Virus record (IMG/VR): IMGVR_UViG_3300045973_001103
Coordinates: 2,413-66,412 of that record
Strand: one strand, 5' to 3'
From: a virus
DNA: 64,000 nt
The notes beneath the pieces are model-generated. The model was not told the origin of the DNA, did no database searches, and saw only the letters and a program-made list of their open reading frames with translations. This document shows positions 1 to 64,000 of the stretch, in pieces (within the stretch, counting starts at the first letter, position 1; the number at the start of each line of letters is the position of its first letter). The position numbers were made by a program, and so were the translations under genes.

Positions 1-386
1 ACGGCCTTGTCGATTATTTTCAGGCCCTCAAGAAACGTAGGTTCCTTGGTGACGAGCTTAGTGGGCGCCTGCGTACCCGCCGCGATCTGCCGGAACTGTG
101 ACATCCACGCCGGCCCCATGAGCCGGCTGATCAAGCTGGCCGGGATCTCGGCCTTGGTTATGGCCCGATCCTGGGACACCGGGGCGCAGACATGCTGCTC
201 CAGGAACGTGAGGATCTCCGAGATCATCGGCTGCGGCAGGGGAAAATCGGGGCTGGTCCACTCCTCGTACAGGACCCCAGCTTCGCGGGTATACTTCATC
301 ACCAGGCGCAAAGTCATCGTTGTATGTATAAAACCCTCGTTGTCGCACGCGGTGATCGTGAGCATCATCACGGAGCCCCGGGGCAT
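1..386 (-). CDS. hypothetical protein (partial, runs off left edge)
   Basis: Hand-translated open frame MPRGSVMMLTITACDNEG... from ATG at 386, preceded by GGTGAGG SD; no stop before position 1; not in ORF track. Confidence 0.6.
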   Translation of the reverse strand, partial: MPRGSVMMLTITACDNEGFIHTTMTLRLVMKYTREAGVLYEEWTSPDFPLPQPMISEILTFLEQHVCAPVSQDRAITKAEIPASLISRLMGPAWMSQFRQIAAGTQAPTKLVTKEPTFLEGLKIIDKA

Positions 387-474
387 GGGAGCCTCACCAG
401 CCGGCTTCGGAGCCCACCACGGGCAGGATTGGGGCCCTCCGCCCTTGTTTAAATGTACGCACGCAATGCCCGGG

Positions 475-720
475 TTACAGTTTGCGCAATCGCTCATAAA
501 CCGCCTCCATGGTCGAAATCTGCTTCCCGAGGCAGCGGCCCCACACCTGGTAGCTTCTGGCCTCCCTGGGGGTCTTGGCCTCCATCTGGTGGATAAGGGC
601 CTCATAGCGCATCCGCTGAAGATTAGGCATCGTCATGGCGTAACGGACCCGGAAGGTAGCCTGCCAGCTCCCACCCAGCCGGTTCTCATCGCAGATCTTG
701 TTGAAGGCTTCTTCACTCAT
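475..720 (-). CDS. hypothetical protein
   Basis: 81-aa ORF overlapping the end of the upstream gene in a tightly packed leftward operon. Confidence 0.65.
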   Translation of the reverse strand: MSEEAFNKICDENRLGGSWQATFRVRYAMTMPNLQRMRYEALIHQMEAKTPREARSYQVWGRCLGKQISTMEAVYERLRKL

Positions 721-925
721 AAAAAGCGCAGTGCACCTCGCGGTGGACCCCCATCATCGAGCACTCTGTGAACCGGCAGCGCAGACAATGCCGGATCGGC
801 TTCATCCAGAACTGCATGTCCTGCTTGCTGCACACCTCGTAAGTGTGCCCGGGATTCCCGGTCGCACCGGTTACCGCGCCATTGCCGGCGGGGCTGCCCA
901 GGGTAGGTTGCGTTGGGTCTGTCAT
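713..925 (-). CDS. small Cys-rich hypothetical protein
   Basis: ATGA overlap with upstream ORF, AAGGAG SD, CLRC motif. Confidence 0.6.
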   Translation of the reverse strand: MTDPTQPTLGSPAGNGAVTGATGNPGHTYEVCSKQDMQFWMKPIRHCLRCRFTECSMMGVHREVHCAFYE

Positions 926-1119
926 TGGTCTGCTCCTTCGAACATGTATTTTAATTTTGCGCGGCGGTTGCGCGCGGTCTCAATAATATCCTCGTAGCCA
1001 ATGGTCGATTCGCAGGTGAAGCCGCAGTGCGGCACATCGCCAGGCTCGGGCACGTATGTGGCGCCGGGGCATTTATTGCACATGTCCCGCATCTCCTTGA
1101 GGGCTTCCTCAGCGGTCAT
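922..1119 (-). CDS. small Cys-containing hypothetical protein
   Basis: ATGA overlaps at both ends; CNKC...CGFTC. Confidence 0.65.
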   Translation of the reverse strand: MTAEEALKEMRDMCNKCPGATYVPEPGDVPHCGFTCESTIGYEDIIETARNRRAKLKYMFEGADQ

Positions 1120-1340
1120 AAATCCGGCGCCCCAAGATCCTTGGACATCCGAGCGTACTGAATCGCCTTGCGGATAAACCGCAGCTTACCTTTCTGGTCT
1201 TCTGGGAGGCAGGCGAGCGCCGCGGTGATATTGTTCTTCCAGCCCCAGTACAGGTACGGCTGCCGTCCCAGGCGGAAAACCACGGGCGGCCGCGGCGCGT
1301 CATGCCAGGGTATGCCCTCCGGCTGGTTGACCCATTTCAT
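1116..1340 (-). CDS. hypothetical protein
   Basis: Start moved to ATG 1340 (MKWVNQ), which forms an ATGA overlap with the upstream stop and has a GAGG SD. Confidence 0.6.
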   Translation of the reverse strand: MKWVNQPEGIPWHDAPRPPVVFRLGRQPYLYWGWKNNITAALACLPEDQKGKLRFIRKAIQYARMSKDLGAPDL

Positions 1341-1540
1341 TGATCGGCCGCCTCGATATCTCTCATTATACGCCGGTACATCCGGCCCAGCTTGATCCAC
1401 TTCTGGCATTCCCGGCTGTCGTCTTTACTGTCGATGGCCTTGCTGACCGCCTCGCAGAACTTGGCCTCGAGGACGGGCCGCAGCATGGCGTTCCCTAGCC
1501 GGCGGCCGGATTCCCGTGAAGGTGGTGGGAGGATGTTCAT
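1337..1540 (-). CDS. hypothetical protein
   Basis: ATGA overlaps at both ends. Confidence 0.6.
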   Translation of the reverse strand: MNILPPPSRESGRRLGNAMLRPVLEAKFCEAVSKAIDSKDDSRECQKWIKLGRMYRRIMRDIEAADQ

Positions 1541-1902
1541 GGTTTCTTCCTGCAGTGGGTGTCGTAATCTTCGCAGATCGTGTGACCGTTAAGCAAGCGT
1601 ATGTGGTTACATCCGTTGTGGTACTCCGGGCAATATGGCTGCATCCCGGCCGGGTTCTGACAGTACGCCCGGTTGGTACAGTGTTCCGCGGAGCACGCCC
1701 GGCACGTCTTCCCGCAGTTCCCGCAGGTGCCCGGTGGCATGCCGTTGGCCTTGCGCACACCGTCGGAATCCCGGTAATAGCTGCAGTGGACCAGCTCCTG
1801 GGGATTACCGGATAAGTCGCATTCCGGATTGCGGCAGCTGTAGCAATGGCAGATCGGTATCCCCGCGCGTAAACCCATCTGTGTGTCGCAGTATAATTTC
1901 AT
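1537..1902 (-). CDS. Cys-rich putative metal-binding protein
   Basis: 121 aa with many Cys clusters (CHCYSC, CGNCGKTCRAC); ATGA overlap, AAGGAG SD. Confidence 0.7.
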   Translation of the reverse strand: MKLYCDTQMGLRAGIPICHCYSCRNPECDLSGNPQELVHCSYYRDSDGVRKANGMPPGTCGNCGKTCRACSAEHCTNRAYCQNPAGMQPYCPEYHNGCNHIRLLNGHTICEDYDTHCRKKP

Positions 1903-2237
1903 CTGTCAGGCTCCTTGAGTTTGTTAACAATCGGCACCTGGGCCGGCGGATAATATTGCCAGCGGACCGCGTGCATGTACCCGGGGATTCCGCCCTGGTA
2001 CATGGTGCCGCCAACTGGCTCATGCAGCGCGGCGCCAATCCCGTCCACCCAGTAGCTGATCCACGCGCCGCCGGCCCAGCGGCGATACCACTCGTGGTCG
2101 TGGAAGATCATGTCGAGCTTTTCGCGGAACCAGTGGCGCTCGTACGCGTGGCAATGAAGGATCTGTCCCGGGACCGAGTTACAAATATCGGTGCGCGTAC
2201 AGCGGTGGCAGTACAAGATCTTAGTTTTCGGCGTCAT
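1899..2237 (-). CDS. hypothetical protein, paralog of 2234..2542; ends NKLKEPDR
   Basis: N-terminal CHRC; HEWYRRWAGGAWI resembles HRQWYRKFCGGEWI in the neighbour; ATGA overlaps. Confidence 0.7.
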   Translation of the reverse strand: MTPKTKILYCHRCTRTDICNSVPGQILHCHAYERHWFREKLDMIFHDHEWYRRWAGGAWISYWVDGIGAALHEPVGGTMYQGGIPGYMHAVRWQYYPPAQVPIVNKLKEPDR

Positions 2238-2542
2238 CTGTCAGGGTCCTTCAGCATATTCGCCGGCTTCCGCGCCGGGCGCCAGTACTCCCGGTCCTTC
2301 ACCCAGATATTCCCGGTGATGAACACCACGGTCTGCAGGCCCCAGCGCAGCCCGGTCGGCGGCCCGACCATCTGGTGGCAGTTGTACTGGATCCACTCCC
2401 CGCCGCAAAATTTTCTATACCACTGCCGGTGCGCCAGCATGCGGTCGAGGATAACCATGTACCAAACCCGCTTGTACCCGCTACAGGGCGGCCCGGCGCA
2501 GTAGTCCAGCTTCTCGCAGCCGCGACACCAGTGGAAGCTCAT
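2234..2542 (-). CDS. hypothetical protein, paralog of 1899..2237; ends NMLKDPDR
   Basis: CRGC...C motif, WYRxxxGGxWI motif, ATGA overlaps. Confidence 0.7.
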   Translation of the reverse strand: MSFHWCRGCEKLDYCAGPPCSGYKRVWYMVILDRMLAHRQWYRKFCGGEWIQYNCHQMVGPPTGLRWGLQTVVFITGNIWVKDREYWRPARKPANMLKDPDR

Positions 2543-2823
2543 CGGTCAGGGTCCTGTAGCTTGTCGACATACGCCTGGGCCGGCTTCAGCTTATCCACCC
2601 ACTGGTCCATGAACGTCCGCGCGCAGGTGTTGGAGAAATCATGCAGCTGATCCCGCGTCAGGCTCTTGGGCACCCAGGAGCGGTTTCGGCACTCGTCGAA
2701 GATGATCATGCCGATGCTGGCCTGGTAACTCCAGTACCAGGACCCCGGCCGCTTATCCCGGCGGAGCTGCCAGCGGACCCAGCTGACGGCCCAGTACGTG
2801 ATGTTGCCTATGATCCATTTCAT
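2539..2823 (-). CDS. hypothetical protein; ends DKLQDPDR
   Basis: ATGA overlaps at both ends. Confidence 0.7.
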   Translation of the reverse strand: MKWIIGNITYWAVSWVRWQLRRDKRPGSWYWSYQASIGMIIFDECRNRSWVPKSLTRDQLHDFSNTCARTFMDQWVDKLKPAQAYVDKLQDPDR

Positions 2824-2969
2824 CTGTCCGGACCCCAGAGCATGTTGTACTGCGGCCGCCGCAAAATTTGCTCAACGCCCCACAGCTGCTTGACGCAGTA
2901 AATCACCACGCCAGTCCCGCCAACTGCGAAGAAGATCGCTTCCGTCAAATTAGGTACAGGGCTCATCAT
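2820..2969 (-). CDS. 49-aa putative membrane peptide; ends NMLWGPDR
   Basis: Hand-translated MMSPVPNLTEAIFFAVGGTGVVIYCVKQLWGVEQILRRPQYNMLWGPDR; fills the gap exactly with ATGA overlaps on both sides; below ORF-track length cutoff. Confidence 0.65.
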   Translation of the reverse strand: MMSPVPNLTEAIFFAVGGTGVVIYCVKQLWGVEQILRRPQYNMLWGPDR

Positions 2970-3181
2970 TCCTGGTCCCGCTCTTCCGCAGGCACCGTCA
3001 GGTCCAGGGGCGGGCCCACGATCCAGTTCTTACATCCGGCCGGGATGAGCGTGAGCGGAACCACCCGCGCTTTTTCTTCGAGGCCTTTTGAGATCCACCA
3101 GCCGCACGCGGTTGGGAACACGTCCGTACCGGCGGGGCGATTATGGAAGCAGGTCCAGCAGCAGGGGTGTGTATCGCTCAT
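2966..3181 (-). CDS. small Cys-rich hypothetical protein
   Basis: CCWTC...C...C; ATGA overlap. Confidence 0.65.
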   Translation of the reverse strand: MSDTHPCCWTCFHNRPAGTDVFPTACGWWISKGLEEKARVVPLTLIPAGCKNWIVGPPLDLTVPAEERDQE

Positions 3182-4032
3182 CTGTCAGGGTCCCGCAGCT
3201 TGTTGGGGCGGTGGTCTGCCACGCGCATGTGCGCTTTCATCTTGGGCGGCCGGCACCACATGTTCTGGAACTTCTTCCAGGCTTTATCGTACTCCACCGG
3301 TGGGTCGGACTTATACAGCTGTGCGAAGGGCAGGCAGCCGGCGCGGTACAGGGCCTGAAGACGGTTCTCCTCCTCGACCACGTTCTTGCCTATGATCACG
3401 TAGCAGCGGATCTTCCACCGGGGAAAGCCGAATGCGGCCAGGCGCTGAATAGCCACCGCGGTGGTCGTGTAGTCTGCCGGCCGGTCGCAGGCCAGCCAGA
3501 TCTCAGCTATACGCTTGCGGATCTTGGCCAGGTCGGCTACCCTGGACTGGGTGAGGCGGCGCGACTCTATCCCGCCCCGCAGGCATATCTGCCGCTGGGT
3601 CGCCAGCATCGCCATGACCTTACCCCAGTGCTTATCGGACGCCGCCATCAGGTTGTTGTCCTGGATGACGTTGCCCGGCACGATCTCGGGCAGCTCCCGG
3701 AACTTACCCTCAATGCGCGGGACGAAGCAGTAGGAGCAGGCGTTGGGGCAGCCACGGGAAGTGAACACGATCCCGGGGCGCATGTACCGGCCGGGAATGA
3801 AATCGTCCGCGGCCGACAGGAATGCTGGTCCCCCGATCTTCACCACCTGGGCGCGGGTCAGCCAAGCCTTGGCCAATTCATGGGCGCGGTCCCGGTCCCA
3901 GGTGAAAGTGCACGATACATGAACCTCGTCGTAGAACGGGGTGGCCGGGGTGGGCTTATCGAAGTAGGCGTGCTCATCAGTGGGGCAGTAGGAAGTCTTG
4001 CGCGCGAAAACCCGGGCGAGAGGTGTGGGCAT
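3178..4032 (-). CDS. radical SAM protein
   Basis: TSRGCPNACSYC (CxxxCxxC 4Fe-4S motif); start placed at ATG 4032 because the TTG at 4068 is the -35 box of a consensus promoter; ends NKLRDPDR. Confidence 0.85.
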   Translation of the reverse strand: MPTPLARVFARKTSYCPTDEHAYFDKPTPATPFYDEVHVSCTFTWDRDRAHELAKAWLTRAQVVKIGGPAFLSAADDFIPGRYMRPGIVFTSRGCPNACSYCFVPRIEGKFRELPEIVPGNVIQDNNLMAASDKHWGKVMAMLATQRQICLRGGIESRRLTQSRVADLAKIRKRIAEIWLACDRPADYTTTAVAIQRLAAFGFPRWKIRCYVIIGKNVVEEENRLQALYRAGCLPFAQLYKSDPPVEYDKAWKKFQNMWCRPPKMKAHMRVADHRPNKLRDPDR

Positions 4033-4039
4033 GTCGACC

Positions 4040-4068
4040 ATTGTATCAAACTGGGCCGGGTCTGTCAA
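4040..4068 (-). promoter_or_regulatory. sigma70-type promoter for the leftward operon (probably leaderless transcript)
   Basis: TTGACA-17 nt-TACAAT on minus strand; ATG 4032 follows the -10 box after 7 intervening nt. Confidence 0.8.
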
Positions 4069-4089
4069 GCGAGGCCATGTGTCAGTTCA

Positions 4090-4112
4090 TATCAATTTGT
4101 GTGAAATTGATA
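4090..4112. promoter_or_regulatory. operator-like palindrome
   Basis: TATCAATTT-GTGTG-AAATTGATA, perfect 9-bp inverted repeat about 20 nt upstream of the -35 box. Confidence 0.5.
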
Positions 4113-4426
4113 CATCAACCTGGGCCGGCAAGCCCGGGGCATGTACTAATTGGTACTAATTTCCCCCAAATTAGTAGGTGGGCCGGGCATAGGTATTTCC
4201 CAGTTCAACTACAGAATATGCGTTAAACTATAGCAAAATGGATAGATAAACACTAATTTTGCTTGATTTCCGTCAAAAAGGGCCGGAATCTAGCGGAAAA
4301 GGGCCTAATAGGGCCCGGGGCAGCGCAAGGCCCGGAAGGCCGGGGATCGGACCAAACCGCTGGTGGCGGGCCGCCAGGACCACCCTATCGGTCCAAAAAC
4401 AGGCTCCAACCTGGGAAATCGGGCGG

Positions 4427-4676
4427 CACGGAACCACACTTCCGTGTGTTTGAGGGAATGGACAAGGGTGTGAGCCCGAGTCCTGACCTGTATTTCAACC
4501 CCGGATCGGTCTGCTGCCAGCGGCGCTCCGGCTGTTCTCCCCAAGCCGCTGGCAGCTGGCCTCTGGGTGCCATAGGCACTCACATACTTCACTAATTAAC
4601 AACCATGCTCTTAGAAAAGAGAATGGAGCTGCATGGTTGTAAATTAAAGAACTAAAGCCTGTAGGGCTTTAGTTCT
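4427..4676. other. cluster of inverted repeats (candidate structured RNA or origin)
   Basis: Stems 4427-4446 (7 bp), 4513-4556 (12 bp), 4565-4581, 4593-4646 (16 bp, 1 mismatch), 4648-4676 (12 bp). Confidence 0.55.
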
Positions 4677-4787
4677 GGAAGAGGGGAGGGGATGCACAAA
4701 TATTTTCACGCTGGTGCACGAAGATACTCCTCTACTGATGTACATAATAGTGAAACAAAAAAATTTCGCGACAGCGCGCTTCGCGCA

Positions 4788-5126
4788 TTAAAGCGAGGGA
4801 ATATGGGAGATCTGGGAAGGCCAGGCAACTGTCAGCAGCCGGGTTCGGCAATGCGCGCAAAGATAGAGAGGCTTCTCCGCCTTCTGCAGCGCCAGGCCCA
4901 GCTTCGGATGTGGGACCAGGTCGAGCGTGATCATGGTGATGCGCAGGTGGCCGCGGCGCTTCGTCGCCATGTAGAATTTGAAGTCGTTCAGGCGGGCCGT
5001 GAGCACCTTAAACGTCGCGAGGTGCATATGTATCAGCATGTGCCGGCAGCCCCACACCCCGTCATGTATACCAGAAGCCTCGGAGTAGATCGGGATGATT
5101 ATGCGTTTTTGCGATAGCTGTGTCAT
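4788..5126 (-). CDS. hypothetical protein (uncertain)
   Basis: 112-aa ORF just downstream of the leftward promoter at 5166-5194; weak SD; competing + strand ORF. Confidence 0.35.
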   Translation of the reverse strand: MTQLSQKRIIIPIYSEASGIHDGVWGCRHMLIHMHLATFKVLTARLNDFKFYMATKRRGHLRITMITLDLVPHPKLGLALQKAEKPLYLCAHCRTRLLTVAWPSQISHIPSL

Positions 5127-5165
5127 GCTCGTATGGGTAAATTGTCACGATTTTGTAACCCCGAT

Positions 5166-5194
5166 ATGATACCAGCGCGGAACAGTAAAGTCAA
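5166..5194 (-). promoter_or_regulatory. sigma70-type promoter (leftward)
   Basis: TTGACT-17 nt-TATCAT on minus strand. Confidence 0.65.
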
Positions 5195-5209
5195 GACCCC
5201 AGAATTTTG

Positions 5210-5238
5210 TTGACTTTTACGAAACCATTTGATAAAAT
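5210..5238 (+). promoter_or_regulatory. sigma70-type promoter for the rightward early arm
   Basis: TTGACT-17 nt-TAAAAT, followed by GGAGG SD and ATG 5263. Confidence 0.8.
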
Positions 5239-5262
5239 AATCCGCGAAAGAACGGAGGACCT

Positions 5263-5460
5263 ATGGAAGAAACTATCACCAAGTGCGATGCGTGCGGTCA
5301 AGTCATTGGCGGTCGCCGAAAGAAAGTCCGCGTCGTAGATTCGGTTCAGTACTTCTTCCTTCACCAGTGGGTCAAGCTGGACATCTGTCACGAATGCTGG
5401 ATCGGGCTGAAGGCGGTAGCTGCCTCCATCACCCTGGCCAACAAGGCGCGCGGAATTTAA
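5263..5460 (+). CDS. small zinc-ribbon protein
   Basis: CDAC...CHEC; GGAGG SD. Confidence 0.75.
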   Translation: MEETITKCDACGQVIGGRRKKVRVVDSVQYFFLHQWVKLDICHECWIGLKAVAASITLANKARGI

Positions 5461-5468
5461 AGGACAAC

Positions 5469-5762
5469 ATGGCAACTCAAAAATCAGTGAAATCCCTTCA
5501 AGCCGAGATCTCCAAGCTCAACAAGATCATCCACACCCTCAACCAGAAATACACCTTCAAGTACGAAAAGAACCGGCCGATCATGATCGTCCAGATCGGT
5601 GACGCGGCGACCGGCTGGATCGGTGACCCCGAGTCGGTGGCCTTCCTCATCCGTGAGCTGAAGCAGGCGCGCGTCGATGACACGCACAACATCGTCATCT
5701 ACCACTACGCCGCCAAGTTCACGATCGTGCCGGCCTCCGGGCTGCGCAGGACCTTCCCGTGA
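5469..5762 (+). CDS. coiled-coil + portal-clip-like domain protein (paralog of 6284..6673)
   Basis: Start MATQKS at 5469 after AAGGA SD; IMIVQIGD...W...RVDDTHNIVIYH aligns with the 6284 product and the portal segment. Confidence 0.7.
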   Translation: MATQKSVKSLQAEISKLNKIIHTLNQKYTFKYEKNRPIMIVQIGDAATGWIGDPESVAFLIRELKQARVDDTHNIVIYHYAAKFTIVPASGLRRTFP

Positions 5763-6271
5763 GCTACTTCCCCTCCCTCAACTTCATGCAGCTGGGGTTC
5801 TTCGGCAAGAAGGCCCAGGCCGCGGCCGGCGGCGCCCCGGACAATCCGAACGGCTACGCCAACATCAAGCGCTTCTTCGGCTTCAAGACCAAGCCGCTCC
5901 AGGAGCCCACAGAGCTGTTCAATGTCGGCTCCCGCGGCGGTGAGAAGCCTATGCTGCTGCCGGTGAAGCCGCCACCTCCCCCGCCCCGGTGGAAGTGCCA
6001 GTTCAAGGCGGACCTGGAGATGCGCGACAACCGAAACTGCCAGGTCATTATCACTCGCGACTGGGCCAAAGACCAGGACCGCATGACCCAGGAAGAACTC
6101 GAGAAGAAGTACGGGGCGGACTTCAGGCGGTGGTGCGCCACGCTGAAGCGGGAGATCAAGACCAAGAGATTTCATGACAGCGACCGCGCGCTCATCCGCA
6201 CCGCGGATGTCAGCTACGTTTTGTTCAGCATACGGCAGTGGGTGGATGACACCGACGCCGGACCTCGGTAA
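5759..6271 (+). CDS. hypothetical protein
   Basis: GTGA overlap, 170 aa. Confidence 0.7.
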   Translation: MSYFPSLNFMQLGFFGKKAQAAAGGAPDNPNGYANIKRFFGFKTKPLQEPTELFNVGSRGGEKPMLLPVKPPPPPPRWKCQFKADLEMRDNRNCQVIITRDWAKDQDRMTQEELEKKYGADFRRWCATLKREIKTKRFHDSDRALIRTADVSYVLFSIRQWVDDTDAGPR

Positions 6272-6283
6272 GGAGAACTGAAA

Positions 6284-6673
6284 ATGCCCCAGAACATAAT
6301 ATTGGCCAAACTGCGCAAAGACATAGCGGTACGTGATCAGATGATCCGCGCCCGTGACTCATGGGTCAAGGACCGTGACAAGCACATCGCCAACCTGAAT
6401 AAAGGCCTGGCCGAGCAGGCACAGACCGTTATCAAGCTGCGCGCGGACCTGGAGCGCCGGGATAAGGTCATTGAGGCCTACCAGATCAAGAACGAGTTCA
6501 TCTCCAAAGCTGGGCGTGAAACCATGATCGTGAAGGTCGGCTCTGTCGAGCACAAGTGGATGCCGAGCCCTGCGCAGTTCGCCGCGATAACCAAGCGGAT
6601 CAAGAACTCCAAGATCGATGAGAAATACAACATCCTGCTGACCCACGCATTCACCGAGGCGCACATACTTTAA
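6284..6673 (+). CDS. coiled-coil + portal-clip-like domain protein
   Basis: AAGGAG SD; C-terminal 46 aa share 18 identities with portal residues encoded at 37866-38000. Confidence 0.8.
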   Translation: MPQNIILAKLRKDIAVRDQMIRARDSWVKDRDKHIANLNKGLAEQAQTVIKLRADLERRDKVIEAYQIKNEFISKAGRETMIVKVGSVEHKWMPSPAQFAAITKRIKNSKIDEKYNILLTHAFTEAHIL

Positions 6674-7527
6674 TGGCCATCGCGCGCGACTACCAGCCGG
6701 AGTATCAGCCGCCCATTAAGAAGGCGAAGGCGGTCACCAACGGGTGGACCCACGGCGGGCTCATCACGGATCTCTGTGAGAACGTGAACGGCACGGACTA
6801 CATCTGCGGCGAGGTGTACGCCGGCAGCCGCTTCCTGGAGCGCCGGCCGTGCCCTGACGCGCTGCGCGTGCGCATGTCCTACTCCCGGCCGGACTTCGCC
6901 ATCTACGAAATCAAGGTGTCCAGGCCTGACTTCTTGTCGGATCTCCGTTCGGACAAGTGGCAGACCTACCTCCCTTACTGCTCCCGCTTCTACTTCGCCA
7001 CCCCTGAGAAAGGGGTCGCCACGATTGAGGATATCCCTTTCGTAGCCGGCTGGATGGTCCGCGGCGAAAAGGGCTGGCGCACGATCAAGACGCCCAAGGT
7101 GCGGCAGTTTGAGCCGGACTTCCACTACGCCCTGGCCCTGCTCATCAGCGAGCAGAAGTACCGGGTGCGGGCCGAGAACCTGGCGGCAGCCAACCGCAAG
7201 ATGGCACATGGCCATAACGTCAGCTGGAGCAAGAAGGTTATTGATCGCGTGCGCGTCACCGAAGAGGCCATCAAGAATAACTGGGAGTCGCGCAAGAAGA
7301 TCATGTCGGCCAAGGCTGCCATCAAACGGCACTTCGGCATCGACGTGGGTGAATACTGGCGCTTCAACGACATGGATTCCATCTTCAAGGACATGAAGAT
7401 GGGGCTCGACGCGGCCGACGTAACCCAGATGCGTGCGAACCTAAAGATGCTCTCGGGGATTCTTGACCGCGTGGCCGGGAAGGAGAAGGCTCCCGAGACC
7501 ATCGATTGGAACGCCAAGAAGGAATAA
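6673..7527 (+). CDS. MmcB-like PD-(D/E)xK nuclease family protein
   Basis: PDAL...YEIKVSRPDFLSD...KWQTYLPYCSRFYFATP. Confidence 0.75.
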   Translation: MAIARDYQPEYQPPIKKAKAVTNGWTHGGLITDLCENVNGTDYICGEVYAGSRFLERRPCPDALRVRMSYSRPDFAIYEIKVSRPDFLSDLRSDKWQTYLPYCSRFYFATPEKGVATIEDIPFVAGWMVRGEKGWRTIKTPKVRQFEPDFHYALALLISEQKYRVRAENLAAANRKMAHGHNVSWSKKVIDRVRVTEEAIKNNWESRKKIMSAKAAIKRHFGIDVGEYWRFNDMDSIFKDMKMGLDAADVTQMRANLKMLSGILDRVAGKEKAPETIDWNAKKE

Positions 7528-7958
7528 TGGATACCAGCAAAGTTTACATCGAGATGTGCACCGCGGCCTATGAGCTCCAGGACGCTTGGGTTCCTCTGCC
7601 CTGGGACTATATCTTCTGCCGCGTGGAGCATTCTGTCACCTGCCTGCTGCCGGCCTCACCCGCCCAGGTGCGCAACACCCATTGGCTTGACGGCACGGTC
7701 CTGCGCAATGCCGAGTGCTGCGGCTCCAAGCGAGAGCACGTGTGGCTGCCGCGGCAGGACCAGATCCCGGCGATGATGCACACACAGAAGCACAGGACCT
7801 CCACCTTCCTGCTGCGCTTCGCTAAATTCTCCTGCTACAAGCCGCATGCGTCCATCGAGCAACTTTACGTGCGATACTGGATGGCACGCCACTCCAAGAA
7901 GACCTGGGTCCGCGGCGAGTGGAAGCACAGCCTCAAAGAAAAATATGGACAAAGGTAA
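7527..7958 (+). CDS. hypothetical protein, paralog of 7945..8325
   Basis: MDTSKVYIEMC...HVWLPRQDQ...SIEQL; TAATG overlap. Confidence 0.75.
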   Translation: MDTSKVYIEMCTAAYELQDAWVPLPWDYIFCRVEHSVTCLLPASPAQVRNTHWLDGTVLRNAECCGSKREHVWLPRQDQIPAMMHTQKHRTSTFLLRFAKFSCYKPHASIEQLYVRYWMARHSKKTWVRGEWKHSLKEKYGQR

Positions 7959-8325
7959 GCAGTACATCTATATGTGCGCCCGGGCCCGCACATTCCGCAA
8001 GACCTGGATGCCTGCGCTTGGTGACTTCTATTACGACAAGGTCACCCAGGGCGTAGGTGTGGTCTACAAGCTCCCGTTCGATCGCACAGATCACGTGTGG
8101 TTGCCGCGCGCGGATCAGCTGCTAGATCTCCTGGCCGCGCGCTATAACGTGGCGTTCAAGCCGGCGTACACCCTCAACAAGTTTCACCAGTACATCATGG
8201 CCAGCACGCCCCGGTATTCCGGATCCATTGAGCAGATGCTGCTGCAGTTCATGATGCTCGAGGTTTACCAGAAAGTGTTCTTGAGTCAGAACTGGGTGGC
8301 CAGCGCCCCGTCGATAGAATTGTGA
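7945..8325 (+). CDS. hypothetical protein, paralog of 7527..7958
   Basis: MDKGKQYIYMC...HVWLPRADQ...SIEQM. Confidence 0.75.
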   Translation: MDKGKQYIYMCARARTFRKTWMPALGDFYYDKVTQGVGVVYKLPFDRTDHVWLPRADQLLDLLAARYNVAFKPAYTLNKFHQYIMASTPRYSGSIEQMLLQFMMLEVYQKVFLSQNWVASAPSIEL

Positions 8326-8339
8326 TATAAGGAGTTGCT

Positions 8340-9131
8340 ATGCTTGAAGCCCTGATGTGCGGTGACGTGATGGAGCAGCTGAAATTAATCCCTGACAATT
8401 CAGTAGATTTGATTGTGACCAGCCCTCCATACAACGTCGGAATCAAGTACGACAACTACGACGACGCGCGCACCTGGGACAACTATTACTGCTGGTGCGG
8501 CGCCTGGCTCGGACAGCTGCTTCGGGTCATGAAGCCCGACGGTCGCTGCTGCATCAATATGTACTTAAGTTTAGGTACATCTAAATTCCGGACCGCACCC
8601 CTCATGACAATAAACCAGTGGGCCGTGGCCCAGGGATTCAAGCACCACTCCATGGCACTGTGGTATGACGTCACCTTGACCAAGCTCACCGCGTGGGGCA
8701 GCTGGCTGTCCGCCTCGGCGCCCTACGTCTCCGCGCCCTTCGAGGGCATCCTGATCCTGTACAAGGACCAGTGGAAGAAACAGAACAAGGGCGTGTCCAC
8801 CACAACCAAAGAGGAGTTCCGTGAGTTCGCCTGCGGGGTGTGGAAGTTCGCTCCCAATCGCCGCAGTGACCACCCGGCTCCGTTCCCCGAGAAGCTGGCC
8901 GCCAGGTGTATCAACGGCCTGTCCTACGTCGGAGATACCGTCCTGGACCCCTTCCTGGGCACCGGAACGACCGCAATAGCCGCTAAAAAGGCCTCCAGGG
9001 GCTATATTGGCATCGATATAAGCCCAGATTACATCGAAAAGGCCAAAGTTAAGCTGGCCGCTGTGGTCGTGCCGCCTCCGGTTCCCTCCCCTAAAAAGGC
9101 ACCAAAACTGGCCCCTGAAGCCGAAAAATGA
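8340..9131 (+). CDS. DNA amino-methyltransferase (N4C/N6A, beta class)
   Basis: TSPPY catalytic motif precedes HPAPFP and VLDPFLGTGTT SAM-binding motif. Confidence 0.92.
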   Translation: MLEALMCGDVMEQLKLIPDNSVDLIVTSPPYNVGIKYDNYDDARTWDNYYCWCGAWLGQLLRVMKPDGRCCINMYLSLGTSKFRTAPLMTINQWAVAQGFKHHSMALWYDVTLTKLTAWGSWLSASAPYVSAPFEGILILYKDQWKKQNKGVSTTTKEEFREFACGVWKFAPNRRSDHPAPFPEKLAARCINGLSYVGDTVLDPFLGTGTTAIAAKKASRGYIGIDISPDYIEKAKVKLAAVVVPPPVPSPKKAPKLAPEAEK

Positions 9132-9478
9132 TGGAAAAGTTCATCCTCACGCTGCTTAAGACCACGGTATACCTCTATGACTCGGATTCCACCAAGCACC
9201 TCATCCGTGGCACGGTCTTATTGCCGCCCACCGACCGCAAGATCCTCATCACCATCAACAAAAAGCACGACGTCGCCGCTATCTTCCCGGAGGATCTCTC
9301 CGAGCCCACTACAACAGAGGCGCTATCACCTCTACTGCTGGTTCACTTCGACGCAAAGTCGCAGAAGTTTTGTGGGATAGTGATCACCGGCCTCAACGCG
9401 TTCATCATGGACTGGAAGGTTAAAGGTGGCATAGACTCCATCCTGCCGGCGCTCCGGAGATTCGCTGGTCGCTATTGA
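9128..9478 (+). CDS. hypothetical protein
   Basis: ATGA overlap, 116 aa. Confidence 0.6.
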   Translation: MMEKFILTLLKTTVYLYDSDSTKHLIRGTVLLPPTDRKILITINKKHDVAAIFPEDLSEPTTTEALSPLLLVHFDAKSQKFCGIVITGLNAFIMDWKVKGGIDSILPALRRFAGRY

Positions 9479-9503
9479 CACGGCGACGTGAACCATATAA
9501 CAT
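9475..9503 (+). promoter_or_regulatory. sigma70-type promoter
   Basis: TTGACA-17 nt-TAACAT. Confidence 0.55.
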
Positions 9504-9522
9504 CATGGGGCAAGGAGAAACT

Positions 9523-9708
9523 ATGCCAGCAACAACAACCAGATTTACTTACTGCCGCAAGGGGCATGCGCCGATGTTTCACGTAGGGAAGAATTGCCCT
9601 CTGTGCGCGCAGCAGAAAGCTACCGTCACAATAGCCAAAGAATATTTCAAGGTGTCTTCTATGGTTAACCAGCTTCTCGCGAAGCTCCGCATTAAGAAGG
9701 CCGCTTAA
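9523..9708 (+). CDS. small zinc-finger-like protein
   Basis: AAGGAG SD before ATG 9523; CRKGH...CPLC. Confidence 0.6.
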   Translation: MPATTTRFTYCRKGHAPMFHVGKNCPLCAQQKATVTIAKEYFKVSSMVNQLLAKLRIKKAA

Positions 9709-9715
9709 GGACAAC

Positions 9716-10132
9716 ATGATTTCTTTATCTGTGGTGAAGATCAAAGTCAAGGACGATAAGTATATGCTCACCCGTCATGAGCTGGACCAGGTGCGCAAGC
9801 TGATGCACAGCATCAAGGCCGCCGATCCGAAAGAGACGAAGAAAAATCTCGACGCCGTCCTGGGCGTGAAGCAGCACTTCGAGAACAAGAAAGAATACTC
9901 CCTGGTGCTTGACACTATCAAGTTCGGCGAGGTCTTCTACGTCTGGAGCACCCGGCAGCCCCTGAACCAGCAGGAGACCGAGCACATCACCAAGACTGTA
10001 CTCTGCGCCTTGAGCGCGCCCAACACGCTGTTGACCTTCCCGGACTACATCATGATCTCGTCCACTCCTCCGCCGGCCCGGACAAAGGTTAAACCTCGGG
10101 CGAAGAGGAAGAAGAAAGATGCCGACAAATAA
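9716..10132 (+). CDS. hypothetical protein
   Basis: AAGGA SD; basic C-terminal tail; start could be 9764. Confidence 0.6.
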   Translation: MISLSVVKIKVKDDKYMLTRHELDQVRKLMHSIKAADPKETKKNLDAVLGVKQHFENKKEYSLVLDTIKFGEVFYVWSTRQPLNQQETEHITKTVLCALSAPNTLLTFPDYIMISSTPPPARTKVKPRAKRKKKDADK

Positions 10133-10700
10133 TACCCTGCCGCTCCACTGGTCGGACTACGCGGAGCTGGCCGCGCATGCGCATAGCCTTAATGAGAAGG
10201 CCCCGATGCTGTTTGCTATCCAGAGCTGGTACCACTCTGCGCATGACTACGCCGCCGACAAATTATCCATGCGCCCGTCGTCAGGTAAGTTGAGCGAGAT
10301 CTCCTCGGCGCTGCGCTCACGCCTCGAGGACTGGGCGATAGTGCCCACCTGCGCGTACACGCGCGCGACCCGGCAGATTAACGTCCGTCTCACATTTGCG
10401 ACGGAGAACGTAGTGGATCCTGCTTTCGTTTACAGGGATGATGTGCAGCTTGCGGCGCACCTCTCGTTGCAATTAAATCCTGCGTATGATATAATAACTC
10501 GGTACCTTCAAGTAGCCAGCTCCACGATAATGGCCGTCAGGGCCCTGGAAATGCGGCCGCCGGTCACAAGTTCGGACATGCAGTACACCGGCGTGTACCT
10601 CACGCACTATCCGTGGAGCGAGAAGGAACAGAAGCATATAAGGGTGGGGATGCCTTTCGCCATGTCAGTCTTCCTAACTTATGACAACTTCGATTTTTAA
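10119..10700 (+). CDS. hypothetical protein
   Basis: 193-aa ORF in operon context. Confidence 0.65.
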   Translation: MPTNNTLPLHWSDYAELAAHAHSLNEKAPMLFAIQSWYHSAHDYAADKLSMRPSSGKLSEISSALRSRLEDWAIVPTCAYTRATRQINVRLTFATENVVDPAFVYRDDVQLAAHLSLQLNPAYDIITRYLQVASSTIMAVRALEMRPPVTSSDMQYTGVYLTHYPWSEKEQKHIRVGMPFAMSVFLTYDNFDF

Positions 10701-10717
10701 AACGCAGGTAGGGGTAG

Positions 10718-11041
10718 ATGGGAATAACAGCGCAGGACTTAATGGCCTTCGTTTCCGCACGGGAACGTCTGCTGAAAATCATACACCGAGAAATCGGCAG
10801 CTGTAACTTTGGTAAAGGTTACGAGGGTATTGTTTCAATAACTTTCCCCTCTTGTCTCGACGAGCATTTTGGAGACCACTCCTGTATTGTATCGCTCGAG
10901 GCAGCCAGGCAGTTTACGCGTAATAATGTGTGGTCCGGGGTCAGCTTATCCGCCGTCGTAGATAAGATGAACAAGGACATTGACCTGTATGAAAAAAATC
11001 TTACTCGACACACCGATCAACCCGATAACCACGGGTCTTGA
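10718..11041 (+). CDS. hypothetical protein
   Basis: 107-aa ORF with purine-rich SD. Confidence 0.5.
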   Translation: MGITAQDLMAFVSARERLLKIIHREIGSCNFGKGYEGIVSITFPSCLDEHFGDHSCIVSLEAARQFTRNNVWSGVSLSAVVDKMNKDIDLYEKNLTRHTDQPDNHGS

Positions 11042-12497
11042 TAAAATAGCTCCGCTTTTGCTTACGTCCTTCGGTCCGGACAAGGGCACCATTTTCTGTG
11101 GAGGTAAAACTGTGAGCCTATACTCCGGTCTGTTAACTCTCATCAAGCACGACGATCCTTTTGAGAACATAGCCATCAAGCTCGTGGAGGACATGGCCGC
11201 TGACGTGTACGCCAAGGCCGGCTCCGGGGTCAGCCTGGCTGCTGTGCTTACCGTGGGGCTTGTCCGGGCCTCCCGGCAGCTTATAGTCGCAGGCTACCAC
11301 CCGCGGCGCGTCCACGACTGGCTGGAGACCATTGGCGCTGACTTTGCTACCCACCTGCAGGGTGAGGTTGATGCGGTTAAGAGCTGGGGCCTGCCGGGGC
11401 AGGAAGAGCAGATCATGAAAGCGGTGGCTATCACCGCGGCCAAGGATGAGAAGGTAGGGGCGCTCATCGGCGACATGTGCTACCAGATCGGACAGTTCGC
11501 CCACATCGACATAGTCCAGGATGACATCCCCCAGGTCCGCGTAGAGTACCGCAATGGTTTCACCTTCAAGACAGCGCCGCTGTCTTATCACTTCCTCAAA
11601 GGCAAGCGCAAGGAGTTTGCCAGCCCCAAGATCATATTCACTGACGGTGCCTTCGACGACGTTTCATCCATGGTCAAGATCCTCATGGCTGCTAACAAGG
11701 CCGAAGTGCCGCTGATCGTTATGGCCAACAGCTTGAGCCAGGACGTCATGTCACTGCTTACGCACAATCATAATATCGGCGCGTTAGACATCATTGCTAT
11801 CAAAGCACCCTCATTCAGCTTCGGGCAATTCCAGGCGCTGGAGGACCTGGCGATGATCACCGGCGGGATTCCCGTCAGCTACGCCATGAGCTCCAAGCCC
11901 ACTGTGGAGCACCTGGGCACAGCTCCCCGCGTGGTGGTGGGTCAGGATTACTGTACGATATACTCCACCAATCCTGTGCCGGAAGAGTACATCAAGCGCA
12001 TCAAGCGGCAGACCGCCAAGGTGCGCAGTGACGTTCTGAAGATGGCCGTCAATGAGCGCGTCAGCAATCTGCTCGGGAAGGCCGCTGTGCTGCGCGTGGG
12101 CGGCTACACAGAGCGTGAGCGGCAGGAAGGTTACCAGAAGGTAGAGACCGCGGTGCACGCCGTCCGGGGCGCCCAGAGCGAAGGGTACATCCCCGGCGGC
12201 TACCAGGTATTCCGCAAGTTCCCTTTCCGCGCAAACCCAGACATTCCTACGCCGTTGTATACTGGCATGCAGTTCCCGTATACTGCCCTTATGGCTAACT
12301 ATACTGGCGACGTGCCTTCACTAAACCGGATCACCAATAACCCGGTGGAGCTGTTCAACGTCAGGACCGGCAAGATCGAGAACATGCTTGATGCCGGAGT
12401 AATCGACTCGGTGAAGTCCATCCGCGTCGCCGTGGAATCCGCCATCTCTACAGCTAAGATCTTGGCGATCACCGGCGCCATAGTCACGGAGGCATGA
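10989..12497 (+). CDS. GroEL-like chaperonin with degenerate ATPase motifs
   Basis: TSFGPDKG, AIKAPSFSFGQFQALEDLAMITGG, ERVSNLLGKAAVLRVGG, AGVIDSVKSIRVAVESA match the GroEL scaffold; GDGTTT replaced by GSGVSL. Confidence 0.85.
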   Translation: MKKILLDTPINPITTGLDKIAPLLLTSFGPDKGTIFCGGKTVSLYSGLLTLIKHDDPFENIAIKLVEDMAADVYAKAGSGVSLAAVLTVGLVRASRQLIVAGYHPRRVHDWLETIGADFATHLQGEVDAVKSWGLPGQEEQIMKAVAITAAKDEKVGALIGDMCYQIGQFAHIDIVQDDIPQVRVEYRNGFTFKTAPLSYHFLKGKRKEFASPKIIFTDGAFDDVSSMVKILMAANKAEVPLIVMANSLSQDVMSLLTHNHNIGALDIIAIKAPSFSFGQFQALEDLAMITGGIPVSYAMSSKPTVEHLGTAPRVVVGQDYCTIYSTNPVPEEYIKRIKRQTAKVRSDVLKMAVNERVSNLLGKAAVLRVGGYTERERQEGYQKVETAVHAVRGAQSEGYIPGGYQVFRKFPFRANPDIPTPLYTGMQFPYTALMANYTGDVPSLNRITNNPVELFNVRTGKIENMLDAGVIDSVKSIRVAVESAISTAKILAITGAIVTEA

Positions 12498-13030
12498 TGC
12501 ACGACCCTGAGTACAAGGCCTGGGTATACAACTGGTGCTGGAAGAACGTTATAGAGGATGAGCTGGAGCCGGGCAAGCCTTATCACAAGTCCCATTATGA
12601 AGGTAAGTGGCACATGGTCGATGTCTACACCATACACTTTAAGACCAAGCACTTCCGTGGGTTTTATCTGAACAAGGACGGAAAGAAGGACACCTCGGAG
12701 TTCAGTATCGGCAAGCAAGGAATCCTGCTGCCCTTCACCGGCCAGCCCGATAAAAACAAGCGCAAGATATTCGCCGGAGACGTGGTTCAGTTCTATACTC
12801 GCACGCGTGGCGTGGACGGTCCAGGCCTTATTCGCGAGGTGGTGTGGGATCCTGCCGGCCGCTGGCTCCCTTTCCTGTGCGACACGTTCATCCAGGACGA
12901 GCTTGGCGACTGGTTCGAGTTTGATGAGGCAACCAGATTTGAGGTTATCGGGAACGTGTATGAGAACCCCGAGCTGAAGAAAAAGATCGCAGATCAGGAC
13001 GCGATATATGAAAAGGAAAGGAGATTCTAA
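12494..13030 (+). CDS. YopX family protein
   Basis: FTGQPDKNKRKIFAGDVV...FEVIGNVYENPEL. Confidence 0.85.
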   Translation: MMHDPEYKAWVYNWCWKNVIEDELEPGKPYHKSHYEGKWHMVDVYTIHFKTKHFRGFYLNKDGKKDTSEFSIGKQGILLPFTGQPDKNKRKIFAGDVVQFYTRTRGVDGPGLIREVVWDPAGRWLPFLCDTFIQDELGDWFEFDEATRFEVIGNVYENPELKKKIADQDAIYEKERRF

Positions 13031-13275
13031 TGCAAGAACAAACTGGCGAAGTTAAACACCTCACCCCCGAGGAGAAGCAGAACATACAGGACCTGCCCCG
13101 GGGCCGCCGCGGCGTCAAGGTCAACGGCAACTGGTGGATAGAAACCAAAGTAGAGCCTACTGTGAAGCAGCTCCAGTCCGGCGTTAAAGGCTGGCACCTC
13201 TGCCTCTGCGGCTCCGGCAAGAAGTTCCGCGAGTGCTGCCGCGTCAAGACTCCGTTCGTAAAGAGGACCCTGTAA
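13030..13275 (+). CDS. SEC-C metal-binding motif protein
   Basis: CLCGSGKKFRECC. Confidence 0.8.
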   Translation: MQEQTGEVKHLTPEEKQNIQDLPRGRRGVKVNGNWWIETKVEPTVKQLQSGVKGWHLCLCGSGKKFRECCRVKTPFVKRTL

Positions 13276-13919
13276 TGCCCTGCATCGACGTGAAAATGGG
13301 TGTAATAGGCAGTGGTAAGGACTACCAGGCCAAACTTCACATCCAAAAAGACCCCAGCTACGTCCAAATCGACTTCAAAGACGCCCTCATCGACATGTGC
13401 GAGGACATTATCGGCTTCCCGATCCGGGCCCGGTACGACGAGTTCAAGGAGTACATTATCGGGTTTCAGCACCCAAATGTGGCCTTGGCAGGCAATTTAC
13501 AGCGGGATAGCCTGGGCCTGTTCAACAAACAGTGCGTCCACGACTACCCTTACGCCATGACCGGCCGCCGGCTGCTCCAACGTGTGGGCACTGACGCCAT
13601 GCGCAAGCGAGATCCCGACTACTGGACCAACGCCTGGGCACAGTCAGCCATCGCGGCGCTCCAGGCAGGTAAGAGCGTGTGCGTGGGCGACTGTCGCTTC
13701 CTCAATGAGATGCACGTAGTTGAGGTTCTCGGAGAGCAGATGGGCATCGGCGCCACTATCACCTTCTGCGACTTCCATTCCAAGCGCTACGACGCTAACG
13801 CCGAGCACGAGAGTGAACGTCTGGCCCAGCAGATCCTGGCTGCAGACTGGAAAGATCTCCAGCAGATCTCCTACGCCGACGCACTCGCCGCGGCAGAGAA
13901 GGCAATCGTCCATGGCTAA
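13275..13919 (+). CDS. deoxynucleoside monophosphate kinase
   Basis: GVIGSGKD P-loop, RRLLQRVGTD, DCRFLNE; TAATG overlap. Confidence 0.85.
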   Translation: MPCIDVKMGVIGSGKDYQAKLHIQKDPSYVQIDFKDALIDMCEDIIGFPIRARYDEFKEYIIGFQHPNVALAGNLQRDSLGLFNKQCVHDYPYAMTGRRLLQRVGTDAMRKRDPDYWTNAWAQSAIAALQAGKSVCVGDCRFLNEMHVVEVLGEQMGIGATITFCDFHSKRYDANAEHESERLAQQILAADWKDLQQISYADALAAAEKAIVHG

Positions 13920-14484
13920 CCCCTACCTGGTTGTAGGCATCGACCAGTCCCTGACCGGAACCGGCCTGGCTCTGATCCACCCGGATAATGCTATAATGGC
14001 TCCGGAGGCCCCTCGCTACTCCACCACCAAGATAAAGCCCACAGTCCGCGGCGTGTTGCGCCTGATGTACATCGAAGAGGTGGTTACCCGCTGGATCCCG
14101 CCGAAGACGGACCTGTGCTTGATGGAGGGCTACGCCTTCGCTGCCCACGGACAAGCCTTTGGCCTGGGCGAGTGCGGTGGCATCATCAAGCGCGTGATAC
14201 ACCTTAAAGGTAAGCGGCTGATCGTGGTCGCCCCGGGCACGCTGAAGAAGTACGTGACCGGCAGCGGAGCCGCCAAGAAGAACGTGATGCTGCTCCACGC
14301 GTTCAAGAAGTTCGGTACCAGCTTTGAGGAAGACGACGAGTGCGACGCGTACTGCCTTGCCCAGCTTGGGGCAGAGTACCTTGCTCGCGAAGCTGGTGGA
14401 GCATGCACCAAAGCCTTTGAAGAGACCTACAAAGCCGTAGTCAAATATAACCTAAAACTCGCAGGAGGAGAAGTCGATGAATAA
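13912..14484 (+). CDS. ruvC: RuvC-like Holliday junction resolvase
   Basis: VGIDQSLTGTG, EGYAF, LKKYVTGSGAAKK, DDECDAYCLA. Confidence 0.85.
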   Translation: MANPYLVVGIDQSLTGTGLALIHPDNAIMAPEAPRYSTTKIKPTVRGVLRLMYIEEVVTRWIPPKTDLCLMEGYAFAAHGQAFGLGECGGIIKRVIHLKGKRLIVVAPGTLKKYVTGSGAAKKNVMLLHAFKKFGTSFEEDDECDAYCLAQLGAEYLAREAGGACTKAFEETYKAVVKYNLKLAGGEVDE

Positions 14485-14692
14485 CGAACCTAATGGCAAC
14501 AGCGCAGGCGCACCTGGCGGCAGCACGGCAACAAACCCTTGCTTGTTCATGAAGCTGCCCAAGTGCATGCGTCAAGATACGACCAAGCGCGTCGACGTCA
14601 CGATCTGTAACGCGTGCATCGCCGGCCGCACCGAAGGCCACCTCTTCGAAATAAAGAAGAAGCTGGTCGGTGACAACAACCAGAGGAATTAA
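14477..14692 (+). CDS. small Cys-containing protein
   Basis: AGGAG SD; C...C...CNAC. Confidence 0.6.
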   Translation: MNNEPNGNSAGAPGGSTATNPCLFMKLPKCMRQDTTKRVDVTICNACIAGRTEGHLFEIKKKLVGDNNQRN

Positions 14693-14693
14693 C

Positions 14694-15392
14694 ATGACCG
14701 ACAAGCCCGGCAATGTCAACGACATCGATTACCTCACGAATGAGAAAAAGAAAATAATCGATGGCTGCCAAAAATGCCATGGTCTAAACCTCAGCTGTAC
14801 CTGCTACCATGACTACGACGTGGAGGTGCGCAAGGTGCGTGCGAACATCCCGCTGAAGTATCGCAAGGCTTCTCTGGACGTTATCACGTCTCCGCAGTCA
14901 GTGAAGCCCAAGGCCCAGCTCCAGGCATACATCGACCACATGAAGAAGAAGCGCAAGGACGGCACCGGCCTGTACCTGTGGGGTGGCGAGGGCACTGCGA
15001 AGACGTACCTGGGCTGCGCTGTACTTATTGAGGCGCTGCGCCAAGGTTACTCGGCGTACTTCACCACGCTGAACGACTGCATGGACAACATCATCCGCAA
15101 TAGGGAAGCCTTCGCGTATGTGCTTCAAAACACCACGTACCTCATGATCGATGACATGGGCTATGCCTACCGTCCCATCCGTGATGAGATCGCGTATGTA
15201 GATTCGGTGTTGGACAAAGTGGTCCGCACCCGCTGCAACAACCTGCAGCCGAATATCCTGACGTCGCACAAGAACATAACACAGATGGCGCTGGCTAATC
15301 CGTCCGGGGCCCGCATCGCGTCCATCATCAAGGAGCACATGCTCCGCATTCAATTCACGGGACCTAACTTCCGGGATTCCATCGAGCTGTAG
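14694..15392 (+). CDS. DnaC/IstB-like helicase loader ATPase
   Basis: N-terminal CQKC...CTC, GLYLWGGEGTAKT Walker A, LMIDD Walker B; upstream of DnaB. Confidence 0.85.
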   Translation: MTDKPGNVNDIDYLTNEKKKIIDGCQKCHGLNLSCTCYHDYDVEVRKVRANIPLKYRKASLDVITSPQSVKPKAQLQAYIDHMKKKRKDGTGLYLWGGEGTAKTYLGCAVLIEALRQGYSAYFTTLNDCMDNIIRNREAFAYVLQNTTYLMIDDMGYAYRPIRDEIAYVDSVLDKVVRTRCNNLQPNILTSHKNITQMALANPSGARIASIIKEHMLRIQFTGPNFRDSIEL

Positions 15393-15400
15393 GAGGATCT

Positions 15401-15766
15401 ATGCCGCCGAAGAAAAAGATTATAAAGTTGGGAAGCAAGAAAAAACCCGCAACCGCAAAGCAGTTCAAAGCTGCCCGTAAAAAGGTCCTGAAGCGCAAGC
15501 CTCGGGCCACACCGCATGATATGGTGATGGCCAAATTCAAGGAGCTCGTGCCCGCCATGGCCGAGGCTACCGGAGACGCGCTCGAGTCCTGGACCTTGTT
15601 CGCGCACAAGCTGCTCCTTGCCAAGCGCATGAAGACCACTGTGTTCACCGTCACGGTAAACCCACTGATGCTGGAGCACCGTGAAGTTCTGCAGAAGGAG
15701 TTCGGCTGCTCGATAATGAGCCCCACGGAAGCACGCTTCGGGATGGACAGCATCGAGAAATTTTAA
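15401..15766 (+). CDS. basic hypothetical protein
   Basis: AGGAGG SD; Lys-rich N-terminus. Confidence 0.7.
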   Translation: MPPKKKIIKLGSKKKPATAKQFKAARKKVLKRKPRATPHDMVMAKFKELVPAMAEATGDALESWTLFAHKLLLAKRMKTTVFTVTVNPLMLEHREVLQKEFGCSIMSPTEARFGMDSIEKF

Positions 15767-15777
15767 GGAGTCCTAAC

Positions 15778-17148
15778 ATGGCAGTGGAAAAAGAGATACT
15801 AAAACAACTGTTCTCTGACAAGGCCAACTTTAAGATCGTCAACGAGAAGAACTTGAAGGCGTCCATCTTCATTGAGGAAGCTGACGCGGACATGAACCGG
15901 TTCAAGATCCTCTTCGAGATCTCGTCAGACTACTATCGCAGCTACAATGAAGTCCTCTCCCGTGCCAGCCTGGTACGCGTGCTGGGGGCTTCCAAGGCTG
16001 ACGACGATGTCAGCGGCAAGCTGCTCACGGCCTACGATGAAGTCCTGCTGACCGACGCTACGGCGCCGATGGCGTTCCTCATCAATACCGCCAAGCAGGA
16101 GTTCAAGAAATCCAAGCTCCGCGCGGCTCTGACCAAGGCTGCCGAACTGTACCGTGCCAACGCCTTGGAGGATGTGGCTCCGTTCATGCAGAAGGAGTTC
16201 TTTGATATCACCCACGATATCGACGAGTTCAGCTCCGAGGCCTCTCTGGCTGAGTCTGTGGACGACCGCACGGCCGCCTACCTTAACGCCAAGAACGAAC
16301 CGGGGGTGCCTACGGGCTTCCCCACCCTAGATAAGGCCACCAACGGCCTGTACCCTGGCCAGATCATAATCATTGCGGCCGGCACCAGCGAAGGTAAGTC
16401 CGCCATGCTGCTGAACGTGGCCCATAACGCCTGGAAAGCCAAGGCCAACGTCCTTTATATCACCGTGGAGAACTACCGGCCCGACATGATGCGCCGTTTT
16501 GACGCTTTACACGCCATGGTGGGCTATAATGACCTCAAAATGGGCACCCTGAATGACTCCGAGAAGCTGCGCCTGGCAGCGGCTTTAGAGGCCCAAAAGA
16601 GGCAAGAAAACATACTTTACGTCGTGGATAAGCCTGTCGGGTGCACCCCGGAGTTCATTGAAGCCAAAATAAACGACCTGATGCCCCTCAAGTTCGATAT
16701 TCTCGTCGTAGACTACATGCAGATCATGGACCTCAACTCGAAGGGCCGCATGGAGACCCATGAGAAGATGGGGCAGATCGCCGCGGAGCTGCGCCGGATC
16801 GGCCGCATCAAGAAGATTCCGGTCATCACCGCCGTCCAGGTCAACCGCGAGGGCATAAAAGAGAAGGGCAGCACCTATGGCGTCCAGCACATCGCCCTGT
16901 CACAGTTCATCGCCAACCATGCCGACATCATCCTGTCCCTGCGTGCCATAGACCAGCAGCAGGCCATGGCGTCCGGTGTGGTGGACCTGGAGTGCGCGCT
17001 GATCAAGCACCGCGACGGGCCCAAGGTCCGCTTCGCCATCAAGGCCAACTTCGAGCGCATGAAGATGCAGGAGCACGAGATCATGGCCGAGGAGGTGTCG
17101 GTCATGGAGCCGGCGCCGGTTATGCAGTCTGAAGAACTGCCAATGTAA
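15778..17148 (+). CDS. dnaB: DnaB-like replicative helicase
   Basis: GVPTGFPTLD, AAGTSEGKS, VVDYMQIM, PVITAVQVNR, KHRDG. Confidence 0.93.
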   Translation: MAVEKEILKQLFSDKANFKIVNEKNLKASIFIEEADADMNRFKILFEISSDYYRSYNEVLSRASLVRVLGASKADDDVSGKLLTAYDEVLLTDATAPMAFLINTAKQEFKKSKLRAALTKAAELYRANALEDVAPFMQKEFFDITHDIDEFSSEASLAESVDDRTAAYLNAKNEPGVPTGFPTLDKATNGLYPGQIIIIAAGTSEGKSAMLLNVAHNAWKAKANVLYITVENYRPDMMRRFDALHAMVGYNDLKMGTLNDSEKLRLAAALEAQKRQENILYVVDKPVGCTPEFIEAKINDLMPLKFDILVVDYMQIMDLNSKGRMETHEKMGQIAAELRRIGRIKKIPVITAVQVNREGIKEKGSTYGVQHIALSQFIANHADIILSLRAIDQQQAMASGVVDLECALIKHRDGPKVRFAIKANFERMKMQEHEIMAEEVSVMEPAPVMQSEELPM

Positions 17149-17648
17149 TGGACCTGAACAAGATCAAGCGTTATCGAAGCTGGGACCTGCTCACTATCGC
17201 GCAGGACTACGGCTTTGATTTCAGCCCAGTCGGAGGCAAGCTGCGGGGCCTGTGCCTGTTCCATGGGGACAAGGGCAGCCCCAACATGTTCATCTACCCG
17301 GAGAGCGACACCTTCTTCTGCTTCGCATGCAAGCGGGGCTGGTCCAAGTCCCAGTTCGTGGCGTATGCCGAGAAGGTGCCCAGGAAGGTCATCGACGGGA
17401 TCTGGGACAAGGACACCGACATCAGGGAGCTGCTGGACGTACGGCTCAAACAGAGGATCGTAAACTACCGTGAACCCCTCTTGCTTTTGCTAGCCAAATT
17501 TTGCTATGATAATCGGAGCCGTAATACATTAGCTTATACAAAGAGGCTCACGGAACTGGACGTTGAAATTTCACACAAACACTTCATCGATTTCGAGACA
17601 TACTCTCGGTTCGTTAAAATCATAGAGGAGCTTAAAACACATGGATAA
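17148..17648 (+). CDS. CHC2 zinc-finger protein (stand-alone primase zinc-binding domain)
   Basis: GLCLFHGDKGSP...FFCFAC; no TOPRIM domain in this ORF. Confidence 0.85.
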   Translation: MDLNKIKRYRSWDLLTIAQDYGFDFSPVGGKLRGLCLFHGDKGSPNMFIYPESDTFFCFACKRGWSKSQFVAYAEKVPRKVIDGIWDKDTDIRELLDVRLKQRIVNYREPLLLLLAKFCYDNRSRNTLAYTKRLTELDVEISHKHFIDFETYSRFVKIIEELKTHG

Positions 17649-18135
17649 AAGACTGATGACAATGCAGGAGTACGAGGCCAACCTCGCGGTCCTGAAGACA
17701 CTGTTCGTTGACCTGGACATCACGGATCTTTCCCCGGACACGATCAACACGAAGATATGCGAGGTCGCAAACAACTTCAATAAAGCCGGCCGTTTCGCGA
17801 TCGACTCGATCAACAACCTCCACCTGGCGCGCACCATGGTGGATGCCAACAAGCTCAACAAAGAACTCACCCTCAACTCCGCCATGACCTCCGAGGCAGT
17901 ACGGGACGACGTCAAGCTGAAGTCCGCGGACATGCGTGCGGCCGCCGCCAACAACATCGCTGCCGGCTCCGCCCGGGATCTCGTCTCCGCCAGCGAGTCC
18001 AAGCTCATGGCTGAAGCATACCACCTCTCCGTGATGTACGTGCACGGCAACCTGGAGAAGTCCGTGGACGTGTTGCGCGAGAAGATCAAGCTGTTCCAGA
18101 GCATGCTGTATCTCGACCCCACCGGGCACAGATGA
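17641..18135 (+). CDS. helical hypothetical protein (possible UvsY-like recombination mediator)
   Basis: All-helical character and position between helicase/primase and RecA; function is inference. Confidence 0.55.
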   Translation: MDKRLMTMQEYEANLAVLKTLFVDLDITDLSPDTINTKICEVANNFNKAGRFAIDSINNLHLARTMVDANKLNKELTLNSAMTSEAVRDDVKLKSADMRAAAANNIAAGSARDLVSASESKLMAEAYHLSVMYVHGNLEKSVDVLREKIKLFQSMLYLDPTGHR

Positions 18136-18350
18136 CCGAACTGAATGGGGCCGAAGCGCTGTATGCCTTTATGGGCTGGCTCACCAGCCGCAACGCAGTC
18201 TCCGGCCCCTTTTCAGGAAAGCATCTCGCAACGTCAGCAGCAGATTTGGTGAACGCATTTTGCGTAGTTAACAAGCTCGAGATAAAAGACCCGAACTGGC
18301 ACCACAACATAGTTCGTCCCGACGATAGGCTGATAGGGCCCGACAGATGA
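18132..18350 (+). CDS. hypothetical protein; ends DRLIGPDR
   Basis: ATGA overlaps; carries the PDR junction motif. Confidence 0.7.
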   Translation: MTELNGAEALYAFMGWLTSRNAVSGPFSGKHLATSAADLVNAFCVVNKLEIKDPNWHHNIVRPDDRLIGPDR

Positions 18351-18706
18351 ACCAGGAGGAAGACATGTCTAATGCAACTGCTATTGGGTGGCGAACCGTC
18401 ACCGTGACCGATGTAAGGAACATGCCGATTACGCGCAATGGCGTAAAGAAGAACATGCTGAAGTTCTTCGTTGATGTGACCGAGGGCGCCCGCACCAACG
18501 CATATCAGGCCAGCCAGCTTGTAGAGCCGGTTCTTATCCCCGGCCGCGCGCTGTACCAGTGGATACGCGTATGCAAAGTATCCCTGTCCGACATCGACGA
18601 CAAGCTCAACCCCACACTCTTTGTAAACCAGCAGCTCCAGGCCAAGATAGTGGCCAACGGAGACTTCTACAACATCGTCGACATCAGGGCGATGCCAGTC
18701 AAGTAA
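18347..18706 (+). CDS. hypothetical protein (possible OB-fold ssDNA-binding)
   Basis: Beta-rich 119 aa in replication cluster; alternative start 18365 after AGGAGG. Confidence 0.55.
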   Translation: MNQEEDMSNATAIGWRTVTVTDVRNMPITRNGVKKNMLKFFVDVTEGARTNAYQASQLVEPVLIPGRALYQWIRVCKVSLSDIDDKLNPTLFVNQQLQAKIVANGDFYNIVDIRAMPVK

Positions 18707-18718
18707 TCAGGAGAACAC

Positions 18719-18910
18719 ATGAACTACTCATACATCGCTAAGAACGGGAAGACTTACTTCCTTCATGAGAAGAAGAACGAGCGCGGAGGCCAGATGCGCT
18801 GGTTCAGCTTCAAGCAGGAGGGATCTATAGAGCTCCCTGCCGGCTACGCCGTGATCGAGGGGCCCACCGGCCTTCCGTTCGCCAAGAAAACCAACACCAC
18901 AGGAGTCTAA
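18719..18910 (+). CDS. small hypothetical protein
   Basis: AGGAG SD; YSY..KNGKTYFLH...LPAGY...GLP..KK. Confidence 0.7.
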   Translation: MNYSYIAKNGKTYFLHEKKNERGGQMRWFSFKQEGSIELPAGYAVIEGPTGLPFAKKTNTTGV

Positions 18911-18912
18911 AA

Positions 18913-19149
18913 ATGAAACTACTGTTAGCCCTCATCACCATGGTCACCGGTGCGTTTATGCTCGCCGGCGGCATCATCGCCATAGCCGCAGTATCCGGCA
19001 CCTTCCTGTACTTCCTCTGGAACTATATGGCACCCGTATACTTCACGTTCCTGCCGGCCCAGTACCTCCACCTCCCGTGGTGGCACTGCGTCTGTCTGCT
19101 CTGGATCATCCAGATCCTGAACCCTTTCAAAGTCTCCGGAGGTAAATAA
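18913..19149 (+). CDS. membrane protein
   Basis: Two to three hydrophobic segments; AGGAG SD. Confidence 0.7.
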   Translation: MKLLLALITMVTGAFMLAGGIIAIAAVSGTFLYFLWNYMAPVYFTFLPAQYLHLPWWHCVCLLWIIQILNPFKVSGGK

Positions 19150-19150
19150 C

Positions 19151-20245
19151 ATGGGTAAACCCACCGACGAAGAAGAAGAGAAGAAACCTAAAGTAATCCC
19201 CACGCTGGCATCTGCCCTCGCGTCCATACAGAAGATGGGTATCGACGTGGCCGGAGCCGGCACCGACACCAAGATAGAGAATATCAAGAAGTTCCCCAGC
19301 GGCCTTCTGTGCCTCGACTACATCCTTAACGGTGGCCTGCCCTTCGGGCGCATCATCGAGATCTATGGCTGGGAGAGCTCCGGCAAGACCACAATGTGCT
19401 TGCTCATAGCCGCAGAGGTTCAGCGCAACGGCGGCCTGGTGGCCCTGGTGGACGCAGAACACGCGCACGATCCGGCCTACGCAGCTAACCTGGGCGTGGA
19501 CGTAGAGAAGATGATAACCATGCAGCCTTATGGCGGTGAGGACGCACTGCGTGCGGTAGAGAAGCTTACCTCCACCGGCAAGGTCCAGTTGATCATCATC
19601 GACTCTGTGGCGTCCCTCGTGCCCGAGTGTGAGATCGAGGCTGAAATGGGTAAGCAGTTCGTAGGTACCCAGGCCCGCATGATGTCGCAGTCCCTGCGCA
19701 AGCTGACCGCTATCGCAGCTCAGACGAAGACCACCCTTATCTTCATCAACCAGCTCCGCAACAAAGTGGGCGTAGTATACGGCAATCCCGAAACCACCCC
19801 CGGCGGCCTGGCGCTGAAGTTCTATGCGTCCCTGCGCTTCAAGGTCAACAAGAAGTCCAAGATCAAGGATAAAGCCGAGAAGGTCGTAGGTCACATCATC
19901 GAGGTGAAGGTGGACAAGAGCAAGGTCAGCGAGGCCTACCTGTCCACGGACTTCCAGCTGCTTAACGGCGGCAAGGGTCTCAACCTGGTGGCCGACGTGG
20001 TGGACGCCGCGATCGCGGCCGGCATCATCACCAAAGTGAAGACCACGTACGTCTACAAGGAAACGGAGATCTGCATCGGCTACGATAAGCTGGTGGAGAC
20101 CATAACCGCAAACCCTGATGTGTACGTCACCATCCGTAAGGATGTGACCGACGCTATAGCCGCGCTGAAGTCCATGCCGGTTAAGAGCATCCACTCGGAC
20201 ACTGAAAGCAAAGTCGAAGCTCCTGAAAAGAAGACCAAAAAATGA
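19151..20245 (+). CDS. recA: RecA recombinase
   Basis: GGLPFGRIIEIYGWESSGKTT, DAEHA, IIDSVA, QARMMSQSLRKL, FINQLR, ETTPGGLALKFYAS. Confidence 0.97.
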   Translation: MGKPTDEEEEKKPKVIPTLASALASIQKMGIDVAGAGTDTKIENIKKFPSGLLCLDYILNGGLPFGRIIEIYGWESSGKTTMCLLIAAEVQRNGGLVALVDAEHAHDPAYAANLGVDVEKMITMQPYGGEDALRAVEKLTSTGKVQLIIIDSVASLVPECEIEAEMGKQFVGTQARMMSQSLRKLTAIAAQTKTTLIFINQLRNKVGVVYGNPETTPGGLALKFYASLRFKVNKKSKIKDKAEKVVGHIIEVKVDKSKVSEAYLSTDFQLLNGGKGLNLVADVVDAAIAAGIITKVKTTYVYKETEICIGYDKLVETITANPDVYVTIRKDVTDAIAALKSMPVKSIHSDTESKVEAPEKKTKK

Positions 20246-21426
20246 AAATACTCCTGACCGCGGACTGGCATTTCGATTGCAACAACCGGCTTGAAGACTT
20301 CGTGGCGTCGACCGAAAAGATTGTGAACTACGCCATCGATCATAAGCTTAAGCACATCTTCATCGTCGGTGATATGTACCGCAACTGGAAGCCGTCCTCG
20401 GCCGAGAGAATGGCCCTCCACGCCGTGCTGGCGAAGGCTGTCTTCGCCAGCATAGACGTGACCATCGTCATGGGCAACCACGACGTAAACGACAAGGAGC
20501 AGAACTTCATTCAGCATGCGTTGAGCGAGTTCGTGGACATCGGCAGCGAGCGTATCGTCCTGGTCTACAATGAGCCCAAATCCCAGATACTGCGCGACGG
20601 GGACAAGTCCTACGTGGTGATGCTCATACCTCACCTGTGCAAGGCTTACCTCCGCCGCAAAGGCCCCAACGGCAGCACGTACAAAGAGGCCTTCCGGGAC
20701 GTGCTAAAGCGGTCGTCAGCGGCCAGCCTGGTGCTGTCCCACACTTTGGTGATGGACGGCCTGGACGGGCCCATCAACCCTAACGATGAGCGCGGGCTGA
20801 TGTTGTCCGATTTCAAGGATGTGCTCGCGGCGCCAATGTTCATGGGCGACATCCACAAGCATATGGTCCTGCAGCAGGATCCCATCGTAGCCTACATCAG
20901 CCCTCCGGAGCGCACCACGTTCAAGCACGTGGACGACCAGATGGGTTTTGTGGTCTACGACCTGGCGGAGAAGAGCTATGAGTTCGTGCCGCTCAACACC
21001 CGGAAGTTCTTCCAGATAGGGATAGACCTCAATAAGAAGGAGTTCAGCTTCCACGGAGTAGGCGAGAAGGTCAGCGCGGCCCTGGGAGACGGGGATCGCA
21101 CCGAGCTTATCGTATCTATCATAAAGGCCGCCGCGGAGGCTATGAACGACGCTGTAGTCAAGGTGGTGGTCACCGGGCATAAGCAGGACCTGAACCTGAT
21201 CAACCGGCATGCGGTGATAGAGCACCTCAAGCAGTGTAAGCCGTTCAAGATCGTCAAGGTTGCTTTTGACTCCACGGACGACACAGTTGCCCGGGACACT
21301 GCGTTCACCGGCCACATGACCGCCCAGGACGCCTTCCGGATGTGGTCAGAGAAGCAGACGTATGCGGACAAGGAGCTTGGTGTGGCCATATTCGACGCGG
21401 GCATGGAGATCTTAAATGAAGCTTGA
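20242..21426 (+). CDS. sbcD: SbcD/Mre11-like nuclease
   Basis: ADWH, VGD, GNHD, SH, GDIH phosphoesterase motifs; adjacent SbcC. Confidence 0.9.
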   Translation: MKILLTADWHFDCNNRLEDFVASTEKIVNYAIDHKLKHIFIVGDMYRNWKPSSAERMALHAVLAKAVFASIDVTIVMGNHDVNDKEQNFIQHALSEFVDIGSERIVLVYNEPKSQILRDGDKSYVVMLIPHLCKAYLRRKGPNGSTYKEAFRDVLKRSSAASLVLSHTLVMDGLDGPINPNDERGLMLSDFKDVLAAPMFMGDIHKHMVLQQDPIVAYISPPERTTFKHVDDQMGFVVYDLAEKSYEFVPLNTRKFFQIGIDLNKKEFSFHGVGEKVSAALGDGDRTELIVSIIKAAAEAMNDAVVKVVVTGHKQDLNLINRHAVIEHLKQCKPFKIVKVAFDSTDDTVARDTAFTGHMTAQDAFRMWSEKQTYADKELGVAIFDAGMEILNEA

Positions 21427-23605
21427 ACGTCTGAAACTTGAGAATTTCATGGGATGGGTGGAGCTCGACATAGATCTGTCGAAATACTCCGGCGTGTTGG
21501 CCGTAATGGGCTGCATAGAATCCGACTTGGCCCACAGCAATGGTACCGGCAAGTCCAGCCTCATCACAGGCATCAACTACAGCCTGTATGGCTCCGCCGT
21601 AGGTAAAAACCTGGACGGAATGATCCACCAGGAGTGCGGCGTGCCGGTGGATTCAGGGTACAAGACCACCCTGACATTCAGCCATAAAGACGCCAAATAC
21701 GAGATAATCCGTCGTAAAAAGACCGGATCAGCCCAGAAAACCACCTTTAAGGACATCACCAACGACAAGCCAATGACTCTGACCCCCGAGGAGTTCCTGT
21801 GCATGCCGGAAGTGGTCTGGCAGAACACCGTGTACTCCGCACAGGGTAACCTGTCCGCTTTTGTGGACAAGCTCCCTTCAGCGCGCAAGGACATCCTCAC
21901 CGAGATCTTCGGGATGAACAACTACCTGGACCTGGAGACCAAAGCCCGGCAGCTGGCGGCCAAGTCCGAAACCGACATGGGCAACATCACCCATGCTGTA
22001 GCCCGCGCCCAGGCAGACCTCGAGTCATTGCCCGGCACCCAGGCAGATGTGGATAACGCGGACGCAGAGATCGTCAAGGCAGAGGCCGCCGAGGCTGAAC
22101 TATCCAAGCAGATAACCGAAGCCGCGGTGCTCATCGCCTCCTTGACCGAGAAGACCGCGGACGCCGACCGTATTGACAAAGAGATCCGGGAAGCAGACCA
22201 TGCCGCGCAGATCCTGGAGCTGCGGCATTTCGAAAGCAAGAACCGGTACGAGCGGGAACTCAATACTATTGACCAGAACATAGCTGGTCTTGAGGACACA
22301 ATAGACACTCCCCCCGACCCTGCGGTTATGTCCGGCATCGAAGCACAGATAGCGATCGCGGAGTCCACCAGGCCGGCTCTGGAGGGCAAGCGCGCGGAGC
22401 ACCAGGCCATTGACCGGGAGATCGTCCAGGCCAACAGCCAGCAGCGCCAGTACATCGGTGAGGCTACAGCTCTCAACAAGAAGTTAGCCAATATCCCGTC
22501 GGGGAAGTGCCCGCTGTGCGGAGTCACAATGACCGAGGAACACCTTAATGAGTACAGGGACGGTCTGACCACTGAAATAAGCAACCTGGATCAGGCAGTA
22601 AAAGAGCAGAGTGAGATAGTTTACAAATTAAGTATAAATCTCCAAAATATAGGGGAGGAGATAGCAAAGCTGTCCGCTATCGTGAACAGCGTGTCCTCTC
22701 TGTCGCGTGACCTCATAGTAGAGCGGGAGAAAAAAGATTCTCACGAGTACGCGGTGAAGAAGTTACAGACCCTGATGGAACAGAAAGAGAAAGTGTCGAC
22801 CGAGTACCTCGCTGTCATCAATGACATGGTAGCCGCAGTTGCGGCGGCCAAGGAGATGGTGGCCCTTAAAAGGAAAAGCATGCCCGTGGTGGACGAAATT
22901 GCTGAACAGAAAGTTGAGCTGTCCAAGCTCCACGACACACTCATAGACCAGCGCCGGTCAGCGCACGCCACACTTGGGACCTACCAGAACGCCCGCAGCC
23001 GTGCAACGTACAACCTCGAACAGAAAGATAAGATCCAGCAGAACCTGGCGCAGCTGGAGCAGGAGCTGAAGGATCTCACACGCAAGCATAACGTCAACAC
23101 TGAACTGGTGAAAGCCTTCGGCCCCACAGGCATCCCCACACTTATCCTGGAGAATTACCTGTCGGAGCTTCAGCAGTACCTCGACCATTACATGGGCATA
23201 CTGTCCGACGGTAAAATCCATGTCACCTTCCAGACGGTCAAAACGAATACGACCACAGCGAAGACCTCGGAAACCTTGAATATCATGGTGTCCGACATCA
23301 ATGGGGAGCGTGATATCGCTCTCTACTCCGGCGGGGAAACCGTACGGATTTATCTGGCGATACGTCTCGCGCTGGCCAAGCTGCTCTACCTCAAATCCGG
23401 CCATAAACTGGGCCTGATGATTATTGATGAGCTCGCATACTTGGACGACGCTGGGCTTATGGCCTTTGTAGACTTACTCAAACGAATTGAACCCGAGTTC
23501 GAACAGATCCTGCTGGTGTCACACCTCCCGGAACTGAAGAACGCCTTCGAGAACGCGCTGGTACTTTCACGCGACATCGAAGGTAAGTACGTTCCCCAGG
23601 CGTGA
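21416..23605 (+). CDS. sbcC: SbcC/Rad50-like SMC ATPase
   Basis: NGTGKSS, coiled coil with CPLC zinc hook, YSGGE, IIDE. Confidence 0.93.
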   Translation: MKLERLKLENFMGWVELDIDLSKYSGVLAVMGCIESDLAHSNGTGKSSLITGINYSLYGSAVGKNLDGMIHQECGVPVDSGYKTTLTFSHKDAKYEIIRRKKTGSAQKTTFKDITNDKPMTLTPEEFLCMPEVVWQNTVYSAQGNLSAFVDKLPSARKDILTEIFGMNNYLDLETKARQLAAKSETDMGNITHAVARAQADLESLPGTQADVDNADAEIVKAEAAEAELSKQITEAAVLIASLTEKTADADRIDKEIREADHAAQILELRHFESKNRYERELNTIDQNIAGLEDTIDTPPDPAVMSGIEAQIAIAESTRPALEGKRAEHQAIDREIVQANSQQRQYIGEATALNKKLANIPSGKCPLCGVTMTEEHLNEYRDGLTTEISNLDQAVKEQSEIVYKLSINLQNIGEEIAKLSAIVNSVSSLSRDLIVEREKKDSHEYAVKKLQTLMEQKEKVSTEYLAVINDMVAAVAAAKEMVALKRKSMPVVDEIAEQKVELSKLHDTLIDQRRSAHATLGTYQNARSRATYNLEQKDKIQQNLAQLEQELKDLTRKHNVNTELVKAFGPTGIPTLILENYLSELQQYLDHYMGILSDGKIHVTFQTVKTNTTTAKTSETLNIMVSDINGERDIALYSGGETVRIYLAIRLALAKLLYLKSGHKLGLMIIDELAYLDDAGLMAFVDLLKRIEPEFEQILLVSHLPELKNAFENALVLSRDIEGKYVPQA

Positions 23606-23635
23606 TACCGTATCTGTAGGTACGGGAGATTTTTC

Positions 23636-24502
23636 ATGCTCATTAAAGACTTCGACTTCGGCGTAGATATTACCGGTCCACTGATGAATCTGTACTGCAT
23701 TGGGGACCTTCACATCGGATCGCCAGCGTTCATGCAGCGCAGCTTCGATGCCCTGGCTGACATCGTCAGGCACGACAAGTACGCATACTTCATCTGCCCG
23801 GGGGACGTCACAGACGACGATCGCCCTACTACCCGGCTCCTGCGCCGGGCCATGTTCAACGACCGCATGGAGGCCATGGAGCAGGAAGACCTGCAGCACC
23901 TCGGTTGGATGGACAGGTTCGTCATCCCAAAGCTCAACAAGCTGATAAAGCCCGCCCGCTGCCTGGGCTTCCTGGACGGTGACCACTACCGGGTGTACGC
24001 CAATGGGTTGAGCTCTGTCCAGTACCTGTGCGCCAAGAACAAAGTTCCGTACCTCGGCGCCGGCCAGGCCCTGCTGCGGCTTAACTTCAAGTACAAGACC
24101 TCCGGGGTGTCCACAGTGAAGATGCACATACATCATGGCAAAGGCTCCGGCGTGACCGAGGCCAGCGACATCAACGAGCTCCAGAAGGTTTCGTACCAGT
24201 GGCGCGCTGTAGACGTCTTTATCCGCGGGCACAGCCACAAGCCCAAATTCATACCGTTCTCCCGTTACTATGACACCAAGGAAAGACCTCCGGAAGTTCG
24301 CACAAAGGAAGGCTTCCTGATCAACGCTGGGTCGTTCCGCACCGGTATCCTCATGAACAAGGTTGACTACGCGGAACGTGAAGTGTATCCGCCCACGAGC
24401 ACCCGCTGCCCTATCCTGCACATGGCAGGCAGGAAGACCGCAGCGTCGAACAGCTCGTTCTTCGTGGAGATGTCCGCGTCGCTTACCCCGCAGCTAGGAT
24501 AA
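23636..24502 (+). CDS. calcineurin-like metallophosphoesterase
   Basis: GDLHIG, PGDVTD, DGDH, HHG, GHSH. Confidence 0.85.
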   Translation: MLIKDFDFGVDITGPLMNLYCIGDLHIGSPAFMQRSFDALADIVRHDKYAYFICPGDVTDDDRPTTRLLRRAMFNDRMEAMEQEDLQHLGWMDRFVIPKLNKLIKPARCLGFLDGDHYRVYANGLSSVQYLCAKNKVPYLGAGQALLRLNFKYKTSGVSTVKMHIHHGKGSGVTEASDINELQKVSYQWRAVDVFIRGHSHKPKFIPFSRYYDTKERPPEVRTKEGFLINAGSFRTGILMNKVDYAEREVYPPTSTRCPILHMAGRKTAASNSSFFVEMSASLTPQLG

Positions 24503-24503
24503 C

Positions 24504-24764
24504 ATGCGCATTGTTCAATTCCGCCGGCACCTGGATGGTTATGCTGTTCGCGTTACAGACGCACGCGACATTGCTATGCTCCAGCGCCGGCGGGGTTTTA
24601 TCCCACTGATGGTGGTGAAGCAGGTGTTGCTAATCGGGCGCCGGAAATGCTACAATACCATCAGCGCCGAGTTCCTGTTCCGCGGCATAAACGACACAAC
24701 CCTGACCGCTTGGAAAGAGCAAGTCTGGGGAATCCTGAAGTACCGAAAGTACAAGGTGAAATGA
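24504..24764 (+). CDS. hypothetical protein
   Basis: 86 aa filling the intergenic gap exactly. Confidence 0.55.
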   Translation: MRIVQFRRHLDGYAVRVTDARDIAMLQRRRGFIPLMVVKQVLLIGRRKCYNTISAEFLFRGINDTTLTAWKEQVWGILKYRKYKVK

Positions 24765-24765
24765 A

Positions 24766-25350
24766 ATGAAAACGGTATTCCTCGACATGGACGGAGTTCT
24801 TGTAGACTTCGTTGGCGGGCTTCATCGCGCGTTAGGCCTGTACTATAACCAGGAGCTATACCCCTACAAAGCAGGCTGCTACGACATGTTCCCAGCTGCT
24901 GTGGCCGCCAGTCGCGGCCGGCACACCATGGACTCCCTTCACCGGGCCTGCTACTCTGCTCCGTTTTGGGCGAGGATGAAGTGGGACCGCCGCGGCCGTG
25001 AGATCCTGGGCATATGCGAGGCGTGCTCCACAGATGTGTACCTGGCCTCCTATCCGATGGATCACCCTGAAGCCTGGGCAGGGAAGCTGTGGTGGATCAA
25101 CGAGAACATGCCGGCGTACAAGACGCGCGTTATGCTCATGACGGTCCACAAGCAGATCCTGGCCCGCCCGAACACCATCCTCATCGACGACCGGGATGAT
25201 AACGTGGACAAATTTATAGCTGCCGGCGGAGAGGCTTACCTTATCCCGCAGCCCTGGAACTCCAAGTACGAAATCTTCGACTCCGAAACTGACTGGATGC
25301 CTGACTTTGACCTGTGGATGAAGACCGCATGCAAAACGACCTTGAGCTGA
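24766..25350 (+). CDS. 5'(3')-deoxyribonucleotidase-like HAD phosphatase
   Basis: FLDMDGVLVDF, AWAGKLWW, LIDDRDDN. Confidence 0.85.
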   Translation: MKTVFLDMDGVLVDFVGGLHRALGLYYNQELYPYKAGCYDMFPAAVAASRGRHTMDSLHRACYSAPFWARMKWDRRGREILGICEACSTDVYLASYPMDHPEAWAGKLWWINENMPAYKTRVMLMTVHKQILARPNTILIDDRDDNVDKFIAAGGEAYLIPQPWNSKYEIFDSETDWMPDFDLWMKTACKTTLS

Positions 25351-27776
25351 ACCTACCATTAGTTTTCGACTACGCAATCACTCGCGAGACCGACAAGGCC
25401 AAGATCGCGAGCATTGTGCCGTGTGACTGCAACCGCTGCCCACGCTACGCCGTGCGCAAGAAGATAGTCACTGGTGAGGGCAGCTACGAGCCCACCATGA
25501 TGTGGATAGGGCCCCAGCCGGAAGAGACTGACGATATGTTCGGCCGCCCCTACCTGGGCGACCGCGGCGTGCTGATAAACCGGATCTTAAAGAAGGCCGA
25601 GATGGATCGGCGCGATGTCTACATCACCTACCTGGTGAAGTGCTTCGGCGGCCCCAAACTCAAGAAGCCTAAAGTCAAGGACGCCAAGGCCTGCTTCGAG
25701 TACCTCCAGAAAGAGATACGCTCTGTGGCCCCAAAACTGGTCATCCTTGAGGGTCCCGACGTGCTCAAGCTGTTCCTTGGGGACCGCAAGGCCAACCTCC
25801 AGCTCCTCCAGGGCGGCCTCATCAATTTGGAACAGTATCCCGGCATTGTTTTCATGCCCATCGTCAACATTGACTCGATCTTCGTGGACGCCAACCATGA
25901 GACCCAGATCGTGCGCAACATCAAGCGCGGACACAAAGCTGCGGTGCACGGCGTGGCTCCTAAAATACCTACCGATTACGTCTTTCTGGAGACTGAAGAT
26001 AAGCTGGACACCTTCATAGAGATGGTCAAAGGGTATGAGCACTTCGCCCTCGACATTGAGACGGACGGCGGCAAAGATTTCATGCACACGAAGACGGTCT
26101 GCTGGGCTGTAAGCTGGGCGCCAGGTAAAGCCGCATACTTCCCGTGGCTCGACGACGGCAATACCAACCATTGGCCCGAGGAGCGCCGGAAGCCGCTTAT
26201 TGATAAGTGGAACAAGTTCCTCGAAAACAAGAAATTACTCCTCCACAATGGGAAGTACGACCTCAAGATTTTACGCTATGAGCTTGGGATAACTTCAGGC
26301 CTGTATTACCTCGACACGCTCATTTCCTCCAACATCATCGATGAGACCCAGATGTCCAAAAAGCTCAAGAATCTGGCCTGGGTGTACACCGACATGGGCG
26401 GTTACGACGACGCGCTCGAGAAGGTGAAGCAGCGCCTGGGCGTCACCCACGATTACTCTAAGATCCCGCGCGAGATCCTCAAATATTACGTCTGCGGCGA
26501 CGTGGATTGTACCTTCCGCATCTTCAACACGCAGACTCCTATGATCAAGGAGCAGCGCCTGGAGTTCCTGCTGTACGGCCTCTACATGCCGGTCAACAAT
26601 ATCTTCATGGAACTGGAGTATAATGGCGTTTACGCCGACCGCGAGCACCTGATGCGGACCCAGAAGAAGTTTGAGGAGCGGATAGCCGGCCTGACGATAC
26701 AGATCCATGCCTCCGTCGGCAAGGTGTTCGACATCACTGCCAACGAGCAGCTGGCTGATGTCCTGTTTAACGTCCTGAAGCTGCCAGTTATCCGCCTGAC
26801 AGACACGATGGAGTCTACTGACAAGGATACGCTGAAGAAGCTGAAGGGCAAGCACCCTGTGATAGAGATGCTGCTCGAGTACCGCTCGATATCCACGCTG
26901 CTGAACACCTTCGTTATCCCGCTTCTGCGCCTTTCCGAGGCGGACAACAGGGTGCACACCGACTACAAGGTGGGCGTACAGAACACCAGCCGCACCGCGT
27001 CGGCCCGGCCCAACCTGCAGAACCTCCCACGCGAGAACAAGGACATCAAACGGGCCTTTACCGCACGCCCAGGCTACATCTACTACGAGTTCGACTTCTC
27101 CCAGATTGAGATCCGCGTGCTGGCACACCTGTCTCAGGACAAGAAGCTGCTGGCTGACCTCAATTCAGGCATCGACATTCACCGCGTCATGGCCTCGACG
27201 GTGTACGGCATAGCTCCAGACAAGGTCACCAAGGACCAGCGCTCCAACTCCAAGAGCGTTTCCTTCGGTATCATCTACGGTATGAGCTGGAAGACGCTCG
27301 CCGAGGACAAGGGCATGAGCAAGATCGACGCCAAACGCCTGTATGACAACTTCTTCACCGGCTACCCCGGGGTCGCCAGGTGGATTGAGGACGTCAAAGA
27401 ATACGCACGCCAGTTTAAGTGCGTCTACACGCCCCTGGGCCGCATCCGGCACCTGGATGGCATAGACCATCCGATCAACTCGATCGCCTCCGGGTGTGCC
27501 CGTTGTGCTGTAAATAGCCCTATCCAGTCGCACGGCGCCGACATCACCAACTTGGCGCTCATCAACATGATACAGACCTTCCCTCCGGACGTGAACGATT
27601 ACACCTTCTGCTTCCAGATTCACGACGCCGTGGTGCTGGAGATGTCCGAGAAGAACCACCTGGAGCTGTGGCCCAAGATTAAGACCCTCCTGGAGACCAC
27701 GGAACCTCTCTGCGTGCCCACCCCGGTAGGTATCAAGCGTGGCCCGAACCTTGGTGACATGGAGGAACTCGCTTGA
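25314..27776 (+). CDS. polA: family A DNA polymerase with N-terminal UDG-like domain and 3'-5' exonuclease
   Basis: UDG-like CDCNRC...VKC; exonuclease DIET, HNGKYD, YVCGD; polymerase DFSQIEIR, KSVSFGIIYG, IHDA. Confidence 0.93.
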   Translation: MDEDRMQNDLELNLPLVFDYAITRETDKAKIASIVPCDCNRCPRYAVRKKIVTGEGSYEPTMMWIGPQPEETDDMFGRPYLGDRGVLINRILKKAEMDRRDVYITYLVKCFGGPKLKKPKVKDAKACFEYLQKEIRSVAPKLVILEGPDVLKLFLGDRKANLQLLQGGLINLEQYPGIVFMPIVNIDSIFVDANHETQIVRNIKRGHKAAVHGVAPKIPTDYVFLETEDKLDTFIEMVKGYEHFALDIETDGGKDFMHTKTVCWAVSWAPGKAAYFPWLDDGNTNHWPEERRKPLIDKWNKFLENKKLLLHNGKYDLKILRYELGITSGLYYLDTLISSNIIDETQMSKKLKNLAWVYTDMGGYDDALEKVKQRLGVTHDYSKIPREILKYYVCGDVDCTFRIFNTQTPMIKEQRLEFLLYGLYMPVNNIFMELEYNGVYADREHLMRTQKKFEERIAGLTIQIHASVGKVFDITANEQLADVLFNVLKLPVIRLTDTMESTDKDTLKKLKGKHPVIEMLLEYRSISTLLNTFVIPLLRLSEADNRVHTDYKVGVQNTSRTASARPNLQNLPRENKDIKRAFTARPGYIYYEFDFSQIEIRVLAHLSQDKKLLADLNSGIDIHRVMASTVYGIAPDKVTKDQRSNSKSVSFGIIYGMSWKTLAEDKGMSKIDAKRLYDNFFTGYPGVARWIEDVKEYARQFKCVYTPLGRIRHLDGIDHPINSIASGCARCAVNSPIQSHGADITNLALINMIQTFPPDVNDYTFCFQIHDAVVLEMSEKNHLELWPKIKTLLETTEPLCVPTPVGIKRGPNLGDMEELA

Positions 27777-28432
27777 ACAAGTCTTTAGCGACCGTTCTCG
27801 CCGAAAAGAACGTCAGCCGGAAGATCCTGGACCAGTTCGGCATCTGCTACTACCGTGACGGCTCGGTGTATGGAGCTGCCAACCCCCTCTGGTCCCACAA
27901 AATATCCACCTGGCCGGCAGGTGAGCGCCTGGTCTACCCTTTGTACGATCTCCACGGTATTTACAAGGGACTAGCCTTCCGTACACCCGGCCTCAAGTTC
28001 TTCTACGACACCACTGAGAACGTGCAGCCCGCTGAGATCCTGTACGGACTTCACGAAACTAAGGCTTGCATCGCAGAACAAGAATATGCTATAGTCCTTG
28101 AGGGGATGTTTGACTTCCTCAAGTTGTACGAGTCTGGTATCGGCAACGTAGTCACGACACAAGGCACATATTTATCATGGGATCAGATGTGCCTACTTAG
28201 ACGGTTCTGCCGGTGCGCGCTGATATGCTATGACCCTGATGACGCGGGTCGGGAAGCAGCTGAGAAAGCTGCGGACACTTTAAGAAGAGGAGGTATTCTG
28301 CCTGTAATTGTGGATCTTGACGAGGAGATAGATCCAGATGAGTATGTGATGAAACATGGCAAGCAGAAGTTCTTGGAAACATGTTTCCGATCCCTAAACG
28401 CTACCGACTCAAAACAATCGATAGATCTCTGA
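27773..28432 (+). CDS. DnaG-type primase catalytic (TOPRIM) subunit lacking zinc-binding domain
   Basis: LYGL, LEGMFD, CYDPDDAGREAA, DPDEY; TTGA overlap with pol. Confidence 0.88.
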   Translation: MNKSLATVLAEKNVSRKILDQFGICYYRDGSVYGAANPLWSHKISTWPAGERLVYPLYDLHGIYKGLAFRTPGLKFFYDTTENVQPAEILYGLHETKACIAEQEYAIVLEGMFDFLKLYESGIGNVVTTQGTYLSWDQMCLLRRFCRCALICYDPDDAGREAAEKAADTLRRGGILPVIVDLDEEIDPDEYVMKHGKQKFLETCFRSLNATDSKQSIDL

Positions 28433-28935
28433 ACTGGTATATCCTGTGGGTAAACTCACGCCAATATCAGACCCAAACCTACAAATTTCTCGACGAGTAT
28501 TCAGCATGGATCCCAGGTAAGAAAAACACTTCAAAGTTCGGCGACGATTGCGTAGAGATCTCCGAACCACTGTTCCCCGGGTACATCTTCATAGGCGTAA
28601 ATGAAGAGACCCACCTCACCACCATAGAGGCCGCCGTCCACAAGGCGAGCCTCTGTTTTTATTTCCTCCGCGACATGCGCGGGGACTATTATTCCATGAC
28701 CTATCGTGAGCTGGAGAAGATGGTCACGACGGGGGACAAGCACGCGATGCCTAACTATGACGCCGGGCTGCGCGTGGGGCGCCGCGTCCGGATCGCTGTG
28801 GGACCGTACACCGGAGTCGTGGGCAAAGTTACGTCGATGACGAGAAAAGATATCCAAGTTGAGGCCACATGCTTAAAGAAAAATCTGCTTATAATAGTGA
28901 ACCGGTCGAACTATCTCGTGCTGGAGCCAATCTGA
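28381..28935 (+). CDS. NusG/RfaH-like transcription elongation factor
   Basis: NGN domain (WYILWV...PLFPGYIFI) plus KOW (GRRVRIAVGPYTGVVGKV). Confidence 0.88.
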   Translation: MFPIPKRYRLKTIDRSLNWYILWVNSRQYQTQTYKFLDEYSAWIPGKKNTSKFGDDCVEISEPLFPGYIFIGVNEETHLTTIEAAVHKASLCFYFLRDMRGDYYSMTYRELEKMVTTGDKHAMPNYDAGLRVGRRVRIAVGPYTGVVGKVTSMTRKDIQVEATCLKKNLLIIVNRSNYLVLEPI

Positions 28936-29450
28936 TGCTTGGCAAGAACGTCCACTACACGTTCGAAGAGGTCATCAAGGAGATGGACCAGCTTGAGACG
29001 TCGGACCTGATGGGGTGGATGACCTTGATATGCAAGCACTACCTCTCGGAGCGGGACATCGTGATACTCGAGGCGCTGAAGGCCAAAACCGAAGGCAAGT
29101 ACAAGCAGCGTGAGCTGTCCGTCTTGTTCGCGATCGCCCAGCCGCACCTGTCCGACAACTTCCGGCGCATCCGGCTCAAGATCCTGAACCTGTACAACTT
29201 CCTCCAGTGCGATAACATGGTTTCCGAGTACTTTGCCGCCAAAGTGGACCTGACCAAGAAGCAGTATTCCCTCCTCCAGCTGGCCATGGCCGGCAACAGC
29301 TTCTACGACATCGCCAAGGTGGAGCAGGTCAGCAACCCAGACGTGTCGATCATGTTCAAAACGGTCCTGGCCAAGCTCGAGGCGACCAAGAAATACCCCT
29401 ATTTGGTGAAGTTTCTGTATCGATACAAGGGCAAATTCATTAAAAATTAA
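28935..29450 (+). CDS. tandem sigma-region-4/LuxR-like HTH protein
   Basis: LSERDIVIL...QRELS...QPHLS and LTKKQ...GNSFYDIAK...SNPDVS; TGATG overlap with GGAG SD (alternative start 28869). Confidence 0.7.
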   Translation: MLGKNVHYTFEEVIKEMDQLETSDLMGWMTLICKHYLSERDIVILEALKAKTEGKYKQRELSVLFAIAQPHLSDNFRRIRLKILNLYNFLQCDNMVSEYFAAKVDLTKKQYSLLQLAMAGNSFYDIAKVEQVSNPDVSIMFKTVLAKLEATKKYPYLVKFLYRYKGKFIKN

Positions 29451-29471
29451 GTATAAAGTTGTATATTAATA
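29451..29471 (+). promoter_or_regulatory. putative late promoter 1
   Basis: GTATAAA-gttg-TATATTAATA. Confidence 0.75.
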
Positions 29472-29483
29472 ATGGGAGACCCT

Positions 29484-30422
29484 ATGTCTATTTCCGCAGC
29501 CACGCACGCCGAACACCCCGGTGGGCGCCCCCGCACAGGTTTAGGTACAGACCCCCAGGAAGCCACCACGCTCCGCCTGTACCTCCCTTACGTCTTTGAC
29601 GATGACATCCAGCGCCAGGCCACCGCGCGCAAGCAGGTTCTGGATCTCCTGCAGAAGCCCGGCGGCATCGCTGACCAGGTTTATCAGCAGGAAGTGGACT
29701 TCCTGACCAAGTACGTAAACTCGTCCGTAAAATCCTACGCCGATTTCCAGGATCTGATGTACTCCAAGATACACCCCCAGTACATACAGATGATGGAGCG
29801 GACCATATTCCGCCCCGAGATCATATCTCGGATAGTCAACCCGGAGTCGGGCCAGCGGTCAGACAAACAGATGCGGTCCACGGAGAGCATGGCACACCGC
29901 AAGATAGCGGATGTCCTCCGCAGCTTGCTGCGCTCGTTAGCCGGCCAGGAACGTCAGCTGCTGGGGCTTACGGACTCTGCCGGCCACTACAGCATACCCT
30001 CCGCCAAAAACAACTGGCGCCACAATGAGGAAGTTTCCTTGGACGCTCCGGCATCCCAGGGTGAGGGCGCGCAGGATCTCATAAACGCCATCCCAGGCCC
30101 CGCCAGCGAGCAGCCAGAGCACAACATGAAGGCACTGGTTTCCGAAGTGGCGGCCGAGGCCCCTGCGGAGATCCGGGAGCACGTGGAGTCCATAGTTTCC
30201 ACCATGGCCGAGCGCCTGGAGGAGGACATGAACCCCACAGAGCTGGCCGAGGACACCAGGGCGATTGTGGAGTGGTACGCCGCGGAGCGCCTCCACGTTA
30301 TCGAGCAGCTCCCAGAGGGTGACGCCCCGGATAAGATATTCTGGCAGGACCCGGCCGTGCTGCAGAAGCTCTCTGACAAGATCACTGCCACCATTCTGGC
30401 CTACGAAAACGCAGAAGGATAA
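29484..30422 (+). CDS. hypothetical protein with sigma-factor-like segment
   Basis: EEVSLDAP...DLINAIP resembles sigma region 3.2; GGAG SD before ATG 29484. Confidence 0.55.
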   Translation: MSISAATHAEHPGGRPRTGLGTDPQEATTLRLYLPYVFDDDIQRQATARKQVLDLLQKPGGIADQVYQQEVDFLTKYVNSSVKSYADFQDLMYSKIHPQYIQMMERTIFRPEIISRIVNPESGQRSDKQMRSTESMAHRKIADVLRSLLRSLAGQERQLLGLTDSAGHYSIPSAKNNWRHNEEVSLDAPASQGEGAQDLINAIPGPASEQPEHNMKALVSEVAAEAPAEIREHVESIVSTMAERLEEDMNPTELAEDTRAIVEWYAAERLHVIEQLPEGDAPDKIFWQDPAVLQKLSDKITATILAYENAEG

Positions 30423-30423
30423 C

Positions 30424-31053
30424 ATGGACGGCATAGATACCTCACGCTTTGCGGATAAGAACGTCACCATCATCGAGATGCTCGAGACCCTCAAGAAGGG
30501 CCAAGACGCATACGCTGTTTACACCAAGAATTACAAGCTCGACGAGCTGTACGAGTTCCTGACCAGTCTGTCGGAAATACCGGCAGACCGCATCCCCCAG
30601 CGCCCCAACATCCTGAAGCGTGTGGCCAATACCATCGTGACCAGCTTCCGGCCGGAGACGGTCAATAAGCGGGACTTCAGCATGATCTTCGAGCAGGTGG
30701 ACGACATTCTGAAGGTCGACGCCGGCCCCCAGGGCGCGCTCCTGCAGAACCTCGTCCGCGCTTGTCTTAACCGAATTTCTGATCTGGAGAATACCTCCCC
30801 CGCGGAGGACTCAAACAAGAACGTGGAAGCCTCCATCGTCAAGTACGTCGGTGAAGTCCGGAACCTGGTAGACTCCATCAACCAGCACGCCAAATCTGCG
30901 TCAGAGATGCGTGAGGCCGTGGCGAAGCAGGCCCGCATGGAGAACCAGATCATCATGGACGCGGTCAAGGAGACCGTCAATACCATGTTCCCGGCCAAGA
31001 TGGCCGAGTTTCAGCGCCTGCTGTTGAGCAAGCTGACCAGCTTTAAAAAATGA
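30424..31053 (+). CDS. helical protein, candidate terminase small subunit
   Basis: AAGGA SD; position upstream of TerL; function is inference. Confidence 0.45.
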   Translation: MDGIDTSRFADKNVTIIEMLETLKKGQDAYAVYTKNYKLDELYEFLTSLSEIPADRIPQRPNILKRVANTIVTSFRPETVNKRDFSMIFEQVDDILKVDAGPQGALLQNLVRACLNRISDLENTSPAEDSNKNVEASIVKYVGEVRNLVDSINQHAKSASEMREAVAKQARMENQIIMDAVKETVNTMFPAKMAEFQRLLLSKLTSFKK

Positions 31054-31526
31054 AAATCCTAAACGGGTATAGCGACCTGGCGCCTGCCTTCAAAAGCAAG
31101 GAAGAGTGCGTCATAAAGGGCATAGACTGGGCTACCCGGTTCGTGCGCCCGTTCCGTTGCCATGTTGTCCAGGTGCCTGCGTGCCTGGTCCAGCGCATAT
31201 GCACCACCACGTACAGCAGCATCGCCCTGCCGCAGCACAAATTTCTGGTTAATTCCCTGCCGCAGCACCCGTTCTCATCAGTCCCTTTGACCAGCCTGCT
31301 GCGTGTTCCGCTCGGGCAGCTCCAGCCGCAGTTCGTGGTAGCTGTGGCACCAATCGCTGAGGTTTCCAACAACCCGTATTACCCAAATTCAGGCATTATA
31401 TCCGATCACGTGATCACTTTCTCCCGCATCACCAACGTCAACTACGTGGACGTCAACCCAGTGTACGACGTTGTTCTCGACGAAGGTGACACTTACATCC
31501 TAAATAACACGGTGCGTGTACTATGA
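31050..31526 (+). CDS. stand-alone degenerate Hint (intein-like) domain protein
   Basis: PQHKFL (block B-like) and FSRITNV...VYDVVLDEGDTYILN (block F-like); no Cys1 or terminal HN. Confidence 0.6.
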   Translation: MKILNGYSDLAPAFKSKEECVIKGIDWATRFVRPFRCHVVQVPACLVQRICTTTYSSIALPQHKFLVNSLPQHPFSSVPLTSLLRVPLGQLQPQFVVAVAPIAEVSNNPYYPNSGIISDHVITFSRITNVNYVDVNPVYDVVLDEGDTYILNNTVRVL

Positions 31527-33334
31527 GCCTGCGCAACGCCGTAATTAAGGCCAAGCGCTTCAGCTTGTCACAGTTCGTGCACGATGAGACGATAGACAGC
31601 GCCATTAAGTTCGTCACCGAGCAGATGAACCAGGTGACCACTGACGTAGAGTTTATCGAGCAGCCGGTCGGATTCAGGGAATTTGTCGAATCGAAGGACC
31701 ATATGGACTTCCCGCCGCTCTCCGAGCGGCAGTACATGGTGTTCGACTTCATGATCGGCGACGACCCACAAACCGCATTCAGCAATGGTAACTCCCTCGC
31801 TATCCTCGCCTGGGGTAAAGGGTCCGGAAAAGACACATTGTGCGTGCTGATCCTGTGTTACGTCTGCTACCTGTGCCTCTGCATGAAGTCGCCACAGGTC
31901 TACTTCAAGCAGCCCGAAGGCGAGTGTCTGGACTGCGTGAACATCGCCCCGTCAGGCGCCAAGGCTAACGAGGTATTCTTCGAAAAGCTGCGTCAGCGCG
32001 TGCTCCGGTGGCGCTGGCTCAAAGACAAGTACCCGATCCGGAACTCTGGTGCGTTCATCAGCCAGGTCAAGCCCGACGCTGGTGAGCCCTACGTCACCAT
32101 CACGAAGGACGGTATCATTTTCCCGAAGCTGATCCGTCTTCTTTCCAAGAACTCTGACAATGAGAGCGCCGAAGGTCTCAATACGCTCGTGTACGTTCTC
32201 GACGAAGCGTCCGCCTTCCAGGGCACCAACAAGGCACGCAACGCCTCCAAGATTTACCGTAACGTAAAGTCCTCTAGCACCACCCGGTTCGGTATGCGCG
32301 GCAAGGGTTTCATCATTTCCTATCCGCGCGAGATAGAAGACTTCACCATGCAGATGTACCGGGCGAACTTGAAGAACCTCCACGTATACACCGACAAGGC
32401 CGCAACCTGGGAAGTGAAGCCGCTACACCTGTTCAGCGGCCAGTGGTTCGACTTTGAGGACGGAACCATCGACGTGGTGGTGGACGGGGTAATGAAGAAA
32501 GTACCCAACATCATCCGGGTTCCTCTCGAGTTCAAAGACGAGTTTGATACCAACCCCACCGATGCCAAAATGATGCTCATGGCCGATCCTCCGGAAACGG
32601 AGCACGGTTTCATCGAGTACCCGGAGAAGGTGACGGAGTGCATAGATCCGTCTTCCCGGCCGGTCGTAAACGTTGAGGACTACGTGGGAGATCCTGGCGG
32701 CAAAAACCGTAGCGGACCGAAGGTCTGTAAGCGCATCACCAGCTTCAACAGCAACATCGTCAGCCCTCACGACCACATTATCACGATCGACCTTGGCCGC
32801 AGCACCGACAAGGCCGCGCTGTCTATGTTCCACCGAGAAGTTATAGCCGGCCAGCCCATTTTCGTGCAGGATCTAGTGACTGGATGGCTTCCGGATCGCA
32901 AGAACAAGTACATGGTCTCGTTCACCAATGTGCGCGAGTTCATTCAGCAGCTGGCGGCCCGGTACAGCATCATGGGAGTGTGGTTCGACCAGTGGCAGAG
33001 CGCATCGTTGCAGGAGGAACTTAACGCCGCGTCCATCCCCTCGTTCGAATATAACCTTGACCTGGCCGACTACAAGACTTTCAAGGAAATGATTTACACC
33101 AAGCGGTACAAGCTGCTCCCTTTCGCCCCGCAGATCCTGGAGATCAAGCAGCTTATCTCCCTGGGGCACCGTGTAGACCACCCGTCCACCGGCAGCAAGG
33201 ACTACGTCGACACCATTGTCGGCGCCACCAAGGTGTGGTTGCTTAAGCACAAGGCCACCAACGAGGAAGACGGCTGGGGAGAAGTGGAGACGATCGAGGA
33301 AAACCTCACGATGCAGGACCCGTGGGCAAACTAG
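31523..33334 (+). CDS. terL: terminase large subunit
   Basis: WGKGSGKD Walker A, VLDEA Walker B, ITIDLG, FDQWQS, DHP...SKDYVD nuclease motifs. Confidence 0.93.
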   Translation: MSLRNAVIKAKRFSLSQFVHDETIDSAIKFVTEQMNQVTTDVEFIEQPVGFREFVESKDHMDFPPLSERQYMVFDFMIGDDPQTAFSNGNSLAILAWGKGSGKDTLCVLILCYVCYLCLCMKSPQVYFKQPEGECLDCVNIAPSGAKANEVFFEKLRQRVLRWRWLKDKYPIRNSGAFISQVKPDAGEPYVTITKDGIIFPKLIRLLSKNSDNESAEGLNTLVYVLDEASAFQGTNKARNASKIYRNVKSSSTTRFGMRGKGFIISYPREIEDFTMQMYRANLKNLHVYTDKAATWEVKPLHLFSGQWFDFEDGTIDVVVDGVMKKVPNIIRVPLEFKDEFDTNPTDAKMMLMADPPETEHGFIEYPEKVTECIDPSSRPVVNVEDYVGDPGGKNRSGPKVCKRITSFNSNIVSPHDHIITIDLGRSTDKAALSMFHREVIAGQPIFVQDLVTGWLPDRKNKYMVSFTNVREFIQQLAARYSIMGVWFDQWQSASLQEELNAASIPSFEYNLDLADYKTFKEMIYTKRYKLLPFAPQILEIKQLISLGHRVDHPSTGSKDYVDTIVGATKVWLLKHKATNEEDGWGEVETIEENLTMQDPWAN

Positions 33335-33342
33335 GAGACAAT

Positions 33343-33663
33343 ATGGACATTAAAAAGATGCTGGAGAACATGCGGAAGCGGCTGTCACCCAAACCTGACG
33401 GCTCCGGCACGCCCCCGGGCCTGAAAGACAAGCGCAAGGATCTCTACGAGACCGATAAAACAGCCAAGGACGGCCCCCAGGGCGGCCCTTCGTTCGTTTC
33501 AGGTAGCGATCAGCCCGGAATGCCCGGAAACTCCACTGGCGAGGCTGCCCTGGACCACGCAGGACTCGGCGCGCCTGGCGATCAGTACGGCGCAACCTGG
33601 GGTGAATCGACCACACGCGAGGGTTCATGGGGAGTAGGGGTAAACGTGCGCAGGCTGCCATAA
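33343..33663 (+). CDS. low-complexity hypothetical protein
   Basis: AGGAG SD, Gly/Pro-rich. Confidence 0.6.
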   Translation: MDIKKMLENMRKRLSPKPDGSGTPPGLKDKRKDLYETDKTAKDGPQGGPSFVSGSDQPGMPGNSTGEAALDHAGLGAPGDQYGATWGESTTREGSWGVGVNVRRLP

Positions 33664-33675
33664 TTTACAAAATAT

Positions 33676-33697
33676 GTATAAACTCTCATAGTAAGTA
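33676..33697 (+). promoter_or_regulatory. putative late promoter 2 (variant)
   Basis: GTATAAA-ctct-CATAGTAAGTA. Confidence 0.6.
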
Positions 33698-33700
33698 GAT

Positions 33701-34198
33701 ATGACTATTGCCACGCAAAGAGCTAACAAGCGTATCAGAGACGCAAAGTGGAGAAAGGCACATCCTGCATATTGGGCTAAATACCACAGGGAGCACAAAG
33801 ATGAGCACAACTCCGCATATCAGAAATGGCTCAAGGCTCATGCGGACGAGGTGGTAGCTTACCGTGCAGAATATTATTTAGCGCACAAGCAAGAGCTTAT
33901 GGAGGGCATGCGCCAATACGCTAAAGATAACGCGGGTAGGATCAATGCCAAGAACATGCGCCGTTACGCTGCCAAACTCCATGCTACACCACCTTGGCTC
34001 ACCCCACAGCATTTCGCAGATATAGAGAAGCTATATGTTGAGGCGCATCGGTTGCAGGCGGTAGATGGAATTAAGCGCCATGTGGATCATATTTATCCGT
34101 TGCGCGGAAAGACTTTAAGTGGTTTACATGTACCTTGGAACTTACAAATTTTAACAGCAGCAGAAAACAGAAAAAAGCGTAATAAAATAGTCATATAG
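33701..34198 (+). CDS. HNH endonuclease
   Basis: HVDHIYPL...SGLHVPWNLQILTAAENRKK; visibly more AT-rich than flanks. Confidence 0.9.
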   Translation: MTIATQRANKRIRDAKWRKAHPAYWAKYHREHKDEHNSAYQKWLKAHADEVVAYRAEYYLAHKQELMEGMRQYAKDNAGRINAKNMRRYAAKLHATPPWLTPQHFADIEKLYVEAHRLQAVDGIKRHVDHIYPLRGKTLSGLHVPWNLQILTAAENRKKRNKIVI

Positions 34199-34210
34199 AT
34201 GAGGATACCT

Positions 34211-35671
34211 ATGCTAAAAATTTCCAAAATTATACAGCCCGGGTCGCTTACCGGCGCGCAGATGGCCAAAGATATGGTGGACGCGATCGGGATGTCCGTG
34301 GATGAGAGCATCCGCAACGACTTCAAGGTCATGCTCGAGGGGCGCCTCCAGTACATCGCCCAGATAATTTTCGATTACAACAAGTCCCACAGCGGCGGCA
34401 GCGGCCTGGTCGCCCTCAACGACACACGCCAGCAGCTTGAGACCATCGCCGACGAGATGGCGGAAGACATCAACGTGGCCAACATGCTTCCGGCCACCGC
34501 CGAAGAGATCCCGGCCGACCGCGCGACCCTCATGGGCCTCCTGGACATCGCCAACAAATACCCGACGTACTTCGACACCTCCCTGATCAACCACCTGGAG
34601 GACGCCATGGCGCAGACCGAGGACGTCACCCCGATACAGCAGGAGATGGTCGCCTCCGGAATGTTCTCCGCCCAGCAGCGCATGGACATGTTCATCGCCA
34701 AAACCAAGTCCACCATGGAGCGCTACGAAGAGATGGCCCGCATGGACGTAGGGCAGAAGACCGTGGAACAGGAAATGCGCGAGCAGAAGAAGGGCGACAA
34801 GGCCAATGCAGCCGAGGAAGAGCAGAAACGCCTCCGCGAACTGGGCCTCGAGCCGGAAACCAAGATAGAAAACCTTACCCCCGAGATGCGCGCGGAAGTG
34901 GAAGAGCGCCAGGCCGAGCAGGCCGCGGCTCAGCTGCGCGAGGAAGAGAAGGCCAGGGCCCAGGGCGAGTCCCGCACAGAGTTCTATAAGGGCACGATGT
35001 CCCCCACCGGCGAGATCCCCGGCCTGGATCAGTTCATGAAGGACCTTCAGGTGATGGCCCACAGCTATTTCCCCGGGGACGAAGAGATGCGCGCAACCCT
35101 TATCGCATACACCGGCGCCCTCATGGACGCGGCCGCCAAAGATCCCGACAACTGGCAGCAGATCGCCAAGGAAATGTTCAACAGCTACCCGATGCTGGAG
35201 AGCCTGGCCTCCGAGATGCAGCAGAAGATCGACAGCCAGACCTACGAACGCGAGCAGAAGATACGCGCCCCTCACCGCCCGCCCCAGGAAACAACCCCCG
35301 AATCCCAGAAGATCGAAGAGCTGCCCGCTGACGTGTCCGTGACCCCGGAAGCGCCGATAGCGCCCACCTCCGCGATCATAGTCAAGAACCAGGAGTTCGA
35401 CGCCATGAAAGGCCAGGGCCCCTGGGAGCTGGATCTCGAGGCCAAGGCCATACGGCGCCGCAAGGTTATGGTGGCCAACGCCATCATGGGCCGCCCGCCC
35501 GTGCCCTTCACCATTAACGACACCGTGGGCTTCAGCCGCGGCAGCGCGATAGACAGCGGTAAGATCGTGGCCATCAAGGCGCACAGCTACATCGTGGAGA
35601 ACGCTGCCAAGAACCGGACAGAAGTGGACCACGAAGCGGTATTCGAAACATCAGCAACGGATCTGTTCTAA
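34211..35671 (+). CDS. acidic putative virion/internal head protein with C-terminal SH3-like barrel
   Basis: GAGGA SD; Glu/Gln-rich; C-terminal FTINDTV...GKIV...YIVE. Confidence 0.7.
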   Translation: MLKISKIIQPGSLTGAQMAKDMVDAIGMSVDESIRNDFKVMLEGRLQYIAQIIFDYNKSHSGGSGLVALNDTRQQLETIADEMAEDINVANMLPATAEEIPADRATLMGLLDIANKYPTYFDTSLINHLEDAMAQTEDVTPIQQEMVASGMFSAQQRMDMFIAKTKSTMERYEEMARMDVGQKTVEQEMREQKKGDKANAAEEEQKRLRELGLEPETKIENLTPEMRAEVEERQAEQAAAQLREEEKARAQGESRTEFYKGTMSPTGEIPGLDQFMKDLQVMAHSYFPGDEEMRATLIAYTGALMDAAAKDPDNWQQIAKEMFNSYPMLESLASEMQQKIDSQTYEREQKIRAPHRPPQETTPESQKIEELPADVSVTPEAPIAPTSAIIVKNQEFDAMKGQGPWELDLEAKAIRRRKVMVANAIMGRPPVPFTINDTVGFSRGSAIDSGKIVAIKAHSYIVENAAKNRTEVDHEAVFETSATDLF

Positions 35672-35690
35672 AATCAGTCAGGAGACGACC

Positions 35691-36965
35691 ATGGAAAACG
35701 CTTTCAACAAACAAGCCGGCAGCGGAACCTACATGATGGAGAAGATGATGGAGGGTACCGCCTTCGCCGGCACAGGTACTCCGCAGGAGCTCGTCGAGCT
35801 GGAAAAGAACCTCCGGCAGCTCATCCAGGTGAAAATGTACCCCTACAATTACCTGGAGAAGTACCTCGTCTCCCAGGGCTACCAGCAGAGCGACATCCGC
35901 AACGTGTTCAAGCAGATCACGGGCGTGCCTGTAGAGGACTTCCTCTCCGACAACGCCAACATGATGTCGACCCCGGCCGCCATCCCGTCCTACAACATGG
36001 GCTGGGGCGAAGCCAAGGGCTCCAAGTTCGATTACCTGTTCATCATGCCCTGGGTCGCTGGCTACTCGATATTCGGGCAGAAGGGCGACTTCCACCGCGA
36101 AGAGATCGGCAACTATCCGCTGCTCGCCGATGCCCGCGAAGACATCATGGGCAAGGTGAAAGAATACCACCAGCATGACAAAGTGGTGAACCTCGACCTT
36201 GACAAGCCGAAGGAGAACCACTTCTCCGGCTTCAGCGAGCCGAAGTTCTCTACCCTGTCAGCTGACGGCCGCTCCGTCGAGGAATACATCACCATGAGCG
36301 GGACCGACAAGAATCCTCTGGTCGCCTCTGCCTACGTGAAGGACGCATATTTTAACGGCTTGATTTCAAAGCCGGACTTTGTTATCCTTTCAGCGCGCTA
36401 CATTAAGGCCGCGGACGACAAAGAGAAGGCTGACGAGGACAAGGCCGCTGCCAAAGACGATGTGAAGGCGCTGGCAGACAAAGAGGACGCAACACTCCTC
36501 GACGACGTTATCAAGGAAGACAGCCCCCAGGCTTTCTTCGACTCACAGGTGGGGAAGCAGGACGCACATAACCTCACCCCGTTCCTCGACAGCATCGGAG
36601 AGTACCTGGCGGCCAAGTCAGCCGAGATCGCCCCGGAGTACATGTTCTCCCTGAAGAGCTTTAAGTACCAGGCCGTAGAGAAGTTCGAAGCCCACGAGAA
36701 GAACGTGAACACCTCCGACTCCCGGCCGATAGAGATGCTCAACAGCTCCGGCGTGATCGCCGTAATGCTGAACATCGGCAGCGCGAAGCAGTCCAAGGAC
36801 GCGGCCAAGAAGTTCGCGTACATGGTGTTCTCCGTGATAGACGGGGCGCTGCAGACCACCGGAACCTTTAAAGGCACGGACGGCAAGGTATACGCCCTCT
36901 CTAAGGAAGGCGTGGCCAAGTACTTCGGCGGGTCAGACGAAAAGCAGGACATAAAACTGTTCTAA
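35691..36965 (+). CDS. putative virion protein
   Basis: AGGAG SD; 424 aa between TerL and portal. Confidence 0.7.
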   Translation: MENAFNKQAGSGTYMMEKMMEGTAFAGTGTPQELVELEKNLRQLIQVKMYPYNYLEKYLVSQGYQQSDIRNVFKQITGVPVEDFLSDNANMMSTPAAIPSYNMGWGEAKGSKFDYLFIMPWVAGYSIFGQKGDFHREEIGNYPLLADAREDIMGKVKEYHQHDKVVNLDLDKPKENHFSGFSEPKFSTLSADGRSVEEYITMSGTDKNPLVASAYVKDAYFNGLISKPDFVILSARYIKAADDKEKADEDKAAAKDDVKALADKEDATLLDDVIKEDSPQAFFDSQVGKQDAHNLTPFLDSIGEYLAAKSAEIAPEYMFSLKSFKYQAVEKFEAHEKNVNTSDSRPIEMLNSSGVIAVMLNIGSAKQSKDAAKKFAYMVFSVIDGALQTTGTFKGTDGKVYALSKEGVAKYFGGSDEKQDIKLF

Positions 36966-36995
36966 AGAACTGAAAACTGAACTTGAGGTGAACCA

Positions 36996-46810: not shown

Positions 46811-47275
46811 ATGAACGCTGACAAAGTAAAGCTTCGTGTATTCCATCGCACGAAAAATGACATTTCGCTCCTCTGGTCCATGGAGAATCTGAATCCTGAC
46901 CAGCGGACAAACGTCAAGGTACTGTGCGAAGGCAAGACGCTGAAGTTCACTATCACCGAAGCCGATGATAAGGACGACGTAGCCCGGAACACCATGATCT
47001 GCTTGATCGACCATGAAGTCAATGGCCTCAAGCACGATGCTAAATACACCCTTCAGGTGTTCCTCGGGGGAGACCAAGGAGAGCCGATCGTTCGCAAGAT
47101 CGTCGTGCTCGAATACGGTGTGCTCCCTCCGTTCGACCGGGACAAGAAATCGTCCAGGGTCCATCTTATGGGCTGGGAAACCTCCAGCTCGACGTGGGTG
47201 AAGTTACCTGTGGTGCGCACGGCTGACGGCAGCTACGCGATACCTATGGTGATGGTGCCCGCAGACAAGAAGTAA
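46811..47275 (+). CDS. beta-rich (FN3/Ig-like) hypothetical protein
   Basis: AAGGAG SD; ISLLWS...NGLKHDAKYTLQV. Confidence 0.6.
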   Translation: MNADKVKLRVFHRTKNDISLLWSMENLNPDQRTNVKVLCEGKTLKFTITEADDKDDVARNTMICLIDHEVNGLKHDAKYTLQVFLGGDQGEPIVRKIVVLEYGVLPPFDRDKKSSRVHLMGWETSSSTWVKLPVVRTADGSYAIPMVMVPADKK

Positions 47276-47284
47276 ACAAACGAT

Positions 47285-47314
47285 GGCGGGGGCCGCCGGG
47301 GCCCCCGCTTTAAT
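47285..47314 (+). terminator. intrinsic terminator
   Basis: GCGGGGGCC-GCCGG-GGCCCCCGC-TTTAAT. Confidence 0.65.
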
Positions 47315-47325
47315 CACGAGGGACT

Positions 47326-47670
47326 ATGCTACAGCTGCCAAAACAACTCCTGATCTGCGGCAAGACCTGCGACGTAACCTACACCCCTGAACAGGGCGGC
47401 GGGGTTACGGATCTGTCTACAGGCGCAATCACTGTAGGCGCCGGCATCCAGAGCGAGGCGCTCGAGGTGCTGTGCCATGAGGTGTCAGAGTTCATCCTCT
47501 ACAGCCAGGGCCATCGCTTCACCCGGTATGAGGAAGGCAACGACGGAATCCGGTTCGTGATGAGCCACCACGATTTTGAGAATTACATCAGAGAGTTCAC
47601 ATTCGTACTCGAGCAGATCATGGGCACCAAGAAGATCAAGAGCAAGCCCCAAGGGAAGAGCAAGAAATGA
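47326..47670 (+). CDS. metallopeptidase-like small protein (HExxE)
   Basis: EVLCHEVSE in place of HExxH. Confidence 0.55.
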   Translation: MLQLPKQLLICGKTCDVTYTPEQGGGVTDLSTGAITVGAGIQSEALEVLCHEVSEFILYSQGHRFTRYEEGNDGIRFVMSHHDFENYIREFTFVLEQIMGTKKIKSKPQGKSKK

Positions 47671-48191
47671 CCGATTTAGAGCTGGCAGTCCACCTCACCA
47701 CCAACTTCACCGTGGGTGAGTACCTGCGTACCGACCACGCGGAGTACGCGGCCGCCAACCAGATAGTCACCTTGGCGCAGATGGGTAAGCTGAAGCAGGT
47801 GGCTACCCTCGAGGAGATCGTGCGGGCAACCCTGGGCTGCGCGCTCCACAACCATTCAGGCTACCGCTGCCCAGCCCTTAACTCGGCCGTAGGATCTAGC
47901 GGCCGCAGCCAGCACCTCCTCTGCGAGGCTGTGGATTTCGATCGCTGGGGGTCCGTGTACACCGCCGAGACCCTCAAGAAGGACTTTGACACTATCGTGC
48001 TGGCGGCCAGAGCCGGCAAGCTGCGGTTTGGTCAGCTGATCATGGAGAACGCCAAGCGCTACACCAAGACCGGCACCGAGGTGTCCATGTGGCTGCACAT
48101 CAGCCTGGGCGCCCCGTGGCGGCCGGCGGAGCGCTGTGGGCAGCTTCTGTCCATGAAAGATGGCGTGTACACCAGCTTGGGCGTCGTGTAA
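47667..48191 (+). CDS. peptidase M15A family (endolysin-like)
   Basis: NFTVGE, SGYRCPALNSAVG, SQHLLCEAVD, WLHIS. Confidence 0.9.
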   Translation: MTDLELAVHLTTNFTVGEYLRTDHAEYAAANQIVTLAQMGKLKQVATLEEIVRATLGCALHNHSGYRCPALNSAVGSSGRSQHLLCEAVDFDRWGSVYTAETLKKDFDTIVLAARAGKLRFGQLIMENAKRYTKTGTEVSMWLHISLGAPWRPAERCGQLLSMKDGVYTSLGVV

Positions 48192-48203
48192 TTTACTTTT
48201 TAC

Positions 48204-48224
48204 GTATAAAGGCCTATATTAATA
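48204..48224 (+). promoter_or_regulatory. putative late promoter 4
   Basis: GTATAAA-ggcc-TATATTAATA. Confidence 0.78.
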
Positions 48225-48241
48225 TATAGGGAGATTCAAAC

Positions 48242-49003
48242 ATGGCTCTGCCGTTAAAACTGTTCCAGAACGTAACCGTCCAGTGGGTAATACCCGCGGG
48301 GATCACTGCCGAACTATACGACACCACCAGTCTGTACCGGTCCTCATCCGAAGCGCAGAACTACACTTTTCTGGCCTCCATACCTTTCGCCAACTCCGGA
48401 GTGCCGCAGACCTTCTGGTCCGATGCCTCCGTCGGTCTGGCCGCCAAGGGCAGCTACCATTACATGGTGGTCTTCAGCAACAGCGCAACCGGCCTGATCT
48501 CAAACAGCTATCTGACGTACAAAGCACTGTCTCCGCGCGAGCAGCGCCTGGTCCTGCAGCTCCGTGACTCCCTGTCGCGCTTCATCACCAATCGCCTGGC
48601 GGACGAGGAAGTCCGGCAGTACATGGACCAGGGCATACAGAACCTGAACGTCTACTCGCCCACAACCAATTTCGACATCTTCACCCTGCCGGCCAGCCTG
48701 GAACCCCTTGTCATCCTGGGCGCCATCATCATGGGCGTCGCCAACAACATGCTCGGCATCGGCTTCACCGACATCAGCTACAGTGATCAGGGCTTCAGCT
48801 TGACAGCTACCCGCATGGACAAGATGACCCAGACCTTTGACAAGGTTCTCGGATCGTACAATGCTCTGCTCGCCATCGCGAAGCTGGACTACGCCGAGGG
48901 CGGAGAGGGCGTTGGCACGGTCATGCTCCCTATCGGTATGGGCGGCAACCTGAACCGGGGCATCATGAACGTCTTCGATCTCCTGTCAGCGGTGGGACGG
49001 TAA
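48242..49003 (+). CDS. putative head-tail adaptor/neck protein
   Basis: Ig-like N-terminus, helical C-terminus with ISYSDQGFSL hairpin; position. Confidence 0.6.
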   Translation: MALPLKLFQNVTVQWVIPAGITAELYDTTSLYRSSSEAQNYTFLASIPFANSGVPQTFWSDASVGLAAKGSYHYMVVFSNSATGLISNSYLTYKALSPREQRLVLQLRDSLSRFITNRLADEEVRQYMDQGIQNLNVYSPTTNFDIFTLPASLEPLVILGAIIMGVANNMLGIGFTDISYSDQGFSLTATRMDKMTQTFDKVLGSYNALLAIAKLDYAEGGEGVGTVMLPIGMGGNLNRGIMNVFDLLSAVGR

Positions 49004-49004
49004 T

Positions 49005-50042
49005 ATGGCTAACCCTACCTGGTTCCAACCAACCCAGCAGGATCTCACGTATGAAGAGGCCGGCATTCAGACACAGGCTGAAGCGGCGCCCGGCAAGTAC
49101 TGGGTCACTCCCGACGGTACCATGCTGATAGTGCCTACATACCATAATGACTTTGCGAAGCAGTTCCTCGGCGGAGAAGACAACGCGTACTCCGCCGGCT
49201 GCGTGCGTGTGGGTTTCGATGAGAGCTTATCGATGTACTGCCAGGCCCAGGACTGCCCGGCGTTCAATAACCCAGCCCTGGAGCTGTTAGCACGGATACC
49301 CTCCATGGTAGCGGCCGAAACAATGCAGGACCGCGGAATCCTGGCCAGCTTTACAGTCAAAAAGTTTGTAGCGTCAGCATTTAGGTTCGGGGATTACGTC
49401 CAGTACGTGATCGATAAGCAGAAAGTTACGGGGTGTCTTCATCTCATGGCCGCGTCATCAATAGATCGTTCCAAAGTCATTGAAGAGCAGCTCACCGTGG
49501 ACCACCTCACTATCACCTTCCACGACAAGCTTTTCGACTATTATCTCGCCGTGCCCAACATGCCGCCAGGCTGGTACATCACTGAGATCGGTGGCATGAA
49601 AGTCGGCTTCGGATCCAAGTATCAGCTGAAGAAGTTCATGCTCAAGCTGAAGGAAGAGTTCTTCAGTGACGGCCAGATCCCCGGCAGCAACATCAAGATC
49701 GCCCCAATCCCCGAGATTGAGGAGCCGATCGTGCGCCGCATGGGCAGCGAAGTCGTATTCCCCGAAGGCTACTTCGACCCCGAGGAAGCCGCGCTGATAT
49801 CCCAGCAGCTGTTCCAGAAGGCATATGAGGACCTGGTGCCAGAAGAGGCCGAGGAAGTCCTGAAAGCCGTCAGGAACCGGTATGTGGCCGCCTCTGTGCC
49901 CATCATAGAGCACGGCATACCTCTTGAGGTCAAGAAGAAGCTGGAGAAGGGTTCAGTAGGTCCCCAACTGTGGGAGATCTCCGAGGGTAATGAGGATAGC
50001 AATAAGGCCCTCAACGGCCGCCCGACCGGGCCCATGCTGTAG
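49005..50042 (+). CDS. hypothetical virion-region protein
   Basis: YWVTPDG...H...GCVRV motif. Confidence 0.7.
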   Translation: MANPTWFQPTQQDLTYEEAGIQTQAEAAPGKYWVTPDGTMLIVPTYHNDFAKQFLGGEDNAYSAGCVRVGFDESLSMYCQAQDCPAFNNPALELLARIPSMVAAETMQDRGILASFTVKKFVASAFRFGDYVQYVIDKQKVTGCLHLMAASSIDRSKVIEEQLTVDHLTITFHDKLFDYYLAVPNMPPGWYITEIGGMKVGFGSKYQLKKFMLKLKEEFFSDGQIPGSNIKIAPIPEIEEPIVRRMGSEVVFPEGYFDPEEAALISQQLFQKAYEDLVPEEAEEVLKAVRNRYVAASVPIIEHGIPLEVKKKLEKGSVGPQLWEISEGNEDSNKALNGRPTGPML

Positions 50043-50057
50043 CTTTTTACATTTAAT

Positions 50058-50078
50058 GTATAAACCCGTATAGTAATA
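50058..50078 (+). promoter_or_regulatory. putative late promoter 5
   Basis: GTATAAA-cccg-TATAGTAATA. Confidence 0.78.
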
Positions 50079-50097
50079 GAGAGCTTTTGGAGGCAGA

Positions 50098-51333
50098 ATG
50101 GAAGTTAAAGCATTCAAAGTGTCAGTAGGCGACGCAGCCGGATACACCGTCAACGTCACCCTAACCAAAGAAGATGAGGGTCATCAGCAAGAAGTTGTTG
50201 ACTCGCTTTTTTATTTGGGCGCCAAGGTGAAGGACAGCAAGCAGGAAGGGGACAACCTCATCCTGATCTGCGACGTCATCGCCCGGGACATCAACAGCTT
50301 TGTGGACCACCTCAAGACCGAGCTCTCCAGCATCATGGCACGCCCTGTGGCTGCCCCAGCAGAATTAGCGGAACCGAAGGCAGCATCAATTTCAGGAGGA
50401 AAAGTCATGGAACTTATTTTCAACAAGCAGACATTCATGTCCGTCAAAGAGAAGATGGACCCCGCGAAGTACGTAGAGCAGGGCGAAAAAGAAAAACTCG
50501 ATTTCAAACCCACTGCCCCGGCAGTCCCCACGAGCCAGAAAACTGAGAACGGTCTCGGCGCACAGTTCGTGGAACAGGGAGAGAAAGGGAAACTGCAGTA
50601 CCCCAACGTAGGTAAGGAGATCAAAATGGATAAGTCAGCCGCACAGCAGCTCCCCGGTTCCGACAAAGTGGACGCCGGGAGCGTAATCGAACAGGGACAG
50701 AAAGAGAAGCTTCAGTTCCCTACCAAGCCGGGCCCCGATCCTAAAGTGAAGATGCAGGGCCTTGATAACAGCAACGAAGCCCGCAAGCAGATAGAGCAGG
50801 GCGAGAAGGGCAAGATCCAGCACGGCCAGTCCGCCGGCAAAGATATCAAGATCGAATGGCAGGTCAACAGCGACACCTCGATCGGCGCACAGTTCATGGA
50901 GAAGGGCGACAAGGGCGGCAACAAGACCGTCTCCGGCCCGGCCAAAGAACCTGGCGTGTCCGCCCAGAAAGAGTCCGGCGCCGATAAGTTCATCGAGCGC
51001 GGCGAGAACACCAAGCCCATCCAGAAGCAGTTCTCCCTTAACTTCAAGCGCGCCAGCGCCGAAGAGAAAGAAGTGGCCGTCACCGAAGCCATCGACAACG
51101 CCATCCTCGAACTCGAAGTGGCCGCGTCCAAGTGCGGAGTGGACATGAAGAACACCCGCATGGTCGTGGTGTACACCGCGCTCCAGGCCCTCAAGGAAGG
51201 CGTAAAGAAACAGGGCAGCCTGTTCGCCCTCACCGTCCCGGCCGTAGTGCCCGAGACACTGAAAGTGACCGCATCGGTGAAAGTGATCGACGCGGACGCA
51301 GCGGCCATCGAAACCGGCAGGCGGATATTCTAA
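50098..51333 (+). CDS. repeat-containing putative internal head protein
   Basis: Six EQGEK-like repeats; GGAGG SD. Confidence 0.75.
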   Translation: MEVKAFKVSVGDAAGYTVNVTLTKEDEGHQQEVVDSLFYLGAKVKDSKQEGDNLILICDVIARDINSFVDHLKTELSSIMARPVAAPAELAEPKAASISGGKVMELIFNKQTFMSVKEKMDPAKYVEQGEKEKLDFKPTAPAVPTSQKTENGLGAQFVEQGEKGKLQYPNVGKEIKMDKSAAQQLPGSDKVDAGSVIEQGQKEKLQFPTKPGPDPKVKMQGLDNSNEARKQIEQGEKGKIQHGQSAGKDIKIEWQVNSDTSIGAQFMEKGDKGGNKTVSGPAKEPGVSAQKESGADKFIERGENTKPIQKQFSLNFKRASAEEKEVAVTEAIDNAILELEVAASKCGVDMKNTRMVVVYTALQALKEGVKKQGSLFALTVPAVVPETLKVTASVKVIDADAAAIETGRRIF

Positions 51334-51353
51334 TCAACAGCCGGAGACCTACC

Positions 51354-52619
51354 ATGGCGCATAAACTCAACCTCGTGAAAACTCGGATCATCTCCTCGAA
51401 AGAGGAGTTGGTCGCGTTTAAAGTGGAAGCGACCGTAGCCCTGCTGAAGTTCGCAGAGAGCAACGATTGTGACCTGGACGCGATCTCGCAGCTTCTCGCT
51501 GCGAAGTACGCCGAGATAGACCAAGCTCTCGCAGACGGGAACAAGGTCGAGACCGAGGTTGAGATTTATCCCCAGCCGGAAGCTCCGGTTCAGAAGCAGG
51601 CCTGCATGCAGCGCATTGCCGAACCCCTCCATCAGCCGCTCCCCGTCCAGATCGACAATGGGAATCCTGAAGCCCAGGACCCCGCCGACCTGCTCGAGGC
51701 GCAGCAGGAACGTGAAATAGCTGAAGGAAACATAACCATGGAAGATATCGCCAAACTTATGTCAGAATCCCCCGAGAAGCAGGCGGTGGCCACCGATATT
51801 ATGGCCGTTGCTCCGCAGCTGGGAGAAAAGACCGCCTGGGCCCTGATGACCAATGTGGCCCATGGGAAGTACTCCGCCGACGAGCTGAAGGCTGTTAAAG
51901 CCGCACTGAAGGTTCTGGCCGCGGAAGGGGAAGAGGGCGAAGAGCCGGCCGCCGAGGGCGATGACGAAACCGCCGGCGTACACGAGCCTAAGTCCAAAGA
52001 AGACGAATCCATCGAAGGGTTCAACTTCGCCGCCGTCGACGACCTTGTCGTGCGGTTCAACAAGCTTTTAGCGGAAGTGGACCCCGAGATGTCCATGCTC
52101 CCTCCGATCACCATCGAGGAAGTAAAGCGCAAGCTCTCCGTGGCCAAGGGTGCCGAGCACACAGTACCTGAAGTCACCGGAGATCCGGATTTCGTACAGT
52201 CCCAGCAGCCCAGCAACGTGGGCGCTAACCTGCTCCTGCCGGCTTTCCACCAGCTCCCTCCTGAAGAGAAGGGCGCCATCATGGAAGGCATCGAAGTAGG
52301 GGACCAGGACAACACCATCGACCAGTGGTACGCCGAGAACGGCATGGACGTCATCGCCGACATGGCCAAGGGCGCCCAGGAGATTCTCACCCAGATGGGC
52401 GAAGAGCAGATCACCGGGCAGCAGGTAGTGGAACGCTTCCTCGCTGATTCCGGCGGGAAGGGCCACATCACTGCGGAGAACGTTAAGGAAGTAGTCGGGG
52501 AGATCAAGGCAGAGGCCGCCCCGGCCGCCGCCCCGGAACAGGAAGCGCCTGAAGTAGAACAGGCCGCAGTTCCCGAGGTAACCCCGGCCGCGGAGCCCGT
52601 CGCTACACCGGAGGCATAA
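51354..52619 (+). CDS. acidic putative internal head protein
   Basis: GGAG SD before ATG 51354; Glu/Ala-rich. Confidence 0.72.
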   Translation: MAHKLNLVKTRIISSKEELVAFKVEATVALLKFAESNDCDLDAISQLLAAKYAEIDQALADGNKVETEVEIYPQPEAPVQKQACMQRIAEPLHQPLPVQIDNGNPEAQDPADLLEAQQEREIAEGNITMEDIAKLMSESPEKQAVATDIMAVAPQLGEKTAWALMTNVAHGKYSADELKAVKAALKVLAAEGEEGEEPAAEGDDETAGVHEPKSKEDESIEGFNFAAVDDLVVRFNKLLAEVDPEMSMLPPITIEEVKRKLSVAKGAEHTVPEVTGDPDFVQSQQPSNVGANLLLPAFHQLPPEEKGAIMEGIEVGDQDNTIDQWYAENGMDVIADMAKGAQEILTQMGEEQITGQQVVERFLADSGGKGHITAENVKEVVGEIKAEAAPAAAPEQEAPEVEQAAVPEVTPAAEPVATPEA

Positions 52620-53875
52620 TGGCCTGGGACTTTACCCGCACCAGCGACATAGGCCCCGCACACATCCGTGAGGATCTGCGCGAATTTAAAGAGATCGGAA
52701 ATAACCTGACTGACGCCCAAAAGGTCGTAAAAGAAATGGTCAACGAAGATAAAGACGCTCTCAAGAAGGCCGCGGATCTCGGCACCCACGTCAACGAAGG
52801 CAATGACGGCGGGATGTACGCCGAAACCGTGGATACCGATTTGACCCACCGGGACAAGGTGGTTCCTACCTGGGACGATAAAGATCCCAACGGCGTCTCC
52901 AAGGGCCATGCCGACCAGCGTGAGCACAACGAGACCATGCTGACCAACCAGGTGATGGACCGCGTGGACATCCCCAAGGTGGACTTCCGTGACCCCAAGC
53001 AGCCCAGCTCCAACGCTGACGGCAATCTCTACGACGGCGCCAACCGGCCCGATAAGGCCCCCGAGGGCGAAGTGCTGGGCTTGACCCCGTCCTACAGCGC
53101 AGCTGAGATCTACATCGCTATCACCCCACGGCAGTCTGCCTGGGGCTTCGGCCGCGAATCCCTGTTCGACCAGTTTATCGGGAACGTGGGCGAGATCCTG
53201 GAGACCTGCAAGGCCCACAAGGCCAGCCGGGCCGCCGCGCGCGAGGCCGTGATCAAGGTGCACGCCAGCCTGTTCGCGAAGCACGAGTGGATGTCACCCA
53301 TCCTTGACCGCTTCCTGGACCGCGCTTACGGCACTACCGCCAAGGTGAAGTCAGCCCTATCTACCCTGGAAGGCTGCATTTCCGATTTCGTAGTGGTCGC
53401 GCACAAGAACGGCTGGGACAAGACCCGCGCGCTGAACGCCTCCGTCATGGAGTTCTCCTCATGGATAGAGAACTACCCGGACACACAGACCTTGATCGAG
53501 CAGAAGATCGATGCGGCCTACGGGGTCAGCCCCGAAGTCATTTCGAAGTTCATGCCGCAGTCTGAAGCCGGCCAGGCAGCCATTAAGCTGCGCGCCGCCT
53601 ATAATAAGTTTCCTTTACCCTACGCCGAGTTCCGCCGCTGGTGCTCCGCGCAGCAGGTTTCCGTGCCTACCCTGTACGCTTTAGAGAGGATAGCCCTCGA
53701 GCTGAACTATATCGCCATGCCTGAAACGCTGGTGGTGTTCGCCGACGAGCAGGAACTATACGTGAGCGACGACAAGACCAAAACCCAGGCGCTCCCGAAA
53801 AACGTAGATCCTACCAAAACGCCCGAGGAGATAAAACTCCCTGACGGCACACCCCTGAAGCGCATGAAGGAATAG
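52619..53875 (+). CDS. putative internal head protein
   Basis: TAATG overlap; 418 aa. Confidence 0.72.
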   Translation: MAWDFTRTSDIGPAHIREDLREFKEIGNNLTDAQKVVKEMVNEDKDALKKAADLGTHVNEGNDGGMYAETVDTDLTHRDKVVPTWDDKDPNGVSKGHADQREHNETMLTNQVMDRVDIPKVDFRDPKQPSSNADGNLYDGANRPDKAPEGEVLGLTPSYSAAEIYIAITPRQSAWGFGRESLFDQFIGNVGEILETCKAHKASRAAAREAVIKVHASLFAKHEWMSPILDRFLDRAYGTTAKVKSALSTLEGCISDFVVVAHKNGWDKTRALNASVMEFSSWIENYPDTQTLIEQKIDAAYGVSPEVISKFMPQSEAGQAAIKLRAAYNKFPLPYAEFRRWCSAQQVSVPTLYALERIALELNYIAMPETLVVFADEQELYVSDDKTKTQALPKNVDPTKTPEEIKLPDGTPLKRMKE

Positions 53876-53887
53876 CACGGGAACCTT

Positions 53888-55360
53888 ATGAACGAACCAA
53901 CGCACCCTCTGACCAACGAAGCCCCTGTCGTGGAAACCGCACAAGCCCCTGTGACCCCGGAGGATATTGCTATCCCCGAAGTTCCGGAGAAGAACACGCC
54001 TCCGTGCTCTGCCGTTGCCCCACATCAGCTGGCTACCCCCGAGGATGCAGACCTGGTTTCCGCCGTTCAGAAGCTGTCTGGTAAATTCCCCAACGTAGAC
54101 CCCAATCTGCTCACCTGCCTGATCAAAGAGATCCAGTCCATGACCGGCTACCGCAAGCCGGCCGAGCCCACCGCGGCCGAGCCCGCTACCTGCGGCGTCG
54201 CCACCATCATCAACATGGCTCCGGCCATCCGCGCCGGACGCTTCGGCATGAAGGAGATAGTGGAGATCGGCCTGGGCTTCAACTACGCCGAGTTCAAGGC
54301 TGACCTGAAGCGCCTGTACAGCCACCAATCCAACACCCTGACCATTATCGCCATGCAGAATGCGTTCCGCAACAAGTACGGCCTTAACATCACCCTGGAG
54401 GGCGCGCTCCTCAACGATGACGATGAGACCTACTGGCGTCTCAAGCTGGCGGCCGCCGTGGAGAAGGTGGAGAAGAACCAGCTGGAGGTCGGTGACGAGG
54501 TTGTTATCCTGACCGCCAATCACAATTTCGGCAAAGTAGCCACCCTCATGAACCTCACCAACGAAGAGGCCACCGTGATCGTGGACAACATCGCCAACAA
54601 CCCTCTGATCGTGGGCGCCCCTTTCGTCAACCTGAAGCTGCTCACCGGCACAGAGAAGCAGGCCATGCTGCAGATCGGCACCGTGACCGCCAAGTACCTC
54701 CCGGAAGGTCTCCGGCCGGATACCCTGGCGGCGTGGCATCGCGCTCTGGGGCAGTACATCTACACTAGCAACCTGCCCGGTATGGAGCCCATCACCCTCC
54801 ATAGGGTCCTGAACGCCAGCCAAACCTGTGAGCACAAGGGCTGCCTGGGCGACTTCTCCAAAGAGGTCAATGCTGAGAACCTGGTTTCAATCTACGGCCG
54901 CATCGCAGATGTCAGCACAGTGGCCGCCATTAAGGTGACTCCCGTTAATGGGCAGACCGACTTTGCTGCGCGCACCGCGGTGGCCGACATTCTGGACGAG
55001 ATGGTCAGTGACAGGACCATCACCGACATAAAGGTCCGCTTCTCCGGCAGCACAGGATATTACATTGTGGTGTCCTTCAACAACATGGCCAAGATCAAGA
55101 CGCACCAGGACCGCATACAGGCCATGATCACACCTTATCTGGAGAACAGCAAGGTAGGGTTCGTCCTGGGCGCCACCACCAAGCCCAACGCCATTTCCAT
55201 AGCCACCGACGTGCGCACAGTGCCCGCAGCATACTCGGTCAATCAGGATACCGGCCTCGTGTGCGTGCCTCTTGATCCTATGAAGCTGTCAGATTTTGAC
55301 CCGAAGCGGGCCACCATCTCCCAGCTGAGTGAGGCATATGGACTCGGCATTACAGCGTAG
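53888..55360 (+). CDS. protein with C-terminal degenerate AEP (PriS/LigD-Pol-like) domain
   Basis: VRFSGSTGYYIVV and AAYSVNQDTGLVCVPLDPMKLSDFDP. Confidence 0.65.
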   Translation: MNEPTHPLTNEAPVVETAQAPVTPEDIAIPEVPEKNTPPCSAVAPHQLATPEDADLVSAVQKLSGKFPNVDPNLLTCLIKEIQSMTGYRKPAEPTAAEPATCGVATIINMAPAIRAGRFGMKEIVEIGLGFNYAEFKADLKRLYSHQSNTLTIIAMQNAFRNKYGLNITLEGALLNDDDETYWRLKLAAAVEKVEKNQLEVGDEVVILTANHNFGKVATLMNLTNEEATVIVDNIANNPLIVGAPFVNLKLLTGTEKQAMLQIGTVTAKYLPEGLRPDTLAAWHRALGQYIYTSNLPGMEPITLHRVLNASQTCEHKGCLGDFSKEVNAENLVSIYGRIADVSTVAAIKVTPVNGQTDFAARTAVADILDEMVSDRTITDIKVRFSGSTGYYIVVSFNNMAKIKTHQDRIQAMITPYLENSKVGFVLGATTKPNAISIATDVRTVPAAYSVNQDTGLVCVPLDPMKLSDFDPKRATISQLSEAYGLGITA

Positions 55361-55610
55361 CATCATGGACCTGCTTAAATCCGGAGCAGAACTTTTAAAC
55401 CGCAGCAAGGTTCCTTCAGAAAAGCAGTTCCCCAGTATACCAGAGGAGTTGGCCGGACAGCACTCTTATTTGTTTGACATCATCCGCGATCACGTTATAG
55501 ACTGGGATGAGGACAAAATAACTCTGGATTTTTCTCGGCGCAGCAACACAGGCAAGTTCGTTTTATCTCGTGCAGCAGGTTCTAAATTCACGATGACGAG
55601 GAGCAAGTAA
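55338..55610 (+). CDS. hypothetical protein
   Basis: Fills the gap; start 55338 or 55365. Confidence 0.5.
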   Translation: MDSALQRSIMDLLKSGAELLNRSKVPSEKQFPSIPEELAGQHSYLFDIIRDHVIDWDEDKITLDFSRRSNTGKFVLSRAAGSKFTMTRSK

Positions 55611-55611
55611 T

Positions 55612-64000: not shown

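Follow-up and report, generated by a model that had tools for sequence, protein, structure and literature searches.

The window, the whole stretch of 64,000 nucleotides analysed here and to which all coordinates refer, belongs to the 66,412-base record of an uncultured pond phage. It carries on its minus strand an operon which is headed by a gene for a radical SAM domain protein and continues with a chain of eleven small genes (GC3 0.68–0.87). All 11 operon junctions are ATGA-type overlaps. The features of this operon are:

475–3181, minus strand: chain of eleven small genes (g71, g49, g94, g102, g112, g121, g67, g74, g65, g70, g81).
3178–4041, minus strand: radical SAM domain protein, 287 aa from the ATG at 4041 (ORF open from 4068), first gene of the operon.
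4040–4068, minus strand: sigma-70-like promoter match at the operon head (TTGACA, 17 nt, TACAAT; 11/12, with TG), a consensus match only.

The radical SAM protein matches Pfam PF04055 (E 2e-4) and phrog_9298 (E 3e-18) and has 516 homologues. No family match was obtained for the small proteins in Pfam and PHROGs. For g112 no homologue was found, and its structure model was set aside because a mean pLDDT of 36.7 is too poor; g94 gave no usable Atlas match. The product of g49 is a hydrophobic protein of 49 aa.

The first-pass annotation had drawn attention to six genes which end in a common C-terminal peptide. The octapeptide has the consensus [ND][KMR]Lx[DEG]PDR, and the repeated unit consists of 24 nt plus the stop codon. 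The coordinates reported for the six gene ends are all correct, and each copy closes with GAC(A/C)GATGA, a sequence confined to the six motif copies. Degenerate tails are found at three further gene ends of the chain.

3178–3204, minus strand: motif copy 1, NKLRDPDR + TGA, end of the radical SAM gene; g71 starts at the ATG of this ATGA.
2820–2846, minus strand: motif copy 2, NMLWGPDR + TGA, end of g49; g94 starts at the ATG of this ATGA.
2539–2565, minus strand: motif copy 3, DKLQDPDR + TGA, end of g94; g102 starts at the ATG of this ATGA.
2234–2260, minus strand: motif copy 4, NMLKDPDR + TGA, end of g102; g112 starts at the ATG of this ATGA.
1899–1925, minus strand: motif copy 5, NKLKEPDR + TGA, end of g112; g121 starts at the ATG of this ATGA.
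18324–18350, plus strand: motif copy 6, DRLIGPDR + TGA, end of g72; ATGA present.
1337–1357, minus strand: degenerate tail IEAADQ + TGA in ATGA, end of g67.
1116–1142, minus strand: degenerate tail KDLGAPDL + TGA in ATGA, end of g74.
922–945, minus strand: degenerate tail MFEGADQ + TGA in ATGA, end of g65.

The motif is repeated beyond chance. In the whole 66,412-base record, CCNGAYMGATGA occurs once on the forward and five times on the reverse strand, and the reversed control yields no match on either strand. With up to three mismatches allowed, the consensus CTNNNGGACCCTGACAGATGA gives five matches, whereas 100 shuffles yield 0.05 on average and none reaches five. An independent repeat search recovered the five minus-strand copies as a 30-nt family. 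Pairwise identity among the six copies is 71% in the 24 nt before the stop codon versus 30% in the preceding 24 nt. Elsewhere in the record, parts of the motif are not found more often than by chance (CCTGACAG is found six times, with three of these occurrences in the motif). The codon variants listed in the first-pass annotation (Leu CTC/CTG/CTA, Pro CCT/CCG/CCC, Arg AGA/CGA) are right, CGA being restricted to copy 3 at the end of g94. The SD-like GG also has the fixed spacing claimed for it, being located in every copy at -12/-11 relative to the ATG.

The tail is attached to unrelated gene bodies. Six mostly unrelated genes had been postulated; they are indeed mostly unrelated, but g102 and g112 are paralogous, and there are therefore five independent gene bodies rather than six. 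The proteins encoded by g112 (1899–2237) and g102 (2234–2542) share 32% sequence identity (E 6e-14), and they have 6/8 tail residues in common despite this low overall value. They are still recognized as related when the tails are trimmed (E 4e-10). Every other pair involving a tail-bearing protein then has an E-value of at least 0.16, and the only other pair below 0.01 is g121/g70 (E 0.002), both without a tail.

In the radical SAM protein, the tail lies outside the conserved fold. The conserved core of the homologues ends with ...W.RPAA.KAHMK, and the phage tail is found beyond it. In the structure model, the last helix stops at residue 275 and residues 277–287 have a pLDDT <50; as modelled, the tail is a low-confidence, unstructured appendix. 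A similar tail is present in 1/119 homologues among the matches listed. This is P0002, the nearest one (65% identical), which ends with DKFKDPDL. In the orthologue pair P0001/P0002, four motif residues are identical and three more are similar out of eight, compared to 1/7 in the 7-residue linker. Judged by these alignments, the tail is a lineage-specific add-on. In P0002 and g74, the last tail residue is Leu rather than Arg, which is a radical change for a C-terminal tag. A link of the tails to the C-terminus of the radical SAM family (RPAA.K...) was considered and rejected: an HMM built from the five other tails, scored on the 119 homologues and on reversed sequences, reached at most 1.4 bits versus -0.8 for the reversed set, which is not significant.

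Queries with DnaB and RecA returned a single near relative (G001), which is also the only syntenic one. The MmcB-like gene as query retrieved no relative from metagenome_contigs or genome_contigs, and megablast of region 1500–9500 against GenBank phages gave no match. When the portal protein was compared to GenBank phages by tblastn, the best match was to Bacillus phage G (25%). G001 has its own ATGA-linked array, the genes of which end with KKLGIL, GWEGK, EAKKS, GATPS, and KFKAGL, and the motif is absent. The existence of an ATGA-linked array without the motif indicates that SD and ATGA constraints alone are not a sufficient explanation. All motif-bearing small genes are missing from G001, and in the radical SAM gene homology ends about 14 codons before the stop codon, outside the motif. 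The motif is also absent from the plus-strand ATGA junctions of the window.

The motif is lineage-restricted. Alike junctions were counted in 81 loci or records, namely the phage itself (G000), G001, and 79 loci which encode a radical SAM homologue. A count of three or more is reached only by G000, which has six, and the maximum elsewhere is two; a junction repeated three or more times was found at none of the 79 homologue loci outside G001. The motif itself is present at 0/80 loci with radical SAM homologues. An IMG/VR scan for the DNA pattern retrieved 51 stretches with one match each and no contig with two, a number that is about what a rough chance estimate gives. A tail profile searched against 1.84 billion representatives matched only proteins of the phage's own record (3/3 matches), as did a word-index search of 5.8 billion proteins (5/5 among 632 candidates), negatives which carry little weight either way because such a short motif can hardly reach significance. 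A literature search found no description of such a gene-end element. In these searches, no copies were found outside this phage lineage. On two of the points which the first-pass annotation had named as speaking against the motif, the outcome is mixed: it is much commoner than SD and ATGA constraints give, but the nearest relative is devoid of it.

The changes among the copies preserve the peptide. To each copy, the same number of changes was applied at random positions, 20,000 times, and four measures were evaluated. On the premise of independent descent from a consensus, the probabilities are 1e-4 for at least 4 invariant residues, 5e-5 for the observed BLOSUM sum, 0.009 for at least 8 synonymous codon changes, and 0.05 for at least 12 third-position changes; uneven constraint at the nucleotide level would likewise raise two of these four measures. 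Identity is 0.58 in the real frame versus 0.37 and 0.41 in the other two. The minor Pro codon CCT (18% usage) is found in 4/6 copies, which suggests nucleotide-level conservation or gene conversion. Because the substitutions among copies spare the encoded residues, it is most likely that the octapeptide itself is under selection. The proposal of a C-terminal targeting or degradation tag thereby receives indirect support from the peptide-preserving changes, the better-conserved real frame, and the unstructured add-on beyond the fold.

The sixth copy is found 15 kb away from the operon, in the replication module, where the following features are relevant:

18100–18135, plus strand: end of g164, SMLYLDPTGHR + TGA, weakly related to the motif (ATGCTG..GACCCN..ACAGATGA).
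18132–18350, plus strand: g72, a 72-aa ORFan cassette, absent from G001.
19151–20245, plus strand: phage-encoded RecA (Pfam PF00154, E 1e-86), 0.8 kb downstream of g72.

In G001, g164 runs straight into g119, without g72, and the end of the conserved g164 is kept as SMLYLDPSGHR + TAA. In the pond phage, the g72 insert is bounded by an 8-nt direct repeat, ACAGATGA, which corresponds to the last 8 nt of the motif (18128–18135 and 18343–18350), and this is one motif-flanked indel. An 8-nt repeat is weak when taken alone, as a second, meaningless 8-mer repeat is found in the same 451 nt around g72. Joints at motif sites were not encountered in the contigs of the source run, and contigs drop rare variants. 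The idea that accessory gene cassettes are shuffled at the motif agrees with the boundaries of the g72 insert and with the absence of the tailed small genes from G001, but not with the break in the radical SAM gene, which is upstream of the motif. At the level of sequence comparison, support for shuffling is thus thin but direct, with one relative and one indel.

The next gene had been described as starting within the ATGA. This holds for the five minus-strand copies but is doubtful for the plus-strand copy. There, the ATG at 18347 in the ATGA opens the downstream frame. The G001 orthologue of the gene after g72 has its start six codons later, behind its own GGAGG, and in the pond phage AGGAGG is found 5 nt before the ATG at 18365, which is 18 nt downstream of the ATGA start. 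Both point to ATG 18365, and this is probably the native start.

The interpretation offered in the first-pass annotation is thus partly supported. We favor, with a confidence slightly short of even, a portable gene-end unit which would combine a coupling junction with a selected C-terminal tag and would have been spread by duplication and recombination. As RNA, the unit would act as a translational-coupling junction, made up of the SD-like GGR, a fixed 9-nt spacer, and the ATGA stop/start overlap. As coding sequence, it would put an unstructured octapeptide on whatever protein lies upstream. One route of spread would be tandem duplication (g102, g112), and another would be recombination, by which the unit was joined to unrelated bodies, namely g49, g94, g72, and the core of the radical SAM protein. 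Cassettes with the unit at their borders could then be gained or lost, as is exemplified by g72 when compared to G001. The octapeptide may serve as a common C-terminal docking or turnover tag, with one partner for a set of unrelated early proteins. We infer all three of these elements: coupling at the ATGA, recombination as the spread route, and the tag function. The nearest relative, G001, does without the motif, which is an observation against the tag reading.

It is possible, though we tend to doubt it, that only the junction matters. The 24 nt would then be kept as the initiation region of the next gene (an A-rich stretch, the SD-like GGR, a spacer, and ATGA), with the peptide as a passenger; any new gene placed upstream by recombination would have to terminate in frame within the old 3' end and would therefore inherit the same tail. 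The constant distance between ATGA and GG in 6/6 copies is what this predicts, as is the ATGA-type overlap throughout the operon. The codons CCT (in 4/6 copies) and GAC (in 6/6) suggest conservation at the nucleotide level, and the R-to-L changes in the tails of P0002 and g74 point in the same direction. However, junctions in G001 and on the plus strand couple genes without the motif sequence. The Leu, Asn/Asp, and Lys/Met/Arg codons are upstream of the SD-like GGR, where we know of no role in initiation. Variation at synonymous sites exceeds chance (p 0.009 to 0.05), and conservation is clearly higher in the real frame than in the other two. The g72 copy has a bearing on both sides: it keeps the rare AGA + TGA even though the next gene has its own SD, which fits descent as a DNA unit, but it also retains all eight motif positions where a role as ribosome-binding site is not needed.

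We regard a co-translational device as improbable. Here, termination at the overlap would be slowed by the nascent tail together with the rare AGA/CGA codon and UGA, and this would set the number of ribosomes which reinitiate on the next gene. The tail is directly adjacent to a UGA within ATGA in 6/6 copies, it is conserved at the peptide level, and its last sense codon is always AGA or CGA, which are the two rarest Arg codons by the phage's own usage (2% and 1% of its Arg codons). In E. coli, termination is affected by rare Arg codons before the stop codon and by the two final residues of the chain. But no known arrest motif fits, and a comparison of the tail profile with solved chains retrieved no arrest peptide at E <=10; the one match among solved structures (E 0.54) is to a part other than the tail and is not relevant. 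A pause at the start codon would be an obstacle to initiation rather than an aid. Termination arrest of the TnaC type involves a C-terminal Pro in the P site at UGA and a conserved Trp about 12 residues upstream. A TnaC-type arrest peptide was rejected and the likeness dropped, since the tails lack the terminal Pro that defines this family: 6/6 copies end with Arg and have Pro at -3. The nearest upstream Trp in the tailed proteins is 5 to 26 residues before the end, at a distance which differs per protein. Furthermore, the terms "nascent" and "C-terminal" are absent from the accessible text of a recent review on coupling (PMC12548453).

A RiPP-like system, in which the tails are follower peptides and the radical SAM enzyme at the operon head recognizes small Cys-rich substrates, is suggested by the gene order (a radical SAM gene, then small proteins, several of them Cys-rich, with a common terminal peptide). 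We consider it very unlikely: the tail is present on the enzyme itself and on the distant g72 in the replication module, the motif is missing at all 80 homologue loci, the Pfam match to Radical_SAM is weak with no SPASM or peptide-recognition domain detected in Pfam, and the tailed proteins have 49–296 aa. Equally improbable are chance, plain paralogy, or an assembly artefact, a reading already contradicted by this analysis: although two of the six tailed genes are paralogues and lone pattern matches occur in other phage contigs (14 of the 51 stretches between ORFs of at least 50 codons), the five matches compared to 0.05 expected, the tail on five unrelated gene bodies, the maximum of two alike junctions at any other locus, and a 25-kb contig of the source run which spans the region with 1 difference over 16,212 bases all argue against it.

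Returning to the portable gene-end unit, a close parallel is offered by the PeSL cassettes (promoter-early stem-loops) of T4-type phages, which are short repeats at ORFan borders in a variable region (PMC2839356; PMC4122927). ORFan192 of RB49 is flanked by two copies, compared to a single junction in phi1 (PMC2839356). The situation of g72 is similar: it is flanked here, there is one junction in G001, and the element carries expression signals for the flanked gene. The flanking of ORFans that differ between relatives is thus seen for g72 versus G001, a single relative. PeSLs are described, in the portion of the source available, as non-coding, with about 100 bp conserved, and as carrying a sigma-70-like promoter and a terminator hairpin (PMC2839356). 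In contrast, the phage unit has 24–27 nt, is located inside the upstream gene, encodes an octapeptide, and carries translational rather than transcriptional signals. A promoter scan of region 1–6000 detected no promoter-like or terminator-like site at the five minus-strand junctions, and RNA folds of the six junctions (z -1.07 to +0.64 versus shuffles) have no common hairpin.

Boundary sequences of mosaic phages are reportedly located between the genes of different lambdoid phages and are not a coding tail repeated within one genome. Such short homology at gene borders has been proposed as a target of general recombination which leads to mosaic joints, and the accessible part of that report does not mention conservation at the peptide level (PMC3029335). 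Coupling by termination and reinitiation is associated, in the sections available, with a 4-nt stop-start overlap, an SD-like motif in the upstream gene, and a co-directed gene chain (PMC6728339; PMC12548453). The ATGA overlap between co-directed genes is found in 6/6 copies, the native start at copy 6 being probably 18 nt downstream. Generic coupling needs neither a conserved spacer nor a conserved peptide, whereas the phage unit has both.

C-terminal short linear motifs (clamp-binding motifs, SSB-type tails, degrons) recur on unrelated proteins. The phage tail resembles them in being short, disordered, terminal, attached to unrelated folds, and better conserved than the linker; it is found on five unrelated bodies, has a disordered context in the radical SAM model, and is conserved at the residue level. 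To our knowledge, the octapeptide fits no known C-terminal motif, and it differs from them in being physically tied to a gene junction. Integron cassettes are promoterless, co-directed small genes with a conserved 3' element, the attC site, an imperfect inverted repeat which folds and is cut by the integrase. The likeness consists of co-directed small genes, each with a conserved 3' element. An attC-type cassette was rejected, as neither such a fold nor, in the repeat search, an inverted-repeat pair with arms at the junctions was found. No integrase family was detected among 27 different proteins scanned.

Small ORFans abound in the accessory regions of phages, and their turnover and control are poorly understood. 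The unit would join three things that are usually treated apart: a coupling signal, a short homology for the swapping of cassettes, and a common C-terminal peptide. A tag-and-couple system, in which an octapeptide read by one partner is welded to a coupling junction, is conceivable but should be regarded as speculative, and it is with similar reserve that we name a host protease, a chaperone, or a phage hub protein as candidate readers. If such a system exists, any cassette recombining into the junction would automatically be expressed and tagged, unrelated early ORFan proteins would have a common fate, and the array would be an evolvable landing pad for genes. If only the junction matters, the array would be a natural example in which the need for a coupled ribosome-binding site forces the same tail on unrelated genes. 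If the tag is real, this suggests that one factor of the host or the phage handles a whole set of early proteins, and the tag could then be used to find this factor and to assign functions to ORFans.

According to the first-pass annotation, six genes end in a shared C-terminal octapeptide, (N/D)(K/M/R)Lx(D/E/G)PDR, which is followed by a TGA stop codon embedded in ATGA. Five of the copies are on the minus strand (1899-3204), and the sixth, on the plus strand, terminates g72, a 72-residue ORFan in the replication module (18132-18350). The positions and readings of all six gene ends were reproduced. Six occurrences of CCNGAYMGATGA were counted in the record, with none in the reversed control. 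A consensus scan permitting up to 3 mismatches yielded 5 matches against 0.05 expected, a number reached by none of 100 shuffled sequences, and the five minus-strand copies were also recovered by an unprompted repeat search. The similarity has a sharp edge: the 24 nt before the stop codon are 71% identical in pairwise comparison, the 24 nt before those 30%. The motif is real and is not an ordinary feature. The minus-strand copies are located in one operon, the small genes of which are named here by protein length (g71, 71 residues).

475-4068, minus strand: operon holding the five minus-strand copies; a radical SAM gene, then eleven small genes, with an ATGA-type overlap at every junction

The called frames of this operon are truly coding, as indicated by their GC3 values of 0.68-0.87. 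The carriers had been described as mostly unrelated, which applies except for g112 and g102, which are paralogs (32% identity, E 6e-14); when the tails are trimmed, no other related pair includes a tail-bearing protein. The next gene had been reported to start within the ATGA. This is the case for the minus-strand copies but probably not for the plus-strand copy, where the most likely start is the ATG at 18365, behind AGGAGG, in line with the start of the orthologous gene in G001, the sole syntenic relative. Weaker versions of the tail are found at three further operon junctions (KDLGAPDL, MFEGADQ, and IEAADQ) and at the end of g164 (SMLYLDPTGHR), the conserved gene directly upstream of g72.

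Several other features of the operon were observed. On the minus strand, 4040-4068 matches a sigma-70-like promoter (TTGACA, 17 nt, TACAAT; 11 of 12 positions, with TG). The match extends across the called start of the radical SAM gene, with the TTG at 4068 falling on the -35 element and the ATG at 4041 overlapping the -10 element. Translation may actually begin at the ATG at 4032, on an mRNA that is leaderless or nearly so. A direct repeat of 17 nt (16 identical; gene strand AG[AC]AAATTTTGCGGCGG) is present at 2400-2416 in g102 and 2856-2872 in g49. The two genes translate it in different frames, as RKFCGG and EQILRR, and it forms an AT-rich island within GC-rich genes; by a rough estimate, the chance of such a repeat in the region is about 0.02. 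The protein g121 (1537-1902, minus strand; 121 residues) is very Cys-rich, lacks a family match, and is weakly similar to g70 (713-925, minus strand; E 0.002). CxxC-type motifs begin several other proteins of the array.

The window codes for a GroEL-like chaperonin, DnaB helicase, an SbcC-like protein, family A DNA polymerase, large terminase, and portal protein, and also for a primase-type zinc ribbon and RecA.

10989-12497, plus strand: GroEL-like chaperonin (phrog_5725, E 1e-60)
19151-20245, plus strand: RecA (PF00154, E 1e-86)
21416-23605, plus strand: SbcC-like protein

The window spans bases 2413-66412 of a 66,412-base IMG/VR virus record. CheckV estimates the completeness of this record at 35%, by which the full phage genome would approach 190 kb. 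Megablast of 1500-9500 gave no match among GenBank phages, and among these the best match of the portal protein is to Bacillus phage G (25% identity). The source is a pond metagenome, and a 25-kb contig from the source run covers positions 1-16212 with 1 difference. The same sample also holds a related phage, represented by a contig of 8,556 bases (depth 10.5, compared to 18 for the phage of the window). When compared over 385-7713, this contig is about 80% alike in parts and skips 385-3245, which is the entire small-gene array. The five contigs listed within 635-8696 for a second pond study, each of 151 bases, differ from the window at 0-1 positions and have low depth.

Queries with DnaB, RecA, and the radical SAM protein converge on a single near relative, the 47,274-base IMG/VR record G001. 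It is syntenic with 180-47600, and the best tblastx segments show about 60-90% identity over most core genes. Its layout is alike, with a radical SAM gene at the head of a series of small genes linked by ATGA; the gene ends in this array read KKLGIL, GWEGK, EAKKS, GATPS, and KFKAGL. With a loosened motif pattern, 1 match was obtained in G001, on a level with the reversed control; it lies inside a gene of the opposite strand. A Shine-Dalgarno (SD) sequence combined with ATGA thus does not generate the motif, whereas the first-pass annotation would have taken a motif frequency explained by these constraints alone as part of a refutation. The A-rich plus-strand ATGA junctions of the window also lack the motif, confirming that SD and ATGA are insufficient. 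Only g65 among the small genes of the array has a homolog in G001 (40% identity). This homolog (44204-44359; 40% over 57 residues) forms the first part of a far longer ORF, about 215 codons in length, and g65 itself ends after 65 residues in the degenerate tail MFEGADQ. Homology between the two radical SAM genes ends just past KAHM/KSHC, some 14 codons from the stop, which places the tail in a block specific to the phage of the window.

The radical SAM protein is a member of a large family of phage proteins (516 matches at E up to 0.001), the conserved core of which ends in ...W.RPAA.KAHMK, with variable tails beyond. Among 119 other listed members, a like tail was found in one, the nearest homolog P0002 (65% identical), which ends in DKFKDPDL. 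Between these two proteins, 4 of the 8 motif residues are identical and 3 similar, compared to 1 identical residue in the seven-residue linker. In an AlphaFold model based on the protein and 12 homologs, the last helix is predicted to end at residue 275, and residues 277-287 have a pLDDT below 50, in part because the alignment does not contain the tail. Another branch of the family (P0010, P0036, P0043, P0053, P0054, P0091, P0110, and others) carries a conserved extension of its own past this core end (of the type ...GTDFR.F.T); judged from these alignments, lineage-specific tails thus seem to be added at the C-terminus of the family. The small tailed proteins have no family match in Pfam or PHROG, and g112 has no homolog among 5.8 billion proteins.

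The phenomenon is not general. At 80 IMG/VR loci with radical SAM homologs, no gene end has the motif, and one ends in PDR by chance. The maximum number of alike junctions per locus is two elsewhere, compared to six in the record of the window. A pattern scan of IMG/VR returned 51 stretches, each containing a single match; in 14 cases the match lies between ORFs of at least 50 codons. Tail profiles run against 1.84 billion representatives and a word-indexed set of 5.8 billion proteins matched only proteins of the record itself, which indicates restriction weakly, since significance is hardly attainable for a motif of eight residues.

We simulated the divergence of the copies by keeping the number of nucleotide changes in each and placing them randomly without creating stops (20,000 times), assuming that the copies descend independently from the consensus. 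At least 4 invariant residues were obtained in 0.01% of the runs, the observed BLOSUM sum in 0.005%, at least 8 synonymous codon changes in 0.9%, and at least 12 third-position changes in 5%. Identity is 58% in frame, with 37% and 41% in the other two frames of the same nucleotides. A peptide constraint is further supported by the motif Arg codon, which is invariably AGA or CGA; these are the least used Arg codons in the phage (2% and 1%) and the only ones that fit the ATGA overlap. The g72 copy retains the motif at all eight positions, its changes being conservative or synonymous, even though the following gene is preceded by an SD sequence of its own. Against a purely peptide-level reading stand the minor Pro codon CCT (18% usage) in 4 of the 6 copies, the retention of a dispensable ATGA in g72, the Leu as last residue in P0002 and g74, and the independent descent assumed in the simulation. 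From the evidence on both sides we conclude that peptide and nucleotide levels are both constrained. The main rival explanation, in which the junction is kept and the peptide is its passenger, is considered somewhat less likely than the reading favored below. In the minus-strand copies at 1899-1925, 2234-2260, 2539-2565, and 3178-3204, the CCT is part of CCTGAC, which sets a TGA in the downstream frame two codons before the ATG.

A nascent-chain effect on termination at AGA-UGA is a less likely possibility. The tail profile matched no arrest peptide among solved chains, and the words 'nascent' and 'C-terminal' were absent from a 2025 review of translational coupling. A RiPP system fails as an explanation, given that the enzyme bears the tail itself, one tailed gene is at a distance of 15 kb, and nothing of the kind is seen in the enzyme family elsewhere.

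The most telling difference concerns gene g72, which is missing from G001, where g164 ends in ...CACAGATAA and the next gene follows directly. In the window, g164 ends in ...CACAGATGA and is followed by g72, the end of which reads ...GACAGATGA. The insert is thus flanked on both sides by the direct repeat ACAGATGA, shared by the ends of g164 and g72. Alone, this 8-mer is weak evidence, because a second, meaningless 8-mer repeat occurs within the same 451 nt. The RecA gene is 0.8 kb from g72. The same picture is described in section 16 of PMC2839356 for promoter-early stem-loop (PeSL) cassettes of T4-type phages, with ORFan192 between two PeSLs in RB49 and a single PeSL in phi1; g72 is a single case, either an insertion or a deletion.

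With regard to shuffling, the closest known systems are PeSL cassettes and boundary sequences; with regard to expression, termination-reinitiation at ATGA; and with regard to a tag, C-terminal linear motifs. The motif falls outside the PeSL and boundary-sequence families, as it is coding and lacks their promoter and hairpin. No RNA fold common to the junctions was found, partial motifs are not repeated above chance at other places in the genome, and the five minus-strand junctions have no promoter-like or terminator-like site. The literature searches, supplements aside, turned up no account of a conserved peptide linked to a stop-start overlap. We tentatively lean towards a portable gene-end unit with two uses, which would serve as coupling junction for the following gene and would add a selected C-terminal octapeptide to the upstream product, and which may have spread by duplication and recombination among the accessory genes of one phage lineage.

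What the first reader, a model, noticed from the sequence alone, without database searches (positions are those of the whole stretch)
5469..6673. Two early genes encode free-standing copies of the phage's own portal clip-like segment
Seen: the C-terminus of 6284..6673 (TMIVKVGSVEHKWMPSPAQF...KIDEKYNILLTHAFTE) aligns with the portal segment at 37866-38000 (MKIWKIGSKEQKWLPSKKHF...KGDPDYD-LIYHAFLE), 18/46 identities with one gap by hand count. The 5469..5762 product is a more diverged paralog (IMIVQIGD...W...RVDDTHNIVIYH). Both have an N-terminal coiled coil and lie near the start of the operon under the sigma70 promoter, 30 kb from the portal. Established: the segment between the two portal stem helices is the clip, where terminase and adaptors dock, and Avs4 STAND defence NTPases sense phage portal proteins. 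Inference: these are portal mimics, acting as early decoys against portal-sensing immunity, as packaging timers, or as inhibitors of competing phages.
Basis: partly seen in the sequence, partly recalled or inferred. Interest (0 to 1): 0.85.

Follow-up and report, generated by a model that had tools for sequence, protein, structure and literature searches.

The report
Free-standing portal-clip proteins in a phage
Two small genes at the start of this uncultured phage's early gene block encode stand-alone relatives of the clip, the part of the portal protein that joins portal subunits and docks the DNA-packaging motor; they belong to an undescribed protein family of unknown function.

Summary
P0002 (6284-6673, 129 aa) matches the phage's portal (36996-38792) at BLASTP E 9e-9, and 0 of 1000 shuffles reach its score. 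P0001 (5469-5762, 97 aa) is its paralogue (E 3e-12). A profile of 56 small relatives matches a 47-portal profile at 98.6% probability, E 7.6e-16. The portal profile hits both small proteins, and only at clip positions.

In the AF2 portal model, which Foldseek matches to solved portals, the segment lies between the two stem helices, so it is the clip. P0002 folds as a long heptad-repeat helix followed by strand-helix-strand and ends where the clip ends.

They are not recent copies of this phage's portal. They belong to an old, separate family of 52 small representatives with no Pfam, PHROG or NCBIfam model and no match in GenBank phages. One tree branch separates the family from the portals. 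Small copies occur in 4 of 10 records carrying this portal family, so the genes are accessory. They are under purifying selection.

Function is untested. My leading reading is clip-to-clip pairing with portal subunits (0.38). Rivals are a decoy for portal-sensing immunity (0.25) and a terminase or adaptor mimic (0.15). The scan's index held no look-alike on other DNA.

The parts
5142..5238 (+). Two sigma-70-like promoter matches (TTGTCA-17-TATGAT at 5142-5170; TTGACT-17-TAAAAT with TG at 5210-5238) ahead of the rightward gene block
   Evidence: Consensus matches only: 8 found in 2500-8500, against 2.6 +/- 1.8 in shuffles.
5263..5460 (+). First gene of the block: 65-aa protein with two Cys pairs (CDAC...CHEC). 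Conserved in the related phage G002. No family match.
   Evidence: GGAGG before the ATG
5469..5762 (+). P0001, 97 aa, the 'A-type' clip-like protein: a short heptad helix, then the clip module, with a diverged loop (GWIG instead of GWIP, and no HF)
   Evidence: family profile E 1.0e-31; portal profile E 2.9e-5; dN/dS 0.21 against the G002 orthologue
5759..6271 (+). 170-aa protein of unknown function between the two clip-like genes. The same order is kept in G002. No Pfam, PHROG or NCBIfam match.
6284..6673 (+). P0002, 129 aa, the 'B-type' clip-like protein: helix 2-69 with a heptad repeat, then strand 80-85, helix 96-108 and strand 116-121. It ends where the portal clip ends.
   Evidence: pLDDT 95.3; E 9.3e-33; E 3.3e-7; dN/dS 0.37
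36996..38792 (+). Portal protein P0003, 598 aa
   Evidence: phrog_16240 portal, E 2.7e-43; AF2 model, pLDDT 71.9; Foldseek: solved portals, best E 5.8e-12
37866..38012 (+). Clip of the portal (residues 291-339: strand, loop, helix, two strands), between stem helices 262-288 and 348-362. This is the segment homologous to the small proteins.
   Evidence: The clip definition comes from SPP1 gp6 (PMC9701221).

Best explanation
Shown: P0001 and P0002 are real, selected genes. Each encodes a free-standing homologue of the portal clip, which is the strand-loop-helix-strand-strand module between the two portal stem helices. The module is carried on an N-terminal heptad-repeat helix. They belong to an old family of small proteins with no existing model, so far seen only in uncultured phages with this portal family, and they are dispensable within that group. 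Inferred: they act through the contacts that a clip normally makes, and the best-established partner of a clip is another clip. In SPP1 gp6 the clip is a three-stranded sheet whose middle strand comes from the neighbouring subunit, and it makes the most extensive bonds between subunits. I therefore propose that these proteins pair clip-to-clip, with themselves and with newly made portal subunits. Made before the portal, they would cap the ring-forming edge of portal monomers. That could hold monomers back from off-pathway rings or time ring assembly. As a side effect it could hide monomers from sensors that bind portal monomers. This works like the eukaryotic 'microProteins', small paralogues of an interaction domain that titrate the full-length protein. 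The binding step and its consequence are both untested.
For: Homology. Position in the clip.

P0002 keeps every element of the clip and stops at its end: strands at 80-85 and 116-121, helix 96-108, and the tail 122-129 aligned to the last portal strand.

In 12 of the 57 aligned columns that both P0002 and the portal fill, both families have the same majority residue at 60% or more. These cluster in K-x-G....G-W-I-P...H and D...N-I..H. That is the strand-to-helix loop and the loop before the second strand. In SPP1 these loops are held by hydrogen bonds within and between subunits (PMC9701221, passages).

The family goes with this portal family. All 4 records that hold a small copy also hold such a portal, and the small-family profile hits all 10 portals examined at E 1e-11 to 1e-17.

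There is a weak preference for the phage's own portal. P0002, its G002 orthologue and the single copies of G003 and G004 each score highest, or joint highest, with their own phage's portal among 8 portals.

The genes are selected and conserved in order: dN/dS 0.21 and 0.37, and the same gene order in G002.

The same early block carries a GroEL-like gene, so an early position does not exclude a role in assembly.
Against: No binding has been shown by any method.

The genes lie 30 kb from the portal, behind sigma-70-like sites and among small early-type genes. That position is more typical of host-takeover or counter-defence genes.

Six of 10 records with this portal family have no small copy, including G001, which is rated 100% complete. 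The role is therefore not essential for portal assembly.

The A-type proteins do not score best with their own portal, and they have changed the conserved loop.

The own-portal preference rests on three independent lineages and on score differences of a few points.

The residues shared by both families could be kept for folding alone.
Confidence: 0.38

Rival explanations
1. Counter-defence decoy. Made early, the free clip would occupy host sensors that recognise the portal (Avs4, Avs11 or others) without activating them, so the late portal goes unnoticed.
For: Position behind sigma-70-like sites at the head of the early block, next to a DNA methyltransferase, and among arrays of small genes in G003 and G004. 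Patchy, accessory distribution: small copies in 4 of 10 records. Two diverged paralogues in one phage. Several defence systems do sense portals: Avs4 and Avs11 (bioRxiv 10.64898/2026.01.04.697583, passages) and RAZR (PMC13017515, passages).
Against: No known sensor has been shown, in anything I could read, to recognise the clip alone. Avs sensors are described as wrapping around the core of their target over extended interfaces, and RAZR assembles around the circumference of the portal ring. A faithful clip mimic made early could trigger such a sensor sooner rather than block it. The host and its defences are unknown. The paper with the Avs4-portal structure (PMC10028730) is not held.
Confidence: 0.25
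2. Mimic aimed at the phage's own packaging partners. The free clip presents the docking loop to the large terminase or to the head-completion adaptor. It would hold them until procapsids are ready, or tune the hand-over between them.
For: The clip is where terminase and then the adaptor dock (PMC10359639, introduction passage). In SPP1 the strand-to-helix loop (Asn290, Gly293, Glu294) is needed for packaging and adaptor binding (PMC9701221, passages). The densest block of residues shared by both families is in the equivalent loop. TerL is encoded in the window at 31523-33334.
Against: In SPP1 the adaptor pocket is built from three neighbouring portal subunits and a stem hairpin, which a lone clip lacks. 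The gene is dispensable in related phages that keep the same portal family. The A-type has altered this very loop. No co-fold with TerL was run.
Confidence: 0.15
3. Weapon against related phages. The free clip would poison the portal rings or the packaging of co-infecting relatives that share this portal family, while the phage's own portal tolerates it.
For: Early expression and patchy distribution fit superinfection or competition genes. The family profile recognises the clips of all 10 portals examined, down to one only 24% identical to P0003.
Against: Where measured, the small proteins resemble their own portal at least as much as foreign ones, so self-poisoning would be expected. No resistance feature is evident in the phage's own portal.
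Confidence: 0.07
4. The clip fold has been reused for a job unrelated to portals or their partners, with the coiled coil as the working part, for example binding a host protein.
For: No functional data exist. The N-terminal region varies greatly in length and sequence across the family. The top, non-significant structural neighbours are V-ATPase stalk subunits, which also have a long helix and a small head.
Against: The conserved part of the family is the clip, not the helix. So far the family is found only alongside this portal family: 4 of 4 records.
Confidence: 0.12
5. Chance similarity, or decaying remnants of a portal duplication with no function.
For: P0001 against the portal is weak on its own (E 0.007; 10 of 1000 shuffles reach its score).
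Against: Profile against profile gives E 7.6e-16, and both reciprocal profile searches hit. 52 small representatives turn up among 1.84 billion proteins. dN/dS is 0.21 and 0.37, gene order is conserved, and both starts have Shine-Dalgarno sites.
Confidence: 0.02

Closest known systems
Clip domain of tailed-phage portal proteins (for example SPP1 gp6 residues 281-326; here the portal family phrog_16240)
   Same: Sequence homology: hhalign probability 98.6%, E 7.6e-16. The same order of strand, loop, helix and strands. 12 columns have the same majority residue in both families.
   Different: The small proteins have no wing, crown, second stem helix, tunnel loop or long alpha6 helix. They are 60-208 aa instead of about 600. 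They sit in early or accessory regions rather than the head module. One tree branch separates them from all 46 sampled portals.
MicroProteins: small paralogues of an interaction domain that titrate a larger protein (a eukaryotic concept, recalled, not from any call)
   Same: The architecture fits: a small protein made only of the oligomerisation module of a large multidomain protein encoded in the same genome.
   Different: No titration or binding has been shown here, and the concept has not, to my knowledge, been applied to phage structural proteins.
Phage mimic-type counter-defence proteins, such as the DNA mimic Ocr (recalled, not from any call)
   Same: An early, small, accessory protein that imitates a molecule recognised by other proteins.
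   Different: Those imitate DNA or bind signalling molecules. In my three literature searches I found no phage protein that imitates a piece of its own virion protein.
V-ATPase peripheral-stalk subunits (top Foldseek rows for the P0002 model)
   Same: Overall shape only: a long helix with a small alpha/beta head.
   Different: Not significant (best E 0.74, probability 0.21), with no sequence relation.

Membership tests
Portal protein (phrog_16240; portal fold) | Full wing-stem-clip-crown architecture in a chain of several hundred residues | tested here: not met
   P0001 is 97 aa and P0002 is 129 aa. The P0002 model is one long helix plus strand-helix-strand. The portal profile matches them only at positions 276-333 of 594. 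For comparison, P0003 meets this feature.
Portal protein (phrog_16240; portal fold) | Clip module between stem helices alpha3 and alpha5 (strand, loop, helix, two strands) | tested here: met
   Sequence homology to exactly this segment and matching order of secondary-structure elements. I could not superpose the two models in 3D because no coordinates were available.
Portal protein (phrog_16240; portal fold) | Second stem helix, tunnel loop and long alpha6 helix lining the DNA channel | tested here: not met
   P0002 ends at residue 129, which aligns with about portal residue 339, before helix 348-362.
New family of small clip-like proteins (no accession; alignment A3) | Small protein (60-208 aa) with the motif G-R-P-x-L-x-V-K-L-G....G-W-I-P...H-F ... 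D-K-x-Y-N-I-L-L-x-H-Y | tested here: met
   The family profile hits P0002 at E 9.3e-33 and P0001 at E 1.0e-31. Both were among the 5 seed sequences, so this is partly circular. The independent evidence is the 52 small representatives recovered from 1.84 billion proteins.
FlaG (PF03646) | Score above Pfam's gathering cut-off over the domain, shared by relatives | tested here: inconclusive
   P0001 scores 24.0 bits against a cut-off of 23.8, over residues 4-49 only. Only 2 of 56 family members match at E <= 0.01. I treat this as a marginal match to the helix and first strand, not as membership.
Counter-defence decoy against portal sensors (a functional class) | Binds a portal-sensing defence protein and blocks its activation | not testable with these tools
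   The host and its sensors are unknown, and no co-fold with a sensor was possible. Only context speaks to it: early position and patchy distribution.

The most novel reading that the evidence does not exclude
An old, diversified family of phage proteins consists of the portal's own clip cut free. Made early, it blinds host immune receptors that recognise portal protein, either as a non-activating decoy or by capping portal monomers. This would be the first counter-defence built by copying a piece of the very virion protein that immunity detects.
Probability: 0.25. Interest if true: 0.88.

Novelty: new variant of a known kind. Interest (0 to 1): 0.66.

Why it matters
The portal is found in every tailed phage, and its clip is where ring formation, motor docking and neck attachment all take place. 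A separate, selected, stand-alone clip family has not been described in anything I could search. Three full-text searches found nothing, and Pfam, PHROGs and NCBIfam have no model for it.

If these proteins pair with portal subunits, they are a natural tool for controlling portal assembly. If they engage terminase or adaptor, they isolate the minimal docking module, which has been hard to study. If they act on portal-sensing immunity, they would be a new counter-defence principle.

The proteins are small (97-129 aa) and fold with high predicted confidence, so each of these ideas can be tested with synthetic genes.

Tried and rejected
Co-folding: complex prediction with portal residues 85-520 (alignment A2) and P0002 (alignment A3) returned 'no answer' (score 0.00, mark 0.32). 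I do not count it for or against binding.

Structure searches with the P0002 model. Foldseek against the PDB gave no hit at E <= 0.001; the top rows were V-ATPase stalk subunits at E 0.74 or worse. Foldseek against BFVD gave no hit at E <= 0.001. The best row was a 135-aa protein of Haloarcula californiae tailed virus 2 at E 0.048, and four rows named 'Portal protein' lay at ranks 4, 8, 11 and 38 with E 0.43-3.4. These are leads only. The two VIA-align libraries were not on the machine. The ESM Atlas gave nothing usable. I could not superpose the two models because no coordinates were available in the script box.

Family searches. Pfam, PHROGs and NCBIfam have no model for the small family. 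I set aside the FlaG match of P0001 (24.0 against 23.8 bits; 2 of 56 members). The 893-aa hit P0129 is a tandem-repeat protein that matches 18 profile positions eight times, so I dropped it as spurious. It was left out of alignment A3 and out of the tree.

More genomes. IMG/VR scans with A1, A4, A6 and A7 returned the same four records. The metagenome scan gave three short contigs, L023-L025, which I did not examine further. GTDB genomes gave no small copy and two binned contigs with portals only. A tblastn search of GenBank phages with P0127 gave nothing.

Ideas rejected:
- A split second portal. The portal profile finds nothing else in the record.
- Recent gene conversion. DNA identity is 53.6% and the longest identical run is 7 nt.
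- A link to the inteins in portal homologues. The intein sits near residue 160, in the wing.
- A link to portal inhibition of RelA/SpoT. In T7 gp8, deleting the clip enhanced binding (bioRxiv 10.64898/2026.01.27.700999, abstract and section 8).

Papers not held: PMC10028730 and PMC6947915. Anything I remember about the Avs4-portal interface is unverified and is not used. Supplementary files were not opened.

Full report
WHAT IS THERE. The window is most of a 66,412-base IMG/VR virus record (G+C 57.6%). Genes run rightward from about 5.2 kb. Two sigma-70-like sites (5142-5170 and 5210-5238) are followed by these genes:
- a 65-aa protein with two Cys pairs (5263-5460);
- P0001 (5469-5762, 97 aa);
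- a 170-aa protein of unknown function (5759-6271);
- P0002 (6284-6673, 129 aa);
- an MmcB-like protein (6673-7527; PF06319 at 21.3 bits, just under the 22-bit cut-off, and phrog_5429);
- a DNA methyltransferase (8340-9131), a GroEL-like gene (10980-12497) and a DnaB-like helicase.

The head module lies 25-40 kb further on: TerL at 31523-33334, the portal at 36996-38792, the maturation protease at 39437-40849 and the major head protein at 42984-44075. The public gene call for P0002 starts at Met20 (P0004), but there is no ribosome-binding site at that position.

IS THE SIMILARITY REAL? Yes.
- P0002 against the portal: BLASTP 39.7 bits, E 9e-9, 29/93 identities, P0002 34-125 against portal 247-335.
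- Smith-Waterman score is 97, against 34.2 +/- 5.1 for 1000 shuffles, and none reaches it.
- P0001 against P0002: E 3e-12.
- P0001 against the portal is weak alone: E 0.007, and 10 of 1000 shuffles reach its score.
- A profile of five small proteins, searched against 1.84 billion representatives, found 53 proteins at E <= 0.001. Of these, 52 are small (60-208 aa) and one is a spurious repeat protein.
- The 56-row alignment of small proteins (A3) matches a 47-portal alignment (A2) at hhalign probability 98.6%, E 7.6e-16 over 65 columns, with P0002 69-129 aligned to portal 280-344.
- In reverse, the portal profile searched on the phage's own record hits the portal, P0002 (E 3.3e-7) and P0001 (E 2.9e-5), all at profile positions 276-333, and nothing else.

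IS IT THE CLIP? The portal has no Pfam match. It does match phrog_16240 'portal protein' at E 2.7e-43. Its AF2 model (pLDDT 71.9) matches solved portals by Foldseek, including HFTV1, T4, G20c, lambda and HK97, with E down to 5.8e-12. The model has helix 262-288, strand 291-296, helix 307-319, strands 327-329 and 334-339, helix 348-362 and then the long helix 377-413.

In SPP1 gp6 the clip (residues 281-326) is the part between helix alpha3 and helix alpha5. It consists of strand beta12, helix alpha4 and strand beta14 of one subunit plus beta13 from the neighbouring subunit (PMC9701221, passages). The homologous segment, portal residues 291-339, is therefore the clip.

The P0002 model (pLDDT 95.3, built with A3) has helix 2-69, strand 80-85, helix 96-108 and strand 116-121. 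The protein ends where the last clip strand ends. I could not superpose the two models directly, and Foldseek searches with the small model were not significant.

WHAT KIND OF THING IS IT? It is not a recent copy of this portal.
- On 57 clip columns, one branch (SH-aLRT 95) separates the 56 small proteins from the 46 portals.
- P0001 and P0002 lie in different deep subclades. This was a quick tree on few columns, so only the main split should be trusted.
- The DNA of the two clip segments is 53.6% identical, with no identical run above 7 nt.

The family has no Pfam, PHROG or NCBIfam model. A tblastn search with one member against 50,697 GenBank phages found nothing. The portal's nearest cultured relative is Bacillus phage G at 24.8% identity.

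The family motif is G-R-P-x-L-x-V-K-L-G....G-W-I-P...H-F...D-K-x-Y-N-I-L-L-x-H-Y. The portal family has F-P-I-K-I-x-K-x-G-S..K-G-W-I-P-S-K-K-H-F...D-P-D-F-N-I-I-x-H in the same place. In 12 of the 57 columns that both P0002 and the portal fill, both families have the same majority residue at 60% or more. These cluster in the strand-to-helix loop.

One member, P0123, is 49% identical to this portal's clip over 49 residues.

DISTRIBUTION AND SELECTION. I searched ten records or genomes carrying this portal family with the A3 profile.
- All ten portals are hit at the clip, at E 1e-11 to 1e-17.
- Small copies occur in four: G000 and G002 have two each, in the same gene order. G003 has one, in an array of small genes. 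G004 has one about 2 kb downstream of the portal, in a block of small genes followed by an HNH endonuclease, a regulator and a ligase.
- G001, rated 100% complete, has none.

Between G000 and G002, dN/dS is 0.21 for the A-type and 0.37 for the B-type. dS is near saturation, so these values are rough. The genes are therefore real, selected and accessory.

In a score matrix of 6 small proteins against 8 portals, the B-type and single-copy proteins score best, or joint best, with their own phage's portal in 4 of 4 cases. The two A-type proteins do not. This rests on three independent lineages and small margins, so it is only a hint of co-evolution.

HOW IT MIGHT WORK. What is shown ends at homology, architecture, selection and context.

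Established background from papers:
- The clip binds the large terminase and later the adaptor (PMC10359639, passage).
- In SPP1 the clip makes the most extensive bonds between subunits.
- The SPP1 strand-to-helix loop (Asn290, Gly293, Glu294) is needed for packaging and adaptor binding (PMC9701221, passages).
- Avs4 and Avs11 sense portals, and Avs2 and Avs4 recognise monomers of their targets (bioRxiv 10.64898/2026.01.04.697583 and 10.1101/2025.11.14.688446, passages).
- RAZR assembles around portal rings (PMC13017515, passages).

My leading inference (0.38) is clip-to-clip pairing. A free clip keeps all four elements and the loop residues, and its best-established partner is another clip. 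It would then self-associate, helped by the heptad helix, and cap newly made portal subunits.

The rivals are a non-activating decoy for portal sensors (0.25), a mimic that engages terminase or adaptor (0.15), reuse of the fold for another job (0.12), a weapon against related phages (0.07) and chance or decay (0.02). The early position and patchy distribution favour the decoy. The description of Avs sensors as enveloping the core of their target counts against a clip-only Avs decoy. The GroEL-like gene in the same early block shows that assembly helpers can sit there.

EARLIER NOTES OF THE SCAN. Eight notes exist for this window, and none concerns these genes. One (e1-6208746) contrasts early TTGAC-type promoters with a late motif in the virion arm. 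My promoter scan agrees on the early sites, and I did not test the late motif. A look-up by sequence found no look-alike elsewhere in the scan.

VERDICT. The mapping to the clip is confirmed by sequence profiles and secondary structure but not by 3D superposition. 'Own portal copies' should be corrected to 'an old, separate family of clip paralogues'. The function remains open.

Noticed in passing
window 7506-7958 and 7846-8325; L006 8444-8881 and 8865-9251: Two adjacent, overlapping genes of 150 and 159 aa look like paralogues of each other. They share HVWLPR-x-DQ and SIEQ motifs in the printed translations. The pair is kept in the related phage G002. No PHROG or Pfam match.
   Followed up: partly
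portal homologues P0011, P0012, P0013, P0026, P0063, P0086; insertion opposite window portal residue ~160: Six of the 81 portal homologues listed carry intein or LAGLIDADG Pfam domains. In P0012 the insert interrupts the portal after LLGE, near residue 160. That is in the wing, not the clip.
   Followed up: partly
window 4263-4600; L006 4837-5262: The stretch upstream of the early promoters has no credible gene, yet its long ORF translations resemble each other in the two phages (for example GPPGPPYR in both). The DNA is therefore conserved. Rfam finds nothing at gathering score.
   Followed up: no
window 10980-12497: A GroEL-like chaperonin gene (phrog_5725, E 1.3e-60) lies in the same rightward early block as the clip-like genes.
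   Followed up: no
window 5263-5460; L006 5922-6182: The first gene of the block encodes a small protein with two Cys pairs (CDAC...CHEC), conserved in G002. It may be a zinc ribbon. No family match.
   Followed up: no
BFVD rows: The closest, non-significant structural neighbours of the P0002 model include small uncharacterised proteins of haloarchaeal tailed viruses (135 and 117 aa) and of Burkholderia phage BcepSauron, plus a 125-aa entry named 'Portal protein'. These may be stand-alone clip-like proteins in other virus groups. I could not fetch their sequences.
   Followed up: no
L011 10318-10962 (G004): An HNH or homing-endonuclease-like gene (phrog_15427, E 1.5e-15) lies directly downstream of the clip-like gene in G004. 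That gene sits in a block of small ORFs between the portal and a DNA ligase.
   Followed up: no
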